From a virus: a stretch of 48,321 nucleotides of DNA. Every line of letters starts with the position of its first letter. Positions within the stretch are counted from its first letter, which is position 1. Positions 1 to 48,321 of the stretch are shown here, in pieces. The DNA lies in IMG/VR virus record IMGVR_UViG_3300002460_000006, positions 1 through 48,321 of that record; one strand, given 5' to 3'. The notes beneath the pieces were generated by a model. That model was not told the DNA's origin. It worked only from the letters and a program-made list of their open reading frames with translations, and made no database searches. Both the position numbers and the translations under genes were made by a program.

Positions 1-95
1 ATCAACCGTGAGGTTGACGGCAGCCCCATCGGATTCAAAGAATTTAAGAACATCTCCCGCCAATACTGCGGAGAAGGTGCCGGCCGTCGTAGTAG
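1..95. repeat. Left copy of the 95-bp exact terminal direct repeat (identical to 48227..48321). Read as a circular-assembly overlap.
   Basis: Base-by-base comparison: atcaaccgtgaggttgacgg...cggccgtcgtagtag is present at both ends. The repeat lies inside an open reading frame. Confidence 0.9.
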
Positions 96-2046
96 TGATG
101 CGAAGTTGACCATCCCAAGTTTCAACCAATAAAGGGGCTGCGGTAAACTCCGCCGTAAATTTACCATTAAAGGTGACCGCCGCATCCATGCCAACGAAGT
201 CTTTCAAGTCGGTGACGGTCCGCGGAGCGGTGTACTCGATAGTCCTAACCCCACCTCGATTGGTGATGAAATAGGCCACACTCTGGGCTGTCAAAGACTT
301 CACTACGACCACAGCCTCATATAATGTGTCATTGCTGGTATCGTGTCTTGACCAAGCTTGCATCTGCTGCTCTCGTTGATAAGTGAGCGATATCAAGCTC
401 CCGTCGTCGAAAACCACCCAAACTAAAGGGATCTCCCCGTCTTGGAAAGCCCACGAGACGACCCTCTTACTTTTGAACAGGTGGTTAGAGAAAATGCTAA
501 CCTCTTCACTAGGGTATTTGGACTCATTAGAATATGTCAGATTCCTCACAGAATTTGTGGAAGCATCTACAAATAAAATTCCACCGGGGACTTCAAGAGG
601 CGGCACCTTTGGGTCAATGACATGGTTTGATATCTTATCTAAGGCTAGATTATCAGGAGTCAAAGCACCAGAGGACCTGTAGATACCTACCGTAGTGAAA
701 GCCAACATACCGTCATTGTCCATCATACGAAGCACTTTTGCGCTCCCGGTGGTTCCGGCTTTAAAAGCCAAAGCTGAAGCGGCACTCAAAGGGTATTCTC
801 TATTGAAGTCGTAATGGTAGCCGGAGCGAGATGTAACAATTGACTCTTCGTTATAAGATGAAGAAACCACAAGTCTACCTTGATAAACGGTGACGGTCCG
901 TGGACGTAAGCGATTCACCAGCCATGCCGTAGTGGGGTAAGTCAACCCTGAAGGGTCTAAATCCCTCTGGGTACTGATCACCGACTGAGGGAAAGTGTGA
1001 GTGTAATCCGCATCACCACCGTAGTCGGTGAAAGTGAAACGATACAAAGAACCCGATAAAACTTTAGTAGAAGTCGAACCGATGAAACCGTAGGCGTTTC
1101 CGTCTACCGGTCTTCGGTACACCCTCAACTCTATGTTGGAGGCGTCCGTGCTCGTATCGAAGACGTAAGTGTTAGGGGTGGCGGCCGCCGGTAAAAGTGC
1201 TGCAAAAGTGGACACTGTAGGGTTTGACTCTTGACCCATACCGTTGACGTAAGTGAAGACGTAATCTACAGCATAACCTGTACCGTTAAGTACTTGTGAC
1301 ACGAATGTCGGCTTGGCCGGGTAGAACTCCAAACCTGTAGTTGAAGACGTACCTAAATGAGCTAAGAGCGCACCAGTGCTGGTGACTATTTTCCTAAGAG
1401 GTTTACCCAACAATGAGATGTAGGTGTAAATGCCGCTAGATACGAAATGTAGATCTGGTATGTCGTCTTCATGGAAACCGTGCCCTTCACCGATCGCACT
1501 CGTACCAGCGGAGGTGTCGTGAATGCGAACGAAACAGTGACCAAACTCCAACAGGTACTGACTATAGCGTGGACTATAAACGGTCGTAACAACCCTCTCA
1601 CCGACGTCGGTGGGGGTGATGGTGTGAGTGCCTGCACCCGTAGAGGTGATGTCGACTGCATTTGACTGATACGCTTCCTCCAGCGTTGACGCTAACTTAA
1701 AGGTATCTTCAGTCAAATAAATTACATAATAGGTTGTGGCTGCAACTAGTCCGGCGGGGAGAGTGGTCGTACTAGATACGGTAACTGTCGCACCCGTGTG
1801 CATGAAGTGACCGACCTTGGTACAGATGTCGGTCGTCGCCGCAGTAAACGTCCCGGCACTAGTCGTGACAACACGACTCGCAGCCAATTTAGGTTTTCCA
1901 GCTCGAGTGATGAGTCTGCCGGTCTTGCCCACATGACAGTTTCTGAGAGTGGCAAGACCTGTTCGATATTTGTCTAAAGTGGTACGTTCATGGAGGGCGG
2001 GGTCTAATTCCCCTGCACCAAAAGCCGCTTGAATCTTATAGGCCAT
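1..2046 (-). CDS. Tail tubular B / nozzle-like virion protein, N-terminal 682 codons. The ORF leaves the left edge and continues through the circular junction into 47591..48226, for 893 aa in total.
   Basis: Plus-strand triplets read from position 1 to 2046 contain no tta/cta/tca, so the minus frame is fully open. The ATG at 2046..2044 overlaps the upstream stop (TAATG). The frame joins exactly to ORF 47591..48289 (..TFSAVLAGDVLKFFESDG..). It follows a gp11-like adaptor gene. It is missing from the ORF track only because its stop is off-window. Confidence 0.8.
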   Translation of the reverse strand, partial: MAYKIQAAFGAGELDPALHERTTLDKYRTGLATLRNCHVGKTGRLITRAGKPKLAASRVVTTSAGTFTAATTDICTKVGHFMHTGATVTVSSTTTLPAGLVAATTYYVIYLTEDTFKLASTLEEAYQSNAVDITSTGAGTHTITPTDVGERVVTTVYSPRYSQYLLEFGHCFVRIHDTSAGTSAIGEGHGFHEDDIPDLHFVSSGIYTYISLLGKPLRKIVTSTGALLAHLGTSSTTGLEFYPAKPTFVSQVLNGTGYAVDYVFTYVNGMGQESNPTVSTFAALLPAAATPNTYVFDTSTDASNIELRVYRRPVDGNAYGFIGSTSTKVLSGSLYRFTFTDYGGDADYTHTFPQSVISTQRDLDPSGLTYPTTAWLVNRLRPRTVTVYQGRLVVSSSYNEESIVTSRSGYHYDFNREYPLSAASALAFKAGTTGSAKVLRMMDNDGMLAFTTVGIYRSSGALTPDNLALDKISNHVIDPKVPPLEVPGGILFVDASTNSVRNLTYSNESKYPSEEVSIFSNHLFKSKRVVSWAFQDGEIPLVWVVFDDGSLISLTYQREQQMQAWSRHDTSNDTLYEAVVVVKSLTAQSVAYFITNRGGVRTIEYTAPRTVTDLKDFVGMDAAVTFNGKFTAEFTAAPLLVETWDGQLRITTTTAGTFSAVLAGDVLKFFESDGAAVNLTVD

Positions 2047-2660
2047 TACGACAGCCTTTCCGCCACAAATTCAGACTCCGTGATTTCATCATCGAAGTTG
2101 GCATTTTCAAGTCTGTCATGCTCCTGAGCCTCGGCACGGGCGATGATATATTGTTCTAAAAGTGATTTTCTAAGTTCCTTGGCACCTTTACCCACTACAA
2201 GAGGGGCGGAATTATAAGCCAATCTCAAAGCTATAGTAAGACCCGCAGAGGCACTCAGAACACCAAGGGAAACATTATGAGAAAGATATTCCGCCACGGC
2301 GTCCTGTTCATTTGTAAAAATCACCTTAATACCATTCTTGTTGGTGATCCTTTTTGCGATGTGGGTGGATCTAGTATCTTTAACCACAGAGCTGATGATT
2401 CGTCGAAATAACGAACAGTCGCTCGGGTACTTGTAGGAATAACTCCACATGGTCGTAGGGTCTGCTTCGACGAGCTCAAGGGTTGCTTGAGAAGACGTGG
2501 CATCTAAGTCCATATCCTGAAGCGCCTGACGAAAGCTTAAATCCCAATTAAGTCTAAGGACTTTGGCCTCGATCGACATATCAGTATCGACGTCAATGAT
2601 CTGTTTAGAGAGAAGAAGGGAATTTAGGGCCAAATTCCAAATCTGTGCTTTAGAATACAT
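2046..2660 (-). CDS. Head-tail adaptor / tail tubular protein A-like (T7 gp11-like size and position).
   Basis: 204 aa. AAGGAGG RBS upstream of the ATG. Lies immediately upstream of the nozzle gene and is translationally coupled to it. The N-terminus MYSKAQIWNLALNSLL resembles recalled tubular-A N-termini. Confidence 0.5.
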   Translation of the reverse strand: MYSKAQIWNLALNSLLLSKQIIDVDTDMSIEAKVLRLNWDLSFRQALQDMDLDATSSQATLELVEADPTTMWSYSYKYPSDCSLFRRIISSVVKDTRSTHIAKRITNKNGIKVIFTNEQDAVAEYLSHNVSLGVLSASAGLTIALRLAYNSAPLVVGKGAKELRKSLLEQYIIARAEAQEHDRLENANFDDEITESEFVAERLS

Positions 2661-2686
2661 TGACCCCTCCTTTACTTAAAACTTTA

Positions 2687-2974
2687 CTACTTAACGGGCT
2701 TCATCCATTTGCCTAGATGATTAGGCTTTTCGCAAACGAACTCAACACCCGTTTTAATACGAACCTGTTTGTAGAAACCGTCTCGTAAAGCGACAACCTT
2801 AAGAGGGAATTTTAATTCCACTTTTTTGGCCTCTACTTTTTTGGCTTCCACAGGAGGCTGTTCGGCCTCTACGGGAACAGACCCCTCTACGGGGGCCTGC
2901 GCAGGTTCTTGGGCAACAGAGGCCTTAACAGGACTCTGCACTGCTGGAGTTGGCATTTTATTAGGTCTGCTCAA
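2687..2974 (-). CDS. Hypothetical Pro/Ala/Glu-rich small virion-module protein.
   Basis: 95-aa ORF with a TTG start preceded by GAGGTG, tightly packed in the late operon. Confidence 0.5.
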   Translation of the reverse strand: MSRPNKMPTPAVQSPVKASVAQEPAQAPVEGSVPVEAEQPPVEAKKVEAKKVELKFPLKVVALRDGFYKQVRIKTGVEFVCEKPNHLGKWMKPVK

Positions 2975-2975
2975 A

Positions 2976-3413
2976 TTACACCTCTGCGTCTACGACTTTA
3001 GGGAAAGATTTGTAGTTGGCAATCTCATCTTGAGGAACCAGATACACATCTAGTGTGACAGTCGTCGTCCCACCTGTTGCGGTGTTTCTGAAGCCTAGGA
3101 ATTGCTTAGACATCACACCTTGAGGGATTGGAATTTCGTGAACACTACCCACAGTCAAATCTGCTGCAAGAACCGAAATACTTGCAAGAGAAGTGATAGA
3201 AGTTGTCAAAGCGGCGTCTGTCGCCATGATAGCTTCCAATGTGTGAGTGGAACCCGCACCGGCAGCAACCGTTGGAACAACCAACAAGGCCATTCTGCGA
3301 CCGATGGAAAGGTCCTGAGCGGCAGTTTGTTTTTGGTAAGAGTTCGTAGAAACCGTTGCCGCACCCGTGAAGGCTTGAGCGACGGAGAGTTGATTTTCAA
3401 TATCGAATCTCAT
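2976..3413 (-). CDS. Small capsid-associated protein (decoration/cement-type by position only).
   Basis: ATG at 3413 is preceded by GGAGGA with a 7-nt spacer. The track's start at 3428 is a TTG inside that RBS. The gene lies directly downstream of the capsid gene. Confidence 0.55.
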   Translation of the reverse strand: MRFDIENQLSVAQAFTGAATVSTNSYQKQTAAQDLSIGRRMALLVVPTVAAGAGSTHTLEAIMATDAALTTSITSLASISVLAADLTVGSVHEIPIPQGVMSKQFLGFRNTATGGTTTVTLDVYLVPQDEIANYKSFPKVVDAEV

Positions 3414-3435
3414 AGTGAGGTCCTCCAAATTAAAA

Positions 3436-3466
3436 TTTAAATAAGGCGAGAGTTACCTCGCCACTT
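3436..3466 (-). terminator. Rho-independent-type hairpin just after the major capsid gene.
   Basis: Minus strand reads GGCGAG-GTAACT-CTCGCC followed by TTATTTAAATTTT. It sits between the capsid stop (3470) and the next RBS. Confidence 0.5.
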
Positions 3467-3469
3467 TTA

Positions 3470-4495
3470 TTAGACTACTCGATCTTCAGTGTTCAACAGA
3501 GCATCGCTTCGTCGAACTGGACAATCAAGGAACATCAAGACTTTCTCACCTTGATAGTTGTCGTATCTGAGTCCGCCACCAGCTTGAACACCGTTACGAG
3601 CTTGCTTGTGCAAGAACGCTTCGATAGTGCGGTTCACGTACCAAATACCTTGACCGTTTTGAGGATTGTGGATCTTGTAATTCGCACTGATCATCAAGTC
3701 GATCAAGTCCGCTGCACCGACACCTGATAACAAAAGAGCAGGGTCGATATTACAAATACGAGCCGCTTGACGGTAATCTTTAACAACCAATCCATGATCG
3801 ATTTCGAAGTTCTCTTCAAAACCCCAGATTGTTCCAGCGTTCCCGTTCACGTCTAGGACAGAGATTTGAACCTCTTTACCACCAGCGGAACGATCGGTGC
3901 GCTTAAGACCAGCCTGAGTACCTTTAGGATAGATACCGAAGATCGCGTTTTCACCCCAATGAACTTTAAGGATAGAACAGTTGTCTCCAGTAGTACCACC
4001 ACCGTCGATAACCTGATTGCCAGTCTCTTCAGTCGTTTCATCAACTGTAGAGTAAATGTCAAACAGACCTGCGGTTTTAAGAGTAGAACTTGCAGGGGAG
4101 CCGTAGATTGTCAGACTTGCGTGTTCATTCGCATGAGCTTGCAAGTGACCCATAGCTTGATTCCAACGATTGTAAGCAATGCGATCTACACCGCCGCGCT
4201 TAGCCACCGCTGCGTCGATTTGAGACTTGGACTCAAAGTGACATGCGGTGAAAGTACGTTCTTCAACTGTACTTTTTGATGCTGGAATCGCCTGATTGGC
4301 CTTACGGTAGTACACTTCAGGAAGTGCCGAACGAAGATCTTCCTTGTGGATAGTACCTTCATTCATCTCCATGTAAGGGATGTCTTTGAGCATCGGATTC
4401 TCTTGCATGAGAACCTCTGCGACCTTACCGATTTTCTTGTCTTTACTCTTTGCTACATCGGCTAACGTAACTAGGTATAAACCTTTTGCTGCCAT
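3470..4495 (-). CDS. Major capsid protein.
   Basis: 341 aa with GGAGG RBS. Located directly after an acidic scaffold-like gene and before a terminator hairpin. Size and composition are typical of HK97-fold coat proteins. Confidence 0.75.
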   Translation of the reverse strand: MAAKGLYLVTLADVAKSKDKKIGKVAEVLMQENPMLKDIPYMEMNEGTIHKEDLRSALPEVYYRKANQAIPASKSTVEERTFTACHFESKSQIDAAVAKRGGVDRIAYNRWNQAMGHLQAHANEHASLTIYGSPASSTLKTAGLFDIYSTVDETTEETGNQVIDGGGTTGDNCSILKVHWGENAIFGIYPKGTQAGLKRTDRSAGGKEVQISVLDVNGNAGTIWGFEENFEIDHGLVVKDYRQAARICNIDPALLLSGVGAADLIDLMISANYKIHNPQNGQGIWYVNRTIEAFLHKQARNGVQAGGGLRYDNYQGEKVLMFLDCPVRRSDALLNTEDRVV

Positions 4496-4543
4496 TTTGA
4501 AACCTCCGGGTCTTAGTTAAAGACCAAAGAAATTAATTAATAA

Positions 4544-5338
4544 TTAAGAATTATAAAAATCCAATGGATCGTCGGAACTCTCGTCCACTTCCACCACCGG
4601 ATCACCTTGTACAAGCTTCTCGGTTGAATAAAGGTGGTCATGCAGTTTCGCCATTTCCCTCATGACGATAGGAGGCAACATTCGGTTTCCCTCTGTCAAT
4701 AGTTTTTTAATTCCAGGGAAGAACTCCGAAAGAACTTTATCAACATTCTTAAGACTCTGAGGGAACTTTTCTCCTCCGAAATCGGGGTCTGTTTTCAATT
4801 CCTTTTGCCACGTAGACTTTAGTTTCAAGACTTCTTTATCCAGGGCACTTTGGTGAGCTTCGCGAGCAGCCTTTACGTCAGCAATCTCGGAGTTTTTAAG
4901 ATTCACAAAAGCCTGCGCCGCCTCTTGAGTGAGTCCGTTGGCTTTGGCGAAGTCTGAAACTTTCTCTGCCGTCGCTTTGTCCATGTCACCAAAATCCAAC
5001 TCAAACCCGAGCTTCTCTTGAGTGCTCTGTGGTTTTTCTACTGGAGGCACAGGTGGTACTTCAGCAGGAATAACTACGTCTTCTTCGTAGCCTGTTTTCG
5101 AAGCTTCTTGTTGTGCATCTGCCTCTTGTTCGGATTTCTTTGCGGGTGCTGCTTTTTGGACTTTCTTTCCCTCTTCGTCGGTAGGCTGGTCGATAGCATA
5201 ACCGAACTCGTCGGTCTCGATATCAAGCCCTGATTCTTCAGCTTTCGAAGGATCGTTTGTAGCCTCTTGTTTGTCGTCCACTTTGCCATTGGGAGAACCT
5301 CCTGCAGGAGAACCCCCTTCATCATCGGCTTTATTCAT
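4544..5338 (-). CDS. Scaffolding protein (acidic, Lys/Glu-rich, helical).
   Basis: My preferred start is ATG 5338, overlapping the upstream stop as ATGAATAA. The track's longer alternative starts at 5386. Highly charged, low-complexity N-terminal half. Position is between portal and capsid. Confidence 0.6.
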   Translation of the reverse strand: MNKADDEGGSPAGGSPNGKVDDKQEATNDPSKAEESGLDIETDEFGYAIDQPTDEEGKKVQKAAPAKKSEQEADAQQEASKTGYEEDVVIPAEVPPVPPVEKPQSTQEKLGFELDFGDMDKATAEKVSDFAKANGLTQEAAQAFVNLKNSEIADVKAAREAHQSALDKEVLKLKSTWQKELKTDPDFGGEKFPQSLKNVDKVLSEFFPGIKKLLTEGNRMLPPIVMREMAKLHDHLYSTEKLVQGDPVVEVDESSDDPLDFYNS

Positions 5339-5651
5339 TAAGATCGCGAATAATTTTTTCATATTTTTCTCTTTCGATTTGACCAAGAAGTAGACCGGCT
5401 TGCGCAGGGTCCACCTCTGCCACTATTTTGAAAATTGATTGACCGGCTCTTAAGAAACCTAAAACATCGGCCAAGTGTTCACCTGTGAGTCCACGCTCTG
5501 GAAGTTCACCAACACTAAAGTTTTTAAACAGGTACTTGAAAAAAGTACGACCGTAAGTATGGGCTAGGATCGCGCGAATACTCTCGATGGCTTCAAGGTG
5601 TTCCTGTTGGGCCTCAAGTTCTTCGCGCGACATCACTCTCGTAATATCCAT
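5331..5651 (-). CDS. Hypothetical protein.
   Basis: 106-aa ORF whose start overlaps the upstream stop (TAATG). Confidence 0.6.
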   Translation of the reverse strand: MDITRVMSREELEAQQEHLEAIESIRAILAHTYGRTFFKYLFKNFSVGELPERGLTGEHLADVLGFLRAGQSIFKIVAEVDPAQAGLLLGQIEREKYEKIIRDLNE

Positions 5652-6673
5652 TAGTTTACGTCCGTGATGGCTCCATTATGACTTACCGCTGCCCAAGCAT
5701 CGTTACCGATGGCTTCTAAAGTCACACTCGCTCCCGCATCAGTGATGCGAATCGCATCGCCTGCCGCTGGCGAGATAGTTCCACCACTTGCTGTGATAGG
5801 AAGGATTTGGTCCGTACCGTCAGCAGGGTTGATGTCGAGGTCGTCAGCGGTGCCTGCGATGAACGTAAGTCTACAGCCGATGACAGTCGATGCTTCAGGT
5901 AGGGCCATCACGTCAGCACTGTCGCTCACGAAACTAGAACCGCACTGAGCTGCCGTAATTGACGCCGTAGTGGTAGCCACTTTAGCTTGGAGGAATCCAC
6001 TCAAAGCGTCACCACCATCACCTGTCACAGATCCAACCAAAGTTACTGCCCCTGCTGTGGACATTGTGAATTTGGCAACCTGAGAGCCTGAAGTGTCGTT
6101 AGAGATCGTGAACGAGTCGTCAGAGGCTACACTCGATAACATCCAATCGTCACCGTTATCGTCCGACTCATCGGCTTGAAGGATCAGATTTGAATTGGTT
6201 GCCTCAAAGGCTACCAATCTCACATTTGCCGCAGCATCGTCAAAACCAATACTAACGATATCGGAAGCATTAGTGATCGTCTCACTGTCAGACAGACTTA
6301 ATACCCCTGTCGTTGATATAGACAACTTGGTGACGTGTGAACCGGAAGTATCGTTGGAGATATTCAGGGCATTACCGGAAGCTGCCGCTAAGATCTTCCA
6401 GTCATCGCCGCTGTCGTCAGAATTATCGGCCTGAAGAGTCAATGCGATGTCAGCCGCGTTAGCCGCTGTCAACGTCGTTGAACCAGCCAAAGTAGGCGAG
6501 GACACCATATTGAGCTTGTTACCAACTTTGGTACAGGTCATTCCCGTACTACATTTTACGTTCGCAAAAATACCTAGGTTCGTGTCACCAGCGTAACCGC
6601 CGACACCGGCAACAGCCAAGCTTGCGAAAACCAATAGAATTAAACCCGTAAACCATTTGAATAAATTTCTCAC
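5651..6673 (-). CDS. Fibre/decoration-like repeat protein with an N-terminal Sec-type signal peptide or membrane anchor.
   Basis: GTG start with AAGGAG RBS. N-terminus MRNLFKWFTGLILLVFASLAVAG. Internal duplication: QADNSDDSGDDWKI..ISNDTSGSHVTKLSISTTG versus QADESDDNGDDWML..ISNDTSGSQVAKFTMSTAG. Confidence 0.7.
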   Translation of the reverse strand: MRNLFKWFTGLILLVFASLAVAGVGGYAGDTNLGIFANVKCSTGMTCTKVGNKLNMVSSPTLAGSTTLTAANAADIALTLQADNSDDSGDDWKILAAASGNALNISNDTSGSHVTKLSISTTGVLSLSDSETITNASDIVSIGFDDAAANVRLVAFEATNSNLILQADESDDNGDDWMLSSVASDDSFTISNDTSGSQVAKFTMSTAGAVTLVGSVTGDGGDALSGFLQAKVATTTASITAAQCGSSFVSDSADVMALPEASTVIGCRLTFIAGTADDLDINPADGTDQILPITASGGTISPAAGDAIRITDAGASVTLEAIGNDAWAAVSHNGAITDVN

Positions 6674-6697
6674 TTTAAAACTCCTTTGTTTTAGTTT

Positions 6698-8422
6698 TTA
6701 AACTTCTTCTGTACTTTGAGCCGCTCTCATGTCTTTAGCAGCCCCAGCAATGGCCGGCATTTGCTCCAGCATCTGCTGTTGTTGCAGTTGTTCTTGTCGC
6801 GCTTCTCGCATTGCGTCTACCTTGTTTTGAGGTCTATTGAGACCCTCAGGTAAAAACAAACGATCCTCGTAAAGGTCGCAGAGCTTATCTAGGTTAGCCT
6901 TATCGAAAATGCTAGGGTCTATTGCTCCGACCGATGTGACCATCTGAAGGTAGCGATCTACTTGAGGAAGATCTGCGGCCTTTTGAGCCTGGGCAAACAC
7001 GGAGATAAAATTGGTCCTTAACCATTCACCCTCTAGATCCTCCGGTGGAGGTTCCAAATAAGGGTCCTCCTCAAGGACGAAGAGCATCACGAACTCAACC
7101 ACGGGAAGGTTGTGGGTCAAGTTCATAGCCTGAAGATTAGGGCCGATAATGAGCTGCTGCTCGTTGATCACCGCATTTGTCTCGGTGGCGGTTCTAGTCT
7201 TAGGGTTCCTAGATAAATACAACAGGTAGTCAGCATAATAGAGTCTGTCGACCTGAATGCGCATATCCTGAATATCACCGTTAATTGCACTCACCCCTCG
7301 ACCATCAATTGCGTTGATGGTCTTTAAACCACCTTGGCTCATTGACGTCGCATCCAAAGGAATGAAGTGATTAGAAGCCTGAGTGATATAAGATTTCTTA
7401 AGACTGGCCGGACCCTGAACAGCAGGGTTGAGCATCTTCTCTAGCGCGATGTCTTTACCGATGGCTTTTTTATTCAAAGATTTGATCAAACCTAGAGAGT
7501 CTAAAGTTGGACCTTTTTCGCCATATTCATAATTGTTCGAGGCGAACGATCTTCCAACAATGAACGGTTTACGCTTCGATGCGGACATACTGAGGTAGCG
7601 GTCCTTGTTCTTCGGACTCTCGCTCTCTTCGTAACCCTCTTCGACGTTGACATCAAATTGACCTGTTGCTGAGGCAGAGCCCAACTCGTAGGTGTAAGTG
7701 ATCCACGGTCTATTGAGTAAAATCTCCGGCTTAGAAGGGTTGTAGTCTTCGTTTCTTTTCACGACCGTGACCACATCGATTTTACTCGCGTAGCTGGCGT
7801 CCTCGTAGAGCTTCTTAACTCGACCTGAGAAATTGGACCAATCCACTTTACCGGACTTGTTCTTTTTACCGTAGCGATCAACTAAAGCTTTAACGTTCAA
7901 CTGGAACTCTCTAACAAGAGTCTCAGCGACACCAATACTGTTGTTGATGCAATAATAAGATCCCGGGGTCAGTACGTGAAAGAATAGGTTCCCGTCGATC
8001 TCATCAATGAAATAAGTACCAGTGTTAAAAGTACCATAGTCGTAATAGAATTGTCCTGCTGCGTCGTAGAAATTAGAATTTGAGAGAAGACTTAAGGTTC
8101 TCTTCGTAAAGTGCTCTAACCACTTCTTATTTTCAGGAACCTGATTGATACCTTCGTCTTGATGTTGAATCCTGTACCATGGTCTAGAAGCTGAAGTATT
8201 ACCTTCAAGAAAGCCTGCAACATAAGATCTTAAGGCCAAAACATGAGTAGGGTCGACGATGAGTTGGTTATTCCGCTCACCTTCAAGTTGGGCCATCAGC
8301 CATTTAACCCTAGCGGGTGAGGCCCATTTACCACAATCGATCCACGTCGCACGCATAGTCGAGTCGAATTTAGACTTGGACTGGCTTCGTAGATATTCGA
8401 GTTGGTTCTTAGTACATACCAT
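6698..8422 (-). CDS. Portal protein.
   Basis: 574 aa. Lies downstream of terL and upstream of scaffold and capsid. The Gln-rich charged C-terminus is typical of podovirus connectors. Confidence 0.7.
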   Translation of the reverse strand: MVCTKNQLEYLRSQSKSKFDSTMRATWIDCGKWASPARVKWLMAQLEGERNNQLIVDPTHVLALRSYVAGFLEGNTSASRPWYRIQHQDEGINQVPENKKWLEHFTKRTLSLLSNSNFYDAAGQFYYDYGTFNTGTYFIDEIDGNLFFHVLTPGSYYCINNSIGVAETLVREFQLNVKALVDRYGKKNKSGKVDWSNFSGRVKKLYEDASYASKIDVVTVVKRNEDYNPSKPEILLNRPWITYTYELGSASATGQFDVNVEEGYEESESPKNKDRYLSMSASKRKPFIVGRSFASNNYEYGEKGPTLDSLGLIKSLNKKAIGKDIALEKMLNPAVQGPASLKKSYITQASNHFIPLDATSMSQGGLKTINAIDGRGVSAINGDIQDMRIQVDRLYYADYLLYLSRNPKTRTATETNAVINEQQLIIGPNLQAMNLTHNLPVVEFVMLFVLEEDPYLEPPPEDLEGEWLRTNFISVFAQAQKAADLPQVDRYLQMVTSVGAIDPSIFDKANLDKLCDLYEDRLFLPEGLNRPQNKVDAMREARQEQLQQQQMLEQMPAIAGAAKDMRAAQSTEEV

Positions 8423-8827
8423 CTATATACCTAGGAAATCTTTCGAAAGTAACTGGGTGGCTTGAGCTGCTAAATCTGAACCTAGTACAGCGTTCGCACT
8501 ACCTGCGGCGTTGGACGCTGCTACATCGTCTCGCTGTCTGCGGGCTTGTTCGTCTTTTTGTTCCTGCAGCCTGTTGGCCTTTTCTGCATCAAGAAGGTCT
8601 TTATTGTTCATAGCCTCTTTACGCGCTACGTTACGACCTGTAAGTTCACCGACACCTTCGTCGATAGCTCTAAGCCCTACACCCTTGTTGATCTTGCCGT
8701 CCTTATAGCCAACAAGACCACCCGTGATGACATTAGCGGCAATGTCAATGAGTTGATCGACACCGCTTTTATCAGTGTTTACGATATCGTTATTTGAATC
8801 GAACGGGTTCTCTATACGAATTCCCAT
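8423..8827 (-). CDS. Hypothetical protein (Gly-rich N-terminal half, charged helical C-terminal half).
   Basis: 134-aa ORF coupled on both sides by 1-nt overlaps. Confidence 0.6.
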   Translation of the reverse strand: MGIRIENPFDSNNDIVNTDKSGVDQLIDIAANVITGGLVGYKDGKINKGVGLRAIDEGVGELTGRNVARKEAMNNKDLLDAEKANRLQEQKDEQARRQRDDVAASNAAGSANAVLGSDLAAQATQLLSKDFLGI

Positions 8828-9276
8828 TATTTCCTCATAAGGTAAACTTTTTCCATTAGGTGAAATCCTAGTCTCTCTAGAGATCGAGGTTTTATATTTG
8901 TATTTTGCCTAATGACACTGATCGTATGGTTTGCGTTTGTTTTGCCGATGTCAATAAATTCCTTAAGCAGGAGATAAGTAGAACGAGTATTTGGTAGTGA
9001 AAACAATACGTTCAAACTGAGAGTTTTAATACTTGAGTCGAACAAGTTCTCACCGAAAGAGGCCATCAGAAAACCAACAGGCTGCTTGTGTTTGTAGCAA
9101 ACCAACAGTAGGTGCTTGTCGGCGAAATCTCGCAGCGGGAAGTCCGTCCAGTTACAGGGTTCAGATTTACTTAGAATCAGACCCGCTTCATAGATGAGCC
9201 TCGATACCGGGCGATCTATTTGTTTACCTAAACGGCGTTTAATCGTATAAACCTTCTTCGTAATACGTTTGTTCAT
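8827..9276 (-). CDS. GNAT-like acetyltransferase-fold protein (tentative).
   Basis: 149 aa. Pattern ..LLLVCYKHKQPVGFLMASF..., with C-terminal RSLERLGFHLMEKVYLM resembling the GNAT beta-alpha-beta end. Confidence 0.4.
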   Translation of the reverse strand: MNKRITKKVYTIKRRLGKQIDRPVSRLIYEAGLILSKSEPCNWTDFPLRDFADKHLLLVCYKHKQPVGFLMASFGENLFDSSIKTLSLNVLFSLPNTRSTYLLLKEFIDIGKTNANHTISVIRQNTNIKPRSLERLGFHLMEKVYLMRK

Positions 9277-10816
9277 AGTCCATTCCTTGGTCTGGCATTT
9301 TCAGTGCGCGATCTCCAAGACTCCTTGTCTCAGACCCCATCTCATTCTCCGGGCGACGCTCTAGTAACTTCCTGGCAAACCCCAACACGAACCCGTCACT
9401 CACGTCCGGTGACTGACCAACCCGAGCTTTAATATCCCTCTTTGGTTCGGCAAGCTTCTTTAAGCTGGTCTTATGTCTAGTCCCTTTGGTCCAACATAGT
9501 TGCTTTAAAATGTCAGGAAGCCACTCTTCAATTCGACTCCCTAGAGCTCCTCCGTCTTTGAGCCACTTCTCGGCCTCATTATACATTTGAGCTCTCATGT
9601 TCTCGTATTCGGAGTCCTTGCGCTCTGGGTGGTCATTGGGACTTGAGGCAAAGCTCACCAGCTCCCAATGATACTTCTCATCGGCATTGGCTAGAGTCTT
9701 AAGTGTGGTCCCCTCTCCTTGGTCGATGAGTACCATGTCAGCCCCAAGTTTGCGCTCCCACTCGATCAACTTATGATAGGTGTACCGGTGATCCTGACCC
9801 TGGGTCTTATCTAATTTATAACGCTCTAAAAGCTCCGCATAAGGTCCTTGCATATACCAAATGACAGTCTCATCCCCACCTGTCCAGGCAGGGTCACACA
9901 TGAGCATCACAGGTAAGGTGGACACCTGAGACTTATCGAAGTCTTTACCTCTATCGATAGCGGCACTCACAGCCTCCATACTGATAATAGAGTCCTTCGC
10001 CGACTTCCTCGGTAAGCCCCGCACCCGCACCCTGAACTCGTCATGGTCCTCGGAACCGTACTCCCTAAGCCAAGCTGCGATCTGCTTAGGGTCAACATGC
10101 TTCATGGTCCTGGTGTCGATCCTAAGACTATGCCACTCAGGTGAGCCCATGAGTTGCTCAAACTTACTCTCAGGGTCATCGGAGTTACCGAAAGCCATCC
10201 ATATTTTAATGGTGTCTACGTCAGTCATAGCTCCAGAGACGTAATTCCAAATAACCGCAGGGATACCCGGAGCCTCCTCGAAAATATATAAAACAGCTCG
10301 CCCTAGGTTGTGCAGTCCCGATATAGACGCAGGCGAACTGGCATCCCAAGTCACCGCATCCAGTCGCCAAGTCTCGGACCTTTTGGGGTCCTTGGCTTTA
10401 ATACTCTCACCGAACTTCTCAAAGAAGTGCTCACTGAACCTGGCATGTCGGTACCATTTATCGTACTCAGGCCAAATAACAGCTGTCATTTGAGGTTTAG
10501 TATTGGCCGTGATACGCCCTCTAACCTGTTGGGTGTACATGAGCATTAAAAACGTCATAGCCCCAAAGGAAGTCTTAGCCGCCCCATTACCGCTACTGAT
10601 GATAAGTCGGTAAGTCTCATAGCGAGTGAGAGGGTTACTTAAATGTTTACTTAATTTATCCCACTCCGCGAGCTGCCAATCATAAGGCTCGACGTTCTCC
10701 AACTCATGGTCCTTCTCACCAAAAGGAAAGATGATATAGGCAAGCTTAACGAAGTCGTAACGATTATCATTAACCAGCGTCTTAAACAGCTCCACGTCCT
10801 CAGCTGAAGGGATCAC
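9239..10816 (-). CDS. terL: Terminase large subunit.
   Basis: Walker A-like SSGNGAAKTS, Walker B-like LYIFEEA, and nuclease-domain CDPAWTGGDETV. 525 aa, adjacent to the small subunit and portal. Confidence 0.9.
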   Translation of the reverse strand: MIPSAEDVELFKTLVNDNRYDFVKLAYIIFPFGEKDHELENVEPYDWQLAEWDKLSKHLSNPLTRYETYRLIISSGNGAAKTSFGAMTFLMLMYTQQVRGRITANTKPQMTAVIWPEYDKWYRHARFSEHFFEKFGESIKAKDPKRSETWRLDAVTWDASSPASISGLHNLGRAVLYIFEEAPGIPAVIWNYVSGAMTDVDTIKIWMAFGNSDDPESKFEQLMGSPEWHSLRIDTRTMKHVDPKQIAAWLREYGSEDHDEFRVRVRGLPRKSAKDSIISMEAVSAAIDRGKDFDKSQVSTLPVMLMCDPAWTGGDETVIWYMQGPYAELLERYKLDKTQGQDHRYTYHKLIEWERKLGADMVLIDQGEGTTLKTLANADEKYHWELVSFASSPNDHPERKDSEYENMRAQMYNEAEKWLKDGGALGSRIEEWLPDILKQLCWTKGTRHKTSLKKLAEPKRDIKARVGQSPDVSDGFVLGFARKLLERRPENEMGSETRSLGDRALKMPDQGMDYEQTYYEEGLYD

Positions 10817-11157
10817 TTTAACCCCTGTAACATAATGTTTGTGAGAAGGTAGGCCTGAGCCTCGTCGTTGCTAAAGTCAGCCCTTACGCCCGCTTTATCT
10901 AAAATGAAATTGCAGGCATGAAGGCACTCATGACCGTAGATGTGCATTTGAGTTTTATCTCTAGTCCAAACGTAAAGGTTACCCTTTAGAGCCACCGTGA
11001 ACCCGTCAGGAGCCTCATCTTTATCCACCTCATATTTGGTCTGCTTCAGGATGAAGTCTTTAAACTCCTCCCAGTCCCAACCAAGGAAGTAGTAGACATT
11101 CACTCTGTACACTTCACAGTAATACCAATGAGGGAGGCGCACTTTTCGTTTAGCCAC
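10813..11157 (-). CDS. Small HExxH-motif protein (putative minimal zinc metallopeptidase).
   Basis: 114 aa. Contains YGHECLHACNF (HExxH). The GTG start overlaps the terS stop. Confidence 0.45.
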   Translation of the reverse strand: MAKRKVRLPHWYYCEVYRVNVYYFLGWDWEEFKDFILKQTKYEVDKDEAPDGFTVALKGNLYVWTRDKTQMHIYGHECLHACNFILDKAGVRADFSNDEAQAYLLTNIMLQGLK

Positions 11158-11908
11158 CCTTCACCCCCGGTGGTGCCGGCATCTGCGGTCTGACTCCAAC
11201 CTCGATCACGTCTCTGACCTCGGAGGCCTTACTCTCAGCCCTGTCTTTAGAAGCCAGTAGGGTAGAGGCCATGGTGCGCCCCATATCATGCTCGACTCGC
11301 TTGGTCTCTTTGAAAATTTCCTTCTCTCTACCGAGCAGCTCTGCGGCTCGCATCTTATCCCAAAACTCAACCTCTATGACTTTACCCGTAACTACAGGCA
11401 TACCGTTCGGGTCGGTACCGTACTCATTTTTAGCTTTAAATTTCTTAATGGCTCTTCGGACCTCAGGTGAGAGTTTTTTAAGACTCTCCACAAACGAACC
11501 GTCCTCGTTCTCCAAATCCCCCGGATCTACGAAGGCAATCTCTTTAACCTTCTCGACGATCTCTTCAGCGTCATAGCCGTATTTTAAAACCGCTCGCTCC
11601 GTGATCTCTTTAATCGCCTCAAAGATGTCAGGCTTCGCTCTCATCCTCACGCCAACATGGGGAGGAAGGCCTATGGCCTTAGCGGACTGCCTGGCATCAC
11701 GATTGAAAATATACTCGTTGATAAACCGCAGGACATAAGGATTGTCGTGATGCTCGGGCTTTAAACACTTGCGCAGGATAAGAGAAATCTCATCTGTGCT
11801 GATTAACATAGAAAGGTCTGACTTAGGTGGTAGAGGAAATCCCATAACCAAATGTTGGTCTATTGAATCATTGTCGGTCAACACCAATATTCTACTAAAG
11901 TATGCCAA
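11150..11908 (-). CDS. terS: Terminase small subunit.
   Basis: First gene of the late operon, upstream of terL. RFINEYIFNRDARQSAKAIGL resembles the Terminase_2 HTH region. The start (TTG 11908) is uncertain. Confidence 0.6.
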   Translation of the reverse strand: MAYFSRILVLTDNDSIDQHLVMGFPLPPKSDLSMLISTDEISLILRKCLKPEHHDNPYVLRFINEYIFNRDARQSAKAIGLPPHVGVRMRAKPDIFEAIKEITERAVLKYGYDAEEIVEKVKEIAFVDPGDLENEDGSFVESLKKLSPEVRRAIKKFKAKNEYGTDPNGMPVVTGKVIEVEFWDKMRAAELLGREKEIFKETKRVEHDMGRTMASTLLASKDRAESKASEVRDVIEVGVRPQMPAPPGVKGG

Positions 11909-12182
11909 TGACTACATTGTGCTTAACCTTTCTACATAGGGGAGGAGGGGATCGGGAGAGGGCTACCTCAATTACAACATTGTTGCACAGCGTTATATAG
12001 CGGAAAAATTAAAAAATTGTTGGGAACCCCTTATACAATATTTTAGCCCATCTCAAATTTCTGACCCACCCCCCTCGCATTTAAAACCCTTTTAAAAAAC
12101 CTATCATAAACTTAGAACTATTTACCACATTGTAAACTACTTGGACCTATACGGTGGTGTATAGCTTGAGACAATACTCTCC

Positions 12183-12417
12183 ACATTGTGGCATTACATT
12201 GTGGTAGTGCTACATTGTGGCATTACATTGTGGTAGTGCTACACTGTTGTAATATGTGGTTAACAGTGCCACACTGTTGTAAATACCAAAGGAATGATTG
12301 CCACACTGTTGTAAAATGTGGCTAGTAGTGCTACACTGTTGTAAAATGTGGTTAACAGTGCTACACTGTTGTAAAATGTGGTAAATTGAAGCGATTTTTG
12401 CTACATTGTTGTAAAAA
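12183..12417 (+). repeat. Phased array of 8 direct units (period 29-32 bp, last spacing 40) with core ACAYTGTKG(TAA).
   Basis: Unit starts are 12183, 12212, 12241, 12271, 12303, 12333, 12363 and 12403. The first two units are exact 29-bp copies. Three units share ACACTGTTGTAAAATGTGG. Confidence 0.9.
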
Positions 12418-12496
12418 TCTTGCCAAAAACTCCCCAAATTGACGAAAAACACAACAATGTAGTAAAATATTTTTAAAATAACGCATCGCTCATCCC

Positions 12497-12525
12497 TTGA
12501 TTTCCCCTCAAATCCAATATATAAT
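12497..12525 (+). promoter_or_regulatory. Sigma70-type promoter candidate pointing toward the early genes.
   Basis: TTGATT (12497..12502), a 17-nt spacer, then perfect TATAAT (12520..12525). Confidence 0.5.
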
Positions 12526-12603
12526 ATATATGACTGCTAGGCAGCATCCGGAGGAGTTTACGACTCCTTCGGTCCTGCCAAGCGGGTGTCTATATATATT
12601 ATA
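12518..12603. other. Long imperfect inverted repeat / extended hairpin with AT-only outer arms.
   Basis: Outer arms tatataatatatatgac / gtctatatatattata. Inner pairs GGCAG(12540-44)/CTGCC(12575-79) and CCGGAGGAG(12548-56)/CTCCTTCGG(12564-72). Loop is tttacga. Confidence 0.8.
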
Positions 12604-12735
12604 CGGCGCGTTAAATCTCTTCCCACATTGTTGTAATTTTGCCTAATTTAAGAACATTGTTGCATTGCTTCCCACATTGTTGTATATTGACAGTGTAGAG
12701 CAATTCCGCTCTCGCAAAAACCAAAGGATACATTT

Positions 12736-12969
12736 ATGAAAATGCATAAGAACTTTAAACTAGGTTTGGTTGTTGTCATGGCAAGTATTGCTATCAAAGC
12801 ATTCGCCGCTGATACATATGTTCAGGCCAACGATTGCGCCGGTAAAGAAATGACTGGTAAAGAAGTTGTCGAGACTTTGATCAAAAACCCAAAGGCTAAA
12901 ATCATCAAGTTTAGCTTGGTCGAACTATCTGAAAAGACTGGTAAAATCAAAAACAAGTCGAACCGATAA
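12736..12969 (+). CDS. Small secreted protein (signal peptide).
   Basis: MKMHKNFKLGLVVVMASIAIKAFA|AD. First early gene. Confidence 0.65.
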   Translation: MKMHKNFKLGLVVVMASIAIKAFAADTYVQANDCAGKEMTGKEVVETLIKNPKAKIIKFSLVELSEKTGKIKNKSNR

Positions 12970-13020
12970 AACGGACTGTTAACAAAAGCATGGACGCTTT
13001 TATATTTGGAGTTTAACCGT

Positions 13021-13344
13021 ATGAAATTATTAATACTAGCTCTTACCATCATTATCGCTTGTCAAAGTAATGCCTCTGAAAAAGGTTATGATAACAATTC
13101 TCTTCACGAATGGGCTGAACGCGTGGTCACAAAGCGTTTCCCTAAACTAAGTAAGTCACAAACACCCTATACCGCTTGCATTGAGCATTCCGCATTCGTT
13201 AAGACCGATGGGCGAGTATACGACGAAACGAAGCTTACAGGCTCGTGGGAAGGTTCAAAACGCCAAGAGGTAAGTCTTGCAATCACTTACGGGGCAGACG
13301 TGGTGAATGCGTGTGCAATACTCATGCATGGCATGGAATGGTGA
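13021..13344 (+). CDS. Putative lipoprotein.
   Basis: ATG 13021 is preceded by GGAG. MKLLILALTIIIAC carries the lipobox IIAC. The track's TTG start at 13006 is less likely. Confidence 0.6.
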   Translation: MKLLILALTIIIACQSNASEKGYDNNSLHEWAERVVTKRFPKLSKSQTPYTACIEHSAFVKTDGRVYDETKLTGSWEGSKRQEVSLAITYGADVVNACAILMHGMEW

Positions 13345-13345
13345 A

Positions 13346-13441
13346 ATGTATTGTATTACCAAGTTGCTATTATTGGTTAGTATAGGGTTCCTCGCAGGGG
13401 CCTTTTTGTTTTTTGGTATCTGCAATTTAATAGGAGTGTAA
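13346..13441 (+). CDS. Possible 31-aa single-TM peptide.
   Basis: Hand-translated as MYCITKLLLLVSIGFLAGAFLFFGICNLIGV. It fills an otherwise empty gap. Confidence 0.3.
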   Translation: MYCITKLLLLVSIGFLAGAFLFFGICNLIGV

Positions 13442-13443
13442 AT

Positions 13444-13548
13444 ATGGATCGTTTGACTGAACTATCGGAAAAATATGAGAAGGACCCAAAGTCGTTGACT
13501 CGTGAGGAACTCTTAGAGTTGATAAACTTGGTACTTAAACAGTTATGA
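13444..13548 (+). CDS. Possible 34-aa protein.
   Basis: AGGAG RBS 7 nt upstream. The stop overlaps the next start (ATGA). Confidence 0.45.
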   Translation: MDRLTELSEKYEKDPKSLTREELLELINLVLKQL

Positions 13549-13880
13549 AAACAAAACGCCTCTTTATCGAAAGTAGAAACTCTTTTGAATTATTACAACG
13601 GGCTTTCACTTTGTCTCGAATGAGTCACAATGGTATTAAGTCTGAACTATCGTTAAAACTTAAGGCTGTTCGACAATATTTGTCAAACTATCGCGGCGGC
13701 GCGTTTGATTACTTGTCGAACTACCCGTGTGGATATCAAGACTCTCACGGTGATAAGGTAGATCGGTTATTTTTTGAGTACGAATCATTGAAACTCGCTT
13801 ATAAACTCTCCAAAGGTGAAGCGACTGCGGTAATGCATCACTTTCAAGTAATGGTAGGTGATCATGATCACCAGATTTAA
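13545..13880 (+). CDS. Hypothetical early protein.
   Basis: 111-aa ORF, translationally coupled. Confidence 0.6.
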   Translation: MKTKRLFIESRNSFELLQRAFTLSRMSHNGIKSELSLKLKAVRQYLSNYRGGAFDYLSNYPCGYQDSHGDKVDRLFFEYESLKLAYKLSKGEATAVMHHFQVMVGDHDHQI

Positions 13881-14049
13881 ATCCATAACAGAGGTATCGG
13901 GCCCGGAGTGGGGCCTTGGGTGGCGAATTTAGACCGTGAAGATAACGAAATGACAATTTGGTTTTTTAAACTCTGGCCTTGCGAAATCCATACCTTAAAA
14001 GTACACCCGTTAAGTTACGAACTATCCATTGCCGAGTATATCACTACCA

Positions 14050-14157
14050 ATGTTTGAGTGGATTCTCATAAGCCTTGGAGCTTTAATATTCATATTGATA
14101 CATTACTTGATACTTACCCGTCGGCAATCCAATCAAATCAAAAACGACCAAGACTAA
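14050..14157 (+). CDS. Possible 35-aa single-TM peptide.
   Basis: Hand-translated as MFEWILISLGALIFILIHYLILTRRQSNQIKNDQD. Confidence 0.3.
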   Translation: MFEWILISLGALIFILIHYLILTRRQSNQIKNDQD

Positions 14158-14276
14158 AATATCACATCGCGTTTACATTATTTAGTATTGACAACATTGT
14201 CACATTTTACCACATTGTAGTCTCAACGGTCTAAGGTTACTCTTACAGTAGCCTTGGCATTTCTGAGAGGGTTTCA

Positions 14277-14477
14277 ATGAGTAAAAAGACGGAGTTACAT
14301 GCTGCTTTCGCTAAGTGGTTTAATCGTACACCTATCCCTATGTTGGATATTCCACGCGTCATGGATAAGTCTCGAGACTTAATGATATTAGGTCATCATG
14401 ATGCTGATCGGGCCATGCAATTGGTTCGTGAGACTTATAAAGAGGTCAAGCCGGGGGTGTTTCAATGTCAACCGTAA
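14277..14477 (+). CDS. Hypothetical early protein.
   Basis: 66-aa ORF with GAGAGGG RBS, downstream of a motif-bearing intergenic region. Confidence 0.6.
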   Translation: MSKKTELHAAFAKWFNRTPIPMLDIPRVMDKSRDLMILGHHDADRAMQLVRETYKEVKPGVFQCQP

Positions 14478-15019
14478 AGAATAAATTTAAGACATTGGCG
14501 CGTTTTGCTAGCAAAGACCCCACAAAACCTCATTTGGGTTTCATTGTTTGGAATGAGACGTTAAAAGGACTTGTTGCCTGTGATGGTTACAGGTTAATCG
14601 TGGATAAAACAGGCCCGATGAGTGAGCCTTTTAGTGCCTCTGTGTACTTAAAAACAGGTGAGAGGTTAGTGGACAAAAACGTATTGGAACGTTATCCGAA
14701 CGCCTTACGTATAATCCCGGATATAGAGACGTATCCTTTCGATAATTGTTTTGAGTTCACGGTCCCCAATTGGTTCGGGAAATTAGACAGTGACCAAAAG
14801 GACAAACCTATAAGTTTTACGCTCAATGGTGCAGCTATGGTGACAATCAAAGACCCTTGTAAAATTGTACCTATCGCATTTACCCTAAATGCGAGGTTAC
14901 TAGCTCCACTTGCGGGTTTAACGCTATTTTTAAGGTGGAAAGACAGTATGGGTCCTGTCCACTTTACTCTCACCGATGAGCCTGATATTTACGGCGTATT
15001 GATGCCGATGAGAGGGTGA
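14465..15019 (+). CDS. Truncated DnaN / beta sliding-clamp-like protein (184 aa).
   Basis: KPHLGFIVWNETLKGLVACDGYRLIV parallels E. coli DnaN RYYLNGMLFE..LRTVATDGHRLAV. ERYPNALRIIPD parallels GRFPDYRRVLP. C-terminal YGVLMPMRG parallels ..YVVMPMRL. Confidence 0.6.
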   Translation: MSTVKNKFKTLARFASKDPTKPHLGFIVWNETLKGLVACDGYRLIVDKTGPMSEPFSASVYLKTGERLVDKNVLERYPNALRIIPDIETYPFDNCFEFTVPNWFGKLDSDQKDKPISFTLNGAAMVTIKDPCKIVPIAFTLNARLLAPLAGLTLFLRWKDSMGPVHFTLTDEPDIYGVLMPMRG

Positions 15020-15022
15020 GCC

Positions 15023-15157
15023 ATGCTAATAGAGATATGCTTTGGGATTTTAGGGTGTTTTATCACCTTACTTTTAGTGGTCGCATGGATGTCTTTGACG
15101 TTGGATAAAAGGGATAGGCGGCTTAGTAAGACGTGGCGGCCAAGAGGTGAGTCATGA
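15023..15157 (+). CDS. Possible 44-aa single-TM protein.
   Basis: GAGGGTGAG RBS. MLIEICFGILGCFITLLLVVAWM.. The stop overlaps the next ATG (ATGA). Confidence 0.5.
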   Translation: MLIEICFGILGCFITLLLVVAWMSLTLDKRDRRLSKTWRPRGES

Positions 15158-15396
15158 GAGGCGGTTATCGGATAGTCCGTTATCATTGGCATTTAACCAG
15201 CTTTAAGACTGAGTATTTGGCTCACGATGGACTTTGGTACTCTGAGTGTGAAGATGATTACCCTAGTCCACTAGAGGCGAGAGTGTGGTTTCAAAGTATT
15301 TTCCCAGATAAGACTTTAAGGCGCGTAAAGTATTGGATTCAAGGGCCCAACGGCGGTAAACATGCCTTGGTTAGAAAAAAGGTAGGTTATGGATAA
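15154..15396 (+). CDS. Hypothetical protein.
   Basis: 80-aa ORF with AGAGGTGAG RBS. Confidence 0.6.
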   Translation: MRGGYRIVRYHWHLTSFKTEYLAHDGLWYSECEDDYPSPLEARVWFQSIFPDKTLRRVKYWIQGPNGGKHALVRKKVGYG

Positions 15397-15892
15397 ATTA
15401 GACATGGATATTGAAATGCTGGAGATCTCCCCTAAAGGTGTGGACTATACGGCGAAAGTAAAGTTACCCAAAGATACGGCCTATAAGGTCTATCATGTCG
15501 CTAAGACTAAGGGTTACTCCTACAACTCTATCGTTCAGATGGCCGTCGACTTTGCGCTTAGGAATATGAACGAGTGTTTTGACTTTGACTACAGTTGGTC
15601 CAGCGAAGACCACGAAGCGGGTAAGTATGCCAAGGAAGCAAGTTTGCTTTTGAAGTACTTGAACAAGTTTGATGACTTGGGGTGTACCGCTTTTCAGTTG
15701 GTTATGTATCGAGAGGAGTTTTTCGTTAAAAGTCCAACGGCGGTTCTAGGGGCCTTGCAAGAATTGCATATTAACGGACTGGTCGAGACGGTCGCGAATA
15801 AGCGCAGTAACTTCAAGACTCCTTCAGGTGAGTTTTGGCGTGTCAAAGGTATTGGTAAAAGAACTAAAGACGTTATGAAAGGGGTGTTGTAA
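15389..15892 (+). CDS. Hypothetical protein, possible winged-helix C-terminal half.
   Basis: 167-aa ORF. ..LGALQELHINGLVETVANKRS.. looks wHTH-like. Unverified. Confidence 0.55.
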   Translation: MDKLDMDIEMLEISPKGVDYTAKVKLPKDTAYKVYHVAKTKGYSYNSIVQMAVDFALRNMNECFDFDYSWSSEDHEAGKYAKEASLLLKYLNKFDDLGCTAFQLVMYREEFFVKSPTAVLGALQELHINGLVETVANKRSNFKTPSGEFWRVKGIGKRTKDVMKGVL

Positions 15893-16111
15893 GTGGATAA
15901 CAGGAAAGTGGATAAAACGGAGTTTTGGGGAAAAGATGTCGTGGCCTTTCGTAAGGCTCATGGGATGCAACAATCGGACTTGGCAGAGCTTTTAGGTGTC
16001 ACCAAAGGGGCAGTAGAACACTGGGAAGCGGACCGAAGACATGTCCCTGAACCTGTGGTTAGGATTTTAATCCTGTTCGAAAGTGAACCTAAACTCATGA
16101 GTAAGTTTTAG
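15893..16111 (+). CDS. XRE-family helix-turn-helix protein.
   Basis: FRKAHGMQQSDLAELLGVTKGAVEHWEADRRHVPEP fits the Cro/CI HTH pattern. Confidence 0.7.
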   Translation: MDNRKVDKTEFWGKDVVAFRKAHGMQQSDLAELLGVTKGAVEHWEADRRHVPEPVVRILILFESEPKLMSKF

Positions 16112-16174
16112 TCATGTCCAGACCTACGAAAATACGAACGTTACAGATATTCCCGAGACCACATTGGGGGAGAT

Positions 16175-16450
16175 ATGAAAGAATTTGATCTTAAAAAAGC
16201 TCGTGAAGCGGCTACTCATAGACACTCTCCGGTGGACTTCGCAATGGGTGCAGAGTGGCAATATAACCAAGAGCGCCTTTCGGAAAAATCAATGACTGAA
16301 GAAGATGTAGCCAACACCAACCTTATCGCAGCTGCACCTGAAATGCTTGAGGCGCTAATAAACGCAGCTTCCGTACTGGCATGCTTTCCAGGGCAAGAAC
16401 CTGAGGTGCAAAAATTACGTGATTTAATCAAAAAAGCGAGAGGCGAGTAG
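16175..16450 (+). CDS. Hypothetical protein.
   Basis: 91-aa ORF with GGGGGAG RBS. Last gene of the early block. Confidence 0.6.
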   Translation: MKEFDLKKAREAATHRHSPVDFAMGAEWQYNQERLSEKSMTEEDVANTNLIAAAPEMLEALINAASVLACFPGQEPEVQKLRDLIKKARGE

Positions 16451-16567
16451 ATGAGCAAGCGGATAAATTAGTCGAGGAATTGAACAAAGAATAATTAAAA
16501 CCCTCTCGCTCGTCGGGGGAGGTTCTAGGTTTAGTCATTTGGTTCTGTAATCGTTGCAAGAAAGACG

Positions 16568-18526
16568 TCAAAGTTCCTTCCCCTCAAGATCAGTAATAAC
16601 ATAGGCCTTTTCACGGACGGAAAGGTCAGGATTATCTACCAATTTTATCCTCTCGCCCATGTGGCCACCAAACACCAAACTAGACAGTGATCGTTTAATT
16701 CTCGCTTCACTGATGGGCTCACTTGAAGTCATAAAATTATTAGCAATTACATTTTTGTCAGGATATTTATCGTTTCTACGACACTCTTTGATGAAGTTGA
16801 AAATTCTCTCAGCATCACTAAGTTTGGAGTTCATTTCGTTCTCTTTTACTGGACTTAATGTTTTTCGAGTGAACAGGTAACCGGACCGGACTATGATAAA
16901 TTGCTTATTCAGTAGCGACGAACCGTCGGAGAACTTATTCACGTTGCAAACCATAGCCGTATCATCGCCTTCCAAGTCTTCCCCTGTCAGGTCGCGGTAT
17001 TCAGTAGCGTCAATAGACCTTAACACTCGCGACACCCTCGAGTTGGACGGCAGTCCCGTACCACCTCGACCAGCATACTGAGACATATCCTTGTTGGTAG
17101 ATGAGGACTTACCAATGTGGTTGACCATCTCCACACAAGCTCCTGATTTTTCTACTAGTTCTGACATGAACTTAGTGACAGCCTTACCCATATCGTTCAA
17201 AGATTGCTCACTTCCCCAAAAACTGGCTATTGGGTCAAAGACGATCATTTGAGGTTTGAAGTCATCAACGGCCTGCATGAGCTTGGTGAGAGCGTTGTTA
17301 TTAGGTGTAAGAAAGCCGTCCTTAGACTTGGATATGAGGCACAGGTCCGAGTCTTTTTTGATGAGAATGGACTTTAAAATAGTGTTGATTTTCTCGTCGT
17401 TTCCGATAGCTTCCTCGAAAAGTCCCATTTGTCTACAGATTGCGCCGATCATCGCGGCAAGCTTCTTGTCGGTGTCTTCGCCTGTAATGAACAGAGTTTT
17501 GCCACCCGGTGCTTTGCAGTCAAACCCAAGAAAGCGATCTCCTAGGGCCAAACAGATAGCTTCATAGAGCTTTAACGTGGTCTTCCCAGTACCACCGTCG
17601 GCGGACGTGATTTGGATGTCAGTGGTGGACCAGTCTTTAAAGAGTTGAGGTTTGCGTAGCTTACTCATGTTCATGAGATCGTATTTGGTGAAAAAGGCAG
17701 GTGTCCAGCGATCAGGTGTCTTAGGTACCTCAGGGATGTCAAAAGCCAATACAGGGGGACTTGCCGCAAACGGACAGGTCATAGGGTTTTTCACACCACC
17801 GTCAAGACCTGACTTTATGGTGGCTTTGGCCTCATAGTCTGGCTTTCCGCGATCTTTTGCTGCTTTGAAGAGTTCTTGCTCTGCAAACTCTCTAGACAAT
17901 ACGCTAGAGCCAAGCAACTGTCCGACTTTGAAGCATTCCGTATTGAGTACATTGTTAGACTCCCCGGAGGGTGCGTGTCGTACTCTTTCCAAGCATTCGT
18001 TAAAGATAGCTTCAGCGATTTCAGGAGAGACTGTAACTGTTGAGACACCCGTTTCTGGACCTTGAGGTTTGCTGATGAGATCAAGCAACCATTGCGGTGT
18101 CTCAAGGATAGGTTTATTAGGGTCAGTCCACCCATAGAAGGCAATCCAACCGCCTTCAGCGCGAATGTCGAGACCGGGTAGAAAACCCACCTTTTGACCA
18201 TAATGTTTACCGTCTTTAGGGTATTTGAAAACAAAGTGAGCCCCTCCGTTAAGAGTTTTTTGCTGAAGTGTATCCGGTATCTGAAGTCCATGCTTGGCAA
18301 TCGTACCCCAACCGTCACTTTTAATGTCGACATCAAGGACTAATATATCGTTCCCTTTACCTGTAGGTATACCATAAAAATTGATAGTGGAACCGAATTG
18401 CTTTTGCCACGCGGTTAACTGTGAAGGGTCGTTGGATGCGTTTTGCTCATACTTCCAACCGTTGATGAGAGGTACTTTTTGAGCATCGGGGGTTAGCCAT
18501 GCAGGGAAGATTTTGAAGTTAGTCAT
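16568..18526 (-). CDS. Bifunctional Prim-Pol primase / P-loop replicative helicase (P4 alpha-like architecture).
   Basis: The N-terminus ..KVPLINGWKYEQN...FYGIPTGKGNDILVLDVDIK has a Prim-Pol-like DxD. The central Walker A is SADGGTGKTT, followed by MIVFDP (Walker B-like). Confidence 0.8.
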   Translation of the reverse strand: MTNFKIFPAWLTPDAQKVPLINGWKYEQNASNDPSQLTAWQKQFGSTINFYGIPTGKGNDILVLDVDIKSDGWGTIAKHGLQIPDTLQQKTLNGGAHFVFKYPKDGKHYGQKVGFLPGLDIRAEGGWIAFYGWTDPNKPILETPQWLLDLISKPQGPETGVSTVTVSPEIAEAIFNECLERVRHAPSGESNNVLNTECFKVGQLLGSSVLSREFAEQELFKAAKDRGKPDYEAKATIKSGLDGGVKNPMTCPFAASPPVLAFDIPEVPKTPDRWTPAFFTKYDLMNMSKLRKPQLFKDWSTTDIQITSADGGTGKTTLKLYEAICLALGDRFLGFDCKAPGGKTLFITGEDTDKKLAAMIGAICRQMGLFEEAIGNDEKINTILKSILIKKDSDLCLISKSKDGFLTPNNNALTKLMQAVDDFKPQMIVFDPIASFWGSEQSLNDMGKAVTKFMSELVEKSGACVEMVNHIGKSSSTNKDMSQYAGRGGTGLPSNSRVSRVLRSIDATEYRDLTGEDLEGDDTAMVCNVNKFSDGSSLLNKQFIIVRSGYLFTRKTLSPVKENEMNSKLSDAERIFNFIKECRRNDKYPDKNVIANNFMTSSEPISEARIKRSLSSLVFGGHMGERIKLVDNPDLSVREKAYVITDLEGKEL

Positions 18527-18562
18527 AAGGTGCCGTCTCTTGATTCCGTCATGTTGTAAGGA

Positions 18563-18624
18563 TACTTGGGGTGAGTGACGGACTCGGCTTTAAGTGAGCT
18601 ACACTCAAGCGGCTACCCCAAGTA
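18563..18624 (-). other. Stem-loop between the HNH gene and the primase gene.
   Basis: 10-bp outer stem tacttggggt / accccaagta, with inner GAGTG/CACTC pairing. Confidence 0.4.
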
Positions 18625-18675
18625 AAAGATTATTTTCCAATTAAACGCTTGAAACTTTCAAGACTATTCGCAGTG

Positions 18676-19179
18676 TCACACCAAGCCATGGTTAATGAGA
18701 GCCTGACCGTACATCAAGTGAGCTTCCAACTCTGTTGCGTAACTCCCTAGGTGTATCTTTTTACCGTTTACTGTGATTTCGCTTCGCCAAGTCCCGTGGT
18801 AATTACTCCACCATGCTCCCACTAATTTACCGTTCCTATGTACTTTTCTGTTTTGAGAGTTTTTTCGATTGCTTACAGATCTTAGATTGTCGAACTTATT
18901 GTTTAACCCATTGCCGTCAATGTGATCTATTACTTCAGCCCACTCGTCTGTCTCCAAGAACCAAATGATTTTATGGAGATAGTAATAAACCCTATTGATT
19001 CCGACACCGACATATTTAACAGGGTCCGTTCTTCTCTCATCTATCCATATAGATCCTGCCACTCTACCTCTTAGGAACTCAGCATTGGCTGGTCGCCAAT
19101 GATTTTTCCAAATCAACACCCCTTGCTCACGATTGTAATCAAATAGGTTCAACAGATACTCTCTTGTTAAGTTTTCCAC
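18676..19179 (-). CDS. Free-standing HNH homing-type endonuclease with a C-terminal AP2-like DNA-binding domain.
   Basis: HIDGNGLNNKFDNLRSVSNRKNSQN is an HNH motif. WRSEITVNGKKIHLGSYATELEAHLMY is an AP2-like motif. My preferred start is GTG 19179, preceded by AAGGGAG. The track's start at 19302 would overlap the upstream gene by 136 nt. Confidence 0.8.
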   Translation of the reverse strand: MENLTREYLLNLFDYNREQGVLIWKNHWRPANAEFLRGRVAGSIWIDERRTDPVKYVGVGINRVYYYLHKIIWFLETDEWAEVIDHIDGNGLNNKFDNLRSVSNRKNSQNRKVHRNGKLVGAWWSNYHGTWRSEITVNGKKIHLGSYATELEAHLMYGQALINHGLV

Positions 19180-19562
19180 TTTAATATCTCCCTTTTGAAT
19201 TGATCTACCGAGTTGCAAAAGAAAGCAATGCCACCGCGCGCCCTTATCCAATTGATAAAGTTCAACTGTGCTTTTTCTCTTGCTACACCGGAGTATTTCC
19301 AATTTTCTTTCTTGACTTCAACGGCTACAAATACTCCGATTGTTCGACCTACCATATCAGCGGTTATGATCACAGGCATGCAAGTGATGAGGTCTGAGGA
19401 TTTGAAGTTCTCGTTTTGTTCCTTGGAGATATTGCCTAAGCCATACCTGACTACGCGTCCCTCTTTGTCTTCCAGTGCCCCTGAATTGTTTCGAAGTAGG
19501 AAACAATTATGTTTTGGTCCTTCGATTTGGATGAGTTGTTGGATCTCTGATTCAAGCATCAT
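19167..19562 (-). CDS. VRR-NUC-type nuclease.
   Basis: 131 aa. Motifs ..SSDLI.. and GVFVAVEVKKENWK (D...ExK). The start overlaps the helicase stop (ATGA). Confidence 0.55.
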   Translation of the reverse strand: MMLESEIQQLIQIEGPKHNCFLLRNNSGALEDKEGRVVRYGLGNISKEQNENFKSSDLITCMPVIITADMVGRTIGVFVAVEVKKENWKYSGVAREKAQLNFINWIRARGGIAFFCNSVDQFKREILKWKT

Positions 19563-21226
19563 TCTACATCCCCTTGTAATTCATTAGTGGTCTCCACCAT
19601 GTCGACTCTAGGTTCACTCAAAGCCTGAGTGATTGTCTTTTCAAATTTCATATAAAAATATTTGTGGATGCTTCGATCACTGTACCCGTGAGAGCGAAGT
19701 TTACCTGCCCACAGCGCAATTGTCTCGACCAATTTCTTTTGGGTCTCGATGCGCTCTCGTTGTTTTGCCATAGCTCCAAGTCCCGCCGCTGTACCGGCTA
19801 CCATGCTCACCCTCTGAGCGACTATGGCAGGGTCGTCTAGAACGGTTTCCGCTTCCATTTCTCTAATCGTATCGGGGTCAAGAAGCATGAGATCTCCGTC
19901 CACTTGAGCAAGCGATAATCTTCCTCCACCTTCGCTCTTTGTAGGTGCATCTTTGTAGCCACAATATGGACACTCGGTGAGGACTCTATCGAAAACTGCG
20001 TTACAATCCCAATTCTTGCATATTCTAATTAGGTTGGTTTTGTCTCGACGTCTGATGATTCTATCAAGGGTCCACTTACGTCTAGCGTCTGGGAGTCCGT
20101 GTTCTTTGATATTACCAACATGATCAATAAGGATTAAACGATCTTTACCCGGTGCGGGTCTGAGTCCTCTCCCACAACTTTGCAAAAACTTAGTGAGGGA
20201 CTTGGTTGGTCTACCAAAAATTACAACTTCAATACCGGGCACATCTAACCCTTCGTCGAATAAATCCACATTGAGAAGGACTCTTATTTTTTTGTCTCGG
20301 TAGTCTAGAAGTGCCTTACGTCGCTCTTCGTCCGGTGTATTGCCTGTCAGGAGTTTTGCTGAAATATTATGTTTCAGAAACTCGGCTTCGATTTTACTAC
20401 CCGATGTTATGCTGTCCGTAAAGACGATGGCTTGCTTCCCGGCGGCGAATTTTTTATAATTCTCGACGATATCACCAACGATATGGGACTTAAGAGTCGC
20501 CTCACTCATGGCTTTGGTGGAATAGTCTGAACCCTCAGACGCTTCCTTTAAGTGTTCGCGATAATCAGACTTAGGAACTACTACGAAATATTTGCACAGG
20601 TGACCTTTGTCGATCATCCACTTACTGGTCGGTCCTTGTACCATGACCTCAAAGAGGCCATCGGCGTGACTTCCAAGTCCTCGCTTATCTAATCGCTGAG
20701 GTGTTGCAGTAACACCAAGACCAATCGCATTGGGGAAGAACTGTAAAGCCTTGCCCCATTTATTGGCTTTCAAAACGTGAGCCGCTTCGTCTACAATCCA
20801 AAATTTAATTGTCTTGGCCCATTCCTGGTGTTTTTCAAATCTAGAATTGAGTGTATCGACTGAGATGACTGTGACGGGTGCTTTATAGTCGTAAAATTGC
20901 TTTTTGTACTCTCGTCTTTGTGCCGCGATTATACCTCTGATCACAGGTTGAGGGACTATGAGGTTATGTACGACACCGGCCCTAGCAAGCGTTAATGATA
21001 TCTGCTCCACTAGTTCCTTCCTGTGCACACAGATTACAGTGGGGAACCTAGGACCGCTAGGGTCCAAAGCCATCTCTAAAGCGATAGAGCTGAACGTGAC
21101 TGTTTTACCTGAACCTGTAGGCATCACCGCTAAAACAGTTTTAGCCCCTTCGTTCCAAGCTTTATAAATATTGGCTTTCAACGTGACTTGATAATCTCTT
21201 AGTTTAAATGACATGACGGGGATCAT
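19559..21226 (-). CDS. Superfamily-2 DNA helicase (DEAH-box, ResIII-like).
   Basis: LRDYQ, MPTGSGKT (Walker A), VDEAAH (Walker B) and QSCGRGLR (motif VI). Confidence 0.9.
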   Translation of the reverse strand: MIPVMSFKLRDYQVTLKANIYKAWNEGAKTVLAVMPTGSGKTVTFSSIALEMALDPSGPRFPTVICVHRKELVEQISLTLARAGVVHNLIVPQPVIRGIIAAQRREYKKQFYDYKAPVTVISVDTLNSRFEKHQEWAKTIKFWIVDEAAHVLKANKWGKALQFFPNAIGLGVTATPQRLDKRGLGSHADGLFEVMVQGPTSKWMIDKGHLCKYFVVVPKSDYREHLKEASEGSDYSTKAMSEATLKSHIVGDIVENYKKFAAGKQAIVFTDSITSGSKIEAEFLKHNISAKLLTGNTPDEERRKALLDYRDKKIRVLLNVDLFDEGLDVPGIEVVIFGRPTKSLTKFLQSCGRGLRPAPGKDRLILIDHVGNIKEHGLPDARRKWTLDRIIRRRDKTNLIRICKNWDCNAVFDRVLTECPYCGYKDAPTKSEGGGRLSLAQVDGDLMLLDPDTIREMEAETVLDDPAIVAQRVSMVAGTAAGLGAMAKQRERIETQKKLVETIALWAGKLRSHGYSDRSIHKYFYMKFEKTITQALSEPRVDMVETTNELQGDVE

Positions 21227-21344
21227 TTCTTTGACGCAAGATAGTTGTCACGCTTTGACTCATCGTTTACATTATTTATTTATTTTCTTGCAAAATGATT
21301 TGGGGGTGGATTAGCGTGTTTTTCACCAAAAGGAGACAACTATC

Positions 21345-22283
21345 ATGTCAGATTATCCAAAGTTTAAAATGATGATACAGGCCGAAACGGCCAAAGAATT
21401 TAGAAGTAAAATCTTGGAGCTTGCCGAGAGTTACACAGGTGTCCAGACCAATGAGAGTCCATCGGTGGATATCGTTAGTCCACGTAGATTGAAATCGGTC
21501 GAGGACGAGGACGTGGTCGCGAGAGCTCTTGCTAAGATCGCAGTACCTACTATGTACGGTACGATGGCACCTACTGGCACCGAGATGCGAGAAGGAGAGT
21601 TAACGCCTCATCAACAGCAGGTTAGTGACACAATCTCAGCTCAGACAGGTAACGTCATCGCCGACGGCAAAGAGTGGAGAAAGGTACCTGGAACAAACGG
21701 TTACGAAGGTGTACCTTTGAAATCCGGTCCACCTGTTGACATGCTTGCCCCCGGTTCAAGTGATGGTCCGGTGAACTCAGATCTTGATTCTGAAGGAAAC
21801 CCTTACGATATTCGCATCCATTCAGCCAACCGTGCGGTTACCACCAAAGGGACTTGGAAATATAAACGTGGAACCCCTGATGCGTTCATTGAGCAAGTGG
21901 AAGCAGAACTTCGTCACCGTAAGTCGACGCACGGAGTACTTGGTGCGGTTGCACCGGCCCCTCTCCCTTCCGTACCTGAAGCTAAAGTGAAGGTGGAGAT
22001 GCCTAACTTCGGACCTACAGCGCCGGTTGTCTCGACACCAGTGTCAATCCCTACACCCTCTCAACCTGTTCAAAATGGGGTCTACGACCTTAAGAGTTTC
22101 AGAGAACAGTTACCGAACATTTTGATGACACTCATTAACAGCAAAAAGATTGATGAAAATTATATTCAGTCTTTGCGTAACTACTTCGGTGTTAATGAAA
22201 TTTGGATGATCGCCAAAGATGAAGCTAAGTCTAAAGAACTTTTCGACAACTTCGTATCTTATGGTCTAGTGACAAGGGTGTAA
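21345..22283 (+). CDS. Hypothetical protein (replication-module partner, Pro-rich middle).
   Basis: 312-aa ORF with AAGGAGA RBS. Confidence 0.65.
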   Translation: MSDYPKFKMMIQAETAKEFRSKILELAESYTGVQTNESPSVDIVSPRRLKSVEDEDVVARALAKIAVPTMYGTMAPTGTEMREGELTPHQQQVSDTISAQTGNVIADGKEWRKVPGTNGYEGVPLKSGPPVDMLAPGSSDGPVNSDLDSEGNPYDIRIHSANRAVTTKGTWKYKRGTPDAFIEQVEAELRHRKSTHGVLGAVAPAPLPSVPEAKVKVEMPNFGPTAPVVSTPVSIPTPSQPVQNGVYDLKSFREQLPNILMTLINSKKIDENYIQSLRNYFGVNEIWMIAKDEAKSKELFDNFVSYGLVTRV

Positions 22284-22284
22284 C

Positions 22285-23385
22285 GTGATCGAACTAAGAG
22301 CGTCGGGTTTATCCCGAGTCATGAAGTGTGCGGGGTCTATAAGTTTTATAGACCTTCCAGAATATGAATCTGGAGTACCCGCTCAAGAAGGTACTGCCGC
22401 AGGGGAGCTTCTTCAGGCCATGCTTGAACAAAGAAACCTCGCGCCGGTCGTAGGTACTCACGCTAAAAACGGGTTCCCTTTCGATGCCGATATGAAATTT
22501 CATGTCACACCTATCGCTGAGGATATTCTCACTCGTGCTAGCGGTGGGGTCTTATGTGAGACTGAGGTGACTATATACAGCACGAATGCTGTGGTTAAAG
22601 GACATTCGGATGCCAATTTCGTGAGTGATGGTAAGTTGTACGTCGATGACCTGAAATACGGTTGGAAGATTGTCGAAGTTAAAGAAAATTGGCAGCTTTT
22701 AGCCTATGCTATCGGTGAGGTGATTCGTCGCCAACAAGTGTTCGACACTATCGTGTTGCGAATCCACCAACCTAGGCAACATCACGAAGACGGTTCAACA
22801 AGAACGTGGGAGTTATCCTATAATGAGTTGATGAGCTACTATGACAAACTCTTAGCTCGACTTGAGGTGTTGGCTTCGGGTAGTAAAGAGCTAGTTACAG
22901 GTCCGCATTGTAAGTATTGCCCAGCGGCGGGACACGCGTGCCCAGCGTTTAATCGCGCATACCACTCGGCTTTAGATTACGTGATGAGCGATTTCAAGCA
23001 AGACGATATCACGGAAGAAACCCTGGCGTTTCAACTTAATCAATTGGATAGGGCCAATGACATCTTAAAAATTAAGAAAGACTCTCTGTCTGACCTGGCT
23101 AACTACCGTATTAAAGGTGGTTCAATTATTCCAGGTTGGATGAGCCAAGAGAGTTTTGGTCATCGTAAGTGGAAACCCGGTGTTACACCTGAGGTTATTA
23201 AAATGTTGACTGGGAAAAACATCATAAAAGAAGAGATGTTAAGCCCGGCTCAAGCCGAGAAGTTGGGAGTCCCCAAGGATCTCGTGAAGAATTATTCAGA
23301 GAGTTATTTTGCCGGTATGAAACTGGTCAAAGGTGATAGCGGTAAATTGGCCGATAAAATATTTAACAACAAGGAGAAATCATGA
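22285..23385 (+). CDS. PD-(D/E)xK nuclease with a C-terminal Cys cluster (DUF2800/Cas4-like pattern).
   Basis: GHSDANFV...YVDDLKYGWKIVEVKENWQLLAYAIG, and CKYCPAAGHACPAF. Confidence 0.75.
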   Translation: MIELRASGLSRVMKCAGSISFIDLPEYESGVPAQEGTAAGELLQAMLEQRNLAPVVGTHAKNGFPFDADMKFHVTPIAEDILTRASGGVLCETEVTIYSTNAVVKGHSDANFVSDGKLYVDDLKYGWKIVEVKENWQLLAYAIGEVIRRQQVFDTIVLRIHQPRQHHEDGSTRTWELSYNELMSYYDKLLARLEVLASGSKELVTGPHCKYCPAAGHACPAFNRAYHSALDYVMSDFKQDDITEETLAFQLNQLDRANDILKIKKDSLSDLANYRIKGGSIIPGWMSQESFGHRKWKPGVTPEVIKMLTGKNIIKEEMLSPAQAEKLGVPKDLVKNYSESYFAGMKLVKGDSGKLADKIFNNKEKS

Positions 23386-24389
23386 GTCAAACGAGTGCCG
23401 GAAGACGGCTAATGTTACAAGGTCGCATCGTGTGGACCAGTGGGGATCTGTTTAAGGGTAAAGTCCAGACTGACGATAACGGTCGCCCTAAAACGAACGA
23501 TAAAGGTGAACAGTCCATCGTGTACGGGTTTGGTTTGGCCGTACCAAAGTCGGTGTTGACTCAGGTGGCTCCGGGACAACCTGGAGAAATTTGGTCAGCT
23601 ATTCACGAAGAGACTTATCTTTTGTACCCTTCGCGCCAATTGCCCCCGGATTACGCGTGGAAGTATAAAGACGGAGACAGCGTTGATCACAACGGTGAGC
23701 AGTTCTCAAATCGTGAGGGTTATCCTGGTTGCCTAGTTTTCGCCTGTACTACGATGATTCCCATCAAGTACTTCCGTTATGAGAACAACCAGAACTTTCA
23801 AATCAACGAAGGTATCAAGTGTGGCGATTATGTAAACGTACAACTTGAGGTTAAAGCTCATGGTCCGGTAAATCGCGGTAAAGCGGGCTTATATATTAAT
23901 CCTGTCGCGGTGCAGTTCTTGGGTTACGGTAAAGAGATCGTAAATACGCCAAGTGGAAATCAGATTTTCGGTGCAGGTACCCCTCAGTTACCACCGGGTG
24001 CAAGTGCCACCCCTTTGGCTCCGACTGGCTTCCTGGTCCCTCAAGGTGCACAGGTAGCGCCTCAAGGGTTCTCCCCACAGGTAGCGCCTCAAGCACCTCC
24101 GGTGCAACCTCACTATGGAGTTATCCCTCCACAGATGCAGCAAGCAGGTGCCCCTATTGCGGCGGCTCCTGTTCCTGGTGGATACCCTACTCCGATGGGA
24201 CAAGGCTTTGCTCCGCCAATGCCTCAGACTGGTGCTCCACTTGCGGCGGTTCCTGGACAGCCTGCGACTGCATTCCCTTCTAGTCCCGCTCAATTCGGTC
24301 AGGTAGCTCAAGGTTTCCAGGGTGCACAACAACAAGCCCCTCCCCCAATGGCTCAAGTCCCTGGGTTCCCCGGCTACCCTCAACGGTAA
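23382..24389 (+). CDS. SSB-like protein (DUF2815-type N-terminal half) with a ~140-aa Pro/Gln/Ala-rich tail.
   Basis: Position between the nuclease and the polymerase. The N-terminus is LMLQGRIVWTSGDLFKG. The C-terminal half is low-complexity PQGAQVAPQGFSPQVAPQAPP... Confidence 0.5.
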   Translation: MSQTSAGRRLMLQGRIVWTSGDLFKGKVQTDDNGRPKTNDKGEQSIVYGFGLAVPKSVLTQVAPGQPGEIWSAIHEETYLLYPSRQLPPDYAWKYKDGDSVDHNGEQFSNREGYPGCLVFACTTMIPIKYFRYENNQNFQINEGIKCGDYVNVQLEVKAHGPVNRGKAGLYINPVAVQFLGYGKEIVNTPSGNQIFGAGTPQLPPGASATPLAPTGFLVPQGAQVAPQGFSPQVAPQAPPVQPHYGVIPPQMQQAGAPIAAAPVPGGYPTPMGQGFAPPMPQTGAPLAAVPGQPATAFPSSPAQFGQVAQGFQGAQQQAPPPMAQVPGFPGYPQR

Positions 24390-24408
24390 ATAGAAAGGCG
24401 TTAGGATA

Positions 24409-26373
24409 ATGGTACCTGTTAGATATTACATATATGACCTTGAGACCTACCCTAACGCCTTTCTTTGGTCGGGGAAGTTTGAAGACTCCCCCGATGTTCA
24501 AGTTTTTGAAATATCGTTCAGAAAAAATCAAAAAGCGGAGCTACTTCAGTGGCTCTCGTATTTGCAAAACTCGCTAGATGTTCTTATGGTTGGGTTTCGA
24601 AATATCCCTTTCGATTACCCGATCACTCATGATCTGTTAAATAATGTCCATACCTTCAGTGCCGCCTCTGCGTACCAACTTTGCATGAATATCATAAACG
24701 CGAGGAACGATTTCGAGCACCGGATTTCGCTGAAAGATCGCATCATCCCTCAAGTGGACTTGGCTTTGATTAATCATTTCGACTCTATGGTAAAAGCTAC
24801 GAGTCTTAAGGCCCTCCAATTTGCAATGCGCTCAGAGAGTGTCGAAGACCTTCCGTTTCCGGTTGGAATGGATCTCACAAGTGAACAAGTCGACGTACTG
24901 ATACACTACAATATTCACGACATCACCGAGACTGAGAAGTATTTGAAAAAGTGTAAGCACTTAATCGAGATGCGTCGAGAGTTGCAAGAGGACCGAGTGG
25001 TCGACGGTGACGTACTTAATTACAATGACGTCAAACTCGGCGAACACTACTTGATCAAAAAAATCGGTCGAAATAAATGCTTCAATGGTTCAAAAGCAAA
25101 GCAGACCATCCGGGAGTCGGTGACTTTAAAAGAGGTCATCCTTCCGAAAATTAATTTTAAAACCGAACCTTTTCAACGTGTACTTGATTGGTTTAATTCC
25201 CAGATTTTTTACATGAAGGGTGACTCTAAACCAAGTCTAGAGACTCCGTTAGCCGGGGTTAAATTTAAATTCGGTGCCGGTGGTGTACACGCGTCCGTTG
25301 AAAATAAAACTTTCAAGTCGAATGCGACTCATAAGATCATCGACATTGACGTATCTGGTATGTATGTGGCCGTAGCTATTCAAAACGGATTCCACCCAGA
25401 GCACTTAGGTGAAGACTTTGACGCGGCCTACACTCAACTTAAGAAAGATCGAGACGTGTACCCTAAAGGTACGTCTAGGAATAAAGTATTAAAACTCTCT
25501 GGTAACGGAGTCTACGGTAAGTCGAGCGATATTTGGTCTTGCTTTTATGATCCCAAATACACTTTCACCGTGACCTCTAACGGCCAACTGCAGTTGTTAC
25601 AGTTGGCTGAAGGCTTGGTTCGCATCCCTGGCTTGGAGCTTATTCAGGCCAATACAGACGGTATTACAGCATTAGTGCGAAGAGATACTGAACATTTCTT
25701 TAATCTTTGGAAATCGGATTGGGAGAGTTATACAGGTTTGCAGCTTGAACAAGTAGAGTATTCGGCGATGTGGATCAGGGACGTTAACAATTACCTCGCA
25801 AAAACCATAGACGGTAAAGTTAAACGTAAAGGGGACTATTGGTACCCTGAAAATGATTCGGACTACGAAGGTAACTGGAACAAAGACTTTTCCGCAATGA
25901 TTGTACCCAAAGTGACCGAGCAGGTGCTTGTGCACGATTGGAACCCTGACGCTCTTATCCGTTTGGCTTCTGATAAGTTTGACTTCATGCTTCGTTATAA
26001 AACTCCGTCGGGAGCTGTCGTTAAATTGGGCGATAAGGATTGCTCTAAAACTGTAAGATATTACGTCTCCACCAAGGGTGAGAAGATGGTGAAACACTCC
26101 AGACCTAAAGGGGTGATCGGGGATTACAAGCGCAAGAACGTAATCAGTGACAAGGAATTTTACGATATTCAATCAACCATCCCCGCCGGGTCTTGGGACT
26201 CTAGGATTCACACAAAAAATAAATCCAAGTATGAAGAAATTGAAACGAGTATTGAGAGCGGTTATCTTGTAAAGTGTTGCAACAAAGCTTCCGATTTTGA
26301 CTGGTCAGATGTTGACTACAGTTACTATCTGAAACGAGTGCAAAAACTTTTAATAGGAGATCAAGGTGTTTAG
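24409..26373 (+). CDS. DNA polymerase with an N-terminal 3'-5' exonuclease (divergent, family A-like motif order).
   Basis: Exo motifs YIYDLET, NIPFDYPI and YNIHDITETEKY. Polymerase motifs DIDVSGMY, RNKVLKLSGNGVYGKS and IQANTDGI. Confidence 0.8.
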   Translation: MVPVRYYIYDLETYPNAFLWSGKFEDSPDVQVFEISFRKNQKAELLQWLSYLQNSLDVLMVGFRNIPFDYPITHDLLNNVHTFSAASAYQLCMNIINARNDFEHRISLKDRIIPQVDLALINHFDSMVKATSLKALQFAMRSESVEDLPFPVGMDLTSEQVDVLIHYNIHDITETEKYLKKCKHLIEMRRELQEDRVVDGDVLNYNDVKLGEHYLIKKIGRNKCFNGSKAKQTIRESVTLKEVILPKINFKTEPFQRVLDWFNSQIFYMKGDSKPSLETPLAGVKFKFGAGGVHASVENKTFKSNATHKIIDIDVSGMYVAVAIQNGFHPEHLGEDFDAAYTQLKKDRDVYPKGTSRNKVLKLSGNGVYGKSSDIWSCFYDPKYTFTVTSNGQLQLLQLAEGLVRIPGLELIQANTDGITALVRRDTEHFFNLWKSDWESYTGLQLEQVEYSAMWIRDVNNYLAKTIDGKVKRKGDYWYPENDSDYEGNWNKDFSAMIVPKVTEQVLVHDWNPDALIRLASDKFDFMLRYKTPSGAVVKLGDKDCSKTVRYYVSTKGEKMVKHSRPKGVIGDYKRKNVISDKEFYDIQSTIPAGSWDSRIHTKNKSKYEEIETSIESGYLVKCCNKASDFDWSDVDYSYYLKRVQKLLIGDQGV

Positions 26374-26614
26374 TCCAACAGAAGAAAAGGTAATTAAGGC
26401 GATAACAAAACGGCATGTTAGTGTCCTTGAGGTGGCCAATCGAGTTTACAAAAACTCTGAGAAACCTTTGAACCCTCGAAACACTGTGGCCGGTATAATT
26501 CAGCGAGTGAATCGCAAGTGTCTTTATTACAAACTAGATTGGCACATTGCCGGTGAAGGTTTGGGTCGACACGGTAAGACGGTTTGGAAAGAATCATTAA
26601 AGGAGCAAAAATGA
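26366..26614 (+). CDS. Hypothetical small protein.
   Basis: 82-aa ORF with a GTG start after AGGAGA. Confidence 0.55.
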   Translation: MFSPTEEKVIKAITKRHVSVLEVANRVYKNSEKPLNPRNTVAGIIQRVNRKCLYYKLDWHIAGEGLGRHGKTVWKESLKEQK

Positions 26615-26904
26615 AATACAGAACAAGACCAGATATTGAGATTGAGGCGATTCAGTTTACAGGAGAAAATGTAGATGAGTGTATTCAATTCGGAAGTGAT
26701 AGTACGGAAATATGTTGGGAGTGCCACGTCGATGACGATAGATCACTTTCCAAAGAGGGCGGCAGACTCGTTATTGAAACCCTTGAGGGTGAATTAACCG
26801 TGTCACCTAACGACTACATCATCAAAGGAACTCTCGGCGAATTCTATCCATGCAAGCCAGAAGTCTTTGAAAAGAAATATGAAGCTGTGGCTAAGGGGGA
26901 ATAG
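26611..26904 (+). CDS. Hypothetical small protein.
   Basis: ATG 26611 follows AAAGGAG and overlaps the upstream stop (ATGA). Confidence 0.6.
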   Translation: MKYRTRPDIEIEAIQFTGENVDECIQFGSDSTEICWECHVDDDRSLSKEGGRLVIETLEGELTVSPNDYIIKGTLGEFYPCKPEVFEKKYEAVAKGE

Positions 26905-26905
26905 T

Positions 26906-27073
26906 ATGATTCAATTCACAGCCGCAGCATTATTTTTATCATGCTTAATTTTATCTATGGCGATAATAGGGGCAATCGAACAAAGACGAGCTGGATGGGT
27001 GTTGACATTTTTGATACTGGCTGTCTTGCAAGCCTATGGATTAATGGGAAATCTGCAACAATTATTTAAATAA
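26906..27073 (+). CDS. 55-aa two-TM membrane protein (holin-like size and topology).
   Basis: ATG 26906 follows AGGGGGA. MIQFTAAALFLSCLILSMAIIGAIEQRRAGWVLTFLILAVLQAYGL. Confidence 0.5.
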   Translation: MIQFTAAALFLSCLILSMAIIGAIEQRRAGWVLTFLILAVLQAYGLMGNLQQLFK

Positions 27074-27098
27074 CCGCCCGAGGGGGCAAGGAGAGAAA

Positions 27099-27416
27099 AT
27101 GAAGTATTTAGTGTTGAGTTTAGTATTTTTAACAGCTTGTGGAGTTCATTTTTCTGAAGGTACTCGAGTTGGAACGGTATCAAAATTATCTCTAAAAGGT
27201 TTTTTCTGTAAAACATGGGAAGGTGAATTACTTGTAGCAGCTCAAAATGTAATGCAGCCAGAGATATTCTATTTCTCAGTCACCGATGATCGCGTGGTTA
27301 AAAACCTACAGACAGCGATGCGGGAAGGTAAGAATGTGGAATTAACCTATGACCAATATGCCTTTAATCCACCTTGTAGCCCCGCTACTTCATACAGAAT
27401 ACGAGATGTAAAATAA
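27099..27416 (+). CDS. Putative lipoprotein.
   Basis: AAGGAGAG RBS. MKYLVLSLVFLTAC carries the lipobox LTAC. Confidence 0.65.
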   Translation: MKYLVLSLVFLTACGVHFSEGTRVGTVSKLSLKGFFCKTWEGELLVAAQNVMQPEIFYFSVTDDRVVKNLQTAMREGKNVELTYDQYAFNPPCSPATSYRIRDVK

Positions 27417-27420
27417 TTAA

Positions 27421-27632
27421 GCTGGGATGTGGTGAGCATCATTTGATTACTTTAAATGAATAGGTACACCTATTAGCCGCATCTCAGCCCTTTGAGTGAA
27501 ACTGCTTTGGAAGCGATAGACGTATTGTTAAGAGCAGCTGAGTCAGTGATGCGCATGGTTTGTATAAACGGGCGCTACCGGACGCACTGATAAAATCGAG
27601 AATCGGCAGATGGATTCCAGAGCAGTTTCACT
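27421..27632 (+). ncRNA. Candidate structured RNA element or processed leader. Identity unknown.
   Basis: No ORF longer than 13 codons. 9-bp helix 27421-29/27480-88. Palindromic hairpin at 27459-74. 18-bp helix 27495-27512/27615-27632 (17 Watson-Crick pairs plus 1 GU) encloses ~100 nt. Confidence 0.35.
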
Positions 27633-27647
27633 GAGAGAGGTGAGAGA

Positions 27648-27824
27648 ATGAAAGAAATTATACTTTACTCATTGGAATACGATGAGTTCATGGTTTTAGA
27701 GGCAGTTGGAGCTGGCGTTGGTGTCTCGGCCTCCGCCGAGATGCTGGAGATTCTTAAGGAAAATATGCGCAAAGGAATTGGTGCTATTTTTGTAGCAGAC
27801 TGGATTTTAATGGGTGAATTATGA
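27648..27824 (+). CDS. 58-aa hypothetical protein.
   Basis: GAGAGGTGAGAG RBS. The protein ends ..ILMGEL, with its stop overlapping the next ATG. Confidence 0.55.
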   Translation: MKEIILYSLEYDEFMVLEAVGAGVGVSASAEMLEILKENMRKGIGAIFVADWILMGEL

Positions 27825-28042
27825 GCCTGCAAAAGCTGATTGAGAAGATGAGAGTCGAGATTGCTGTAGATGGTAGGAATCTCCTGTTTGTGGATATTTT
27901 AAACCTCTGTGACGCTGCTGAAGTGATGATGCTCGACCTAGAAAACATCAAAGCGGGTGAAAACAGGCGTGATCAACATAAGCAGTGGGCGGCGCACGCA
28001 CTTGGCAGAGCTAACGCCATCTGTGAGAATGGGAAGGAGTGA
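27821..28042 (+). CDS. Hypothetical small protein.
   Basis: 73-aa ORF, coupled. Confidence 0.6.
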   Translation: MSLQKLIEKMRVEIAVDGRNLLFVDILNLCDAAEVMMLDLENIKAGENRRDQHKQWAAHALGRANAICENGKE

Positions 28043-28046
28043 GGGG

Positions 28047-28190
28047 ATGAAGTTGAAAGTAAATAGAGCGCCACATTCATTCTGGTTTTATATCTGGAAG
28101 GGAACTCCGGTTACGCGAGACTTAGGGGATTATGTGATATTTATCTGTGGCTGGGAGATTAAAATATTTCTTGATCGGGACTCAAAATGA
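28047..28190 (+). CDS. 47-aa hypothetical protein.
   Basis: ATG 28047 follows GGAGTGAGGGG. The longer start in the track overlaps the previous gene. Confidence 0.45.
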   Translation: MKLKVNRAPHSFWFYIWKGTPVTRDLGDYVIFICGWEIKIFLDRDSK

Positions 28191-28543
28191 ACGAAGTAAA
28201 ATGCACATGCGAAAAACCCACGCCGAATCTTGTCGGTCGCTGCAATAATTGCTACGAGAAATCAGCGGGTGAAATACACATGAGGGCTTTGAGTGAGAAC
28301 AGGGTCCAAATGAGTGAAGGTAAGAAGCCGAGTTGGATTATTTACTATGATAAATTCAATTATGAGACATGGAGTGGGCCATCTCTTAAGAACTCAAATT
28401 CTTCTGTCGAGGTCATAGAGCGCAGTTCTTACAATAAAGCTATCAAGGCTTTGAAACTAGCCAAGTCAATCATGCTCAGGAACTCTATGTTTCCAGGTGA
28501 TATTGAGAAGTTTAACGAACTGGTTAAGGAGATGGGCGAATGA
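28187..28543 (+). CDS. Hypothetical protein with an N-terminal CxC...CxxC motif.
   Basis: MNEVKCTCEKPTPNLVGRCNNCYEK. Confidence 0.6.
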   Translation: MNEVKCTCEKPTPNLVGRCNNCYEKSAGEIHMRALSENRVQMSEGKKPSWIIYYDKFNYETWSGPSLKNSNSSVEVIERSSYNKAIKALKLAKSIMLRNSMFPGDIEKFNELVKEMGE

Positions 28544-29028
28544 GTGATGTGATGTGTCCATACTGTATGAAGTATCACGAAATGGGTAAATTCTGCGATA
28601 TGCAAGCTCTTTGGAATGAACAGACTAAGCTACTCGCTAAGTATTTAAAAACTGCGCCGCTTCAGTCTAAGATCGACTCCCCACTCGCCGAAAACGCAGA
28701 GATTAAGAAAGAGCAGGATGAGCTTAGAAAAGAACTAAGCTCTCGCCCGACTGAATGGGCTTACGAGCAAGTCTGCAAGGCTAATGAAGATAAGCGTGTT
28801 AAGCTGACCTCAAAGGATGAGGAGATCGCAGAACTAAAACTAGCACTCGCCGATCGGTCTGAGAAGTATAAGCTATTCATGGATAAGGGACTGGATCAAC
28901 TACATGCCGAGAATAAAAGATTGCGTGAAGCTTTGGAAGGTCTTATGGACGATTTTGATAATAGAGATCGTATAGCATATATAAACGCAGAGAAGGCACT
29001 TCAGAAACCAAAGGTGGGTGGGGAATGA
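28540..29028 (+). CDS. Zn-ribbon plus coiled-coil protein.
   Basis: CPYCMKYHEMGKFC, followed by a long heptad-like charged region. Confidence 0.6.
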   Translation: MSDVMCPYCMKYHEMGKFCDMQALWNEQTKLLAKYLKTAPLQSKIDSPLAENAEIKKEQDELRKELSSRPTEWAYEQVCKANEDKRVKLTSKDEEIAELKLALADRSEKYKLFMDKGLDQLHAENKRLREALEGLMDDFDNRDRIAYINAEKALQKPKVGGE

Positions 29029-29231
29029 GTTTAAAACCTGAAAACATCGGAAAAAACCTTAAAGAAGTAATGAAAATATTAGGTATGAATCAAACTCGTT
29101 TAGCTGAAAAAACAGGCTTAACTCAAGCCGCAATTTCTCAGATCATTAACTCTGAAAGAGAGCCTTCTCTAAAAAGCCTCTGCGTGATTCTCGAAGTAAT
29201 ACCAATTTCATTTGAAAGGCTTCTTAAATGA
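29025..29231 (+). CDS. XRE-family helix-turn-helix protein.
   Basis: LKEVMKILGMNQTRLAEKTGLTQAAISQIINSEREPSLKSL. Confidence 0.75.
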   Translation: MSLKPENIGKNLKEVMKILGMNQTRLAEKTGLTQAAISQIINSEREPSLKSLCVILEVIPISFERLLK

Positions 29232-29494
29232 ACCTCTTCACAGAAGAACAGCAAGAAGTGATGGAGTGGACGAAAACTCTAGGACGAATAGATGGAAAAT
29301 TACCTCTGCGAATAGACGAACTCCTTCAAATCATACATCTACAGCAGCAGGTGATTGAGAAGGCGCGACTATTCGCGATTCAAAATGGATATGATTTTAA
29401 AGACGAGCGCTTTGCACTGCAATTACAAGAACTCAAAAACATCATGAGAGGCACCGATAATGGGCAAGATCAAACGTATACTAAAATTATTTAA
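29228..29494 (+). CDS. Hypothetical small protein.
   Basis: 88-aa ORF, coupled (ATGA). Confidence 0.55.
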   Translation: MNLFTEEQQEVMEWTKTLGRIDGKLPLRIDELLQIIHLQQQVIEKARLFAIQNGYDFKDERFALQLQELKNIMRGTDNGQDQTYTKII

Positions 29495-29606
29495 ATGCTT
29501 ATTCGGATTTCATGAATGGGAAGGAGCGCCATCTCATTATTACAAAGATTGGGACTCATATTTTTGTGCAAATTGTGGGCAAGAGGAATCAAATGAACAA
29601 ATCTGA
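29460..29606 (+). CDS. 48-aa Cys/His small protein (CxxGxHxW...CxxCG pattern).
   Basis: Hand-translated as MGKIKRILKLFKCLFGFHEWEGAPSHYYKDWDSYFCANCGQEESNEQI. Confidence 0.45.
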   Translation: MGKIKRILKLFKCLFGFHEWEGAPSHYYKDWDSYFCANCGQEESNEQI

Positions 29607-29958
29607 GAAGTTAGCGGAAGAGTGGGTAAACAGTATTTTTACTCGAAACGCGACAGAGCGTGATATCGCTGGAAGCTCTTTCCTCGCTGGCTGGAATGCG
29701 CTTAAGAAAGAATTGCTGGAGAATAGTCAGGAGTTTGATGAGGCTGCCGTTAGTGGGGAGGCTATTGAACAAATGAAACGCGGAGTTGCGACTGACTCTG
29801 CTTATATTCGTGGTGCTCGCTGGCAACACGCTCAAGATCAATTGAAATACCAAGTTCTATTTTCTGCCTACAGTAAACTCGATGATATAAACATTGAGAT
29901 GAATCATCGCGTGAAAGAACTTGAAGCTGAACTCGCTAAGCTTAAGGAGGGGAAGTGA
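29593..29958 (+). CDS. Hypothetical protein.
   Basis: ATG 29593 (MNKSEKLAEEW..) follows AAGAGGAA. The track's start at 29512 overlaps the Cys/His ORF. Confidence 0.55.
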   Translation: MNKSEKLAEEWVNSIFTRNATERDIAGSSFLAGWNALKKELLENSQEFDEAAVSGEAIEQMKRGVATDSAYIRGARWQHAQDQLKYQVLFSAYSKLDDINIEMNHRVKELEAELAKLKEGK

Positions 29959-30086
29959 TGGAATCAGAATGTCTTTGTTGTGGCGTTAAATATACTTCGC
30001 TGATAATGGCTAGGTTCATACGCAAGTACGGTATGTGTAAAACATGCGCTTATGAGGAAGTGGGCGAGGGTAATTTTGATGAATAA
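29958..30086 (+). CDS. 42-aa zinc-ribbon peptide.
   Basis: MESECLCCGVKY...GMCKTCAYEE. AAGGAGGGGAAG RBS. Confidence 0.5.
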   Translation: MESECLCCGVKYTSLIMARFIRKYGMCKTCAYEEVGEGNFDE

Positions 30087-30198
30087 AGAATTTGTTTGGA
30101 TGAGCGCAGTAACGGCTGAGTTTTACGTGCTTGCAGACGATGATATTCCCGCGAAGGTGTTAGGCAAGGGTGTTTTTTATTTCTTGGGTGAATTATGA
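30079..30198 (+). CDS. 39-aa hypothetical protein ending ..FLGEL.
   Basis: Hand-translated. Overlaps both neighbours. Confidence 0.4.
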   Translation: MNKEFVWMSAVTAEFYVLADDDIPAKVLGKGVFYFLGEL

Positions 30199-30377
30199 AT
30201 TACGAAATCACTAAAAAAGAAGTCTGGTATTGGCCAGAAACAGACCAGCTACTTCATGCTTACGGTATGGGAAAACAGGGATGGTTAATGTTCTTCACTG
30301 AAGATCGGTATTACTTCTATACAACTACAAAGGTCAACGCAAAACGTAACGGCGTAGTTTTCTTGGGGGAGTTATGA
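30195..30377 (+). CDS. Hypothetical small protein ending ..FLGEL.
   Basis: 60-aa ORF. Confidence 0.55.
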   Translation: MNYEITKKEVWYWPETDQLLHAYGMGKQGWLMFFTEDRYYFYTTTKVNAKRNGVVFLGEL

Positions 30378-30676
30378 ATTGCATCCAAATTGAAACCATA
30401 ACATCGTACTGGACTGGAGAAACAAAGTATCGGGCGACGTGGAGCAACGGGGAAAAGTACTGGTTTAAACGTGGGTATAAAACCAGCGAAAAGTATTTCG
30501 ACAAAGTTTCAAAGCTACTTCAATGGGCTAAAGAGAATCAATGGATCTTGGATTGCCATCCCGGTGGCGGCGCGGGCGTCGGGGTAATGGTTTACATAGG
30601 AGATGTTCCGATACGAGTTTATGCTATTCATTGTTATACGCGAGAACCGCTTAGTGAAACCCCAGAAGATTATTAA
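30374..30676 (+). CDS. Hypothetical protein.
   Basis: 100-aa ORF, coupled. Confidence 0.6.
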   Translation: MNCIQIETITSYWTGETKYRATWSNGEKYWFKRGYKTSEKYFDKVSKLLQWAKENQWILDCHPGGGAGVGVMVYIGDVPIRVYAIHCYTREPLSETPEDY

Positions 30677-30686
30677 GGAGAAAGAA

Positions 30687-30830
30687 ATGAAAGAGTTTAG
30701 AAGTTTTGATTTTGATTATCACCCCAAAAGCCTTGGCTTCGCAGTGTTTCTTTCTTTTGAGGATAATTTTGCAGGCGTTGCTATCGGGCCATGGAGCGCA
30801 TGCTTTAATTGGAGAAAGAATGAAACCTAA
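30687..30830 (+). CDS. 47-aa hypothetical protein.
   Basis: ATG 30687 follows AAGGAGAAAG. Confidence 0.45.
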   Translation: MKEFRSFDFDYHPKSLGFAVFLSFEDNFAGVAIGPWSACFNWRKNET

Positions 30831-31041
30831 AATCCTAGCCCTACTACTCCTAGCCTCATGCGCACATAAGCCGACATGGGAGCAAGCGACCGGATATTGT
30901 TATCGTGAGCACGGTGCGAACGTTGACGAACTCACGAATGCAAGTGAGAGTTTTAGTTTTATGCACACGTATGAAATGGGTGCCTACGCCGGATGCTTGT
31001 TTGGGATTATGGATTTTCAAAACGAAGAGGTGGGAAAATGA
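30820..31041 (+). CDS. Putative lipoprotein (73 aa).
   Basis: ATG 30820 follows GGAGA. MKPKILALLLLASC carries the lipobox LASC. Confidence 0.55.
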   Translation: MKPKILALLLLASCAHKPTWEQATGYCYREHGANVDELTNASESFSFMHTYEMGAYAGCLFGIMDFQNEEVGK

Positions 31042-31610
31042 TATTCGACGAATTAGATTTACCTAAAGACACAGGTTCCACAGATAAGCAAGATTCCGCG
31101 CGACTTGCCGGGATCATGACGGTGTTTGGGTGGCCTGAGAAAGTGGACCTTAACCTATACATTTGCTTAAATCGGAAGCTGGAGGGTCATTACGTTCGTC
31201 ACCCATTAGAGCAAAAATACGACATGTCCAGAGATCAAGCGGTGTGTCTCGTAGCGGGTCTCTATCGTCAAGGGTACCGTTATTTAGTAAGCCTCAAATA
31301 CCTCGACGGCAAGGACATCCTCTCTCCATCTGTACAAGGTCACTTTAGACGTTGTCGAGGTGGTAAGGCGTACTGGTATCAAGACCTTTGGCTCCGGTTT
31401 GATATCTATTGGAGCGCATACGTTGCACCCAAAGACGAAATCAACCAGCTGTTGTGCATGTTGGTGATAGCGGGACCGAAATGGGTCAAGTTGTTCAAGA
31501 AGCACCACTCCTCATGGAGAGAGAATTTAAACGAGTATTGGTGTGGATGGCGCGGCGAACCGGGTCTCGCCGCTACAATGATTAGATTCTTGGAAGGCTA
31601 CGGAACCTAA
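31038..31610 (+). CDS. Hypothetical protein (190 aa).
   Basis: ATG 31038 follows GAGGTGGGAAA and overlaps the upstream stop. Confidence 0.6.
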   Translation: MIFDELDLPKDTGSTDKQDSARLAGIMTVFGWPEKVDLNLYICLNRKLEGHYVRHPLEQKYDMSRDQAVCLVAGLYRQGYRYLVSLKYLDGKDILSPSVQGHFRRCRGGKAYWYQDLWLRFDIYWSAYVAPKDEINQLLCMLVIAGPKWVKLFKKHHSSWRENLNEYWCGWRGEPGLAATMIRFLEGYGT

Positions 31611-32263
31611 GGTCTAACCTTAGCAACCTCTGAGATCGATAATTGACCTGCTGTCAACGTGTAATATACGCGGACGTAATTCATAGGGTAATCTGACCAC
31701 AAATAAAAATTGGCCGTTGCCGTGATGGTCCCTGATTTAGTCACGTCCCCTGAGGCTTTAATCGGTAAGTCTGCGTAATTGGTACCGTCCATGGAACCTT
31801 GGAGTTTAAGTGTTGCACCAGCCAAACTGGTAGGTGTGATGGTGTGAGTCCCTGTTCCAGTATCGGTGATATCAATCGCAGTCGGAACCAAAGCGTCAGC
31901 CAGAGATGCGGCTAGACTAAATGTGTTAGCTGACAAATAGATCACATAGTAATCAGTCGTCGGAGACAGTCCTGCTGGCAGAGTGGTGGTGGTACTGGCT
32001 TGGATCTTCAAACCTGTCTTATAGCCGTGAGCTGTCTTTGTACAAATGTCCGTCGTTGCACAAGTGAATGTCCCTGCTGCCGGTGCGACGTTAGTGACTG
32101 CAACGTGAACTCCATACTTATCAATTCGTCCAACCGTAGTGGCCGCCAAAGCCTGACTGTAGGCAAACTCACCCGTGCTGGCCGTCTGTACAGGTGGGAC
32201 TTGTGCGAAGCTAGTTGCAACGCATAGGGTTAGAAGTATTAGAGTACTTAAAAATAATTTCAT
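31607..32263 (-). CDS. Secreted protein carrying a copy of the nozzle-protein insert domain. It is a lone leftward gene.
   Basis: ATG 32263 follows AGGAGA. Signal peptide MKLFLSTLILLTLCVATSFA|Q. Residues ..GTFTCATTDICTK..TTTLPAGL..YYVIYL..GTGTHTITPT match the nozzle protein. Confidence 0.7.
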   Translation of the reverse strand: MKLFLSTLILLTLCVATSFAQVPPVQTASTGEFAYSQALAATTVGRIDKYGVHVAVTNVAPAAGTFTCATTDICTKTAHGYKTGLKIQASTTTTLPAGLSPTTDYYVIYLSANTFSLAASLADALVPTAIDITDTGTGTHTITPTSLAGATLKLQGSMDGTNYADLPIKASGDVTKSGTITATANFYLWSDYPMNYVRVYYTLTAGQLSISEVAKVRP

Positions 32264-32386
32264 ATTAAATCTCCTGTTAAGTGACAATTTAGAACAAACA
32301 AACCTCTAGGTATAGCTGTTTTTCTAACCGAGTCCGTTTGACTTTTAACATACCGATAAACAAACTAAAGTCCTAAGAGGTGAGTA

Positions 32387-33133
32387 ATGTTAAAAATACC
32401 GTTCGCAGTTCAACACCCTAGAAGAATGCGCACCAAGGGTCCGTACAGTGGCAGAAATGGACCACGCGGCCTACTGGTTCACGCTACCGCTGGTAGGTTC
32501 AACAAGGGTGACCAAAGCGCATTTAAGACGATCGACGGTGGAATTGACGGCGGCCTCGCTTATCTCTGTATCTCTCAGCCCGGAACCCTGGTTCAAGCCC
32601 ATGACGTTAACGAGTGGGGTTGGCACTCAGGAAAGTCCGCATGGGACGTTCCTCTTAAAAGGCTTAATTGGAAAATTGTAGGCCGAGTCGATGACGACTT
32701 GATCGGTTGCGAAAACAACTGCGCAGGGCTCTTAACGAAGGTTGGTCGAAAGTATTACCCCTATTGGGCATTTAAAGACAAAAATCCAAGTACCAAAATC
32801 ATCATAGATCCCGACGAAGATATCCCTGAAGATTTTGTGAGATTCGTTACCAAAGATCTTCACGCCTGTCCAACTGGCTATTATCACAAGTTCACACCTC
32901 AGCAAGAGGACACGCTTACCAGAGCCATCATGTGGCTGTATGTGAATTGTCCTGACTTCAAACTCGAGTACGTACTAGGTCATCACGAAGCTGCCGGAGT
33001 GCCGGGGATCGGTTACTGGAGAAAGAATGATCCGGGCGGAGCCTTTAGTTGGGCGATGCCAGCATTCAGAGAATACCTAATCAAAAACAAACACGCCCTT
33101 ATTGAAAAATACGGCATCACCAAGGTAACATAA
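32387..33133 (+). CDS. N-acetylmuramoyl-L-alanine amidase (Amidase_2 / T7-lysozyme-type) endolysin candidate.
   Basis: GLLVHATAG.., ..WGWHSG.., and LGHHEAAGVPGIGYWRKNDPGG, matching the zinc-ligand pattern H...H..(K)xDPG. Confidence 0.7.
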   Translation: MLKIPFAVQHPRRMRTKGPYSGRNGPRGLLVHATAGRFNKGDQSAFKTIDGGIDGGLAYLCISQPGTLVQAHDVNEWGWHSGKSAWDVPLKRLNWKIVGRVDDDLIGCENNCAGLLTKVGRKYYPYWAFKDKNPSTKIIIDPDEDIPEDFVRFVTKDLHACPTGYYHKFTPQQEDTLTRAIMWLYVNCPDFKLEYVLGHHEAAGVPGIGYWRKNDPGGAFSWAMPAFREYLIKNKHALIEKYGITKVT

Positions 33134-33426
33134 TGTCACTTATCAGATTAAACAATAAGGGTGTACACGCACTTCAGAACAAGGGTCTTAATAAAAGTGA
33201 GATTCATTTGATTTCTATTTTCTTGAACTCTAGTGATCAGGTCGCGACGGCTAACGCTTTATTTATCAGCCATGGTGCGGTCAAATGTCGAATGAGTTGT
33301 ATCTACAATAAACTAGACTTTAAGGGAGTGACTCTACTTTGGCAATGGTTCATTCGAGAGAGATTGATTGAACTGGTCGAAAGCGAAGAGTGTATTAACC
33401 TTCCAAGTTCTCGCGGGTGTCCATAA
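33133..33426 (+). CDS. LuxR/GerE-type HTH protein.
   Basis: LNKSEIHLISIFLNSSDQVATANALFISHGAVKCRMSCIYNKL fits the GerE pattern. The start overlaps the amidase stop (TAATG). Confidence 0.6.
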   Translation: MSLIRLNNKGVHALQNKGLNKSEIHLISIFLNSSDQVATANALFISHGAVKCRMSCIYNKLDFKGVTLLWQWFIRERLIELVESEECINLPSSRGCP

Positions 33427-34021
33427 TTTTCTCAAAATACGGAACGATATTGTGACTACAAAAGTCCAAATACATCTGAGGTAGAATCTCTTTATCCTCT
33501 GGAATGAAGTCTAAGAACTCCGGGCAGAATTTTCGAAAGCACATATATGGTAACTCTGAACAGTAGATTGTTTCGTTCTCGTGAGAGAATGTGTAATCAT
33601 AGTTTCTCTTTGGTTCCAGGAGAGTTAGCGCAAACTTCCAGGCGCTAGTGATAATGCTTTGAGCGAGCGACGTGCGGATGATCGCGACGTGATCTTTTTT
33701 GTAAAGCCACTCTTCTAGAGGCATAGTGCGAACACCACCCTCGTTTACACCATTCACCCAATTATCCCCCACGGCTTCGATGACGGTCAACTGACCGCGA
33801 TACCAAACGACAAGGACTGCGTGTTTGTAAAAGCCTTTAATGAATAAGCTGGTGAACCTTTGGTGTTCATAGCTTAAAAGGATATCCCCGGCCCTTGCGA
33901 CCATAAGGATTTTATCGACGACTTGCTTGGTGATAAGGGTTTCACTTCGACCCACACCTTGCATGAGTTTTTGAACCGGCGTAAAGAATTGTAAAAACCA
34001 AATCTTGAGCTTATTCGACAT
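33395..34021 (-). CDS. Permuted papain-like (YiiX/C92-type) hydrolase candidate.
   Basis: AGDILLSYEH.., HAVLVVWY.., VIEAVGD..GVRTMPLEEWL, and YDYTFSHENETIYCSELPYMCF (conserved Cys). Confidence 0.5.
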   Translation of the reverse strand: MSNKLKIWFLQFFTPVQKLMQGVGRSETLITKQVVDKILMVARAGDILLSYEHQRFTSLFIKGFYKHAVLVVWYRGQLTVIEAVGDNWVNGVNEGGVRTMPLEEWLYKKDHVAIIRTSLAQSIITSAWKFALTLLEPKRNYDYTFSHENETIYCSELPYMCFRKFCPEFLDFIPEDKEILPQMYLDFCSHNIVPYFEKIMDTRENLEG

Positions 34022-34373
34022 CGTCGCCCCACTTTATGTTGGTTCTCAACCACTCTAGAACATCTCTCAGGTACTTACGGATAAGATTGTACTCGGTCGT
34101 GTTCACCCCAAATATCCCATGACAAAACTTTAACGGATGCTCGCCAATGATTGACCATTTCTCCGTATCTTTATTGTAGAGAAGCTCCCGACAAAAGGAC
34201 TTAACTTCACAGTTGAACCCTTGTTCGTCACAAAAGGACTGCTCCACTATCGGCTGTTTTACGGTCACAACAGGAGTTTTCGGAAAGTCTTTAGGCGGAG
34301 TAGATTTGCAGCTAGTCAGCGCCGTTAAGGAAATCAATAGTAGCATCGCGCTGAGCTTTTTCAGTAACGCCAT
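34011..34373 (-). CDS. Lipoprotein with a Pro-rich mature N-terminus (o-spanin-like).
   Basis: MALLKKLSAMLLLISLTALTSC|KSTPPKDFPKTPVV. The start lies 62 nt inside the upstream ORF, in another frame. Confidence 0.6.
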   Translation of the reverse strand: MALLKKLSAMLLLISLTALTSCKSTPPKDFPKTPVVTVKQPIVEQSFCDEQGFNCEVKSFCRELLYNKDTEKWSIIGEHPLKFCHGIFGVNTTEYNLIRKYLRDVLEWLRTNIKWGDDVE

Positions 34374-34587
34374 CTTTTAACGTCTCCTCGTATTTTTCGC
34401 CCTTTATGGTTTCTTTTTTGGCCTTCTCTTCGTTGATGTGTTTACGGAACCTCTTCTCGAGATCTCGCCACACATAGACGATTACGTATTGCCAGAGTTT
34501 TCGCACAACATAACCCTTGACCCCCAACGAGAGGACAAGGGTTTTTGCCGCAAAAGACTCAAGAATTTTCTTAACTCTTTTGTTCAT
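34312..34587 (-). CDS. Small basic protein with a weak N-terminal hydrophobic segment and a charged helical tail (i-spanin-like by arrangement).
   Basis: 91-aa ORF that overlaps the downstream lipoprotein gene. Confidence 0.5.
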   Translation of the reverse strand: MNKRVKKILESFAAKTLVLSLGVKGYVVRKLWQYVIVYVWRDLEKRFRKHINEEKAKKETIKGEKYEETLKDGVTEKAQRDATIDFLNGAD

Positions 34588-34590
34588 GGG

Positions 34591-34809
34591 CTATGCCGGT
34601 TTGTAGTTCATTTGCTTAAGAACCATCTCTAGGATCATAGAGTCTTTCTTCATGATCTCAGACACAAGTTCATAAGAGTCGATTTCAATATGATTTACAG
34701 AGGTAGCGTGAACAGATGCTTTTCCGTCGCTGTCTTTATCGACTTTGTACTCTAAACTAGAGTCTACGATCACTTTACCTGCTTCGATTTTTACTACTGG
34801 TTTTTCCAT
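34591..34809 (-). CDS. Hypothetical small protein.
   Basis: 72-aa ORF with AGGAGAG RBS. Confidence 0.55.
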   Translation of the reverse strand: MEKPVVKIEAGKVIVDSSLEYKVDKDSDGKASVHATSVNHIEIDSYELVSEIMKKDSMILEMVLKQMNYKPA

Positions 34810-34848
34810 AACTAATACTCTCCTGTTGTTGCCATCATTGGCTGTTAA

Positions 34849-35088
34849 TTATTTTTCAACTTTACCTTTTAACTCACCTAGCATTTGCAAGACTTGATTC
34901 AGAGTCACTTGCATCCCATCGAGCTTTGTCCAAATGGTGTCCGATTTCTCTTTAGATTCTACCTTGTGACGATCGAGGTCTTTCTCCAAATACAAAACTT
35001 TCGACTCCAACCTGATACACCAAATCAGGACGAAGATGAGAGACAGAACCAAAGGCCAAGCGTCTAAAATCATTTTAGGATCAGACAT
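34849..35088 (-). CDS. N-terminal single-TM plus coiled-coil protein (holin or i-spanin-like).
   Basis: ATG 35088 follows GGGAGTGAG. MSDPKMILDAWPLVLSLIFVLIWCI is followed by a heptad-like charged region. Confidence 0.55.
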   Translation of the reverse strand: MSDPKMILDAWPLVLSLIFVLIWCIRLESKVLYLEKDLDRHKVESKEKSDTIWTKLDGMQVTLNQVLQMLGELKGKVEK

Positions 35089-35092
35089 AAGC

Positions 35093-35248
35093 TCACTCCC
35101 AAGGTTTGAGTGTTTTACATTTGTAGTACTCTTGATCTTCAACTTGAGCGCAATCTTTCACGAGTGCCGAGTGTGAACACCCTGTCGCGATTAACATCGC
35201 TGCGACTATAAGACCCACAAATAGAGCTTGAATCAGTATTGTTTTCAT
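35093..35248 (-). CDS. 51-aa lipoprotein (not in the supplied track).
   Basis: Hand-translated as MKTILIQALFVGLIVAAMLIATGC|SHSALVKDCAQVEDQEYYKCKTLKPWE. Lipobox ATGC. AGGA RBS. Confidence 0.55.
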   Translation of the reverse strand: MKTILIQALFVGLIVAAMLIATGCSHSALVKDCAQVEDQEYYKCKTLKPWE

Positions 35249-35306
35249 CACATTCCTGCCTTTATAAAAAGTCCTAAAACTATTGCTACGACAATGACAT
35301 CGAAAA

Positions 35307-37820
35307 TCATCTTGGTCCTACGCATATTAAGTTGAACGGATACGCTGTCGGAGTTGCTGTACTATCGCCCGAACCAATTGCGATGGAACTTGAGCTAATA
35401 GCATTCTGATAAATGTATCTAAACCCTGATGTTTCTGTGACCGTGCAAATAGGCGCTGCGCTAAATATCGAAGCTGTAAAGGTACATGTTCTAATATTGT
35501 TACTAGTCCCAGAGACTGCGCAATTGCCGCTGATCCAGTCTCCCGTACCCTCAACAACTACACCCGCTGCCGATACCGTGGCAGATTCTATTCGAGTGAG
35601 CCCTGTAGAGCTAGAAGTCACGCCTCCCACAAGCAGAGGTGCGTTTTGATTTTCGGTCCAGCCAGTTATTGGAATTGGCCCTAAAGTTCCGCTGATTGTC
35701 GTGGCGCTGTAGGTTCCAGATGTTAAGGTCTGAAACGCGTTGGTTTGGATACCGAAACCAATGTGGGTTGTGTCACCCGATTTAACCAGACCGTAAATCG
35801 TCGCGGTGTTTCCAGATGAACCAAGTACACCTATTGGGACCGCTTGAGCACCAATCACAGTTGTATTAATAGCTAGCCCTGTCGGCAGCTCTAAAAGCTG
35901 GTTGACCCCGGTCAAAGTACCTGCAAGAAAATCAACTTTTAAGTATAAGTTTTGACCTACCCTTTTATGATAGACCGCCGTAGTCGAAACCGTTCCCCAC
36001 CCGGTGTAAGTTGGTGTGTACAGAGTCCAATCATAATTCGATTGATCCATGCGGACGGCGGTTTGTGATTGGGACGGGAAGTAATTAATATTCAGGTAGC
36101 TATATTGGGATCCTGCTACGATGTCGTAAGAAGTATCCGCAGCAGAATCTGCAAAAACTTCGATGTAATCGTTAACCACTAGATCAAGCTGACAAGTAAC
36201 TTTTTCTCTTGTGACAGCATCGTTTGAACCGCTTAGACAAACTGCTGCTCCATTTTTATAAATAGCAGCATCATGCTGTTCGGTCGCATGACTCGCAGTT
36301 AAGTAAGCCATCACAATCTGATATGAACCGTCTTTCTTTATCGTGTATCTGAAATTTGTTGTCGTATCCATTCCATTGTATGGATCTTTAGATGTCGCAT
36401 TCCACTGAACCTTAGTCGCCGAAGCTGAGGATATGGTTTGATTAGTGGAGTTTCTATAGGCGATTAGAACTGACTCAGCCTGAGCCACAGTCCCAATATT
36501 CCTAGCAACGCCCACGTAAGCGTCATCGGCATAGACATCGCCGGTTGAGCCAGAAGGTGAGTAAAGTCCAACGCCAACGCTTCCGCTAGAGGGGCCTGGG
36601 TAATTAATCGGGTACTCGTGCCATACGTCGTCCGTAAGAACGTCCGTACAAACACCAACCACTGCACCTGTATTTAAAGGGCAGACTTGAACACCTGAAG
36701 TAGAGGTTTTTACCCTGAAGTAATGCTCGAGATTCATACCAGACATTTGAATAGTTGGCGTGACATTCTGAAACCAGAACAGTCCACTTTGAGCGGCAAG
36801 CGTGAGCTTTACAGATTTTTTACCGTGTCTGATAACCGTAGTCTCAGCCGCTGGCGTAGTGCTGCCTAAAGCACTCCAACTTGTCCCATAGGTCGAATGC
36901 TCAAAGCTTGGGTTTAGAAGTAAATTATTATTACCGGTCTCAATTAAACGCTCGCTCGATCCTGTAGTGGTAAATTGGTCATAAGGTACCTTGATCGTTG
37001 TACTGGTTACACCTGAACCTTCCGATTGACCTTGCGCTGTGAGAGCTGCATCACCCCAAGTGGGGGCCAACGTAGTACCGTTGGACATTAAAAATTGACC
37101 GGCAGTACCGTTAGCGAGTCGAGTCCCAGTCCCAGAAGACCCACCATAAATCAGATCTCCACCTGTAGTCATAGGTGAGAGGGCATCAAAGCTTGCTGAT
37201 GCCGTGGTTTGGCCTGTACCACCACTGGTTAAAGGTAGGGCCGTACCGGATAAGGTGACAGCCAGAGTACCACTTGTAGTGATTGGGTTTCCTGAAACTG
37301 ACAAGAACGTGGGAACGCTCATGTCTACGCTGGTTACACCCGTGGCCGGTGCCGCAGACCAAACCGGAAGTCCTGCCGATAAAGTTAAAATCTCACCGTT
37401 GGCACCAATTGGTAATCTGGTCCCAGTCCCAGACACTCCACCGTAGATAAGATCTCCGGCAGTAGTCATAGGTGAGAGGGCATCAAATCCCGCTGAGGCA
37501 GTCGTCTGTCCTGTACCACCGTTTGTGATCGGTAAGGTACCGGTTACACCCGTGGTTAAAGGTAGACCTGTGGCGTTGGTGAGAACTCCTGACGAAGGTG
37601 TACCTAGTGCCGGTGTAGTGAATACAGGTGACGTTAAAGTCTTATTGGTGAGGGTGTCCGTGCTGTCTCTACCTACCAACGTATCCGATGCGGCCGGTGG
37701 AGTGAACGTCTTAGAAAGGTCGTTCGACTTCCAAGTATCCCCTTGTAAGGTTTTAGTTGCGGCAAAAGCAATGCTCGCACAAAAGACAAAGAACACGAGC
37801 GTTTTCAGTAATTGTTTCAT
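35307..37820 (-). CDS. Tail-fibre-like receptor-binding protein with an N-terminal Sec-type signal peptide.
   Basis: MKQLLKTLVFFVFCASIAFA|A. The module GGTGQTTASA(G/S)FDALSPMTT(A/G)GDLIYGG.SGTGTRL is duplicated. Thr/Ser/Gly-rich. Confidence 0.75.
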   Translation of the reverse strand: MKQLLKTLVFFVFCASIAFAATKTLQGDTWKSNDLSKTFTPPAASDTLVGRDSTDTLTNKTLTSPVFTTPALGTPSSGVLTNATGLPLTTGVTGTLPITNGGTGQTTASAGFDALSPMTTAGDLIYGGVSGTGTRLPIGANGEILTLSAGLPVWSAAPATGVTSVDMSVPTFLSVSGNPITTSGTLAVTLSGTALPLTSGGTGQTTASASFDALSPMTTGGDLIYGGSSGTGTRLANGTAGQFLMSNGTTLAPTWGDAALTAQGQSEGSGVTSTTIKVPYDQFTTTGSSERLIETGNNNLLLNPSFEHSTYGTSWSALGSTTPAAETTVIRHGKKSVKLTLAAQSGLFWFQNVTPTIQMSGMNLEHYFRVKTSTSGVQVCPLNTGAVVGVCTDVLTDDVWHEYPINYPGPSSGSVGVGLYSPSGSTGDVYADDAYVGVARNIGTVAQAESVLIAYRNSTNQTISSASATKVQWNATSKDPYNGMDTTTNFRYTIKKDGSYQIVMAYLTASHATEQHDAAIYKNGAAVCLSGSNDAVTREKVTCQLDLVVNDYIEVFADSAADTSYDIVAGSQYSYLNINYFPSQSQTAVRMDQSNYDWTLYTPTYTGWGTVSTTAVYHKRVGQNLYLKVDFLAGTLTGVNQLLELPTGLAINTTVIGAQAVPIGVLGSSGNTATIYGLVKSGDTTHIGFGIQTNAFQTLTSGTYSATTISGTLGPIPITGWTENQNAPLLVGGVTSSSTGLTRIESATVSAAGVVVEGTGDWISGNCAVSGTSNNIRTCTFTASIFSAAPICTVTETSGFRYIYQNAISSSSIAIGSGDSTATPTAYPFNLICVGPR

Positions 37821-37832
37821 AATAATTCTCCG

Positions 37833-39131
37833 TTAAATTAACCCGTTCGATGACTCAAGAACCCAGTTAGTGCCGTCAAATACGAACACAACGATGGAGT
37901 TTTCACCGAAAATTAAAGTCGCCCCGCCTGTGCTCAACCCGTTCCCGTCAGCCATGGTGACTGTATTCACACCACTACGACCGATCAAAGTGAGCCTTTG
38001 ACCAACGTTTGTTCCTGCCGCAATTCTAGCCGCAGCAGTAACCGTAACCGCTCCACCTGAACCTTGAATGAACCAAAGATTGTTATAACTAGTACCCGTA
38101 AACGAAATGCCCGTAGCGCCTACAACGGCACTAGGTGCGGCTCTCGTGCCGGTTACTGAAGGAGCGGCAATACTGGCTGCACTGGCCGCCGCTGCCGCTG
38201 CACTTGCCGCCGCGTTGGTTTCTGAAGTAGCGGCATTGGTCTCAGACGTGGCCGCATTAGCTTCGGAGCTAGCCGCAGTTATTACACTGGCCGCCGCTGC
38301 ATCTTCGCTGGCCTCTGCCGCTGTTGCGGCGGTGCTTGCCGTTGTGGCACTGGTAGCCGCGTTAGTTGCAGAAGTGGCGGCATTGGTCTCTGAGGTAGCC
38401 GCGTTGGTTGCGGAAGTGGCGGCCGAAGTGGCACTGGTAGCCGCGTTGGTTGCAGAAGTGGCGGCATCAGTCGCAGAAGTCGCTGCCGAAGTGGCACTGG
38501 TAGCCGCGTTGGTTGCTGAAGTGGCCGCTTGCGACTCACTGGTGGCTGCTGCCGCTGCACTTGCCGCCGCTGCCGCTGCGTCCGCCGCTAGATCGACCGT
38601 CGAGGGGCCTATCTTAAATGAAGCGTTATCGTCACCAACACAGATGACTTTATCTACATTGTTTTGAGTGGCTACAGTCGTGGAGAATATAGGAATAAGT
38701 GGGTCAAAAGGTTCTGAGTCCACCAAAGAGTCCCCGATTTGCATGGACCTTGAGACTCGATAAGTAAGGCGCTGAACGGCCAAACCTAATGCGTCCAGTG
38801 CAGACTCTAAACGAGAGAGTGTGAGTGAACCTTTATTCTTAAACTCAGAGGCTTGGACTGGTTCATCGTTGGCTTGAAGGATCGTGAGGAAATGACCAGA
38901 AGGGAGAGCGTCAACTAAGACAACAGTTCCTCCGCCTAGCACCGCATCAAAGGTCACGGAGTCGATATAAGTCGTGTCACTCCCTCGAACTCTGAACGTC
39001 TCAACATATGAAGCATTCGTCACCATGATGATGAGATGTTCCAACGAGGTTATTTTAAACGGAAAAGTATAGGTGTCTAAAAGACCCGTTCCGATAGCTT
39101 CAGTTCTTGGTTGAAACAACTCTATTGCCAT
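37833..39131 (-). CDS. Tail fibre with a T7 gp17-like N-terminal anchoring region and an Ala/Thr/Ser heptad shaft.
   Basis: N-terminal ..LDTYTFPFKITSLEHLIIMVTN resembles recalled gp17 ..RDFNIPFEYLARKFVVVTL. About 17 heptads of the NAATSAT type. Confidence 0.7.
   Translation of the reverse strand: MAIELFQPRTEAIGTGLLDTYTFPFKITSLEHLIIMVTNASYVETFRVRGSDTTYIDSVTFDAVLGGGTVVLVDALPSGHFLTILQANDEPVQASEFKNKGSLTLSRLESALDALGLAVQRLTYRVSRSMQIGDSLVDSEPFDPLIPIFSTTVATQNNVDKVICVGDDNASFKIGPSTVDLAADAAAAAASAAAAATSESQAATSATNAATSATSAATSATDAATSATNAATSATSAATSATNAATSETNAATSATNAATSATTASTAATAAEASEDAAAASVITAASSEANAATSETNAATSETNAAASAAAAAASAASIAAPSVTGTRAAPSAVVGATGISFTGTSYNNLWFIQGSGGAVTVTAAARIAAGTNVGQRLTLIGRSGVNTVTMADGNGLSTGGATLIFGENSIVVFVFDGTNWVLESSNGLI
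38166..38591 (-). repeat. In-frame 21-bp (heptad) tandem repeat region inside the fibre gene.
   Basis: Repeated GAAGTGGCGGCATTGGTCTCT-type units on the plus strand encode AATSATN/AATSETN. Confidence 0.85.
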
Positions 39132-39170
39132 ATGGCAATGATGAGGGATCTATTTGTTGACAGTCAAGAT

Positions 39171-42100
39171 TTAAGCTCCCTCCGCACTAGATACTTTGGA
39201 CTTCACCCAAGATTTAAAGTCTTTAACTTTCATGGAGTTTTTAAAACCGTTGGCCTCTAAAACACCCTTACCTACTAGACTCTTAAGTTTTACGTCCCCT
39301 TCGGCAGAAAGCACTTTAACAGCGGCGTCTATACCTAAGAAATGAGCCGAGTATATACTCTCGGTATTTATCGGTAGACCCTCACCTTCAAGTTGTTCCA
39401 TGTTGCGCTCTGTGAACCACTTCATGGCTTTTTCTTGCTGCGATGTGTCTTTAGAGACTCGACCGTTCTCGGTAAGCTCCAACTCGGGAGCCTCGTTCAT
39501 GATTGCGTTCCATGTCCCTTGAGTGAACTGGTATAGTCCTGCGGCGGTAGAGTTAGGGTTTCTCGCATACCACTTCCCGTCACTCTCGAGTTTTTTGATA
39601 GTCTCCATGGCGCCGTCAGGTATTGGGGTCGGTTGACGATTCGGGTTAATCTCTACGTCAAGTTGTTTAAGTTGTTCCATAAACTCTTCATCGATATCAG
39701 ATTCACCTTCGTTGTTCTTGACATATTGTTTTATCTCGTTCGACAAAGCTTGAACGTCACTTTCAATGAAATTTGCAACAGGTTTCTTGGCAAATTTATA
39801 AAACTTAAACCCTGCGTTGACAGGTAAGCCTCCCACCAAATAAGACAATGTAGACAAAGAAGACTTCAATTGTCGCTCGCTCAAGCCATGTTTATAGTTT
39901 TGGTAAACTAACATTTCTCTTAACGCCGACAGCGATGTCGCCGAGTCACTCGTCATAGAAGTTGCAACGATGCCGGCCGGTTTAAAATCCCTGTCATTGT
40001 AAGGATTAAAGGCCGCATAAACAATATCTCTAACTACAGGAGTGTTTTCGGTAAATCGATCTATACCAAAAGTAGGCGCTTCCTTGAGGAAGCTGAGTGT
40101 CTTGGAACCCATTTTCGCCCTACCGTCTTCCGTTGTAATGTCTTCCATGTCAATGGGACCGTCGCCTCTAACTGTAGCCACGATGAGTTTATAAAGAACC
40201 GCAGTAACCAAGAAAGCCACGGCAGCACTGGCTGCGGATTTCCCGTGCATATAAGCTTTTCTGTAATCCCTACCTTTAGGGTCCTGGGCACCATCTGTCG
40301 TCCCCGATGTCCCACCACCGTCTCCACCGTCATCTCCACCGCCACCCCCACTCAATGCACGAAGTGCTAGGATAGATTGTTGACGAGCCTTTCTGACGGC
40401 ATATATGGAGTTATTAAGGGAGTTTCTTGCGTCATTCCAAAAAGGGATCAACAGTTTGGTAGCGGGTAGTTTCTGAACGGCCGCTCGATCCATTGAATCA
40501 CCTGACGTCAAGGTGAGTCGTGCAAGGGAACTAGCAAACCCTTTAGCGCGGTTGACTCTGGTTTCAGGGTCCATTTTGGTGACCGCATCCAAACTCCAAC
40601 CTGGGGCCTCACCTGCCATAAACTGAGAGTATCCCGCCAAAGTTACCACAAACTTTTGCATACTATCCACGGTAGCTAAACCTTGGAACCCCACTAGAGT
40701 GATGAACTCTTGGGCTCGTTTGATCGGGTCCGTCGAAGTGAAGACTCGTTTCTTACCTAAAAGTTTGATGAGTGTTCCTTGAGTATTCTCATCTACACCG
40801 GACATATTGTCTCGAATCGCAGGGTTAATCTCCGCTGCAATCTCCGCCAAATCGGCGTAATCATCGATATTGGTCGCTAAAATATCCAATATCTTACCGA
40901 TGTGCTTTAAACCGTTTGGTCCCATCTTTTCCAATGCGAACGGTAAGGATGCACTTTGGATCGCAATAGATGCCACGTTACCGACCAACACTGTCACCGC
41001 GTGAGCGGATTGAGCGCCGTTAATGATTTTCATTACGAAGTTATTGGACTCACTAAAAGCCTTGATGTTTCCGATTTCCACTGAAGACGCGGTGTCAATG
41101 ATGTTGGAAACGATCATTTTATAGGCAGGCTCCCCTGCTATCGCGATGATGTCCCTTGAGAACTGTTCAGACTTCAGCAACTTCAGCGCATCTCTGATCG
41201 GGGTTCTCATCGCCAAGTCGTGAATCAGTTGCTCAAAACCCAATGCGATCCCGCTCATGGAAGTGGACACTACTCTCGTACTCCCCGTCCTGGCTTTCAA
41301 GTGACCTTGTTTGGTCATACCTTCCGCAAATTGAAATTCTGGAAGTTTATCCTCACTGGTAAATAACTCGAAGGTTTTAAGAGTGTCCTTGATTGTCTGA
41401 AGGACGTCACTCCCATCGGTGTAAATGATCGGGAAGTAACCTCCAGGTCGTACTTTATCTTGGAAGACCCAAGGTTTAGCGGCAACTTTCTCAGGTGTGA
41501 CGCCTTTGTGCAACTTTTCAAGAGCTGCGACTTTGGGCCAAAGGGACTCGTATATATCGAAAATACCCTGTACCAAGTCCGCGTGTTTTGGGGTGAGATA
41601 TTTATCGAAAACCTGAGTGAGGACCTCTTCCGGGACCCCGTAGTTTTTGCGAGCTTCAACGTTCCCCTCATTACCGCCATTGAGCATCATCATGAAAAGG
41701 TCCGACTCACGCATCCGCCCAGAACTTAAGACAGGATAGTTTTCAAACTCTTTGACGAAGATGTCTTTCACTGACATCTTTTTAAATTCCTTCTGACCTA
41801 AAGTCTTATCTATCACTTTCACAAACTGATCTCGAACTTGACCTACCATTTCACCTTTGTAGGCAAAACCTTGGTCGCTGTATTCACCCACACCTTTGAT
41901 CGGTTGGACTATCGCCTGGTTAAAGAGTCCACCGATCACACCTTGATCTAAATTCAACACTGTGTGCTCGACGTTTGAGATTAGAGCCTCTCCGTGCTTT
42001 AGGACCTTATCCAATACTCGGAACGGGTTAGGGGCTCCTTGAGGGTTTAGGACTCTCTTCGGGTCATAATCAGGGTGAAGGACCGCCTTCTCGTGTACGT

Positions 42101-45100
42101 CCTGAGTGATCTGTTCGATGGTACGCTCTTCCTTGCGTTTCTTTTGGTTACTCAAGAGTTTATTCTTCAGGCGAGCCTGATGGAAGAGACCTTTGAGTCG
42201 ATCCTGTATGACCAACACCTGATTTACGGTTAGATCTTGAACACTCGTTTTAGGGTCACTCAACTCCGCAGGGATCGATACGTCACCGTTACCTTCTTGT
42301 ACCATCTTTTTGACGTACTTATTATAGGCCCCTTGTTCGGACGTATCCTTCAGGCTCTTACTGAGGTGGAAGGTATCCATGATCTCAATATAGGCTTTTT
42401 CGATCGTCCCACCAGCCTCTTTGAAGACTGCACGAATCTTAGGTCCGTTGAAGTTCTTGAAGTTTTTGATAGCTCTATTGACCGAACCAGTTTTAACCTG
42501 GGACTCTTTGACTAGCAGACTGTTTAACGCCTCTGTTTCTTTGTTGACAAATGCGGTTTCAAAATCCCCTTTGGTCCAAGCCGTGACGGCAAGTCTTAAG
42601 TTCTTCTTTTCCGCCACCTTAAAGAGATTGGGTTTCAAATGTTTAACCGGAATCTGCCCTACAATACCTTCTGCTCTGGCTACCAATTCAGGAATAGTAG
42701 GTAGAGGTAAGGCTATGCGTTTAATGGAACCCTTCGTGGTCGGCCACTCGTGGTCTTTCATGAATTTCATTTGAACCAAATCGTTTACGACTTTGGCGTT
42801 ATAAGCTTTTGAAATCGCCAATTCGTTTAAGTCCACACTCTCGTCCACCAAATATTGGATTTCCTCTGAGCGTTTATCTACGGCGGCTTTTACCTGACGT
42901 TTACGTTGGGGGGTCTGAGATAGTATCTGAAGTAACAACTTCCCACTACCAACTCCGACCATTCGCGCGGAGGCATCGGGACTCACCCCACCTTTGACAA
43001 AAACCTTACTGTCTTTCAGTACGGGATCATTAAGGTAATGTTGCAGGTCTTCCGGTAACTGACGAGGGTCTATTGCAAAAGGGGAGTAACCCTTCTTATG
43101 GTGAGCGGCGGTGAGATCACTAGCGACCGTATCCTTAGGGTAGCGGGTCTCGTTTAAGTACGGCGCTTTTTTGGCTTTTGGCACCCTCTCATAATTTGCG
43201 AATTTATCCACTATCAGTAAGTTGGGGTTATCTTTGAGTCTGTCTCTTTGAGTCTCAAACTCCACCTGAGTCGCTTCCTCGATGGCTTCAGTTTTAACCT
43301 GATCCATTTCATACTGGGCGGTTTCGTCTATGTTCTCAATGATCAACTGTCTAGCGGCCTTCACCTTGTCGTCGAAGTTCTTGACCTCGGCTTCAGGTAT
43401 GCTCTGACGAATCAGATCCGTGAAGGTCGGTTGGTTATAAAAGTCTTGCTCGGAGTAGATGTTATTCTCCGGTTGAGGTACGTCGAGCGCCTCTTGAAGT
43501 GCCAACTTAGACTCAGGCGTCGCGTCCGGCGCATTCAACTGCTCGGTAAGCTCTTGCTTCTTAGCTTGAGCCTCGTTCATTTTCTGTAAAAACTCCTTAG
43601 CCGATCCAGGCTTGGGACCTTCAGGGTTGAGCTTCATGTACTCGCTCAAAGTAGGGTAATCGTCCACGACATCGGCGAACTTGTGGGCATCTACTCTCAC
43701 CTGTTGAGTGTACTGGGAAGCTGTTGCCTCTGAGGGGTCGATCATATTACGAAGGGCTGCTCCGACCTTCTCGTCCGTCGCCATGATTTGAAGATCTTCT
43801 TTATCGAAATAGATGTCTTTTATACCGGCTTTATCCAAAGCCTCTTTTCGAATTTGTGAAACTTGATCTTTGGCCACTTGATGGGCCTTGGTCTTTTTTG
43901 TCACATCTGAGATGTGAGTGATTACGTCTTGCGCTTCCAAGACATCTATTTGTTGTTGCTCGGGCGTATAGGGTCCAAGTTTTTTACCATCTCCCCCGGC
44001 AGGTCTTTCGGCTACAATGTCACTCTTCCTAGGTACAATGCTATCTTCCTGCCAAAGGGGTCCCTTGGCTTTCCCGCCTCCCGGTAAGAGAGGTTTATCA
44101 GGACCAATAGGGATGCTTTTGCTATCCCCTGGGGTCACGTCTCGCTCTATAACTGAACCGAAACGATCCCTAGTGACTTTGGCACTGATAATATTTCCCG
44201 CTGTGGAGAGGGCCCCTGCCGCTAGTCCACCCTCTTTGGTGGCCTGTGCGATACGGTTTGTATGTTTGTTTAGATTGTTGGAGAAATTTATCACCCCGTT
44301 GACAAGACTCGCCTCGGAGGTTTCTTGATTGAAAGTGCCGCCGATCTCCTCACCGAGAATTTTAACCATCTCAGTTAAACCGGCTCCGCCCCCACCCGCT
44401 GTCACAGCCTTACCTATATTCAAGACGGCAAATCGAAAGGCCTCACCTTTAGGGGAGAGTACGAACTGTTTCACGAAAGTTGCAGGGTTGGTGTATTTGT
44501 CTAAATAAGGAATACTTCGAGAGACGTACTTGGTGACCCCACCGGCAATGAGTCCAGAAAGGACACCCACACCTCGTGATATATTTCTTTTCGTATCGTC
44601 ATCAATAGTTAAAGGGGTACCGTCCTCGTTGACAGCGTTGGATAATTCGTTGTACATGGATGCGCTCTGCTGTTTGTAACCGTCCAAGACCCCGGTGGCT
44701 GCCACCGCTGCACCTAAAGCGGGTACACCCACCGCTGCGGCCCCAGTAATTGCACCAACTGGACCGCCAGGGGAGCCCGCTACAACTCCTACACCGGCGC
44801 CAGCTAGACTTAAAGTGGCGATCTCTTTATAATTCCTACCAATGAATTGACCAAAGTCCTTACCGGCGGAGAACAATTCTCCGGGAATAGTCTCAAAGCC
44901 CCCGGTGATACCGTAAGTCTCTTGGGATGCTCTCAGTCTTTCGTCATTGAGAATCTGAAGGTCCATCTCCTTGTCTTCATTCCACTTCTCGGGAAACTCC
45001 ATTTTCTCATAGGCAAGCTCATTGATGTCTCGATTTAAATCTACCCCCTTGAGTTTACTCCCCCAACTTTTACTCAAGCTCTCAATGTACGAAAGGGGCT

Positions 45101-45332
45101 TTACGTCCTCTTTCACTAAAGCGGCGTGTTCTTCAGACGAGGCCATGAACCTAGCTACACTAGGTGAAGCCTCGCTCGGTGCATCGATGGAGTCCACGAG
45201 AGGCTGAAAGGTCTCGCGATCTTTCTTGAAAACATCAGCACCAACGTCCAGGAAGTTGGCCCCTTCTATGTTCTTGGCAGCTTCCTCAGGTGTTGATTTC
45301 GCAAAAGGTAGGATATCTTCTATATTTGACAC
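39171..45332 (-). CDS. Giant internal virion / ejection protein (2053 aa) with a C-terminal lytic transglycosylase motif.
   Basis: GTG start. C-terminal LESDGKWYARNPNSTAAGLYQFTQGTW fits the SLT pattern ES...AxGLxQ. Gly-zipper hydrophobic stretch GAGVGVVAGSPGGPVGAITGAAAVGVPALGAAVAATG. Position equals T7 gp16. Confidence 0.75.
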   Translation of the reverse strand: MSNIEDILPFAKSTPEEAAKNIEGANFLDVGADVFKKDRETFQPLVDSIDAPSEASPSVARFMASSEEHAALVKEDVKPLSYIESLSKSWGSKLKGVDLNRDINELAYEKMEFPEKWNEDKEMDLQILNDERLRASQETYGITGGFETIPGELFSAGKDFGQFIGRNYKEIATLSLAGAGVGVVAGSPGGPVGAITGAAAVGVPALGAAVAATGVLDGYKQQSASMYNELSNAVNEDGTPLTIDDDTKRNISRGVGVLSGLIAGGVTKYVSRSIPYLDKYTNPATFVKQFVLSPKGEAFRFAVLNIGKAVTAGGGGAGLTEMVKILGEEIGGTFNQETSEASLVNGVINFSNNLNKHTNRIAQATKEGGLAAGALSTAGNIISAKVTRDRFGSVIERDVTPGDSKSIPIGPDKPLLPGGGKAKGPLWQEDSIVPRKSDIVAERPAGGDGKKLGPYTPEQQQIDVLEAQDVITHISDVTKKTKAHQVAKDQVSQIRKEALDKAGIKDIYFDKEDLQIMATDEKVGAALRNMIDPSEATASQYTQQVRVDAHKFADVVDDYPTLSEYMKLNPEGPKPGSAKEFLQKMNEAQAKKQELTEQLNAPDATPESKLALQEALDVPQPENNIYSEQDFYNQPTFTDLIRQSIPEAEVKNFDDKVKAARQLIIENIDETAQYEMDQVKTEAIEEATQVEFETQRDRLKDNPNLLIVDKFANYERVPKAKKAPYLNETRYPKDTVASDLTAAHHKKGYSPFAIDPRQLPEDLQHYLNDPVLKDSKVFVKGGVSPDASARMVGVGSGKLLLQILSQTPQRKRQVKAAVDKRSEEIQYLVDESVDLNELAISKAYNAKVVNDLVQMKFMKDHEWPTTKGSIKRIALPLPTIPELVARAEGIVGQIPVKHLKPNLFKVAEKKNLRLAVTAWTKGDFETAFVNKETEALNSLLVKESQVKTGSVNRAIKNFKNFNGPKIRAVFKEAGGTIEKAYIEIMDTFHLSKSLKDTSEQGAYNKYVKKMVQEGNGDVSIPAELSDPKTSVQDLTVNQVLVIQDRLKGLFHQARLKNKLLSNQKKRKEERTIEQITQDVHEKAVLHPDYDPKRVLNPQGAPNPFRVLDKVLKHGEALISNVEHTVLNLDQGVIGGLFNQAIVQPIKGVGEYSDQGFAYKGEMVGQVRDQFVKVIDKTLGQKEFKKMSVKDIFVKEFENYPVLSSGRMRESDLFMMMLNGGNEGNVEARKNYGVPEEVLTQVFDKYLTPKHADLVQGIFDIYESLWPKVAALEKLHKGVTPEKVAAKPWVFQDKVRPGGYFPIIYTDGSDVLQTIKDTLKTFELFTSEDKLPEFQFAEGMTKQGHLKARTGSTRVVSTSMSGIALGFEQLIHDLAMRTPIRDALKLLKSEQFSRDIIAIAGEPAYKMIVSNIIDTASSVEIGNIKAFSESNNFVMKIINGAQSAHAVTVLVGNVASIAIQSASLPFALEKMGPNGLKHIGKILDILATNIDDYADLAEIAAEINPAIRDNMSGVDENTQGTLIKLLGKKRVFTSTDPIKRAQEFITLVGFQGLATVDSMQKFVVTLAGYSQFMAGEAPGWSLDAVTKMDPETRVNRAKGFASSLARLTLTSGDSMDRAAVQKLPATKLLIPFWNDARNSLNNSIYAVRKARQQSILALRALSGGGGGDDGGDGGGTSGTTDGAQDPKGRDYRKAYMHGKSAASAAVAFLVTAVLYKLIVATVRGDGPIDMEDITTEDGRAKMGSKTLSFLKEAPTFGIDRFTENTPVVRDIVYAAFNPYNDRDFKPAGIVATSMTSDSATSLSALREMLVYQNYKHGLSERQLKSSLSTLSYLVGGLPVNAGFKFYKFAKKPVANFIESDVQALSNEIKQYVKNNEGESDIDEEFMEQLKQLDVEINPNRQPTPIPDGAMETIKKLESDGKWYARNPNSTAAGLYQFTQGTWNAIMNEAPELELTENGRVSKDTSQQEKAMKWFTERNMEQLEGEGLPINTESIYSAHFLGIDAAVKVLSAEGDVKLKSLVGKGVLEANGFKNSMKVKDFKSWVKSKVSSAEGA

Positions 45333-45336
45333 GGGG

Positions 45337-47100
45337 TTATTTTCCTTTAAGTTTCATTTGGATAAAGGCTTTAAGTTCGTCAGTCTTCCCTTTAGCACTA
45401 TATCCTTTTTCCTTCTCGAACTCTCTAGCGAAGCTCACTCTCTCCGCCATCGATAAGTTGCTGAAGTCTTTAGTCGCAGCAGGTGAACCAGTAGGGGTGG
45501 CTTTAGGGGTCGAGCCACCATCGAAAGTTTTAGGTTTAGTAGAGCTCGTCCCTTTAAATAAGGCTTTTGACTTTTTAGTCAGGGCGAACTCGTGGACCCA
45601 CTGATATTGTTTATCAACGCTCATCCCTGGTGGGAAGTCGTTCATAGCTAACACCATCTCTCTGCGGGCATTGTTTATGAGGATTTGGTTCTCGTCGTCA
45701 TACTTGCCGTATCTATTGTGTTCCACGTAACCAACAGCTAAAAGCTCGTCGTTTAGAGCTTTACCCATATTACGTACCGTTGAGTACTCTTGAGATAGAC
45801 TTGGAGTATTGGCCTTCTTATACTCTGACTCAAATGAGGTTCGGTCCTTCTTATTGAGCCCAGTCATCAATTCCTGAAAATCCAAGGGAGATAGATCTGT
45901 GAACTCGCCTGCGAACAACTTCGTATAGGCTTCGTTGACATCCTTCTCGTTGGATTTAGGAGGGTTCTCTAGTCTAGCCTTAATGGCTGCGAACTGTTTA
46001 GCGTCTGTCACCAAAGGTATGAGTTTACCGGCTACAGGGTCCGCTTCTAGTTCTGCGAAATTATGAAATTTACCGGCACTTTTTTCGATGATATTTAAAA
46101 GTTCGTTCGCATTTGTGGCCGAAGCGTTCTTTCGAGTGCGGGCGATTCTCTGGTCGTGACCGTCTTTGAGTTGCAGTACCTTCTCTTTTTGCTTCGGTGA
46201 AAGGTCTGACTCCTCGATAGCGTTAATAGCCTTATCGCCCTCGAATCGTTTAATTTTATCGAAAACGGCGTACACAGTTTGGTCTTCTATGGCCTTCTGA
46301 GATTTAGCCATCAACGAGGCTTTATCTGAAGGGTCGATATACTTCCCGTATTTCTCCATAACAGACTGAGCGGCATCGGTTTGACCAGACACACTCAGGT
46401 TTAAAATGGCTTGAGATAAACCCTTAGAGAGATCTTCTTTAATAGCCAAATCAAGGGAGGGGTTTCTGTCCCAAGTACCGTCTTCTTTTTTCTTGGCAAG
46501 TCCGTACTTCTCGGCAGACGTGAACCTAAGATCCATGATCTCACCGATTAGATTACCAATTGGGATCAAGGTGTCAGGGTTCTTAGGATCGACTCTCGTA
46601 CTGGCATCAATCATACCAGATTGGGCCACTTTGACTAAATTACCCGTGAGCTTGGTGTCGTAGTCGTAGGCCTGCTTCCCTTGGGCGACAGTACGTCTAG
46701 CGTGAAACTTTCCGTCCACCTCGTCTAACTTCGCACTGACTTGTTCACGATACCTTTCAGGTACATCAGTCAATGATTCCAGAAGTTTCTGCTTACCTTC
46801 CTGGTTCTTGACGTCTAATTCATTGTAGACAAGCGTTGGATCACCTTGCTGCCTCTGCGCTTGATCTAAATTGTTTTCAAGCTCCGCGTATCTTTGGTAG
46901 GACTTCTCCTTAACCAAAGTATCTATGGCGTACTCTTCTTCCTTGTTGAAGTAATCGACTCCGGTTTCCACTAACTGCTCTGCGGCCTTCGCTTGTGGAG
47001 CAACCGCCCTATTGAGATCAGGAGCTTTCACGTCGACACGACCCACAGAAGGGGCGTCGGGAGAGGACATTCGCTTTAATGTAGGTATCTGAATTGCCAT
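45337..47100 (-). CDS. Internal virion protein (gp15-like by position).
   Basis: 587 aa with AAGGAAA RBS. Helical, charged composition. Confidence 0.55.
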   Translation of the reverse strand: MAIQIPTLKRMSSPDAPSVGRVDVKAPDLNRAVAPQAKAAEQLVETGVDYFNKEEEYAIDTLVKEKSYQRYAELENNLDQAQRQQGDPTLVYNELDVKNQEGKQKLLESLTDVPERYREQVSAKLDEVDGKFHARRTVAQGKQAYDYDTKLTGNLVKVAQSGMIDASTRVDPKNPDTLIPIGNLIGEIMDLRFTSAEKYGLAKKKEDGTWDRNPSLDLAIKEDLSKGLSQAILNLSVSGQTDAAQSVMEKYGKYIDPSDKASLMAKSQKAIEDQTVYAVFDKIKRFEGDKAINAIEESDLSPKQKEKVLQLKDGHDQRIARTRKNASATNANELLNIIEKSAGKFHNFAELEADPVAGKLIPLVTDAKQFAAIKARLENPPKSNEKDVNEAYTKLFAGEFTDLSPLDFQELMTGLNKKDRTSFESEYKKANTPSLSQEYSTVRNMGKALNDELLAVGYVEHNRYGKYDDENQILINNARREMVLAMNDFPPGMSVDKQYQWVHEFALTKKSKALFKGTSSTKPKTFDGGSTPKATPTGSPAATKDFSNLSMAERVSFAREFEKEKGYSAKGKTDELKAFIQMKLKGK

Positions 47101-47102
47101 TG

Positions 47103-47588
47103 TTATTTCCTTATGAAGTAGCCACCAACTGTTTTACCAGCACCCAAAACCGCAGCCCCTTGAGTTGCGGCGGCTTGAACGGAAGCGGCCCCTTTATTCA
47201 TGGTCCCTTGAAGTCTAATGTCACGAGCCTCTCTTTTATACCCTAAGGCTTTGGCGTGGGCTTGGTTCTTGATATCTAAGGTGTTTAAAAACCCCGTCAA
47301 CCGAGTTTCCTTCTGTCTCTCACTGGCTGTACCAAAGGTAATGTCTACACCTTGTGAAGTGTAGGCTACAGCTTGATCGGCTAGAGTTTGGTCGATGACG
47401 CTTTGGTATTCCGCCGCATCTGAAAAGCCTTCCATCTCCGCGCGAGAGGCGTCAAGTTCAGCAAATTCAGCGTTCATTTCGCTGATTTGACTAGAGATCT
47501 CTGCATGTTTACGAATCATGTCAGCTTGTTGAAAGCCTGAAATTAGTTCAAACCCGGCCAGGGCTCCGACTGCATAAGGGTTAGGCAT
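47103..47588 (-). CDS. Small internal virion protein (gp13/gp14-like by position).
   Basis: 161 aa with AGGAG RBS, directly after the nozzle gene. Confidence 0.5.
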   Translation of the reverse strand: MPNPYAVGALAGFELISGFQQADMIRKHAEISSQISEMNAEFAELDASRAEMEGFSDAAEYQSVIDQTLADQAVAYTSQGVDITFGTASERQKETRLTGFLNTLDIKNQAHAKALGYKREARDIRLQGTMNKGAASVQAAATQGAAVLGAGKTVGGYFIRK

Positions 47589-47590
47589 TG

Positions 47591-48321
47591 TTAACTCCTG
47601 TGAATTTCTAAATCAGGAATCAGTGACAGAATCTCCAAAGGTAGAGGGTCCACTTGTCGGATACACACTCGTCCGTGGGATTGCCAATCTCCAGGGATAT
47701 CGAACGTCATTCGACGAGTATAGGGTTTCTGACACGCGTTCCCGATCATGTCCGTTAAGTCTCCATCATCATCGAGTCGAGTCTCGGGGTCAACCATATC
47801 GATATTAGTGTCGTCTGGACCAAAAGAAGAGGAAATATAACCACCTCTAGAGTCATGAACTTTCAGGTGAATCCTGGAAGCCAGTACCGATTCTATAAGG
47901 GTTGGCTTCTGTTCTACAGTGTCCACGTCTAGAGTTTCGATATCACACACGTAAGGTAGACCTACTTGGACTATCGCCGAGTTGGCGTAGGTGTCGGGGA
48001 TGGTAAGGGAGCCGCTCTCAACCATTAAGATGTCCAAATCATCGATTTCATTAAAAGGTGAACTGACCACATAGCCATCGGCTAACACCGATACATGAAG
48101 TCCGTCTAAGTGATCCAATCCCGTAAGGGTCGTATAGGTAGTATATAATTCGGTGAAATCCGTAGCTTCAGCCAAAGGGAAAAGAACGTCAGGTGTCACG
48201 ACAAGGCTTGTGGCGCTCTCAACGGTATCAACCGTGAGGTTGACGGCAGCCCCATCGGATTCAAAGAATTTAAGAACATCTCCCGCCAATACTGCGGAGA
48301 AGGTGCCGGCCGTCGTAGTAG
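47591..48321 (-). CDS. C-terminal part of the same nozzle-like protein. 48227..48321 duplicates 1..95. The track's TTG 'start' at 48289 is an internal Leu codon.
   Basis: The frame stays open to the right edge, and its sequence continues the 1..2046 frame. Confidence 0.8.
   Translation of the reverse strand, partial: TTTAGTFSAVLAGDVLKFFESDGAAVNLTVDTVESATSLVVTPDVLFPLAEATDFTELYTTYTTLTGLDHLDGLHVSVLADGYVVSSPFNEIDDLDILMVESGSLTIPDTYANSAIVQVGLPYVCDIETLDVDTVEQKPTLIESVLASRIHLKVHDSRGGYISSSFGPDDTNIDMVDPETRLDDDGDLTDMIGNACQKPYTRRMTFDIPGDWQSHGRVCIRQVDPLPLEILSLIPDLEIHRS
48227..48321. repeat. Right copy of the 95-bp terminal direct repeat.
   Basis: Identical to 1..95. Confidence 0.9.

Follow-up and report, generated by a model that had tools for sequence, protein, structure and literature searches.

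In phage φ29, the p4/p6 sites lie between promoters A2c/A2b and A3, and in P2 the Cox boxes lie between Pe and Pc. The P4 α ori/crr is likened to the same iteron-origin class as the origins of the SaPIs. In the latter, iterons flank an AT-rich centre and are read by the winged-helix domain of a self-loading helicase (PMC9371898). Two smaller DNA-binding proteins also offer points of comparison: ω (ParB) of pSM19035, a small RHH protein that binds as one dimer per 7-bp word and whose heptads form arrays of 7-10 copies, direct or inverted, which overlap several promoters and are bound with strong cooperativity (PMC9499535), and MqsA, the operator of which is a short dyad, AACCT-N3-AGGTT (PMC4894380).

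The window, that is, the whole 48,321-nt stretch of viral DNA analysed here, carries an array of a repeated word in the 890-bp gap between TerS, annotated as a 231-aa gene call in the ENA copies, and an early operon whose first gene encodes a 77-aa signal-peptide protein (Table 1). An earlier note on this DNA, made from the sequence alone, had described a ~30-bp array, and the array proved to be real: Tandem Repeats Finder returned one match at 12183-12247 (period 29, 2.2 copies, 97% match) and another at 12235-12382 (period 30, 4.9 copies), and a pattern search found the word ACAYTGTKG 16 times in the window versus 1.44 times expected, a count reached in 0 of 100 shuffles. All but one of these matches (15 of the 16) lie within 11977-12682, in the gap, ten of the fifteen forming the direct array at 12183-12411; the sole coding match is at 26481. 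The eight unit starts listed previously were all correct, but the array holds ten copies, with extra ones at 12196 and 12225, and the sequence given for the later units, ACACTGTTGTAAAATGTGG, is exact at 12303, 12333 and 12363. The array is thus laid out as two 29-bp units of two copies each (13/16-bp spacing), followed by steps of 30, 32, 30, 30 and 40 bp, with the unit consensus GTGCTACACTGTTGTAAAATGTGGTnAA; site centres in the window are accordingly spaced by 13, 16, 30, 32 or 40 bp. The proposal that a period near three helical turns places all sites on one face of the DNA failed at 10.5 bp/turn, where the resultant vector for the ten array sites is 0.26 and the 30-bp units drift by ~51 degrees per unit; alignment on one face needs 10.0 bp/turn.

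Table 1. Features in and around the array (window coordinates; strand given as +, - or. for neither).
Feature	Position	Strand	Basis or remark
TerS, small terminase, first gene of leftward late operon	11150..11845	-	Pfam Terminase_2, E=3.5e-13
Degenerate site ACAATGTAGTCA (minus strand)	11909..11925	-	~70 bp upstream of TerS start
Symmetric site TTACAACATTGTTGCAC (CAACA-T-TGTTG)	11972..11988	.	~130 bp upstream of TerS start codon
Isolated weaker site CCACATTGTAA	12122..12138	+	site list
Direct array, 10 site copies	12178..12414	+	TRF, pattern search, unit alignment, site list
Two predicted rightward sigma-70-like sites	12439..12525	+	consensus scan, 10/12 matches each
Only inverted copy, TTACTACATTGTTGTGT on minus strand	12449..12465	-	matrix score 20.7
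84-nt imperfect hairpin/cruciform	12520..12603	.	GC-rich core, AT-only arms 12516-12531 and 12588-12602
Three good direct sites (12620, 12649, 12669) and weak 12690	12620..12696	+	pattern search, matrix
Rightward early operon, small genes	12736..16450	+	ORF lists, L033 gene calls
Two sites, TTGACAACATTGTCAC and CCACATTGTAG	14186..14223	+	second non-coding gap; score 14.2
Candidate binder 1, RHH-like, 167 aa	15389..15892	+	profile of syntenic homologues
Candidate binder 2, MqsA/HigA2-type HTH, 72 aa	15893..16111	+	Pfam, family profile
PrimPol and AAA_25 helicase, candidate initiator if the array is an origin	16568..18526	-	Pfam

The core of each site is a 7-bp dyad, ACA-N-TGT, with an asymmetric extension (TGCY-ACAYTGT-TGTAA), and the form specific to this phage is CYACA-Y-TGTKG, or TGTTGTAA in its longer version. 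Of 30 occurrences of the bare word ACANTGT in the window, 18 are inside the 890-bp gap, and the other 12 equal the chance expectation. In the scan of coding against non-coding DNA that the earlier note had proposed, all hits of a 17-bp matrix scoring at least 14 were non-coding, non-coding DNA constituting 8% of the genome, and four coding hits across the whole window scored 9.8-11.3. A search of the control region for a second operator-like palindrome found none. The dyad inside the motif, like the RHH-like protein described below, was absent from the earlier note.

The outlying copies reported previously were all present (11914, 11972-11988, 12127, the inverted 12449-12465, 12620, 12649, 12669, 14190 and 14207). 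One of them, at 11971-11985, had been given a minus-strand direction, but it is a true palindrome that scores equally well on both strands (19.2 on the plus and 18.8 on the minus strand). The word ACAWTGTAGTC is common to the sites at 11909..11925 and 14207. Toward the early operon, the group beginning at 12620 stands 40-115 bp upstream of the first early gene, its weak member at 12690 overlapping a TTGACA, and the sites at 14190 and 14207 stand 55-90 bp upstream of the gene at 14277, the first of the two abutting another TTGACA. The two sigma-70-like sites, TTGACG-18-TAAAAT at 12439-12468 and TTGATT-17-TATAAT at 12497-12525, are placed between the array and the hairpin, and the inverted copy overlaps the -10-like TAAAAT of the former; the total number of such sites in a consensus scan of the window was not above the shuffle mean. 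The hairpin itself has a free energy of -42.5 kcal/mol (z-score -5.5), and 0 of 200 shuffles were as stable. It also accounts for the AT-only element noted previously: AT-only stretches do exist here, but they are the paired arms of this hairpin.

The same core was found, with phage-specific flanks, in ~20 related metagenomic phages identified via TerS or PrimPol (for example TGAACAWTGTTCA, TATACAATGTATA, ATAACAWTGTTAT, AAACANTGTGT and AACTCTGTTAC), so that the comparison with related genomes proposed in the earlier note gave a conserved core and a copy number that differs much between relatives. The copies fall into several clusters: some occupy the divergent control region, others smaller gaps that precede early genes, the latter type being seen in the window as well as in L087, L085, L042, L070 and L103. 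Their enrichment in non-coding DNA reached significance in five relatives whose genes had been called independently (p from 1e-4 to 2e-11). Most relatives have a site 60-330 bp upstream of TerS that is equivalent to the palindrome at 11972-11988. Across relatives, the spacing of adjacent sites ranges from 12 to 41 bp, with peaks at 12, 18-20, 30-32 and 41 bp, and in many of them (L070, L068 and L103 included) fully symmetric sites occur and both orientations are used. The distance from TTGACA to a site showed no fixed phase across the genomes, and so the claim that sites overlap core promoters was dropped.

Two adjoining genes, at the distal end of the early operon, encode the candidate binders. 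The first product has an RHH-like N-terminus (..AKVKLPKDTAYKVYHVAKTKGYSYNSIVQMAVDFAL..) and a C-terminus that appears winged-helix-like by eye. A profile of its syntenic homologues matched a CopG family protein (E=0.0018), pRN1 ORF56 (0.0027) and CopG (0.067), four of the six matches being annotated as RHH or CopG proteins; in Pfam, RHH_3 was found in 3 of the 11 family members, and RHH_3, RHH_1 or RHH_5 in 5 of the 11, with weak E-values. The phage thus appears to encode an RHH-like protein, an assignment with moderate rather than strong support at profile E-values of 0.002-0.07. The window's own 167-aa protein is a sequence orphan that retrieved only itself in a homologue search, and AlphaFold2, run on it without an alignment, gave a pLDDT of 35 and an unusable model. 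The second product, which likewise retrieved only itself, matched Pfam HTH_3 (E=7.9e-8) and, over profile positions 61-128 of 131, MqsA_antitoxin (E=8.4e-7, 29.6 bits against a cut-off of 30), and its family profile matched HigA-2 (E=1.3e-6) and the MqsA C-terminal domain (2e-4 to 6e-4). It consists of the HTH domain only and is flanked by the RHH-like gene and a P22_Y8K6-like gene, and for these reasons it is not regarded as part of a toxin-antitoxin module. The RHH-like and HTH genes adjoin in all 25 of the earlier loci that cover them, and also in L100, L101, L103 and L104. A third protein, proposed previously as LuxR (ORF 33133-33426), gave no Pfam match at E<=0.01.

Co-variation of the site flanks with the HTH helix or with the RHH strand could not separate the two candidates: the rules it suggested each have an exception, and shared ancestry confounds both. 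Three genomes with the recognition helix xPAVDHW also share AAACA-N-TGTGT sites, despite having different RHH strands, and Gln at HTH helix position 2 pairs with A-ACA sites in five genomes, with L104 as the exception; the RHH strand rule for flanks has its own exception in L037.

Compared with the known systems, the phage is like ω in having a core of 7 bp, an RHH-like gene and several clusters close to promoters, with up to ~12 copies in an array, but ω heptads are contiguous and non-palindromic, whereas the phage sites are 12-41 bp apart and have a dyad core; the contiguous or abutting short repeats of RHH arrays of the ω, ParR, ParG and MetJ type are not seen here. As for the ParA partner of such systems, Pfam revealed no ParA or ParM among the window proteins scanned, the sole CbiA match being inside the helicase, and none was found near the array, whereas L103 has a ParA-like ATPase. 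The 72-aa protein, in turn, aligns over the whole DNA-binding C-terminal domain of MqsA, and residues Asn97 and Arg101 of MqsA have their counterparts at its helix positions 2 and 6 (PMC5422877). In geometry only, the phage site (CAACA-N-TGTTG or xAAC-N3-GTTx) is like the MqsA operator, both being unusually short dyads in which half-sites of 5 bp flank a centre of 1-3 bp. Unlike MqsA, however, the phage protein has no zinc-binding N-terminal domain, its half-site sequence differs, there are 20 phage sites rather than one or two, and the setting is an early operon and not a toxin-antitoxin pair. The overall layout resembles that of φ29 and P2, where a small protein of the phage binds several phased sites in a short divergent region that parts early from late or alternative units, though the protein folds and site sequences are unrelated and φ29 and P2 have four to six sites.

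With moderate confidence, we read the array as a dense bank of operators for a phage-encoded, sequence-specific DNA-binding protein, the likely binder being the RHH-like or the HTH protein. With several clusters upstream of early genes as well as in the divergent region, the distribution is more in keeping with a transcription-factor regulon than with one origin or a packaging site, and the spacing of 12, 18-20, 30-32 and 41 bp is consistent with cooperative binding. Of the two forms in which the earlier note had offered this reading, operator or promoter, the operator form is thus the better supported, by the clusters in ~20 phages and by the regulator pair, and the promoter form is weak. We infer which protein binds, the sign of the regulation and the purpose of the high copy number. 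The early operon would be transcribed by host RNA polymerase, leading the regulator to build up; a Pfam scan of window proteins found no phage RNA polymerase or sigma factor, which makes host polymerase together with phage factors the expected logic. The regulator would then occupy the sites near the early promoters (12439-12700 and 14186-14223) and the upstream array, binding cooperatively between sites one to four helical turns apart, and would feed back on early transcription in a Cro-like manner. It may also contribute to turning on the late genes, acting through the two sites that precede the weak TerS promoter.

For this phage family, the finding defines a regulatory word (ACA-N-TGT with phage-specific flanks), a control region and two candidate regulators, through which the early and late transcription units of such metagenomic genomes can be annotated directly. 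The natural variation in the flanks and in the candidate recognition residues would moreover form a series for the evolution of specificity in MqsA-type HTH or RHH proteins. As a kind of element, arrays of phage-regulator binding sites in divergent control regions are well known, and the finding is in this sense useful rather than surprising.

Several points count against the operator reading. The lack of a fixed distance to TTGACA, the weak promoter predictions in the window, the exceptions to the co-variation rules and the modest E-values behind the RHH assignment all do so, and 10-12 tandem sites far exceed the needs of a simple Cro-like switch. In addition, an array next to AT-rich DNA and a long hairpin also resembles a replication origin, in which the repeats would be iterons, bound by an initiator that melts the AT-rich, hairpin-bearing DNA at 12416-12603 for helicase loading; the initiator would be the C-terminal domain of the PrimPol-helicase, or else an early RHH or HTH protein that recruits it. 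We consider this possible but unlikely. The order of elements does suit it, namely the direct array, one inverted copy, AT-rich DNA with the hairpin and three more copies at 12620-12685, so that direct repeats (12183-12411) sit beside an easily melted segment, and L037 and L035 show the same order of sites, hairpin, AT-rich stretch and sites. GC-rich hairpins with AT-rich shoulders were found in L037, L035 and L092, and a survey of the relatives revealed many hairpins and no clearly homologous element. The PrimPol-helicase, which the earlier note had called P4-alpha-like in architecture, fits that description loosely, comprising PrimPol, AAA_25 and a short C-terminal domain; this extra domain of ~85 aa, winged-helix-like by comparison of C-terminal sequences, together with short repeats flanking an AT-rich centre, is the likeness to SaPI Rep/Pri-Rep. 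The cumulative GC-skew also has its minimum at 12-13 kb, but this coincides with the gene-strand switch and is therefore not independent evidence for an origin.

Other findings, however, weaken the iteron reading put forward in the earlier note. SaPI iterons abut rep, lying immediately downstream of it, and are oppositely oriented on the two sides of the centre, whereas the phage array is 4.2 kb from the PrimPol gene and its copies, the flanking sets included, nearly all point the same way. Moreover, whereas the repeats of iteron origins of the SaPI, P4 and λ type keep to the origin and at most one control locus, the phage sites are spread over more than one locus and recur in other promoter gaps that precede early genes, both here and in relatives. 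In the PrimPol C-terminus, the putative recognition helix (SEARIKR) is nearly constant between phages with different flanks. Finally, the motif outlasts a swap of the replication module: within the 20.7 kb seen of its 49.8-kb genome, L103 retains the motif and the regulator pair, no PrimPol was found there by tblastn, and a ParA-like ATPase and a weak λ-O-like protein occupy PrimPol's syntenic place, which weakens the case for PrimPol as the reader of iterons. DnaA boxes (TGTGGTTAA versus TGTGGATAA) were considered separately and rejected, as relatives keep ACA-N-TGT without TGTGG.

A combination of the operator and origin readings would treat the array as a titration device, in which ~12 decoy sites soak up the early regulator, so that the early-late switch, or firing of a hairpin origin, occurs only past a threshold, and in which the same sites serve as the origin-recognition element with either replication module (PrimPol-helicase, or λ-O-like and ParA). 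This would explain both the copy-number differences and the survival of the motif when the replication module is exchanged, yet we regard it as improbable.

Equally doubtful is the proposal that the word is part of a promoter, the array being a stack of weak overlapping early promoters or of a type read by a modified host polymerase. Both in the window and in L037, the sites do point along with the transcription unit closest to them; the 3' extension is often -10-like (TGTTGTAAAAT, TGTATAAT, TGTTACATAAAT), and CAWTGT is preceded at 17-19 bp by a -35 box, perfect or nearly so, in L070 and in the second gap of the window. A single mismatch does separate TGTTGTAAT from an extended -10, as the earlier note had observed, but the base affected is the A at position 2 of the hexamer, which is conserved more strongly than any other -10 position. 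Against a promoter role, the consensus scan found no sigma-70-like site with at least 9 of 12 matches inside the array (12178-12414), the register between the motif and the -10-like bases varies, units 13-30 bp apart are too tightly spaced for independent polymerase binding, and the variable distance to TTGACA, the symmetric sites in both orientations and the lack of a phage polymerase or sigma factor among the scanned proteins, all described above, speak against it as well. N4-type hairpin promoters were rejected, no virion RNA polymerase having been found and the array sites being imperfect palindromes.

We think it very unlikely that the array is a terminase recognition site (pac or cosB-like), at which TerS oligomers would bind repeats by their own gene and start headful packaging. 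The array starts 340 bp from the TerS start, and among cultured phages those nearest in TerL (30-34% identity) are of the ε15 and P22 types, which package by the headful mechanism; TerS also occurs in each locus with the motif, but this merely follows from its use as the search probe. Motif clusters part from TerS in some relatives, however, which opposes this reading: L100 and L101 have their main clusters in the divergent region, with 1-2.5 kb and 2-3 genes between these and TerS. Conversely, L036 encodes a TerS 63% identical to that of the window, has no upstream divergent region and shows ACANTGT at chance level, and the recurrence of sites upstream of internal early genes is likewise at odds with packaging. 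Of the related contigs cut on that side, 18 of 32 end within 1.2 kb upstream of TerS, which would suit a packaging start, but a complete contig of 48,420 nt has overlapping ends (with a 143-bp indel) and near-identical phages end at different distances. Contig ends were therefore rejected as physical genome ends, and their clustering is better explained by assembly breaks at a repetitive, strain-variable region.

Least probable of all is an element acting at the RNA level, in which the repeated word or hairpins (CACUGUU..AACAGUG) of a transcribed array would, for example, sequester an RNA-binding protein. In its favour, three units can fold 7-bp stems, the word keeps a single orientation across the array and a structured element lies downstream. 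Against it, half of the units have no stems, Rfam covariance models gave no match at E<=1 over 11700-12900, and what is conserved in relatives is a DNA dyad in both orientations.

As to the distribution of the family, blastn of 11000-14500 against 50,697 phage records gave no match, and scanning viral contigs for an exact pattern of two units gave 27 single chance matches and no related array. Excessive divergence ruled out the HTH alignment as the seed of a locus scan, and a scan of metagenomes with the TerS alignment yielded only 9 short contigs. The family consists of widespread, uncultured, podovirus-like phages of 45-50 kb; two of its contigs were binned with Bdellovibrio, and of three loci obtained in a genome scan, one is a Bdellovibrio MAG contig.

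The window (48,321 bases, G+C 45.7%) has identical 95-base ends and is thus a closed circular assembly of ~48.2 kb, and two ENA metagenome assemblies contain the same genome, each as a contig of 48,367 nt whose intergenic region is identical. Its gene content is podovirus-like, with a T7-type portal, an ε15-type capsid protein, a virion protein of 2,053 aa bearing a transglycosylase trace, and a large terminase whose closest cultured relatives are those of ε15- and P22-type phages (30-34% identity); no phage RNA polymerase was found among the scanned window proteins.

The word ACAYTGTKG, from which the earlier note built its array, matches the window 16 times against 1.44 expected, a count that none of the shuffles reached, and 15 of the 16 matches lie between 11977 and 12682. 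All eight unit starts given in that note were correct and all its outlying copies were present; however, each of two 29-bp units holds a second copy, and so the array comprises ten direct copies rather than eight. The copies align as TGCY-ACAYTGT-TGTAA around a 7-bp dyad, ACA-N-TGT (CNACA-N-TGTNG with flanks), and the units have spacer bases in common as well, which points to their origin by recent tandem duplication. Of the 30 ACANTGT matches in the genome, 18 are in the gap, and the 12 left over are as many as chance would give. When the genome was scanned with a 17-bp matrix made from the sites, every hit scoring at least 14 fell in non-coding DNA (8% of the genome) and the four coding hits scored 9.8-11.3; the sites are therefore not equally dense within genes, contrary to the outcome that the earlier note named as refuting its observation. 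Other details had to be revised: at 10.5 bp/turn (a drift of ~51 degrees per 30-bp unit) the ten array sites lie off a common DNA face (resultant 0.26), the supposed AT-only element is in fact the paired arms of an 84-nt hairpin, and the ORF labelled LuxR is without Pfam support. At two of its unit junctions the array also forms AACAGTG-NNN-CACTGTT, a perfect palindrome of 17 bp whose half-sites are centred 10 bp from each other (0 expected by chance); it may suit a classical HTH (helix-turn-helix) dimer or be a by-product of the repeat.

Features of the control region and other loci in the window
Feature	Position	Strand	Remarks
TerS (small terminase) gene	11845 to 11150	minus	Pfam Terminase_2; leftward late operon
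Non-coding gap holding the array	11846-12735		890 bp; TerS on one side, early operon on the other
Region upstream of TerS with TTGAC(A) box	11846-11890		
Perfect palindrome CAACA-T-TGTTG	11972-11988		both strands score equally in the matrix scan
Tandem repeat, period 29	12183-12247		Tandem Repeats Finder
Tandem repeat, period 30	12235-12382		Tandem Repeats Finder
Second copies in 29-bp units	12196, 12225		
Junction palindromes	12262-12278, 12354-12370		
Promoter-like TTGATT-17-TATAAT	12497-12525		
84-nt hairpin	12520-12603		GC-rich core, AT-only arms; -42.5 kcal/mol, z = -5.5
Early operon of small genes	from 12736	rightward	
Two outlying sites	14190, 14207		next non-coding gap
RHH-like/HTH gene pair	15389-16111		RHH-like 15389-15892; HTH 15893-16111
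HNH_3-type endonuclease gene	18676-19179		
Nested tandem repeats	38209-38589		periods 21, 42, 63 bp
ORF holding the nested repeats	37833-39131	minus	432 aa

No cultured phage was similar at the DNA level to 11000-14500 of the window, searched by blastn against 50,697 phage records. Public metagenomes hold 149 TerS homologues, many on 45-50-kb contigs, and ~20 distinct related genomes were fetched via TerS, PrimPol and exact protein look-ups. The core ACA-N-TGT recurs in them at the same location, with flanks that vary from phage to phage, and the sites were enriched in non-coding DNA in five relatives whose genes had been called independently (p 1e-4 to 2e-11). Dense arrays with 20-30 bp periods also recur at this position, some built on another word (e.g. 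GGAGATATAGA, period 29, in L069). Each genome holds several clusters of 2-8 sites in gaps upstream of early genes, usually with 1-2 sites 60-330 bp upstream of TerS, and the spacing of neighbouring sites peaks at 12, 18-20, 30-32 and 41 bp. The feature is real and is kept across a phage family. Two family members (L097 and protein P0052) carry the source label Bdellovibrio sp. MAG, the only hint of a host.

Site words in related metagenomic phages (L numbers denote their loci or contigs)
Word	Loci	Remarks
TGAACAWTGTTCA	L070, L068, L095	26 copies in L070, all within the 3 kb upstream of TerS
TATACAATGTATA	L087	
TAACAWTGTTA	L053, L085, L097, L102	
ATAACAWTGTTAT	L103	
AAACANTGTGT	L080, L100, L101	
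TTACAWTGTAW	L104	
AACTCTGTTAC	L037	differs from core by one base

Four conserved proteins were considered as candidate binders. Two of them, TerS and the PrimPol-helicase, are discussed below with the pac and origin readings. The other two are the products of neighbouring genes that stay together at the distal end of the early operon in all related loci, the ribbon-helix-helix (RHH)-like gene directly upstream of the HTH gene. The HTH protein (62-84 aa) was present in every locus covering that part of the operon, except the truncated L097 contig; its alignment with MqsA spans the full C-terminal DNA-binding domain, and it aligns with HigA-2 as well. MqsA has as its operator AACCT-N3-AGGTT, a dyad that is short like the ACA-N-TGT site (PMC4894380), and helix positions 2 and 6 of the HTH protein align with MqsA Asn97 and Arg101, reported to be important for DNA binding (PMC5422877). 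The RHH-like product is fast-evolving (156-194 aa across relatives); its N-terminus, as a profile, matches CopG-family RHH proteins and pRN1 ORF56 (E=0.002-0.07), its C-terminus is possibly a winged helix, and for the window's protein no sequence homologue except itself was detected in 5.8 billion proteins. One RHH β-ribbon reads a 7-bp dyad in a single major groove. The RHH protein ω of pSM19035 binds arrays of 7-bp words overlapping several promoters (PMC9499535). In a co-variation comparison limited to 10-13 related genomes, five genomes combined Gln at HTH helix position 2 with A-ACA sites, one of them being L103, which was tested prospectively, and four combined small residues there with T-ACA sites, L104 being the exception. 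Three genomes with the helix xPAVDHW also have AAACA-N-TGTGT in common while their RHH strands differ, slightly favouring the HTH protein as binder, although one RHH strand position gives an equally good rule with one exception (L037).

A conserved dyad in phage-specific variants, several promoter-proximal clusters per genome and a conserved pair of small DNA-binding proteins that travels with them together form the signature of a regulon, and it is on account of this signature that we read the array as, most likely, a dense bank of operators for a phage regulator in the early/late control region. The second reading of the earlier note is thereby retained in its operator form. An early-expressed regulator would fill the sites cooperatively, and the filled sites would feed back on the early promoters; the regulator would perhaps also help a weak TerS promoter. 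Operator arrays for phage regulators are an already known kind of element.

That the region instead acts as a replication origin seems unlikely to us, even though the order of array, inverted copy, AT-rich DNA with hairpin and further copies resembles that of SaPI-type origins (PMC9371898). The putative recognition helix in the ~85-aa C-terminal domain of the PrimPol-helicase barely varies among phages with differing flanks. L103 retains five good sites, and tblastn found no PrimPol in the 20.7 kb of its genome examined; the genes at the syntenic place (L103:90-2160) encode a ParA-like ATPase (AAA_31, E=8.8e-37) and a protein of 414 aa whose λ-O-like domain is weak. Within the phage family this is an exchange of the replication or partition module, which might point to a plasmid-like mode of life. 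Were the element an origin, its initiator would more likely be a small early protein than PrimPol.

Less likely is a terminase recognition (pac) site. TerS is present in every locus only because it was used as the probe; L100 and L101 have their clusters 1-2.5 kb from TerS with genes in between, and in L036, whose TerS shares 63% identity with that of the window, sites are no more frequent than chance would give. Among the first 32 cut family contigs, 18 end within ~1.2 kb upstream of TerS, far above chance (contig-end loci: L035, L036, L043-L045, L050, L052, L054, L055, L057, L058, L060-L062, L065-L067, L069, L102, L105, L106), and in one complete contig (48,420 nt) the two ends overlap, with an indel of 143 bp; we read these ends as probable assembly breaks at a repetitive, strain-variable region. 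In some relatives a tRNA-like gene, judged by eye, lies just upstream of TerS (L003:4270-4350; L048 ~9820-9900).

A stack of promoters, the other form of the earlier note's second reading, is likewise less likely, and neither the window nor TTGACA distances across relatives allowed a promoter to be assigned confidently. Many family members have a TTGAC(A) box, often CCACTTGACA, ~40-50 nt upstream of the TerS start codon (seen in the window and in the TerS upstream regions of L035, L037, L003, L048, L053, L059, L082 and L096); this distance leaves no room for a leader or Shine-Dalgarno sequence, which suggests that the TerS mRNA is leaderless or very short-leadered. An element acting at the RNA level is also less likely; the 84-nt hairpin had no Rfam match and may represent a small RNA, a cruciform or an origin component. 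It begins within the -10 of the promoter-like sequence, and GC hairpins with AT-rich shoulders were also seen in L037, L035 and L092.

Elsewhere in the window, the HNH_3-type (AP2-like) endonuclease gene, between the PrimPol-helicase and VRR-NUC-like genes, is present in some relatives and absent from others, and is therefore likely a mobile insertion. The nested tandem repeats coincide with the window's highest-G+C region, and the ORF that holds them probably encodes a protein of repetitive make-up, structural or tail-fibre-like.

What the first reader, a model, noticed from the sequence alone, without database searches (positions are those of the whole stretch)
31607..32263. Lone secreted protein sharing an ~85-aa domain with the virion nozzle protein
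The 218-aa product has a clear Sec signal peptide (..LCVATSFA|Q). Its residues encoded by 31826..32083 read AGTFTCATTDICTKTAHGYKTGLKIQASTTTTLPAGLSPTTDYYVIYLSANTFSLAASLADALVPTAIDITDTGTGTHTITPT. This aligns at roughly 55-60 percent identity with a segment of the nozzle-like protein encoded by ~1597..1863 (AGTFTAATTDICTKVGHFMHTGATVTVSSTTTLPAGLVAATTYYVIYLTEDTFKLASTLEEAYQSNAVDITSTGAGTHTITPT).

The nucleotide differences I compared in the opening codons are largely at third codon positions. This suggests an old duplication under purifying selection rather than an assembly artefact.

The gene is its own leftward unit, wedged between rightward genes, which is a moron-like placement. A periplasm- or surface-targeted copy of an exposed virion domain suggests receptor masking, superinfection exclusion, or a decoy. 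It could also be a genuinely exported accessory to infection.
Basis: partly seen in the sequence, partly recalled or inferred. Interest (0 to 1): 0.65.

Follow-up and report, generated by a model that had tools for sequence, protein, structure and literature searches.

The report
Exported cement-protein-like phage accessory protein
A phage of an uncultured groundwater bacterium makes a secreted copy of a capsid-cement-type protein carrying a sugar-binding-type knob normally found on phage tails; relatives switch repeatedly between secreted and non-secreted versions, so it probably acts on the host cell envelope, not inside the virus particle.

Summary
The gene (32263..31607, minus strand, 218 aa) has a Shine-Dalgarno site and a typical Sec signal peptide. 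Residues 59-148 match residues 60-149 of the 893-aa nozzle-like tail protein: 59% identity, E 9e-26, dN/dS about 0.2 with dS saturated.

- **Architecture.** The protein is a jelly roll homologous to the BPP-1 capsid cement protein, with an inserted 90-aa beta-barrel.
- **The domain is common.** It occurs in 15,125 protein clusters, in up to 27 tandem copies. Only 23 of 91 nozzle homologues carry it. Secreted family members occur in phages whose nozzle lacks it. There is no within-genome excess of similarity. The nozzle link is therefore incidental.
- **Not a moron.** In relatives from three phage lineages the gene follows the fibre and small-membrane-protein (lysis) genes, usually as the last late gene. 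In the window an opposite-strand amidase cassette isolates it.
- **Export looks real.** Signal-peptide-bearing and signal-peptide-free orthologues alternate at the same locus. The signal peptide co-occurs almost perfectly with an extra cysteine, suggesting a periplasmic disulfide.
- **A second exported protein.** The neighbouring 837-aa fibre-like protein also has a conserved signal peptide.

Best reading: a Sec-exported, envelope-binding accessory acting at lysis or release, analogous to XepA. The function is untested.

The parts
31607..32263 (-). CDS of the 218-aa exported protein, stop codon included
   Evidence: ORF. SD AGGAG 8 nt upstream of ATG 32263. 644 homologues at E<=1e-3.
32204..32263 (-). 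Sec-type signal peptide, residues 1-20 (MKLFLSTLILLTLCVATSFA, predicted cut before Q21)
   Evidence: Heuristic n-h-c scan. Signal-peptide-free orthologues begin at the predicted mature N-terminus. Codon coordinates.
32090..32203 (-). N-terminal strands of the jelly roll, residues 21-58
   Evidence: AF2 model with pLDDT 92.6, strands 29-33 and 49-59. Their pairing with the C-terminal strands is inferred.
31820..32089 (-). Inserted 90-aa beta-barrel domain (residues 59-148) shared with the nozzle-like protein. Contains C68 (32060..32062) and C74 (32042..32044).
   Evidence: BLASTP E 9e-26. Domain-only AF2 pLDDT 94.6. Foldseek finds the Uba1 FCCH and phage endosialidase beta-barrels. Tail-fibre matches in BFVD at rmsd about 2 A.
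31610..31819 (-). C-terminal half of the jelly roll (residues 149-218), homologous to the BPP-1 cement protein Bbp16
   Evidence: Profile against PDB hits 3j4u_H at E 2.1e-5. hhalign against Bbp16 gives prob 93.9, E 1.5e-7.
32271..32291 (-). Conserved 21-nt leader TAAATTGTCACTTAACAGGAG, which includes the SD
   Evidence: Identical in relative L016 and unique in the window and in all fetched loci. Function unknown.
1600..1869 (-). Paralogous copy of the beta-barrel domain inside the nozzle-like tail protein (residues 60-149)
   Evidence: It is an insertion relative to BPP-1 Bbp13 and to 68 of 91 homologues.
1..2046 (-). N-terminal 682 codons of the 893-aa nozzle-like tail protein. The gene continues across the circular junction to 47591..48226.
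47591..48226 (-). C-terminal part of the nozzle-like tail protein
2976..3428 (-). The phage's canonical cement-protein gene, next to the major capsid protein gene
   Evidence: phrog_427 at 4.5e-6. BPP-1 Bbp16 hits the same phrog at 3e-41. Same position as in BPP-1.
35307..37820 (-). 837-aa fibre-like late protein that also has a Sec-type signal peptide (MKQLLKTLVFFVFCASIAFA|A) and 8 cysteines, three close pairs plus 792/833. A likely functional partner.
   Evidence: Signal-peptide-bearing counterparts are present in L003, L005-L008, L011, L012 and L016.
32387..33426 (+). Opposite-strand two-gene cassette (Amidase_2 endolysin-like, then a 97-aa protein similar in sequence to the GerE-annotated L016 protein) that separates the gene from the late operon
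   Evidence: The same cassette is in L016.
33395..35251 (-). Putative lysis block at the end of the late operon: 52-aa lipoprotein, TM + coiled-coil protein, small proteins, 120-aa lipoprotein, Peptidase_C92

Best explanation
**What it is.** The gene encodes a Sec-exported periplasmic accessory protein of the phage's late fibre-lysis gene block. It is not a virion part, not a moron, and not specifically a decoy of the nozzle.

**Architecture.**
- A cleavable signal peptide (residues 1-20).
- A jelly roll that is a paralogue of the BPP-1-type capsid cement protein (about residues 21-58 plus 149-218).
- A 90-aa beta-barrel inserted into a loop of the jelly roll. Its fold is that of the glycan-binding beta-barrel of phage endosialidases. 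The module is widespread and often tandemly repeated in tail and fibre proteins.

**Proposed mechanism (inferred).**
1. The protein is made late in infection.
2. It is carried across the inner membrane by Sec and cut after SFA.
3. It is stabilised by a C68-C74 disulfide in the oxidising periplasm.
4. It binds a repetitive envelope glycan (peptidoglycan or a nascent or surface polysaccharide) through the barrel.
5. It acts at the lysis or release stage. It either helps envelope breakdown and escape, as proposed for the exported jelly-roll protein XepA of the PBSX lysis cassette, or coats glycan receptors on the dying cell and its debris.
6. It probably works with the neighbouring signal-peptide-bearing fibre-like protein.

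Orthologues without a signal peptide would reach the same site through holin lesions or at lysis. This parallels endolysins, which exist in both Sec-exported and holin-dependent forms.

**Shown versus inferred.** Shown: the architecture, the homologies, the synteny, and the coupling of signal peptide with cysteine. Inferred: export, the disulfide, glycan binding, timing and role.
For: **Architecture**
- AF2 model, pLDDT 92.6.
- Family profile hits the BPP-1 cement protein 3j4u_H at E 2.1e-5. hhalign against Bbp16 gives prob 93.9 and E 1.5e-7.
- The phage has its own canonical cement-protein gene beside the capsid gene, so this is a second paralogue.

**Inserted domain**
- The domain model (pLDDT 94.6) matches the Uba1 FCCH barrel at TMq 0.6-0.65 and the phi92/K1F-type endosialidase barrels at TMq about 0.5.
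- The endosialidase barrel holds a polysialic-acid binding site (PMC12632334).
- The domain occurs in 15,125 representative clusters, in up to 27 tandem copies. Some proteins have 3-11 domain matches, the last running on into the C-terminal jelly-roll half.

**Export**
- The N-terminus has the n-h-c pattern.
- Signal-peptide-free orthologues start at the predicted mature end, behind strong SD sites.
- Among 118 homologues, 32 of 35 signal-peptide-bearing members have Cys68. Only 3 of 83 'signal-peptide-free' members do, and all three are mis-called starts.
- In a set de-replicated at 50% identity, 11 of 14 signal-peptide-bearing members have Cys68 against 0 of 53 without.
- A rough NJ tree needs at least 9 state changes. 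P0057 is a signal-peptide + Cys68 member nested among signal-peptide-free ones in that tree, in a different phage lineage, which suggests an independent gain.

**Position**
- The gene follows the fibre genes and the lysis genes or small membrane proteins in every locus examined, across three phage lineages. Signal-peptide-bearing: L003, L005, L006, L011, L012, L016. Signal-peptide-free at the same spot: L007, L008.
- All 7 phages examined that carry a signal-peptide-bearing family member also encode a signal-peptide-bearing fibre-like protein.

**Precedent**
- XepA is a jelly-roll protein of a phage lysis cassette. It is exported and is absent from particles (PMC6834076).
- XepA and YomS appear among the weak Foldseek hits.
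Against: - No experiment, and no cultured phage carries the two-domain protein. tblastn against 50,697 phage records found only partial matches limited to the domain region.
- I could not run SignalP or inspect the model coordinates, so cleavage and C68-C74 proximity are inferred.
- The endosialidase and FCCH fold matches have E > 0.02 and there is no sequence-level family hit. Glycan binding is therefore only an analogy.
- Signal-peptide-free members in the L001/L009 lineage lie between the capsid and adaptor genes, which also fits a virion decoration role.
- A soluble periplasmic protein cannot reach receptors on the outer face of the outer membrane before lysis.
- Expression timing is unknown. 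No convincing promoter or terminator was found.
- The signal-peptide/Cys statistics are not phylogenetically corrected, and the tree is rough.
Confidence: 0.4

Rival explanations
1. Superinfection exclusion or receptor masking. The exported protein, possibly with the exported fibre-like protein, blocks a step of infection by the same or related phages. It would do this by occupying an envelope receptor or glycan, or, like T4 Spackle, by binding a tail or ejection component that enters the periplasm.
For: - The protein is periplasm-targeted.
- It carries a domain typical of tail, fibre and nozzle proteins.
- It co-occurs with a signal-peptide-bearing fibre-like protein that has a conserved N-terminus and a variable C-terminus, the pattern of receptor-binding proteins.
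- Precedents: T4 Spackle (PMC7677548) and T5 Llp (PMC9586334), both listed.
Against: - The gene sits at the end of the late operon, not among the early genes where exclusion functions usually lie.
- Signal-peptide-free orthologues at the same locus (L007, L008) could not act before lysis.
- Exported members exist where the nozzle lacks the domain, and there is no within-genome co-variation with the nozzle copy.
- A periplasmic protein cannot reach outer-surface receptors.
Confidence: 0.2
2. Capsid or virion decoration protein. The family is an auxiliary cement or decoration protein whose barrel projects from the particle. In the signal-peptide-bearing forms it matures in the periplasm by oxidative folding and joins particles when holin lesions or lysis mix the compartments.
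For: - It is homologous to a proven capsid cement protein.
- Signal-peptide-free members of the L001/L009 lineage lie inside the structural module between the capsid and adaptor genes.
- The mature sequence is well conserved between signal-peptide-bearing and signal-peptide-free orthologues (57-62% identity to the target for the two signal-peptide-free ones, P0029 and P0040), which suggests the same partner.
- The fibre-like protein at the position of the BPP-1 receptor-binding protein Mtd also has a signal peptide and paired cysteines.
Against: - No tailed phage is known to add periplasm-exported proteins to its particle (my own knowledge).
- The phage already has a canonical cement protein beside the capsid gene.
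- In the window lineage and in L011 the gene sits with lysis genes, far from the head genes.
- The family spans phages with very different capsid proteins (341-aa BPP-1-like against 425-aa SU10-like).
- Dilution at lysis would make binding inefficient.
Confidence: 0.12
3. Ordinary cytoplasmic protein. The hydrophobic N-terminus is not a working export signal: it is a membrane anchor, an annotation artefact, or neutral.
For: No direct export data. SignalP was not available. About four fifths of family representatives lack the segment.
Against: - A strong SD lies just upstream of the ATG that starts the hydrophobic segment.
- The n-h-c pattern is kept across diverged orthologues although the sequence itself varies.
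- Small residues are kept at -3/-1.
- The near-perfect coupling with an extra cysteine is hard to explain without an oxidising compartment.
Confidence: 0.05
4. Lysogenic-conversion moron: a host-fitness gene expressed from a prophage, like lambda bor, which lies just past the lysis genes.
For: It encodes an exported protein located just after the lysis cassette. In the window it sits alone between opposite-strand genes.
Against: - No integrase or recombinase was found among the ORFs scanned, and no repressor was identified.
- GC content is 47.8% against 45.7% for the genome.
- The gene has a conserved position and orientation in relatives.
- No promoter or terminator pair was found.
- Only 3 MAG contigs, and no clear prophage, were found among 185,579 species genomes.
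Confidence: 0.03

Closest known systems
BPP-1 cement protein Bbp16 (PDB 3j4u chain H; phrog_427)
   Same: The jelly roll is homologous by sequence profile (E 2.1e-5 against PDB; hhalign prob 93.9). The phage itself is BPP-1-like in its capsid protein, nozzle-like protein and gene order.
   Different: Bbp16 is 140 aa, has no signal peptide and no inserted domain, is encoded next to the capsid gene, and binds the capsid as dimers (PMC3863775). The target has a signal peptide and a 90-aa insertion, lies at the far end of the late genes, and coexists with a canonical Bbp16-type gene.
XepA / YomS of the Bacillus subtilis PBSX and SPbeta lysis cassettes (PDB 6i56, 6i5o)
   Same: Both are late phage proteins built of jelly-roll-type beta-sandwiches and encoded with the lysis genes. 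XepA is exported across the cytoplasmic membrane and is absent from particles (PMC6834076). This is the closest match for how the target probably works.
   Different: Fold similarity is only weak (Foldseek prob 0.16-0.54) and there is no sequence similarity. XepA is a pentameric dumbbell from a Gram-positive host and has no fibre-type barrel.
Beta-barrel domain of phage endosialidases (phi92, K1F/NF; PDB 4hiz, 3gvk) and the E1 FCCH barrel
   Same: The small beta-barrel fold is the same (TMq 0.5-0.65). In endosialidases it is likewise an inserted accessory module and binds the capsule polymer (PMC12632334).
   Different: E-values are above 0.02. The target has no Pfam match and no sequence match in the PDB. 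Ligand binding is untested.
T4 Spackle and T5 Llp (exported superinfection-exclusion proteins)
   Same: Both are phage-encoded proteins targeted to the periplasm or outer membrane that interfere with incoming phage (PMC7677548, PMC9586334).
   Different: They are early genes, are unrelated in sequence and fold, and have defined partners (gp5 lysozyme, FhuA). The target is in the late block and has signal-peptide-free orthologues.
Endolysins with and without secretion signals (Sec/SAR versus holin-dependent)
   Same: Orthologous proteins acting outside the cytoplasm alternate between signal-bearing and signal-free forms. Both are encoded in or next to the lysis cassette.
   Different: The target has no recognisable catalytic domain.

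Membership tests
Sec (signal peptidase I) substrates | Basic n-region, uncharged hydrophobic h-region of 10-16 residues, small residues at -3/-1 | tested here: met
   MK / LFLSTLILLTLCVATS / S-F-A | Q. The pattern is kept in 35-38 diverged orthologues.
Sec (signal peptidase I) substrates | Demonstrated export and cleavage | not testable with these tools
   No SignalP and no experiment. Indirect support: the coupling with Cys68 and the mature end coinciding with the start of signal-peptide-free orthologues.
BPP-1-type capsid cement protein (Bbp16 / phrog_427) | Jelly-roll fold with detectable sequence homology | tested here: met
   E 2.1e-5. hhalign prob 93.9 over 71 columns. Only the C-terminal half aligns.
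BPP-1-type capsid cement protein (Bbp16 / phrog_427) | Encoded directly downstream of the major capsid protein gene | tested here: not met
   That position is held by 2976..3428 (phrog_427). Along the late (minus-strand) transcription direction, the target lies about 19 kb downstream of the capsid gene, at the far end of the late genes.
BPP-1-type capsid cement protein (Bbp16 / phrog_427) | Cytoplasmic protein that binds the capsid lattice | not testable with these tools
   The signal peptide argues against cytoplasmic assembly. Capsid binding was not tested.
Moron / lysogenic-conversion gene | Sporadic presence among related phages, own promoter and terminator, deviant composition, temperate phage | tested here: not met
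   Conserved position in eight relatives with signal-peptide-bearing or signal-peptide-free orthologues. GC 47.8% against 45.7%. No promoter or terminator pair. No integrase found among the ORFs scanned.
Superinfection-exclusion proteins of the Spackle / Llp kind | Sequence or fold relationship to a known member | tested here: not met
   No such hits in Pfam, PHROGs, PDB sequence or Foldseek searches.
Superinfection-exclusion proteins of the Spackle / Llp kind | Blocks adsorption or DNA entry of the same or related phage when expressed | not testable with these tools
   Needs the (unknown) host and the phage.
Endosialidase-type / FCCH-type beta-barrel module | Same fold | tested here: inconclusive
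   TMq 0.5-0.65 and prob up to 1.0, but E 0.02-0.3. No match of the target to PF12195 or PF16190 at E<1. PF16190 is precomputed on some nozzle homologues.
Endosialidase-type / FCCH-type beta-barrel module | Binds a polysaccharide | not testable with these tools
   Analogy only (PMC12632334).
XepA-like exported lysis-cassette proteins | Exported, encoded with lysis genes, absent from virions, promotes lysis or is cytotoxic | tested here: inconclusive
   Position next to lysis or small membrane genes: met. Export: inferred. Absence from virions and activity: not testable. Fold similarity: weak.

The most novel reading that the evidence does not exclude
In this phage group, outward-facing virion proteins are routed through the periplasm for oxidative folding and are added to otherwise finished particles only when holin lesions or lysis mix the compartments. 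The proteins concerned are the variable fibre-like protein at the position of the BPP-1 receptor-binding protein and this cement-protein paralogue. That would be extracytoplasmic completion of a tailed-phage virion, toggled on and off in evolution by gain and loss of a signal peptide together with a cysteine pair.
Probability: 0.08. Interest if true: 0.92.

Novelty: new variant of a known kind. Interest (0 to 1): 0.6.

Why it matters
- **Exported phage proteins are little studied.** Apart from lysis and exclusion factors, few are characterised. Here a fold that normally cements capsids, fused to a module that normally sits on tails, has been turned repeatedly into a secreted protein. Each time the change came with a cysteine that would close a disulfide only outside the cytoplasm.
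- **It gives a clean evolutionary marker.** A signal peptide plus a cysteine pair could be used to find other virion-derived proteins that act in the envelope.
- **It defines a large uncharacterised family.** The family reaches 557 representative clusters at E<=1e-30 and has no cultured member.
- **It points to a gene set worth testing.** The set (signal-peptide fibre-like protein, small membrane proteins, this protein) may act at release or in receptor masking.
- **It corrects an attractive but unsupported idea,** namely that the protein is a decoy of the phage's own nozzle.

Tried and rejected
- **Pfam** on the target and the nozzle found nothing meaningful.
- **tblastn against 50,697 cultured and deposited phage genomes** gave only partial matches limited to the domain region, and no full-length relative.
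- **Whole-model Foldseek against PDB** gave only weak global matches: single-jelly-roll capsid proteins, PirA, XepA/YomS.
- **The domain profile against PDB sequences** gave no significant hit.
- **The window's canonical cement protein** gave nothing against PDB or against the family profile by pairwise methods. Its identity rests on phrog_427.
- **BPP-1 Bbp1**, the last late gene of BPP-1, was tested as a positional counterpart. It is not homologous; it is a membrane protein.
- **Concerted evolution between the nozzle copy and the exported copy** was tested and rejected.
- **Bacteroidota host.** I considered this because of the ..FAQ cleavage motif, and rejected it because every orthologue has a strong Shine-Dalgarno site.
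- **Promoter and terminator scan** was at background level.
- **Host search in 185,579 species genomes** found only three MAG contigs (Pyrinomonadaceae, Burkholderiales, Acidobacteria), so the host is unresolved.
- **Sequencing runs** place the phage in groundwater and soil metagenomes. I did not lay any reads.
- **Profile search with the N-termini of the signal-peptide fibre-like proteins** returned only short, low-information hits.
- **Pfam and PHROGs on the signal-peptide fibre-like proteins** gave nothing above the curated thresholds. One relative had a sub-threshold CBM_5_12 match.
Full report
**1. The observation**

The window is a circularly assembled phage genome. Its first and last 95 bases are identical, so the genome is 48,226 bp.

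The gene in question is an ORF at 31607..32287 on the minus strand. The ATG at 32263 lies 8 nt after an AGGAG.

Its N-terminus, MKLFLSTLILLTLCVATSFA|QVPP, has a basic start, a 16-residue uncharged hydrophobic core and small residues at -3 and -1.

It starts at 2046, runs off the left end and continues from 48226 to 47591, giving 893 aa. It matches phrog_376 'tail protein' at 1e-89. It is homologous to BPP-1 Bbp13, the tail protein that follows the adaptor-like Bbp14 (E 5e-22).

BLASTP of the two window proteins gives 53/90 identities (59%) with no gaps, E 9e-26. The match is residues 59-148 against 60-149, or 31820..32089 against 1600..1869 in window coordinates.

At the DNA level identity is 60.7%, and the differences fall 28/23/55 on codon positions 1/2/3. 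NG86 gives dN 0.37 and dS 1.61, a ratio of 0.23, with dS close to saturation. The longest exact run is 14 nt. The observation and the claim of an old duplication under purifying selection are both confirmed.

**2. What the protein is**

AlphaFold2, run with a 116-sequence family alignment, gives a confident model (pLDDT 92.6, pTM 0.82). It shows:
- a helix at residues 2-18;
- beta-strands at 29-33 and 49-59;
- a compact unit at about 60-148;
- five more strands at 150-217.

A profile of the family hits one PDB sequence, chain H of 3j4u, the 'cementing protein' of Bordetella phage BPP-1 (E 2.1e-5). Profile-to-sequence alignment with Bbp16 gives probability 93.9% and E 1.5e-7 over 71 columns, covering the C-terminal half.

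Bbp16 is a 140-aa jelly roll that binds as dimers on the outside of the capsid (PMC3863775).

The window phage is BPP-1-like:
- its capsid protein finds the BPP-1 / Pseudomonas AF / Ab31 group at up to 40% identity;
- its structural gene order follows that of BPP-1;
- it already has a canonical cement-protein gene next to the capsid gene (2976..3428, phrog_427, the same family as Bbp16).

The 218-aa protein is therefore a second, divergent cement-protein paralogue, with a 90-aa domain inserted in a loop of the jelly roll. That the N- and C-terminal strands form one jelly roll is inferred from the model's secondary structure and from the Bbp16 alignment.

**3. The shared domain**

Modelled alone, the domain is a small beta-barrel with one short helix (pLDDT 94.6).

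The nearest solved folds are:
- the FCCH barrel of ubiquitin E1 enzymes (TMq 0.6-0.65);
- the beta-barrel domain of phage endosialidases phi92 and NF (TMq about 0.5).

All have E > 0.02. There is no sequence-level match in the PDB and no Pfam match for the target. In endosialidases that barrel is an inserted accessory module with a polysialic-acid binding site (PMC12632334).

In predicted viral structures the domain superposes at about 2 A on parts of annotated tail fibre proteins. PHROGs and tblastn find it in tail fibre, minor tail and baseplate proteins of unrelated phages.

An exhaustive profile search finds 15,125 representative clusters at E <= 1e-3. Among them are proteins with up to 27 tandem copies. 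Others have 3-11 domain matches, the last running on into the C-terminal jelly-roll half. This is a common, mobile module that is often repeated, which is the behaviour expected of a binding or spacer unit for repetitive ligands.

**4. The nozzle link is incidental**

- Of 91 nozzle homologues, only 23 carry the domain. Some have two or three copies, or carry it near the C-terminus. The other 68 go straight from the conserved N-terminal block to the conserved 'EWGH.YVRIH' block.
Signal-peptide-bearing family members P0012 and P0027 sit in phages whose nozzles (P0164, P0173) lack the domain. The signal-peptide-free member P0029 sits with a nozzle that has it.
- The target's domain is 59% identical to its own nozzle's copy and 60% identical to the copy in another phage's nozzle.
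- Copies within the exported family average 69% identity. Nozzle copies average 38% among themselves.

There is no within-genome homogenisation, and there is no consistent pairing of an exported copy with a nozzle copy.

**5. Placement**

In relatives L003, L005, L006, L007, L008 and L011 the orthologue lies on the same strand as the late genes. It is the last called gene on that strand, after the giant internal protein, two fibre-type genes and a set of small membrane proteins or lysis genes. Where the contig continues, it faces the convergent replication or anti-defence block.

In the window, and in its closest complete relative L016, an opposite-strand cassette sits between the lysis genes and this gene. 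The cassette holds an Amidase_2 protein and a GerE/LuxR-like protein. That is why the gene looks like a lone leftward unit.

Its GC content is that of the genome. No integrase was found among the ORFs scanned. A moron is therefore unlikely.

In a different podovirus lineage (L001, L009, L012) the family member lies between the capsid or fibre genes and the adaptor and nozzle genes. In L001 and L012 it again comes directly after small membrane proteins.

**6. Evidence that export is real and evolutionarily labile**

- Most family members have no signal peptide. They begin, behind strong Shine-Dalgarno sites, about where the predicted mature protein begins.
- Signal-peptide-free orthologues (P0029 in L007, P0040 in L008) occupy exactly the same locus in phages of the window's own clade.
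- Among 118 homologues, 32 of 35 signal-peptide-bearing members have a cysteine at target position 68. Only 3 of 83 'signal-peptide-free' members do, and those three are visibly mis-called starts of signal-peptide-bearing proteins.
- Cys74 is widespread in both classes among these 118 homologues, and the nozzle copy has it too.
- In a set de-replicated at 50% identity the figures are 11 of 14 against 0 of 53.
- A rough neighbour-joining tree needs at least nine changes of signal-peptide state.
- P0057, in the L001-type lineage, is a signal-peptide + Cys68 member nested among signal-peptide-free ones in that tree, which suggests an independent gain.

A second cysteine that appears only together with a signal peptide is what one expects if a C68-C74 disulfide forms in the periplasm. 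The statistics are not corrected for phylogeny, and I could not inspect the model geometry.

**7. Context: a second exported late protein**

The 837-aa fibre-like protein two to three kb upstream (35307..37820) also begins with a typical signal peptide (MKQLLKTLVFFVFCASIAFA|A). It has eight cysteines, three close pairs plus 792/833.

Its positional counterparts in L003, L005-L008, L011, L012 and L016 all have signal peptides. In eight of the nine (all but L003) a conserved stretch (..KS.D.TKTWT.PA.S.TL..) follows, and then C-termini of variable length.

All 7 phages examined that carry a signal-peptide-bearing family member also encode such a protein. Signal-peptide-free members occur both with it and without it. 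The window also encodes several lipoproteins and other signal-peptide proteins.

**8. Mechanism**

The best-supported reading is a Sec-exported, disulfide-stabilised periplasmic protein that binds an envelope component through its barrel and acts at the lysis or release stage.

The alternation of signal-bearing and signal-free orthologues next to lysis genes parallels endolysins. Endolysins reach the same extracytoplasmic target either by Sec or through holin lesions.

The closest functional precedent is XepA of the PBSX lysis cassette. XepA is a jelly-roll protein that is exported and absent from particles. It is cytotoxic, and its authors propose that it supports lysis. They themselves noted the resemblance to the BPP-1 cement protein (PMC6834076). 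XepA and YomS appear among the weak Foldseek hits.

The data do not decide whether the protein helps envelope breakdown, masks glycan receptors on the dying cell and its debris, or excludes superinfecting phage. I give about 0.4 to the composite 'exported envelope-binding release-stage accessory'. The rivals get:

| Rival | Confidence |
|---|---|
| Exclusion in the Spackle/Llp sense | 0.2 |
| Virion decoration (includes the periplasmic-maturation route) | 0.12 |
| No real export | 0.05 |
| Moron | 0.03 |

**9. Comparison with known systems, and novelty**

- The jelly roll is a member of the BPP-1 cement-protein superfamily by sequence. It fails that family's positional and cytoplasmic features.
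- The barrel resembles the endosialidase and FCCH barrels only at the fold level.
- Nothing links it by sequence or fold to Spackle or Llp.
- No cultured phage in the 50,697-record collection carries the two-domain protein.
- The phage comes from groundwater and soil metagenomes, and the host is unresolved.

I rate it a new variant of a known kind. Exported phage accessory proteins and shuffled tail modules are both known. A cement-protein paralogue that toggles between cytoplasmic and exported forms, with a coupled cysteine, has not to my knowledge been described.

Noticed in passing
window 35307-37820 (minus); L003 6369-8453, L005 6405-8222, L006 5381-6598, L007 4733-7819, L008 5671-8541, L011 7372-9081, L012 4795-7230, L016 3498-6632: The variable fibre-like protein sits where BPP-1 has its receptor-binding protein Mtd. 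In every relative examined it carries a Sec-type signal peptide. In all but L003 a conserved stretch (..KS.D.TKTWT.PA.S.TL..) follows. It usually has an even number of cysteines in local pairs. A signal peptide on a receptor-binding-type fibre is unexpected for a tailed phage.
   Followed up: partly
window 1-95 and 48227-48321: An identical 95-bp terminal overlap shows the window is a circular assembly of 48,226 bp. The nozzle-like gene spans the junction.
   Followed up: yes
window 32387-33426 (plus); L016 7808-9939: An opposite-strand cassette (Amidase_2 plus a GerE/LuxR-like small protein) is inserted between the late lysis genes and the target. The closest complete relative has the same cassette. 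The phage therefore has two wall hydrolases: Amidase_2, and Peptidase_C92 at 33395-34021.
   Followed up: partly
window 32271-32291 (minus); L016 9969-9989: A 21-nt sequence, TAAATTGTCACTTAACAGGAG, lies just upstream of the start codon. It is identical in the window and L016, while the rest of the intergenic region differs. It is unique in the window and in all fetched loci. It may be a promoter, an operator or a translational element.
   Followed up: partly
window 12736-12969, 13021-13344, 27099-27416, 30820-31041 (plus); 34011-34373, 35093-35251, 5651-6673 (minus): The 48-kb phage has an unusually large set of predicted exported proteins. Five are lipobox lipoproteins (13021-13344, 27099-27416, 30820-31041, 34011-34373, 35093-35251). 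One is a 77-aa signal-peptide protein. One is a 340-aa protein in the head module with a hydrophobic N-terminus.
   Followed up: no
window 34849-35142 (minus); L011 9094-9351; L012 7376-7594; L003 8456-8737; L005 8222-8470; L007 7946-8149; L008 8541-8759: A small protein with one transmembrane segment and a coiled coil follows the signal-peptide fibre-like gene in most relatives examined, directly in L003, L005, L008, L011 and L012. It could be a holin, an i-spanin, or a membrane partner of the exported fibre-like protein.
   Followed up: no
P0134, P0135, P0176, P0193 (nozzle homologues); P0232 (2987 aa): Some nozzle homologues carry two or three copies of the barrel domain, or carry it near the C-terminus. 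One protein has 27 tandem copies. Some jelly-roll proteins have 3-11 domain matches.
   Followed up: partly
L003 10864-11103, L005 10672-11082, L006 11217-11540, L008 10595-11057: In relatives, the genes convergent with the family member include Acb2/Tad1-like and Tad2-like anti-defence sponge proteins. No such Pfam hit was found for the corresponding window ORFs at 30374-31610.
   Followed up: partly
L009 9249-9998: In one signal-peptide-free lineage the gene just upstream of the family member (249 aa) also contains the barrel domain (phrog_30390, phrog_2885 hits).
   Followed up: no
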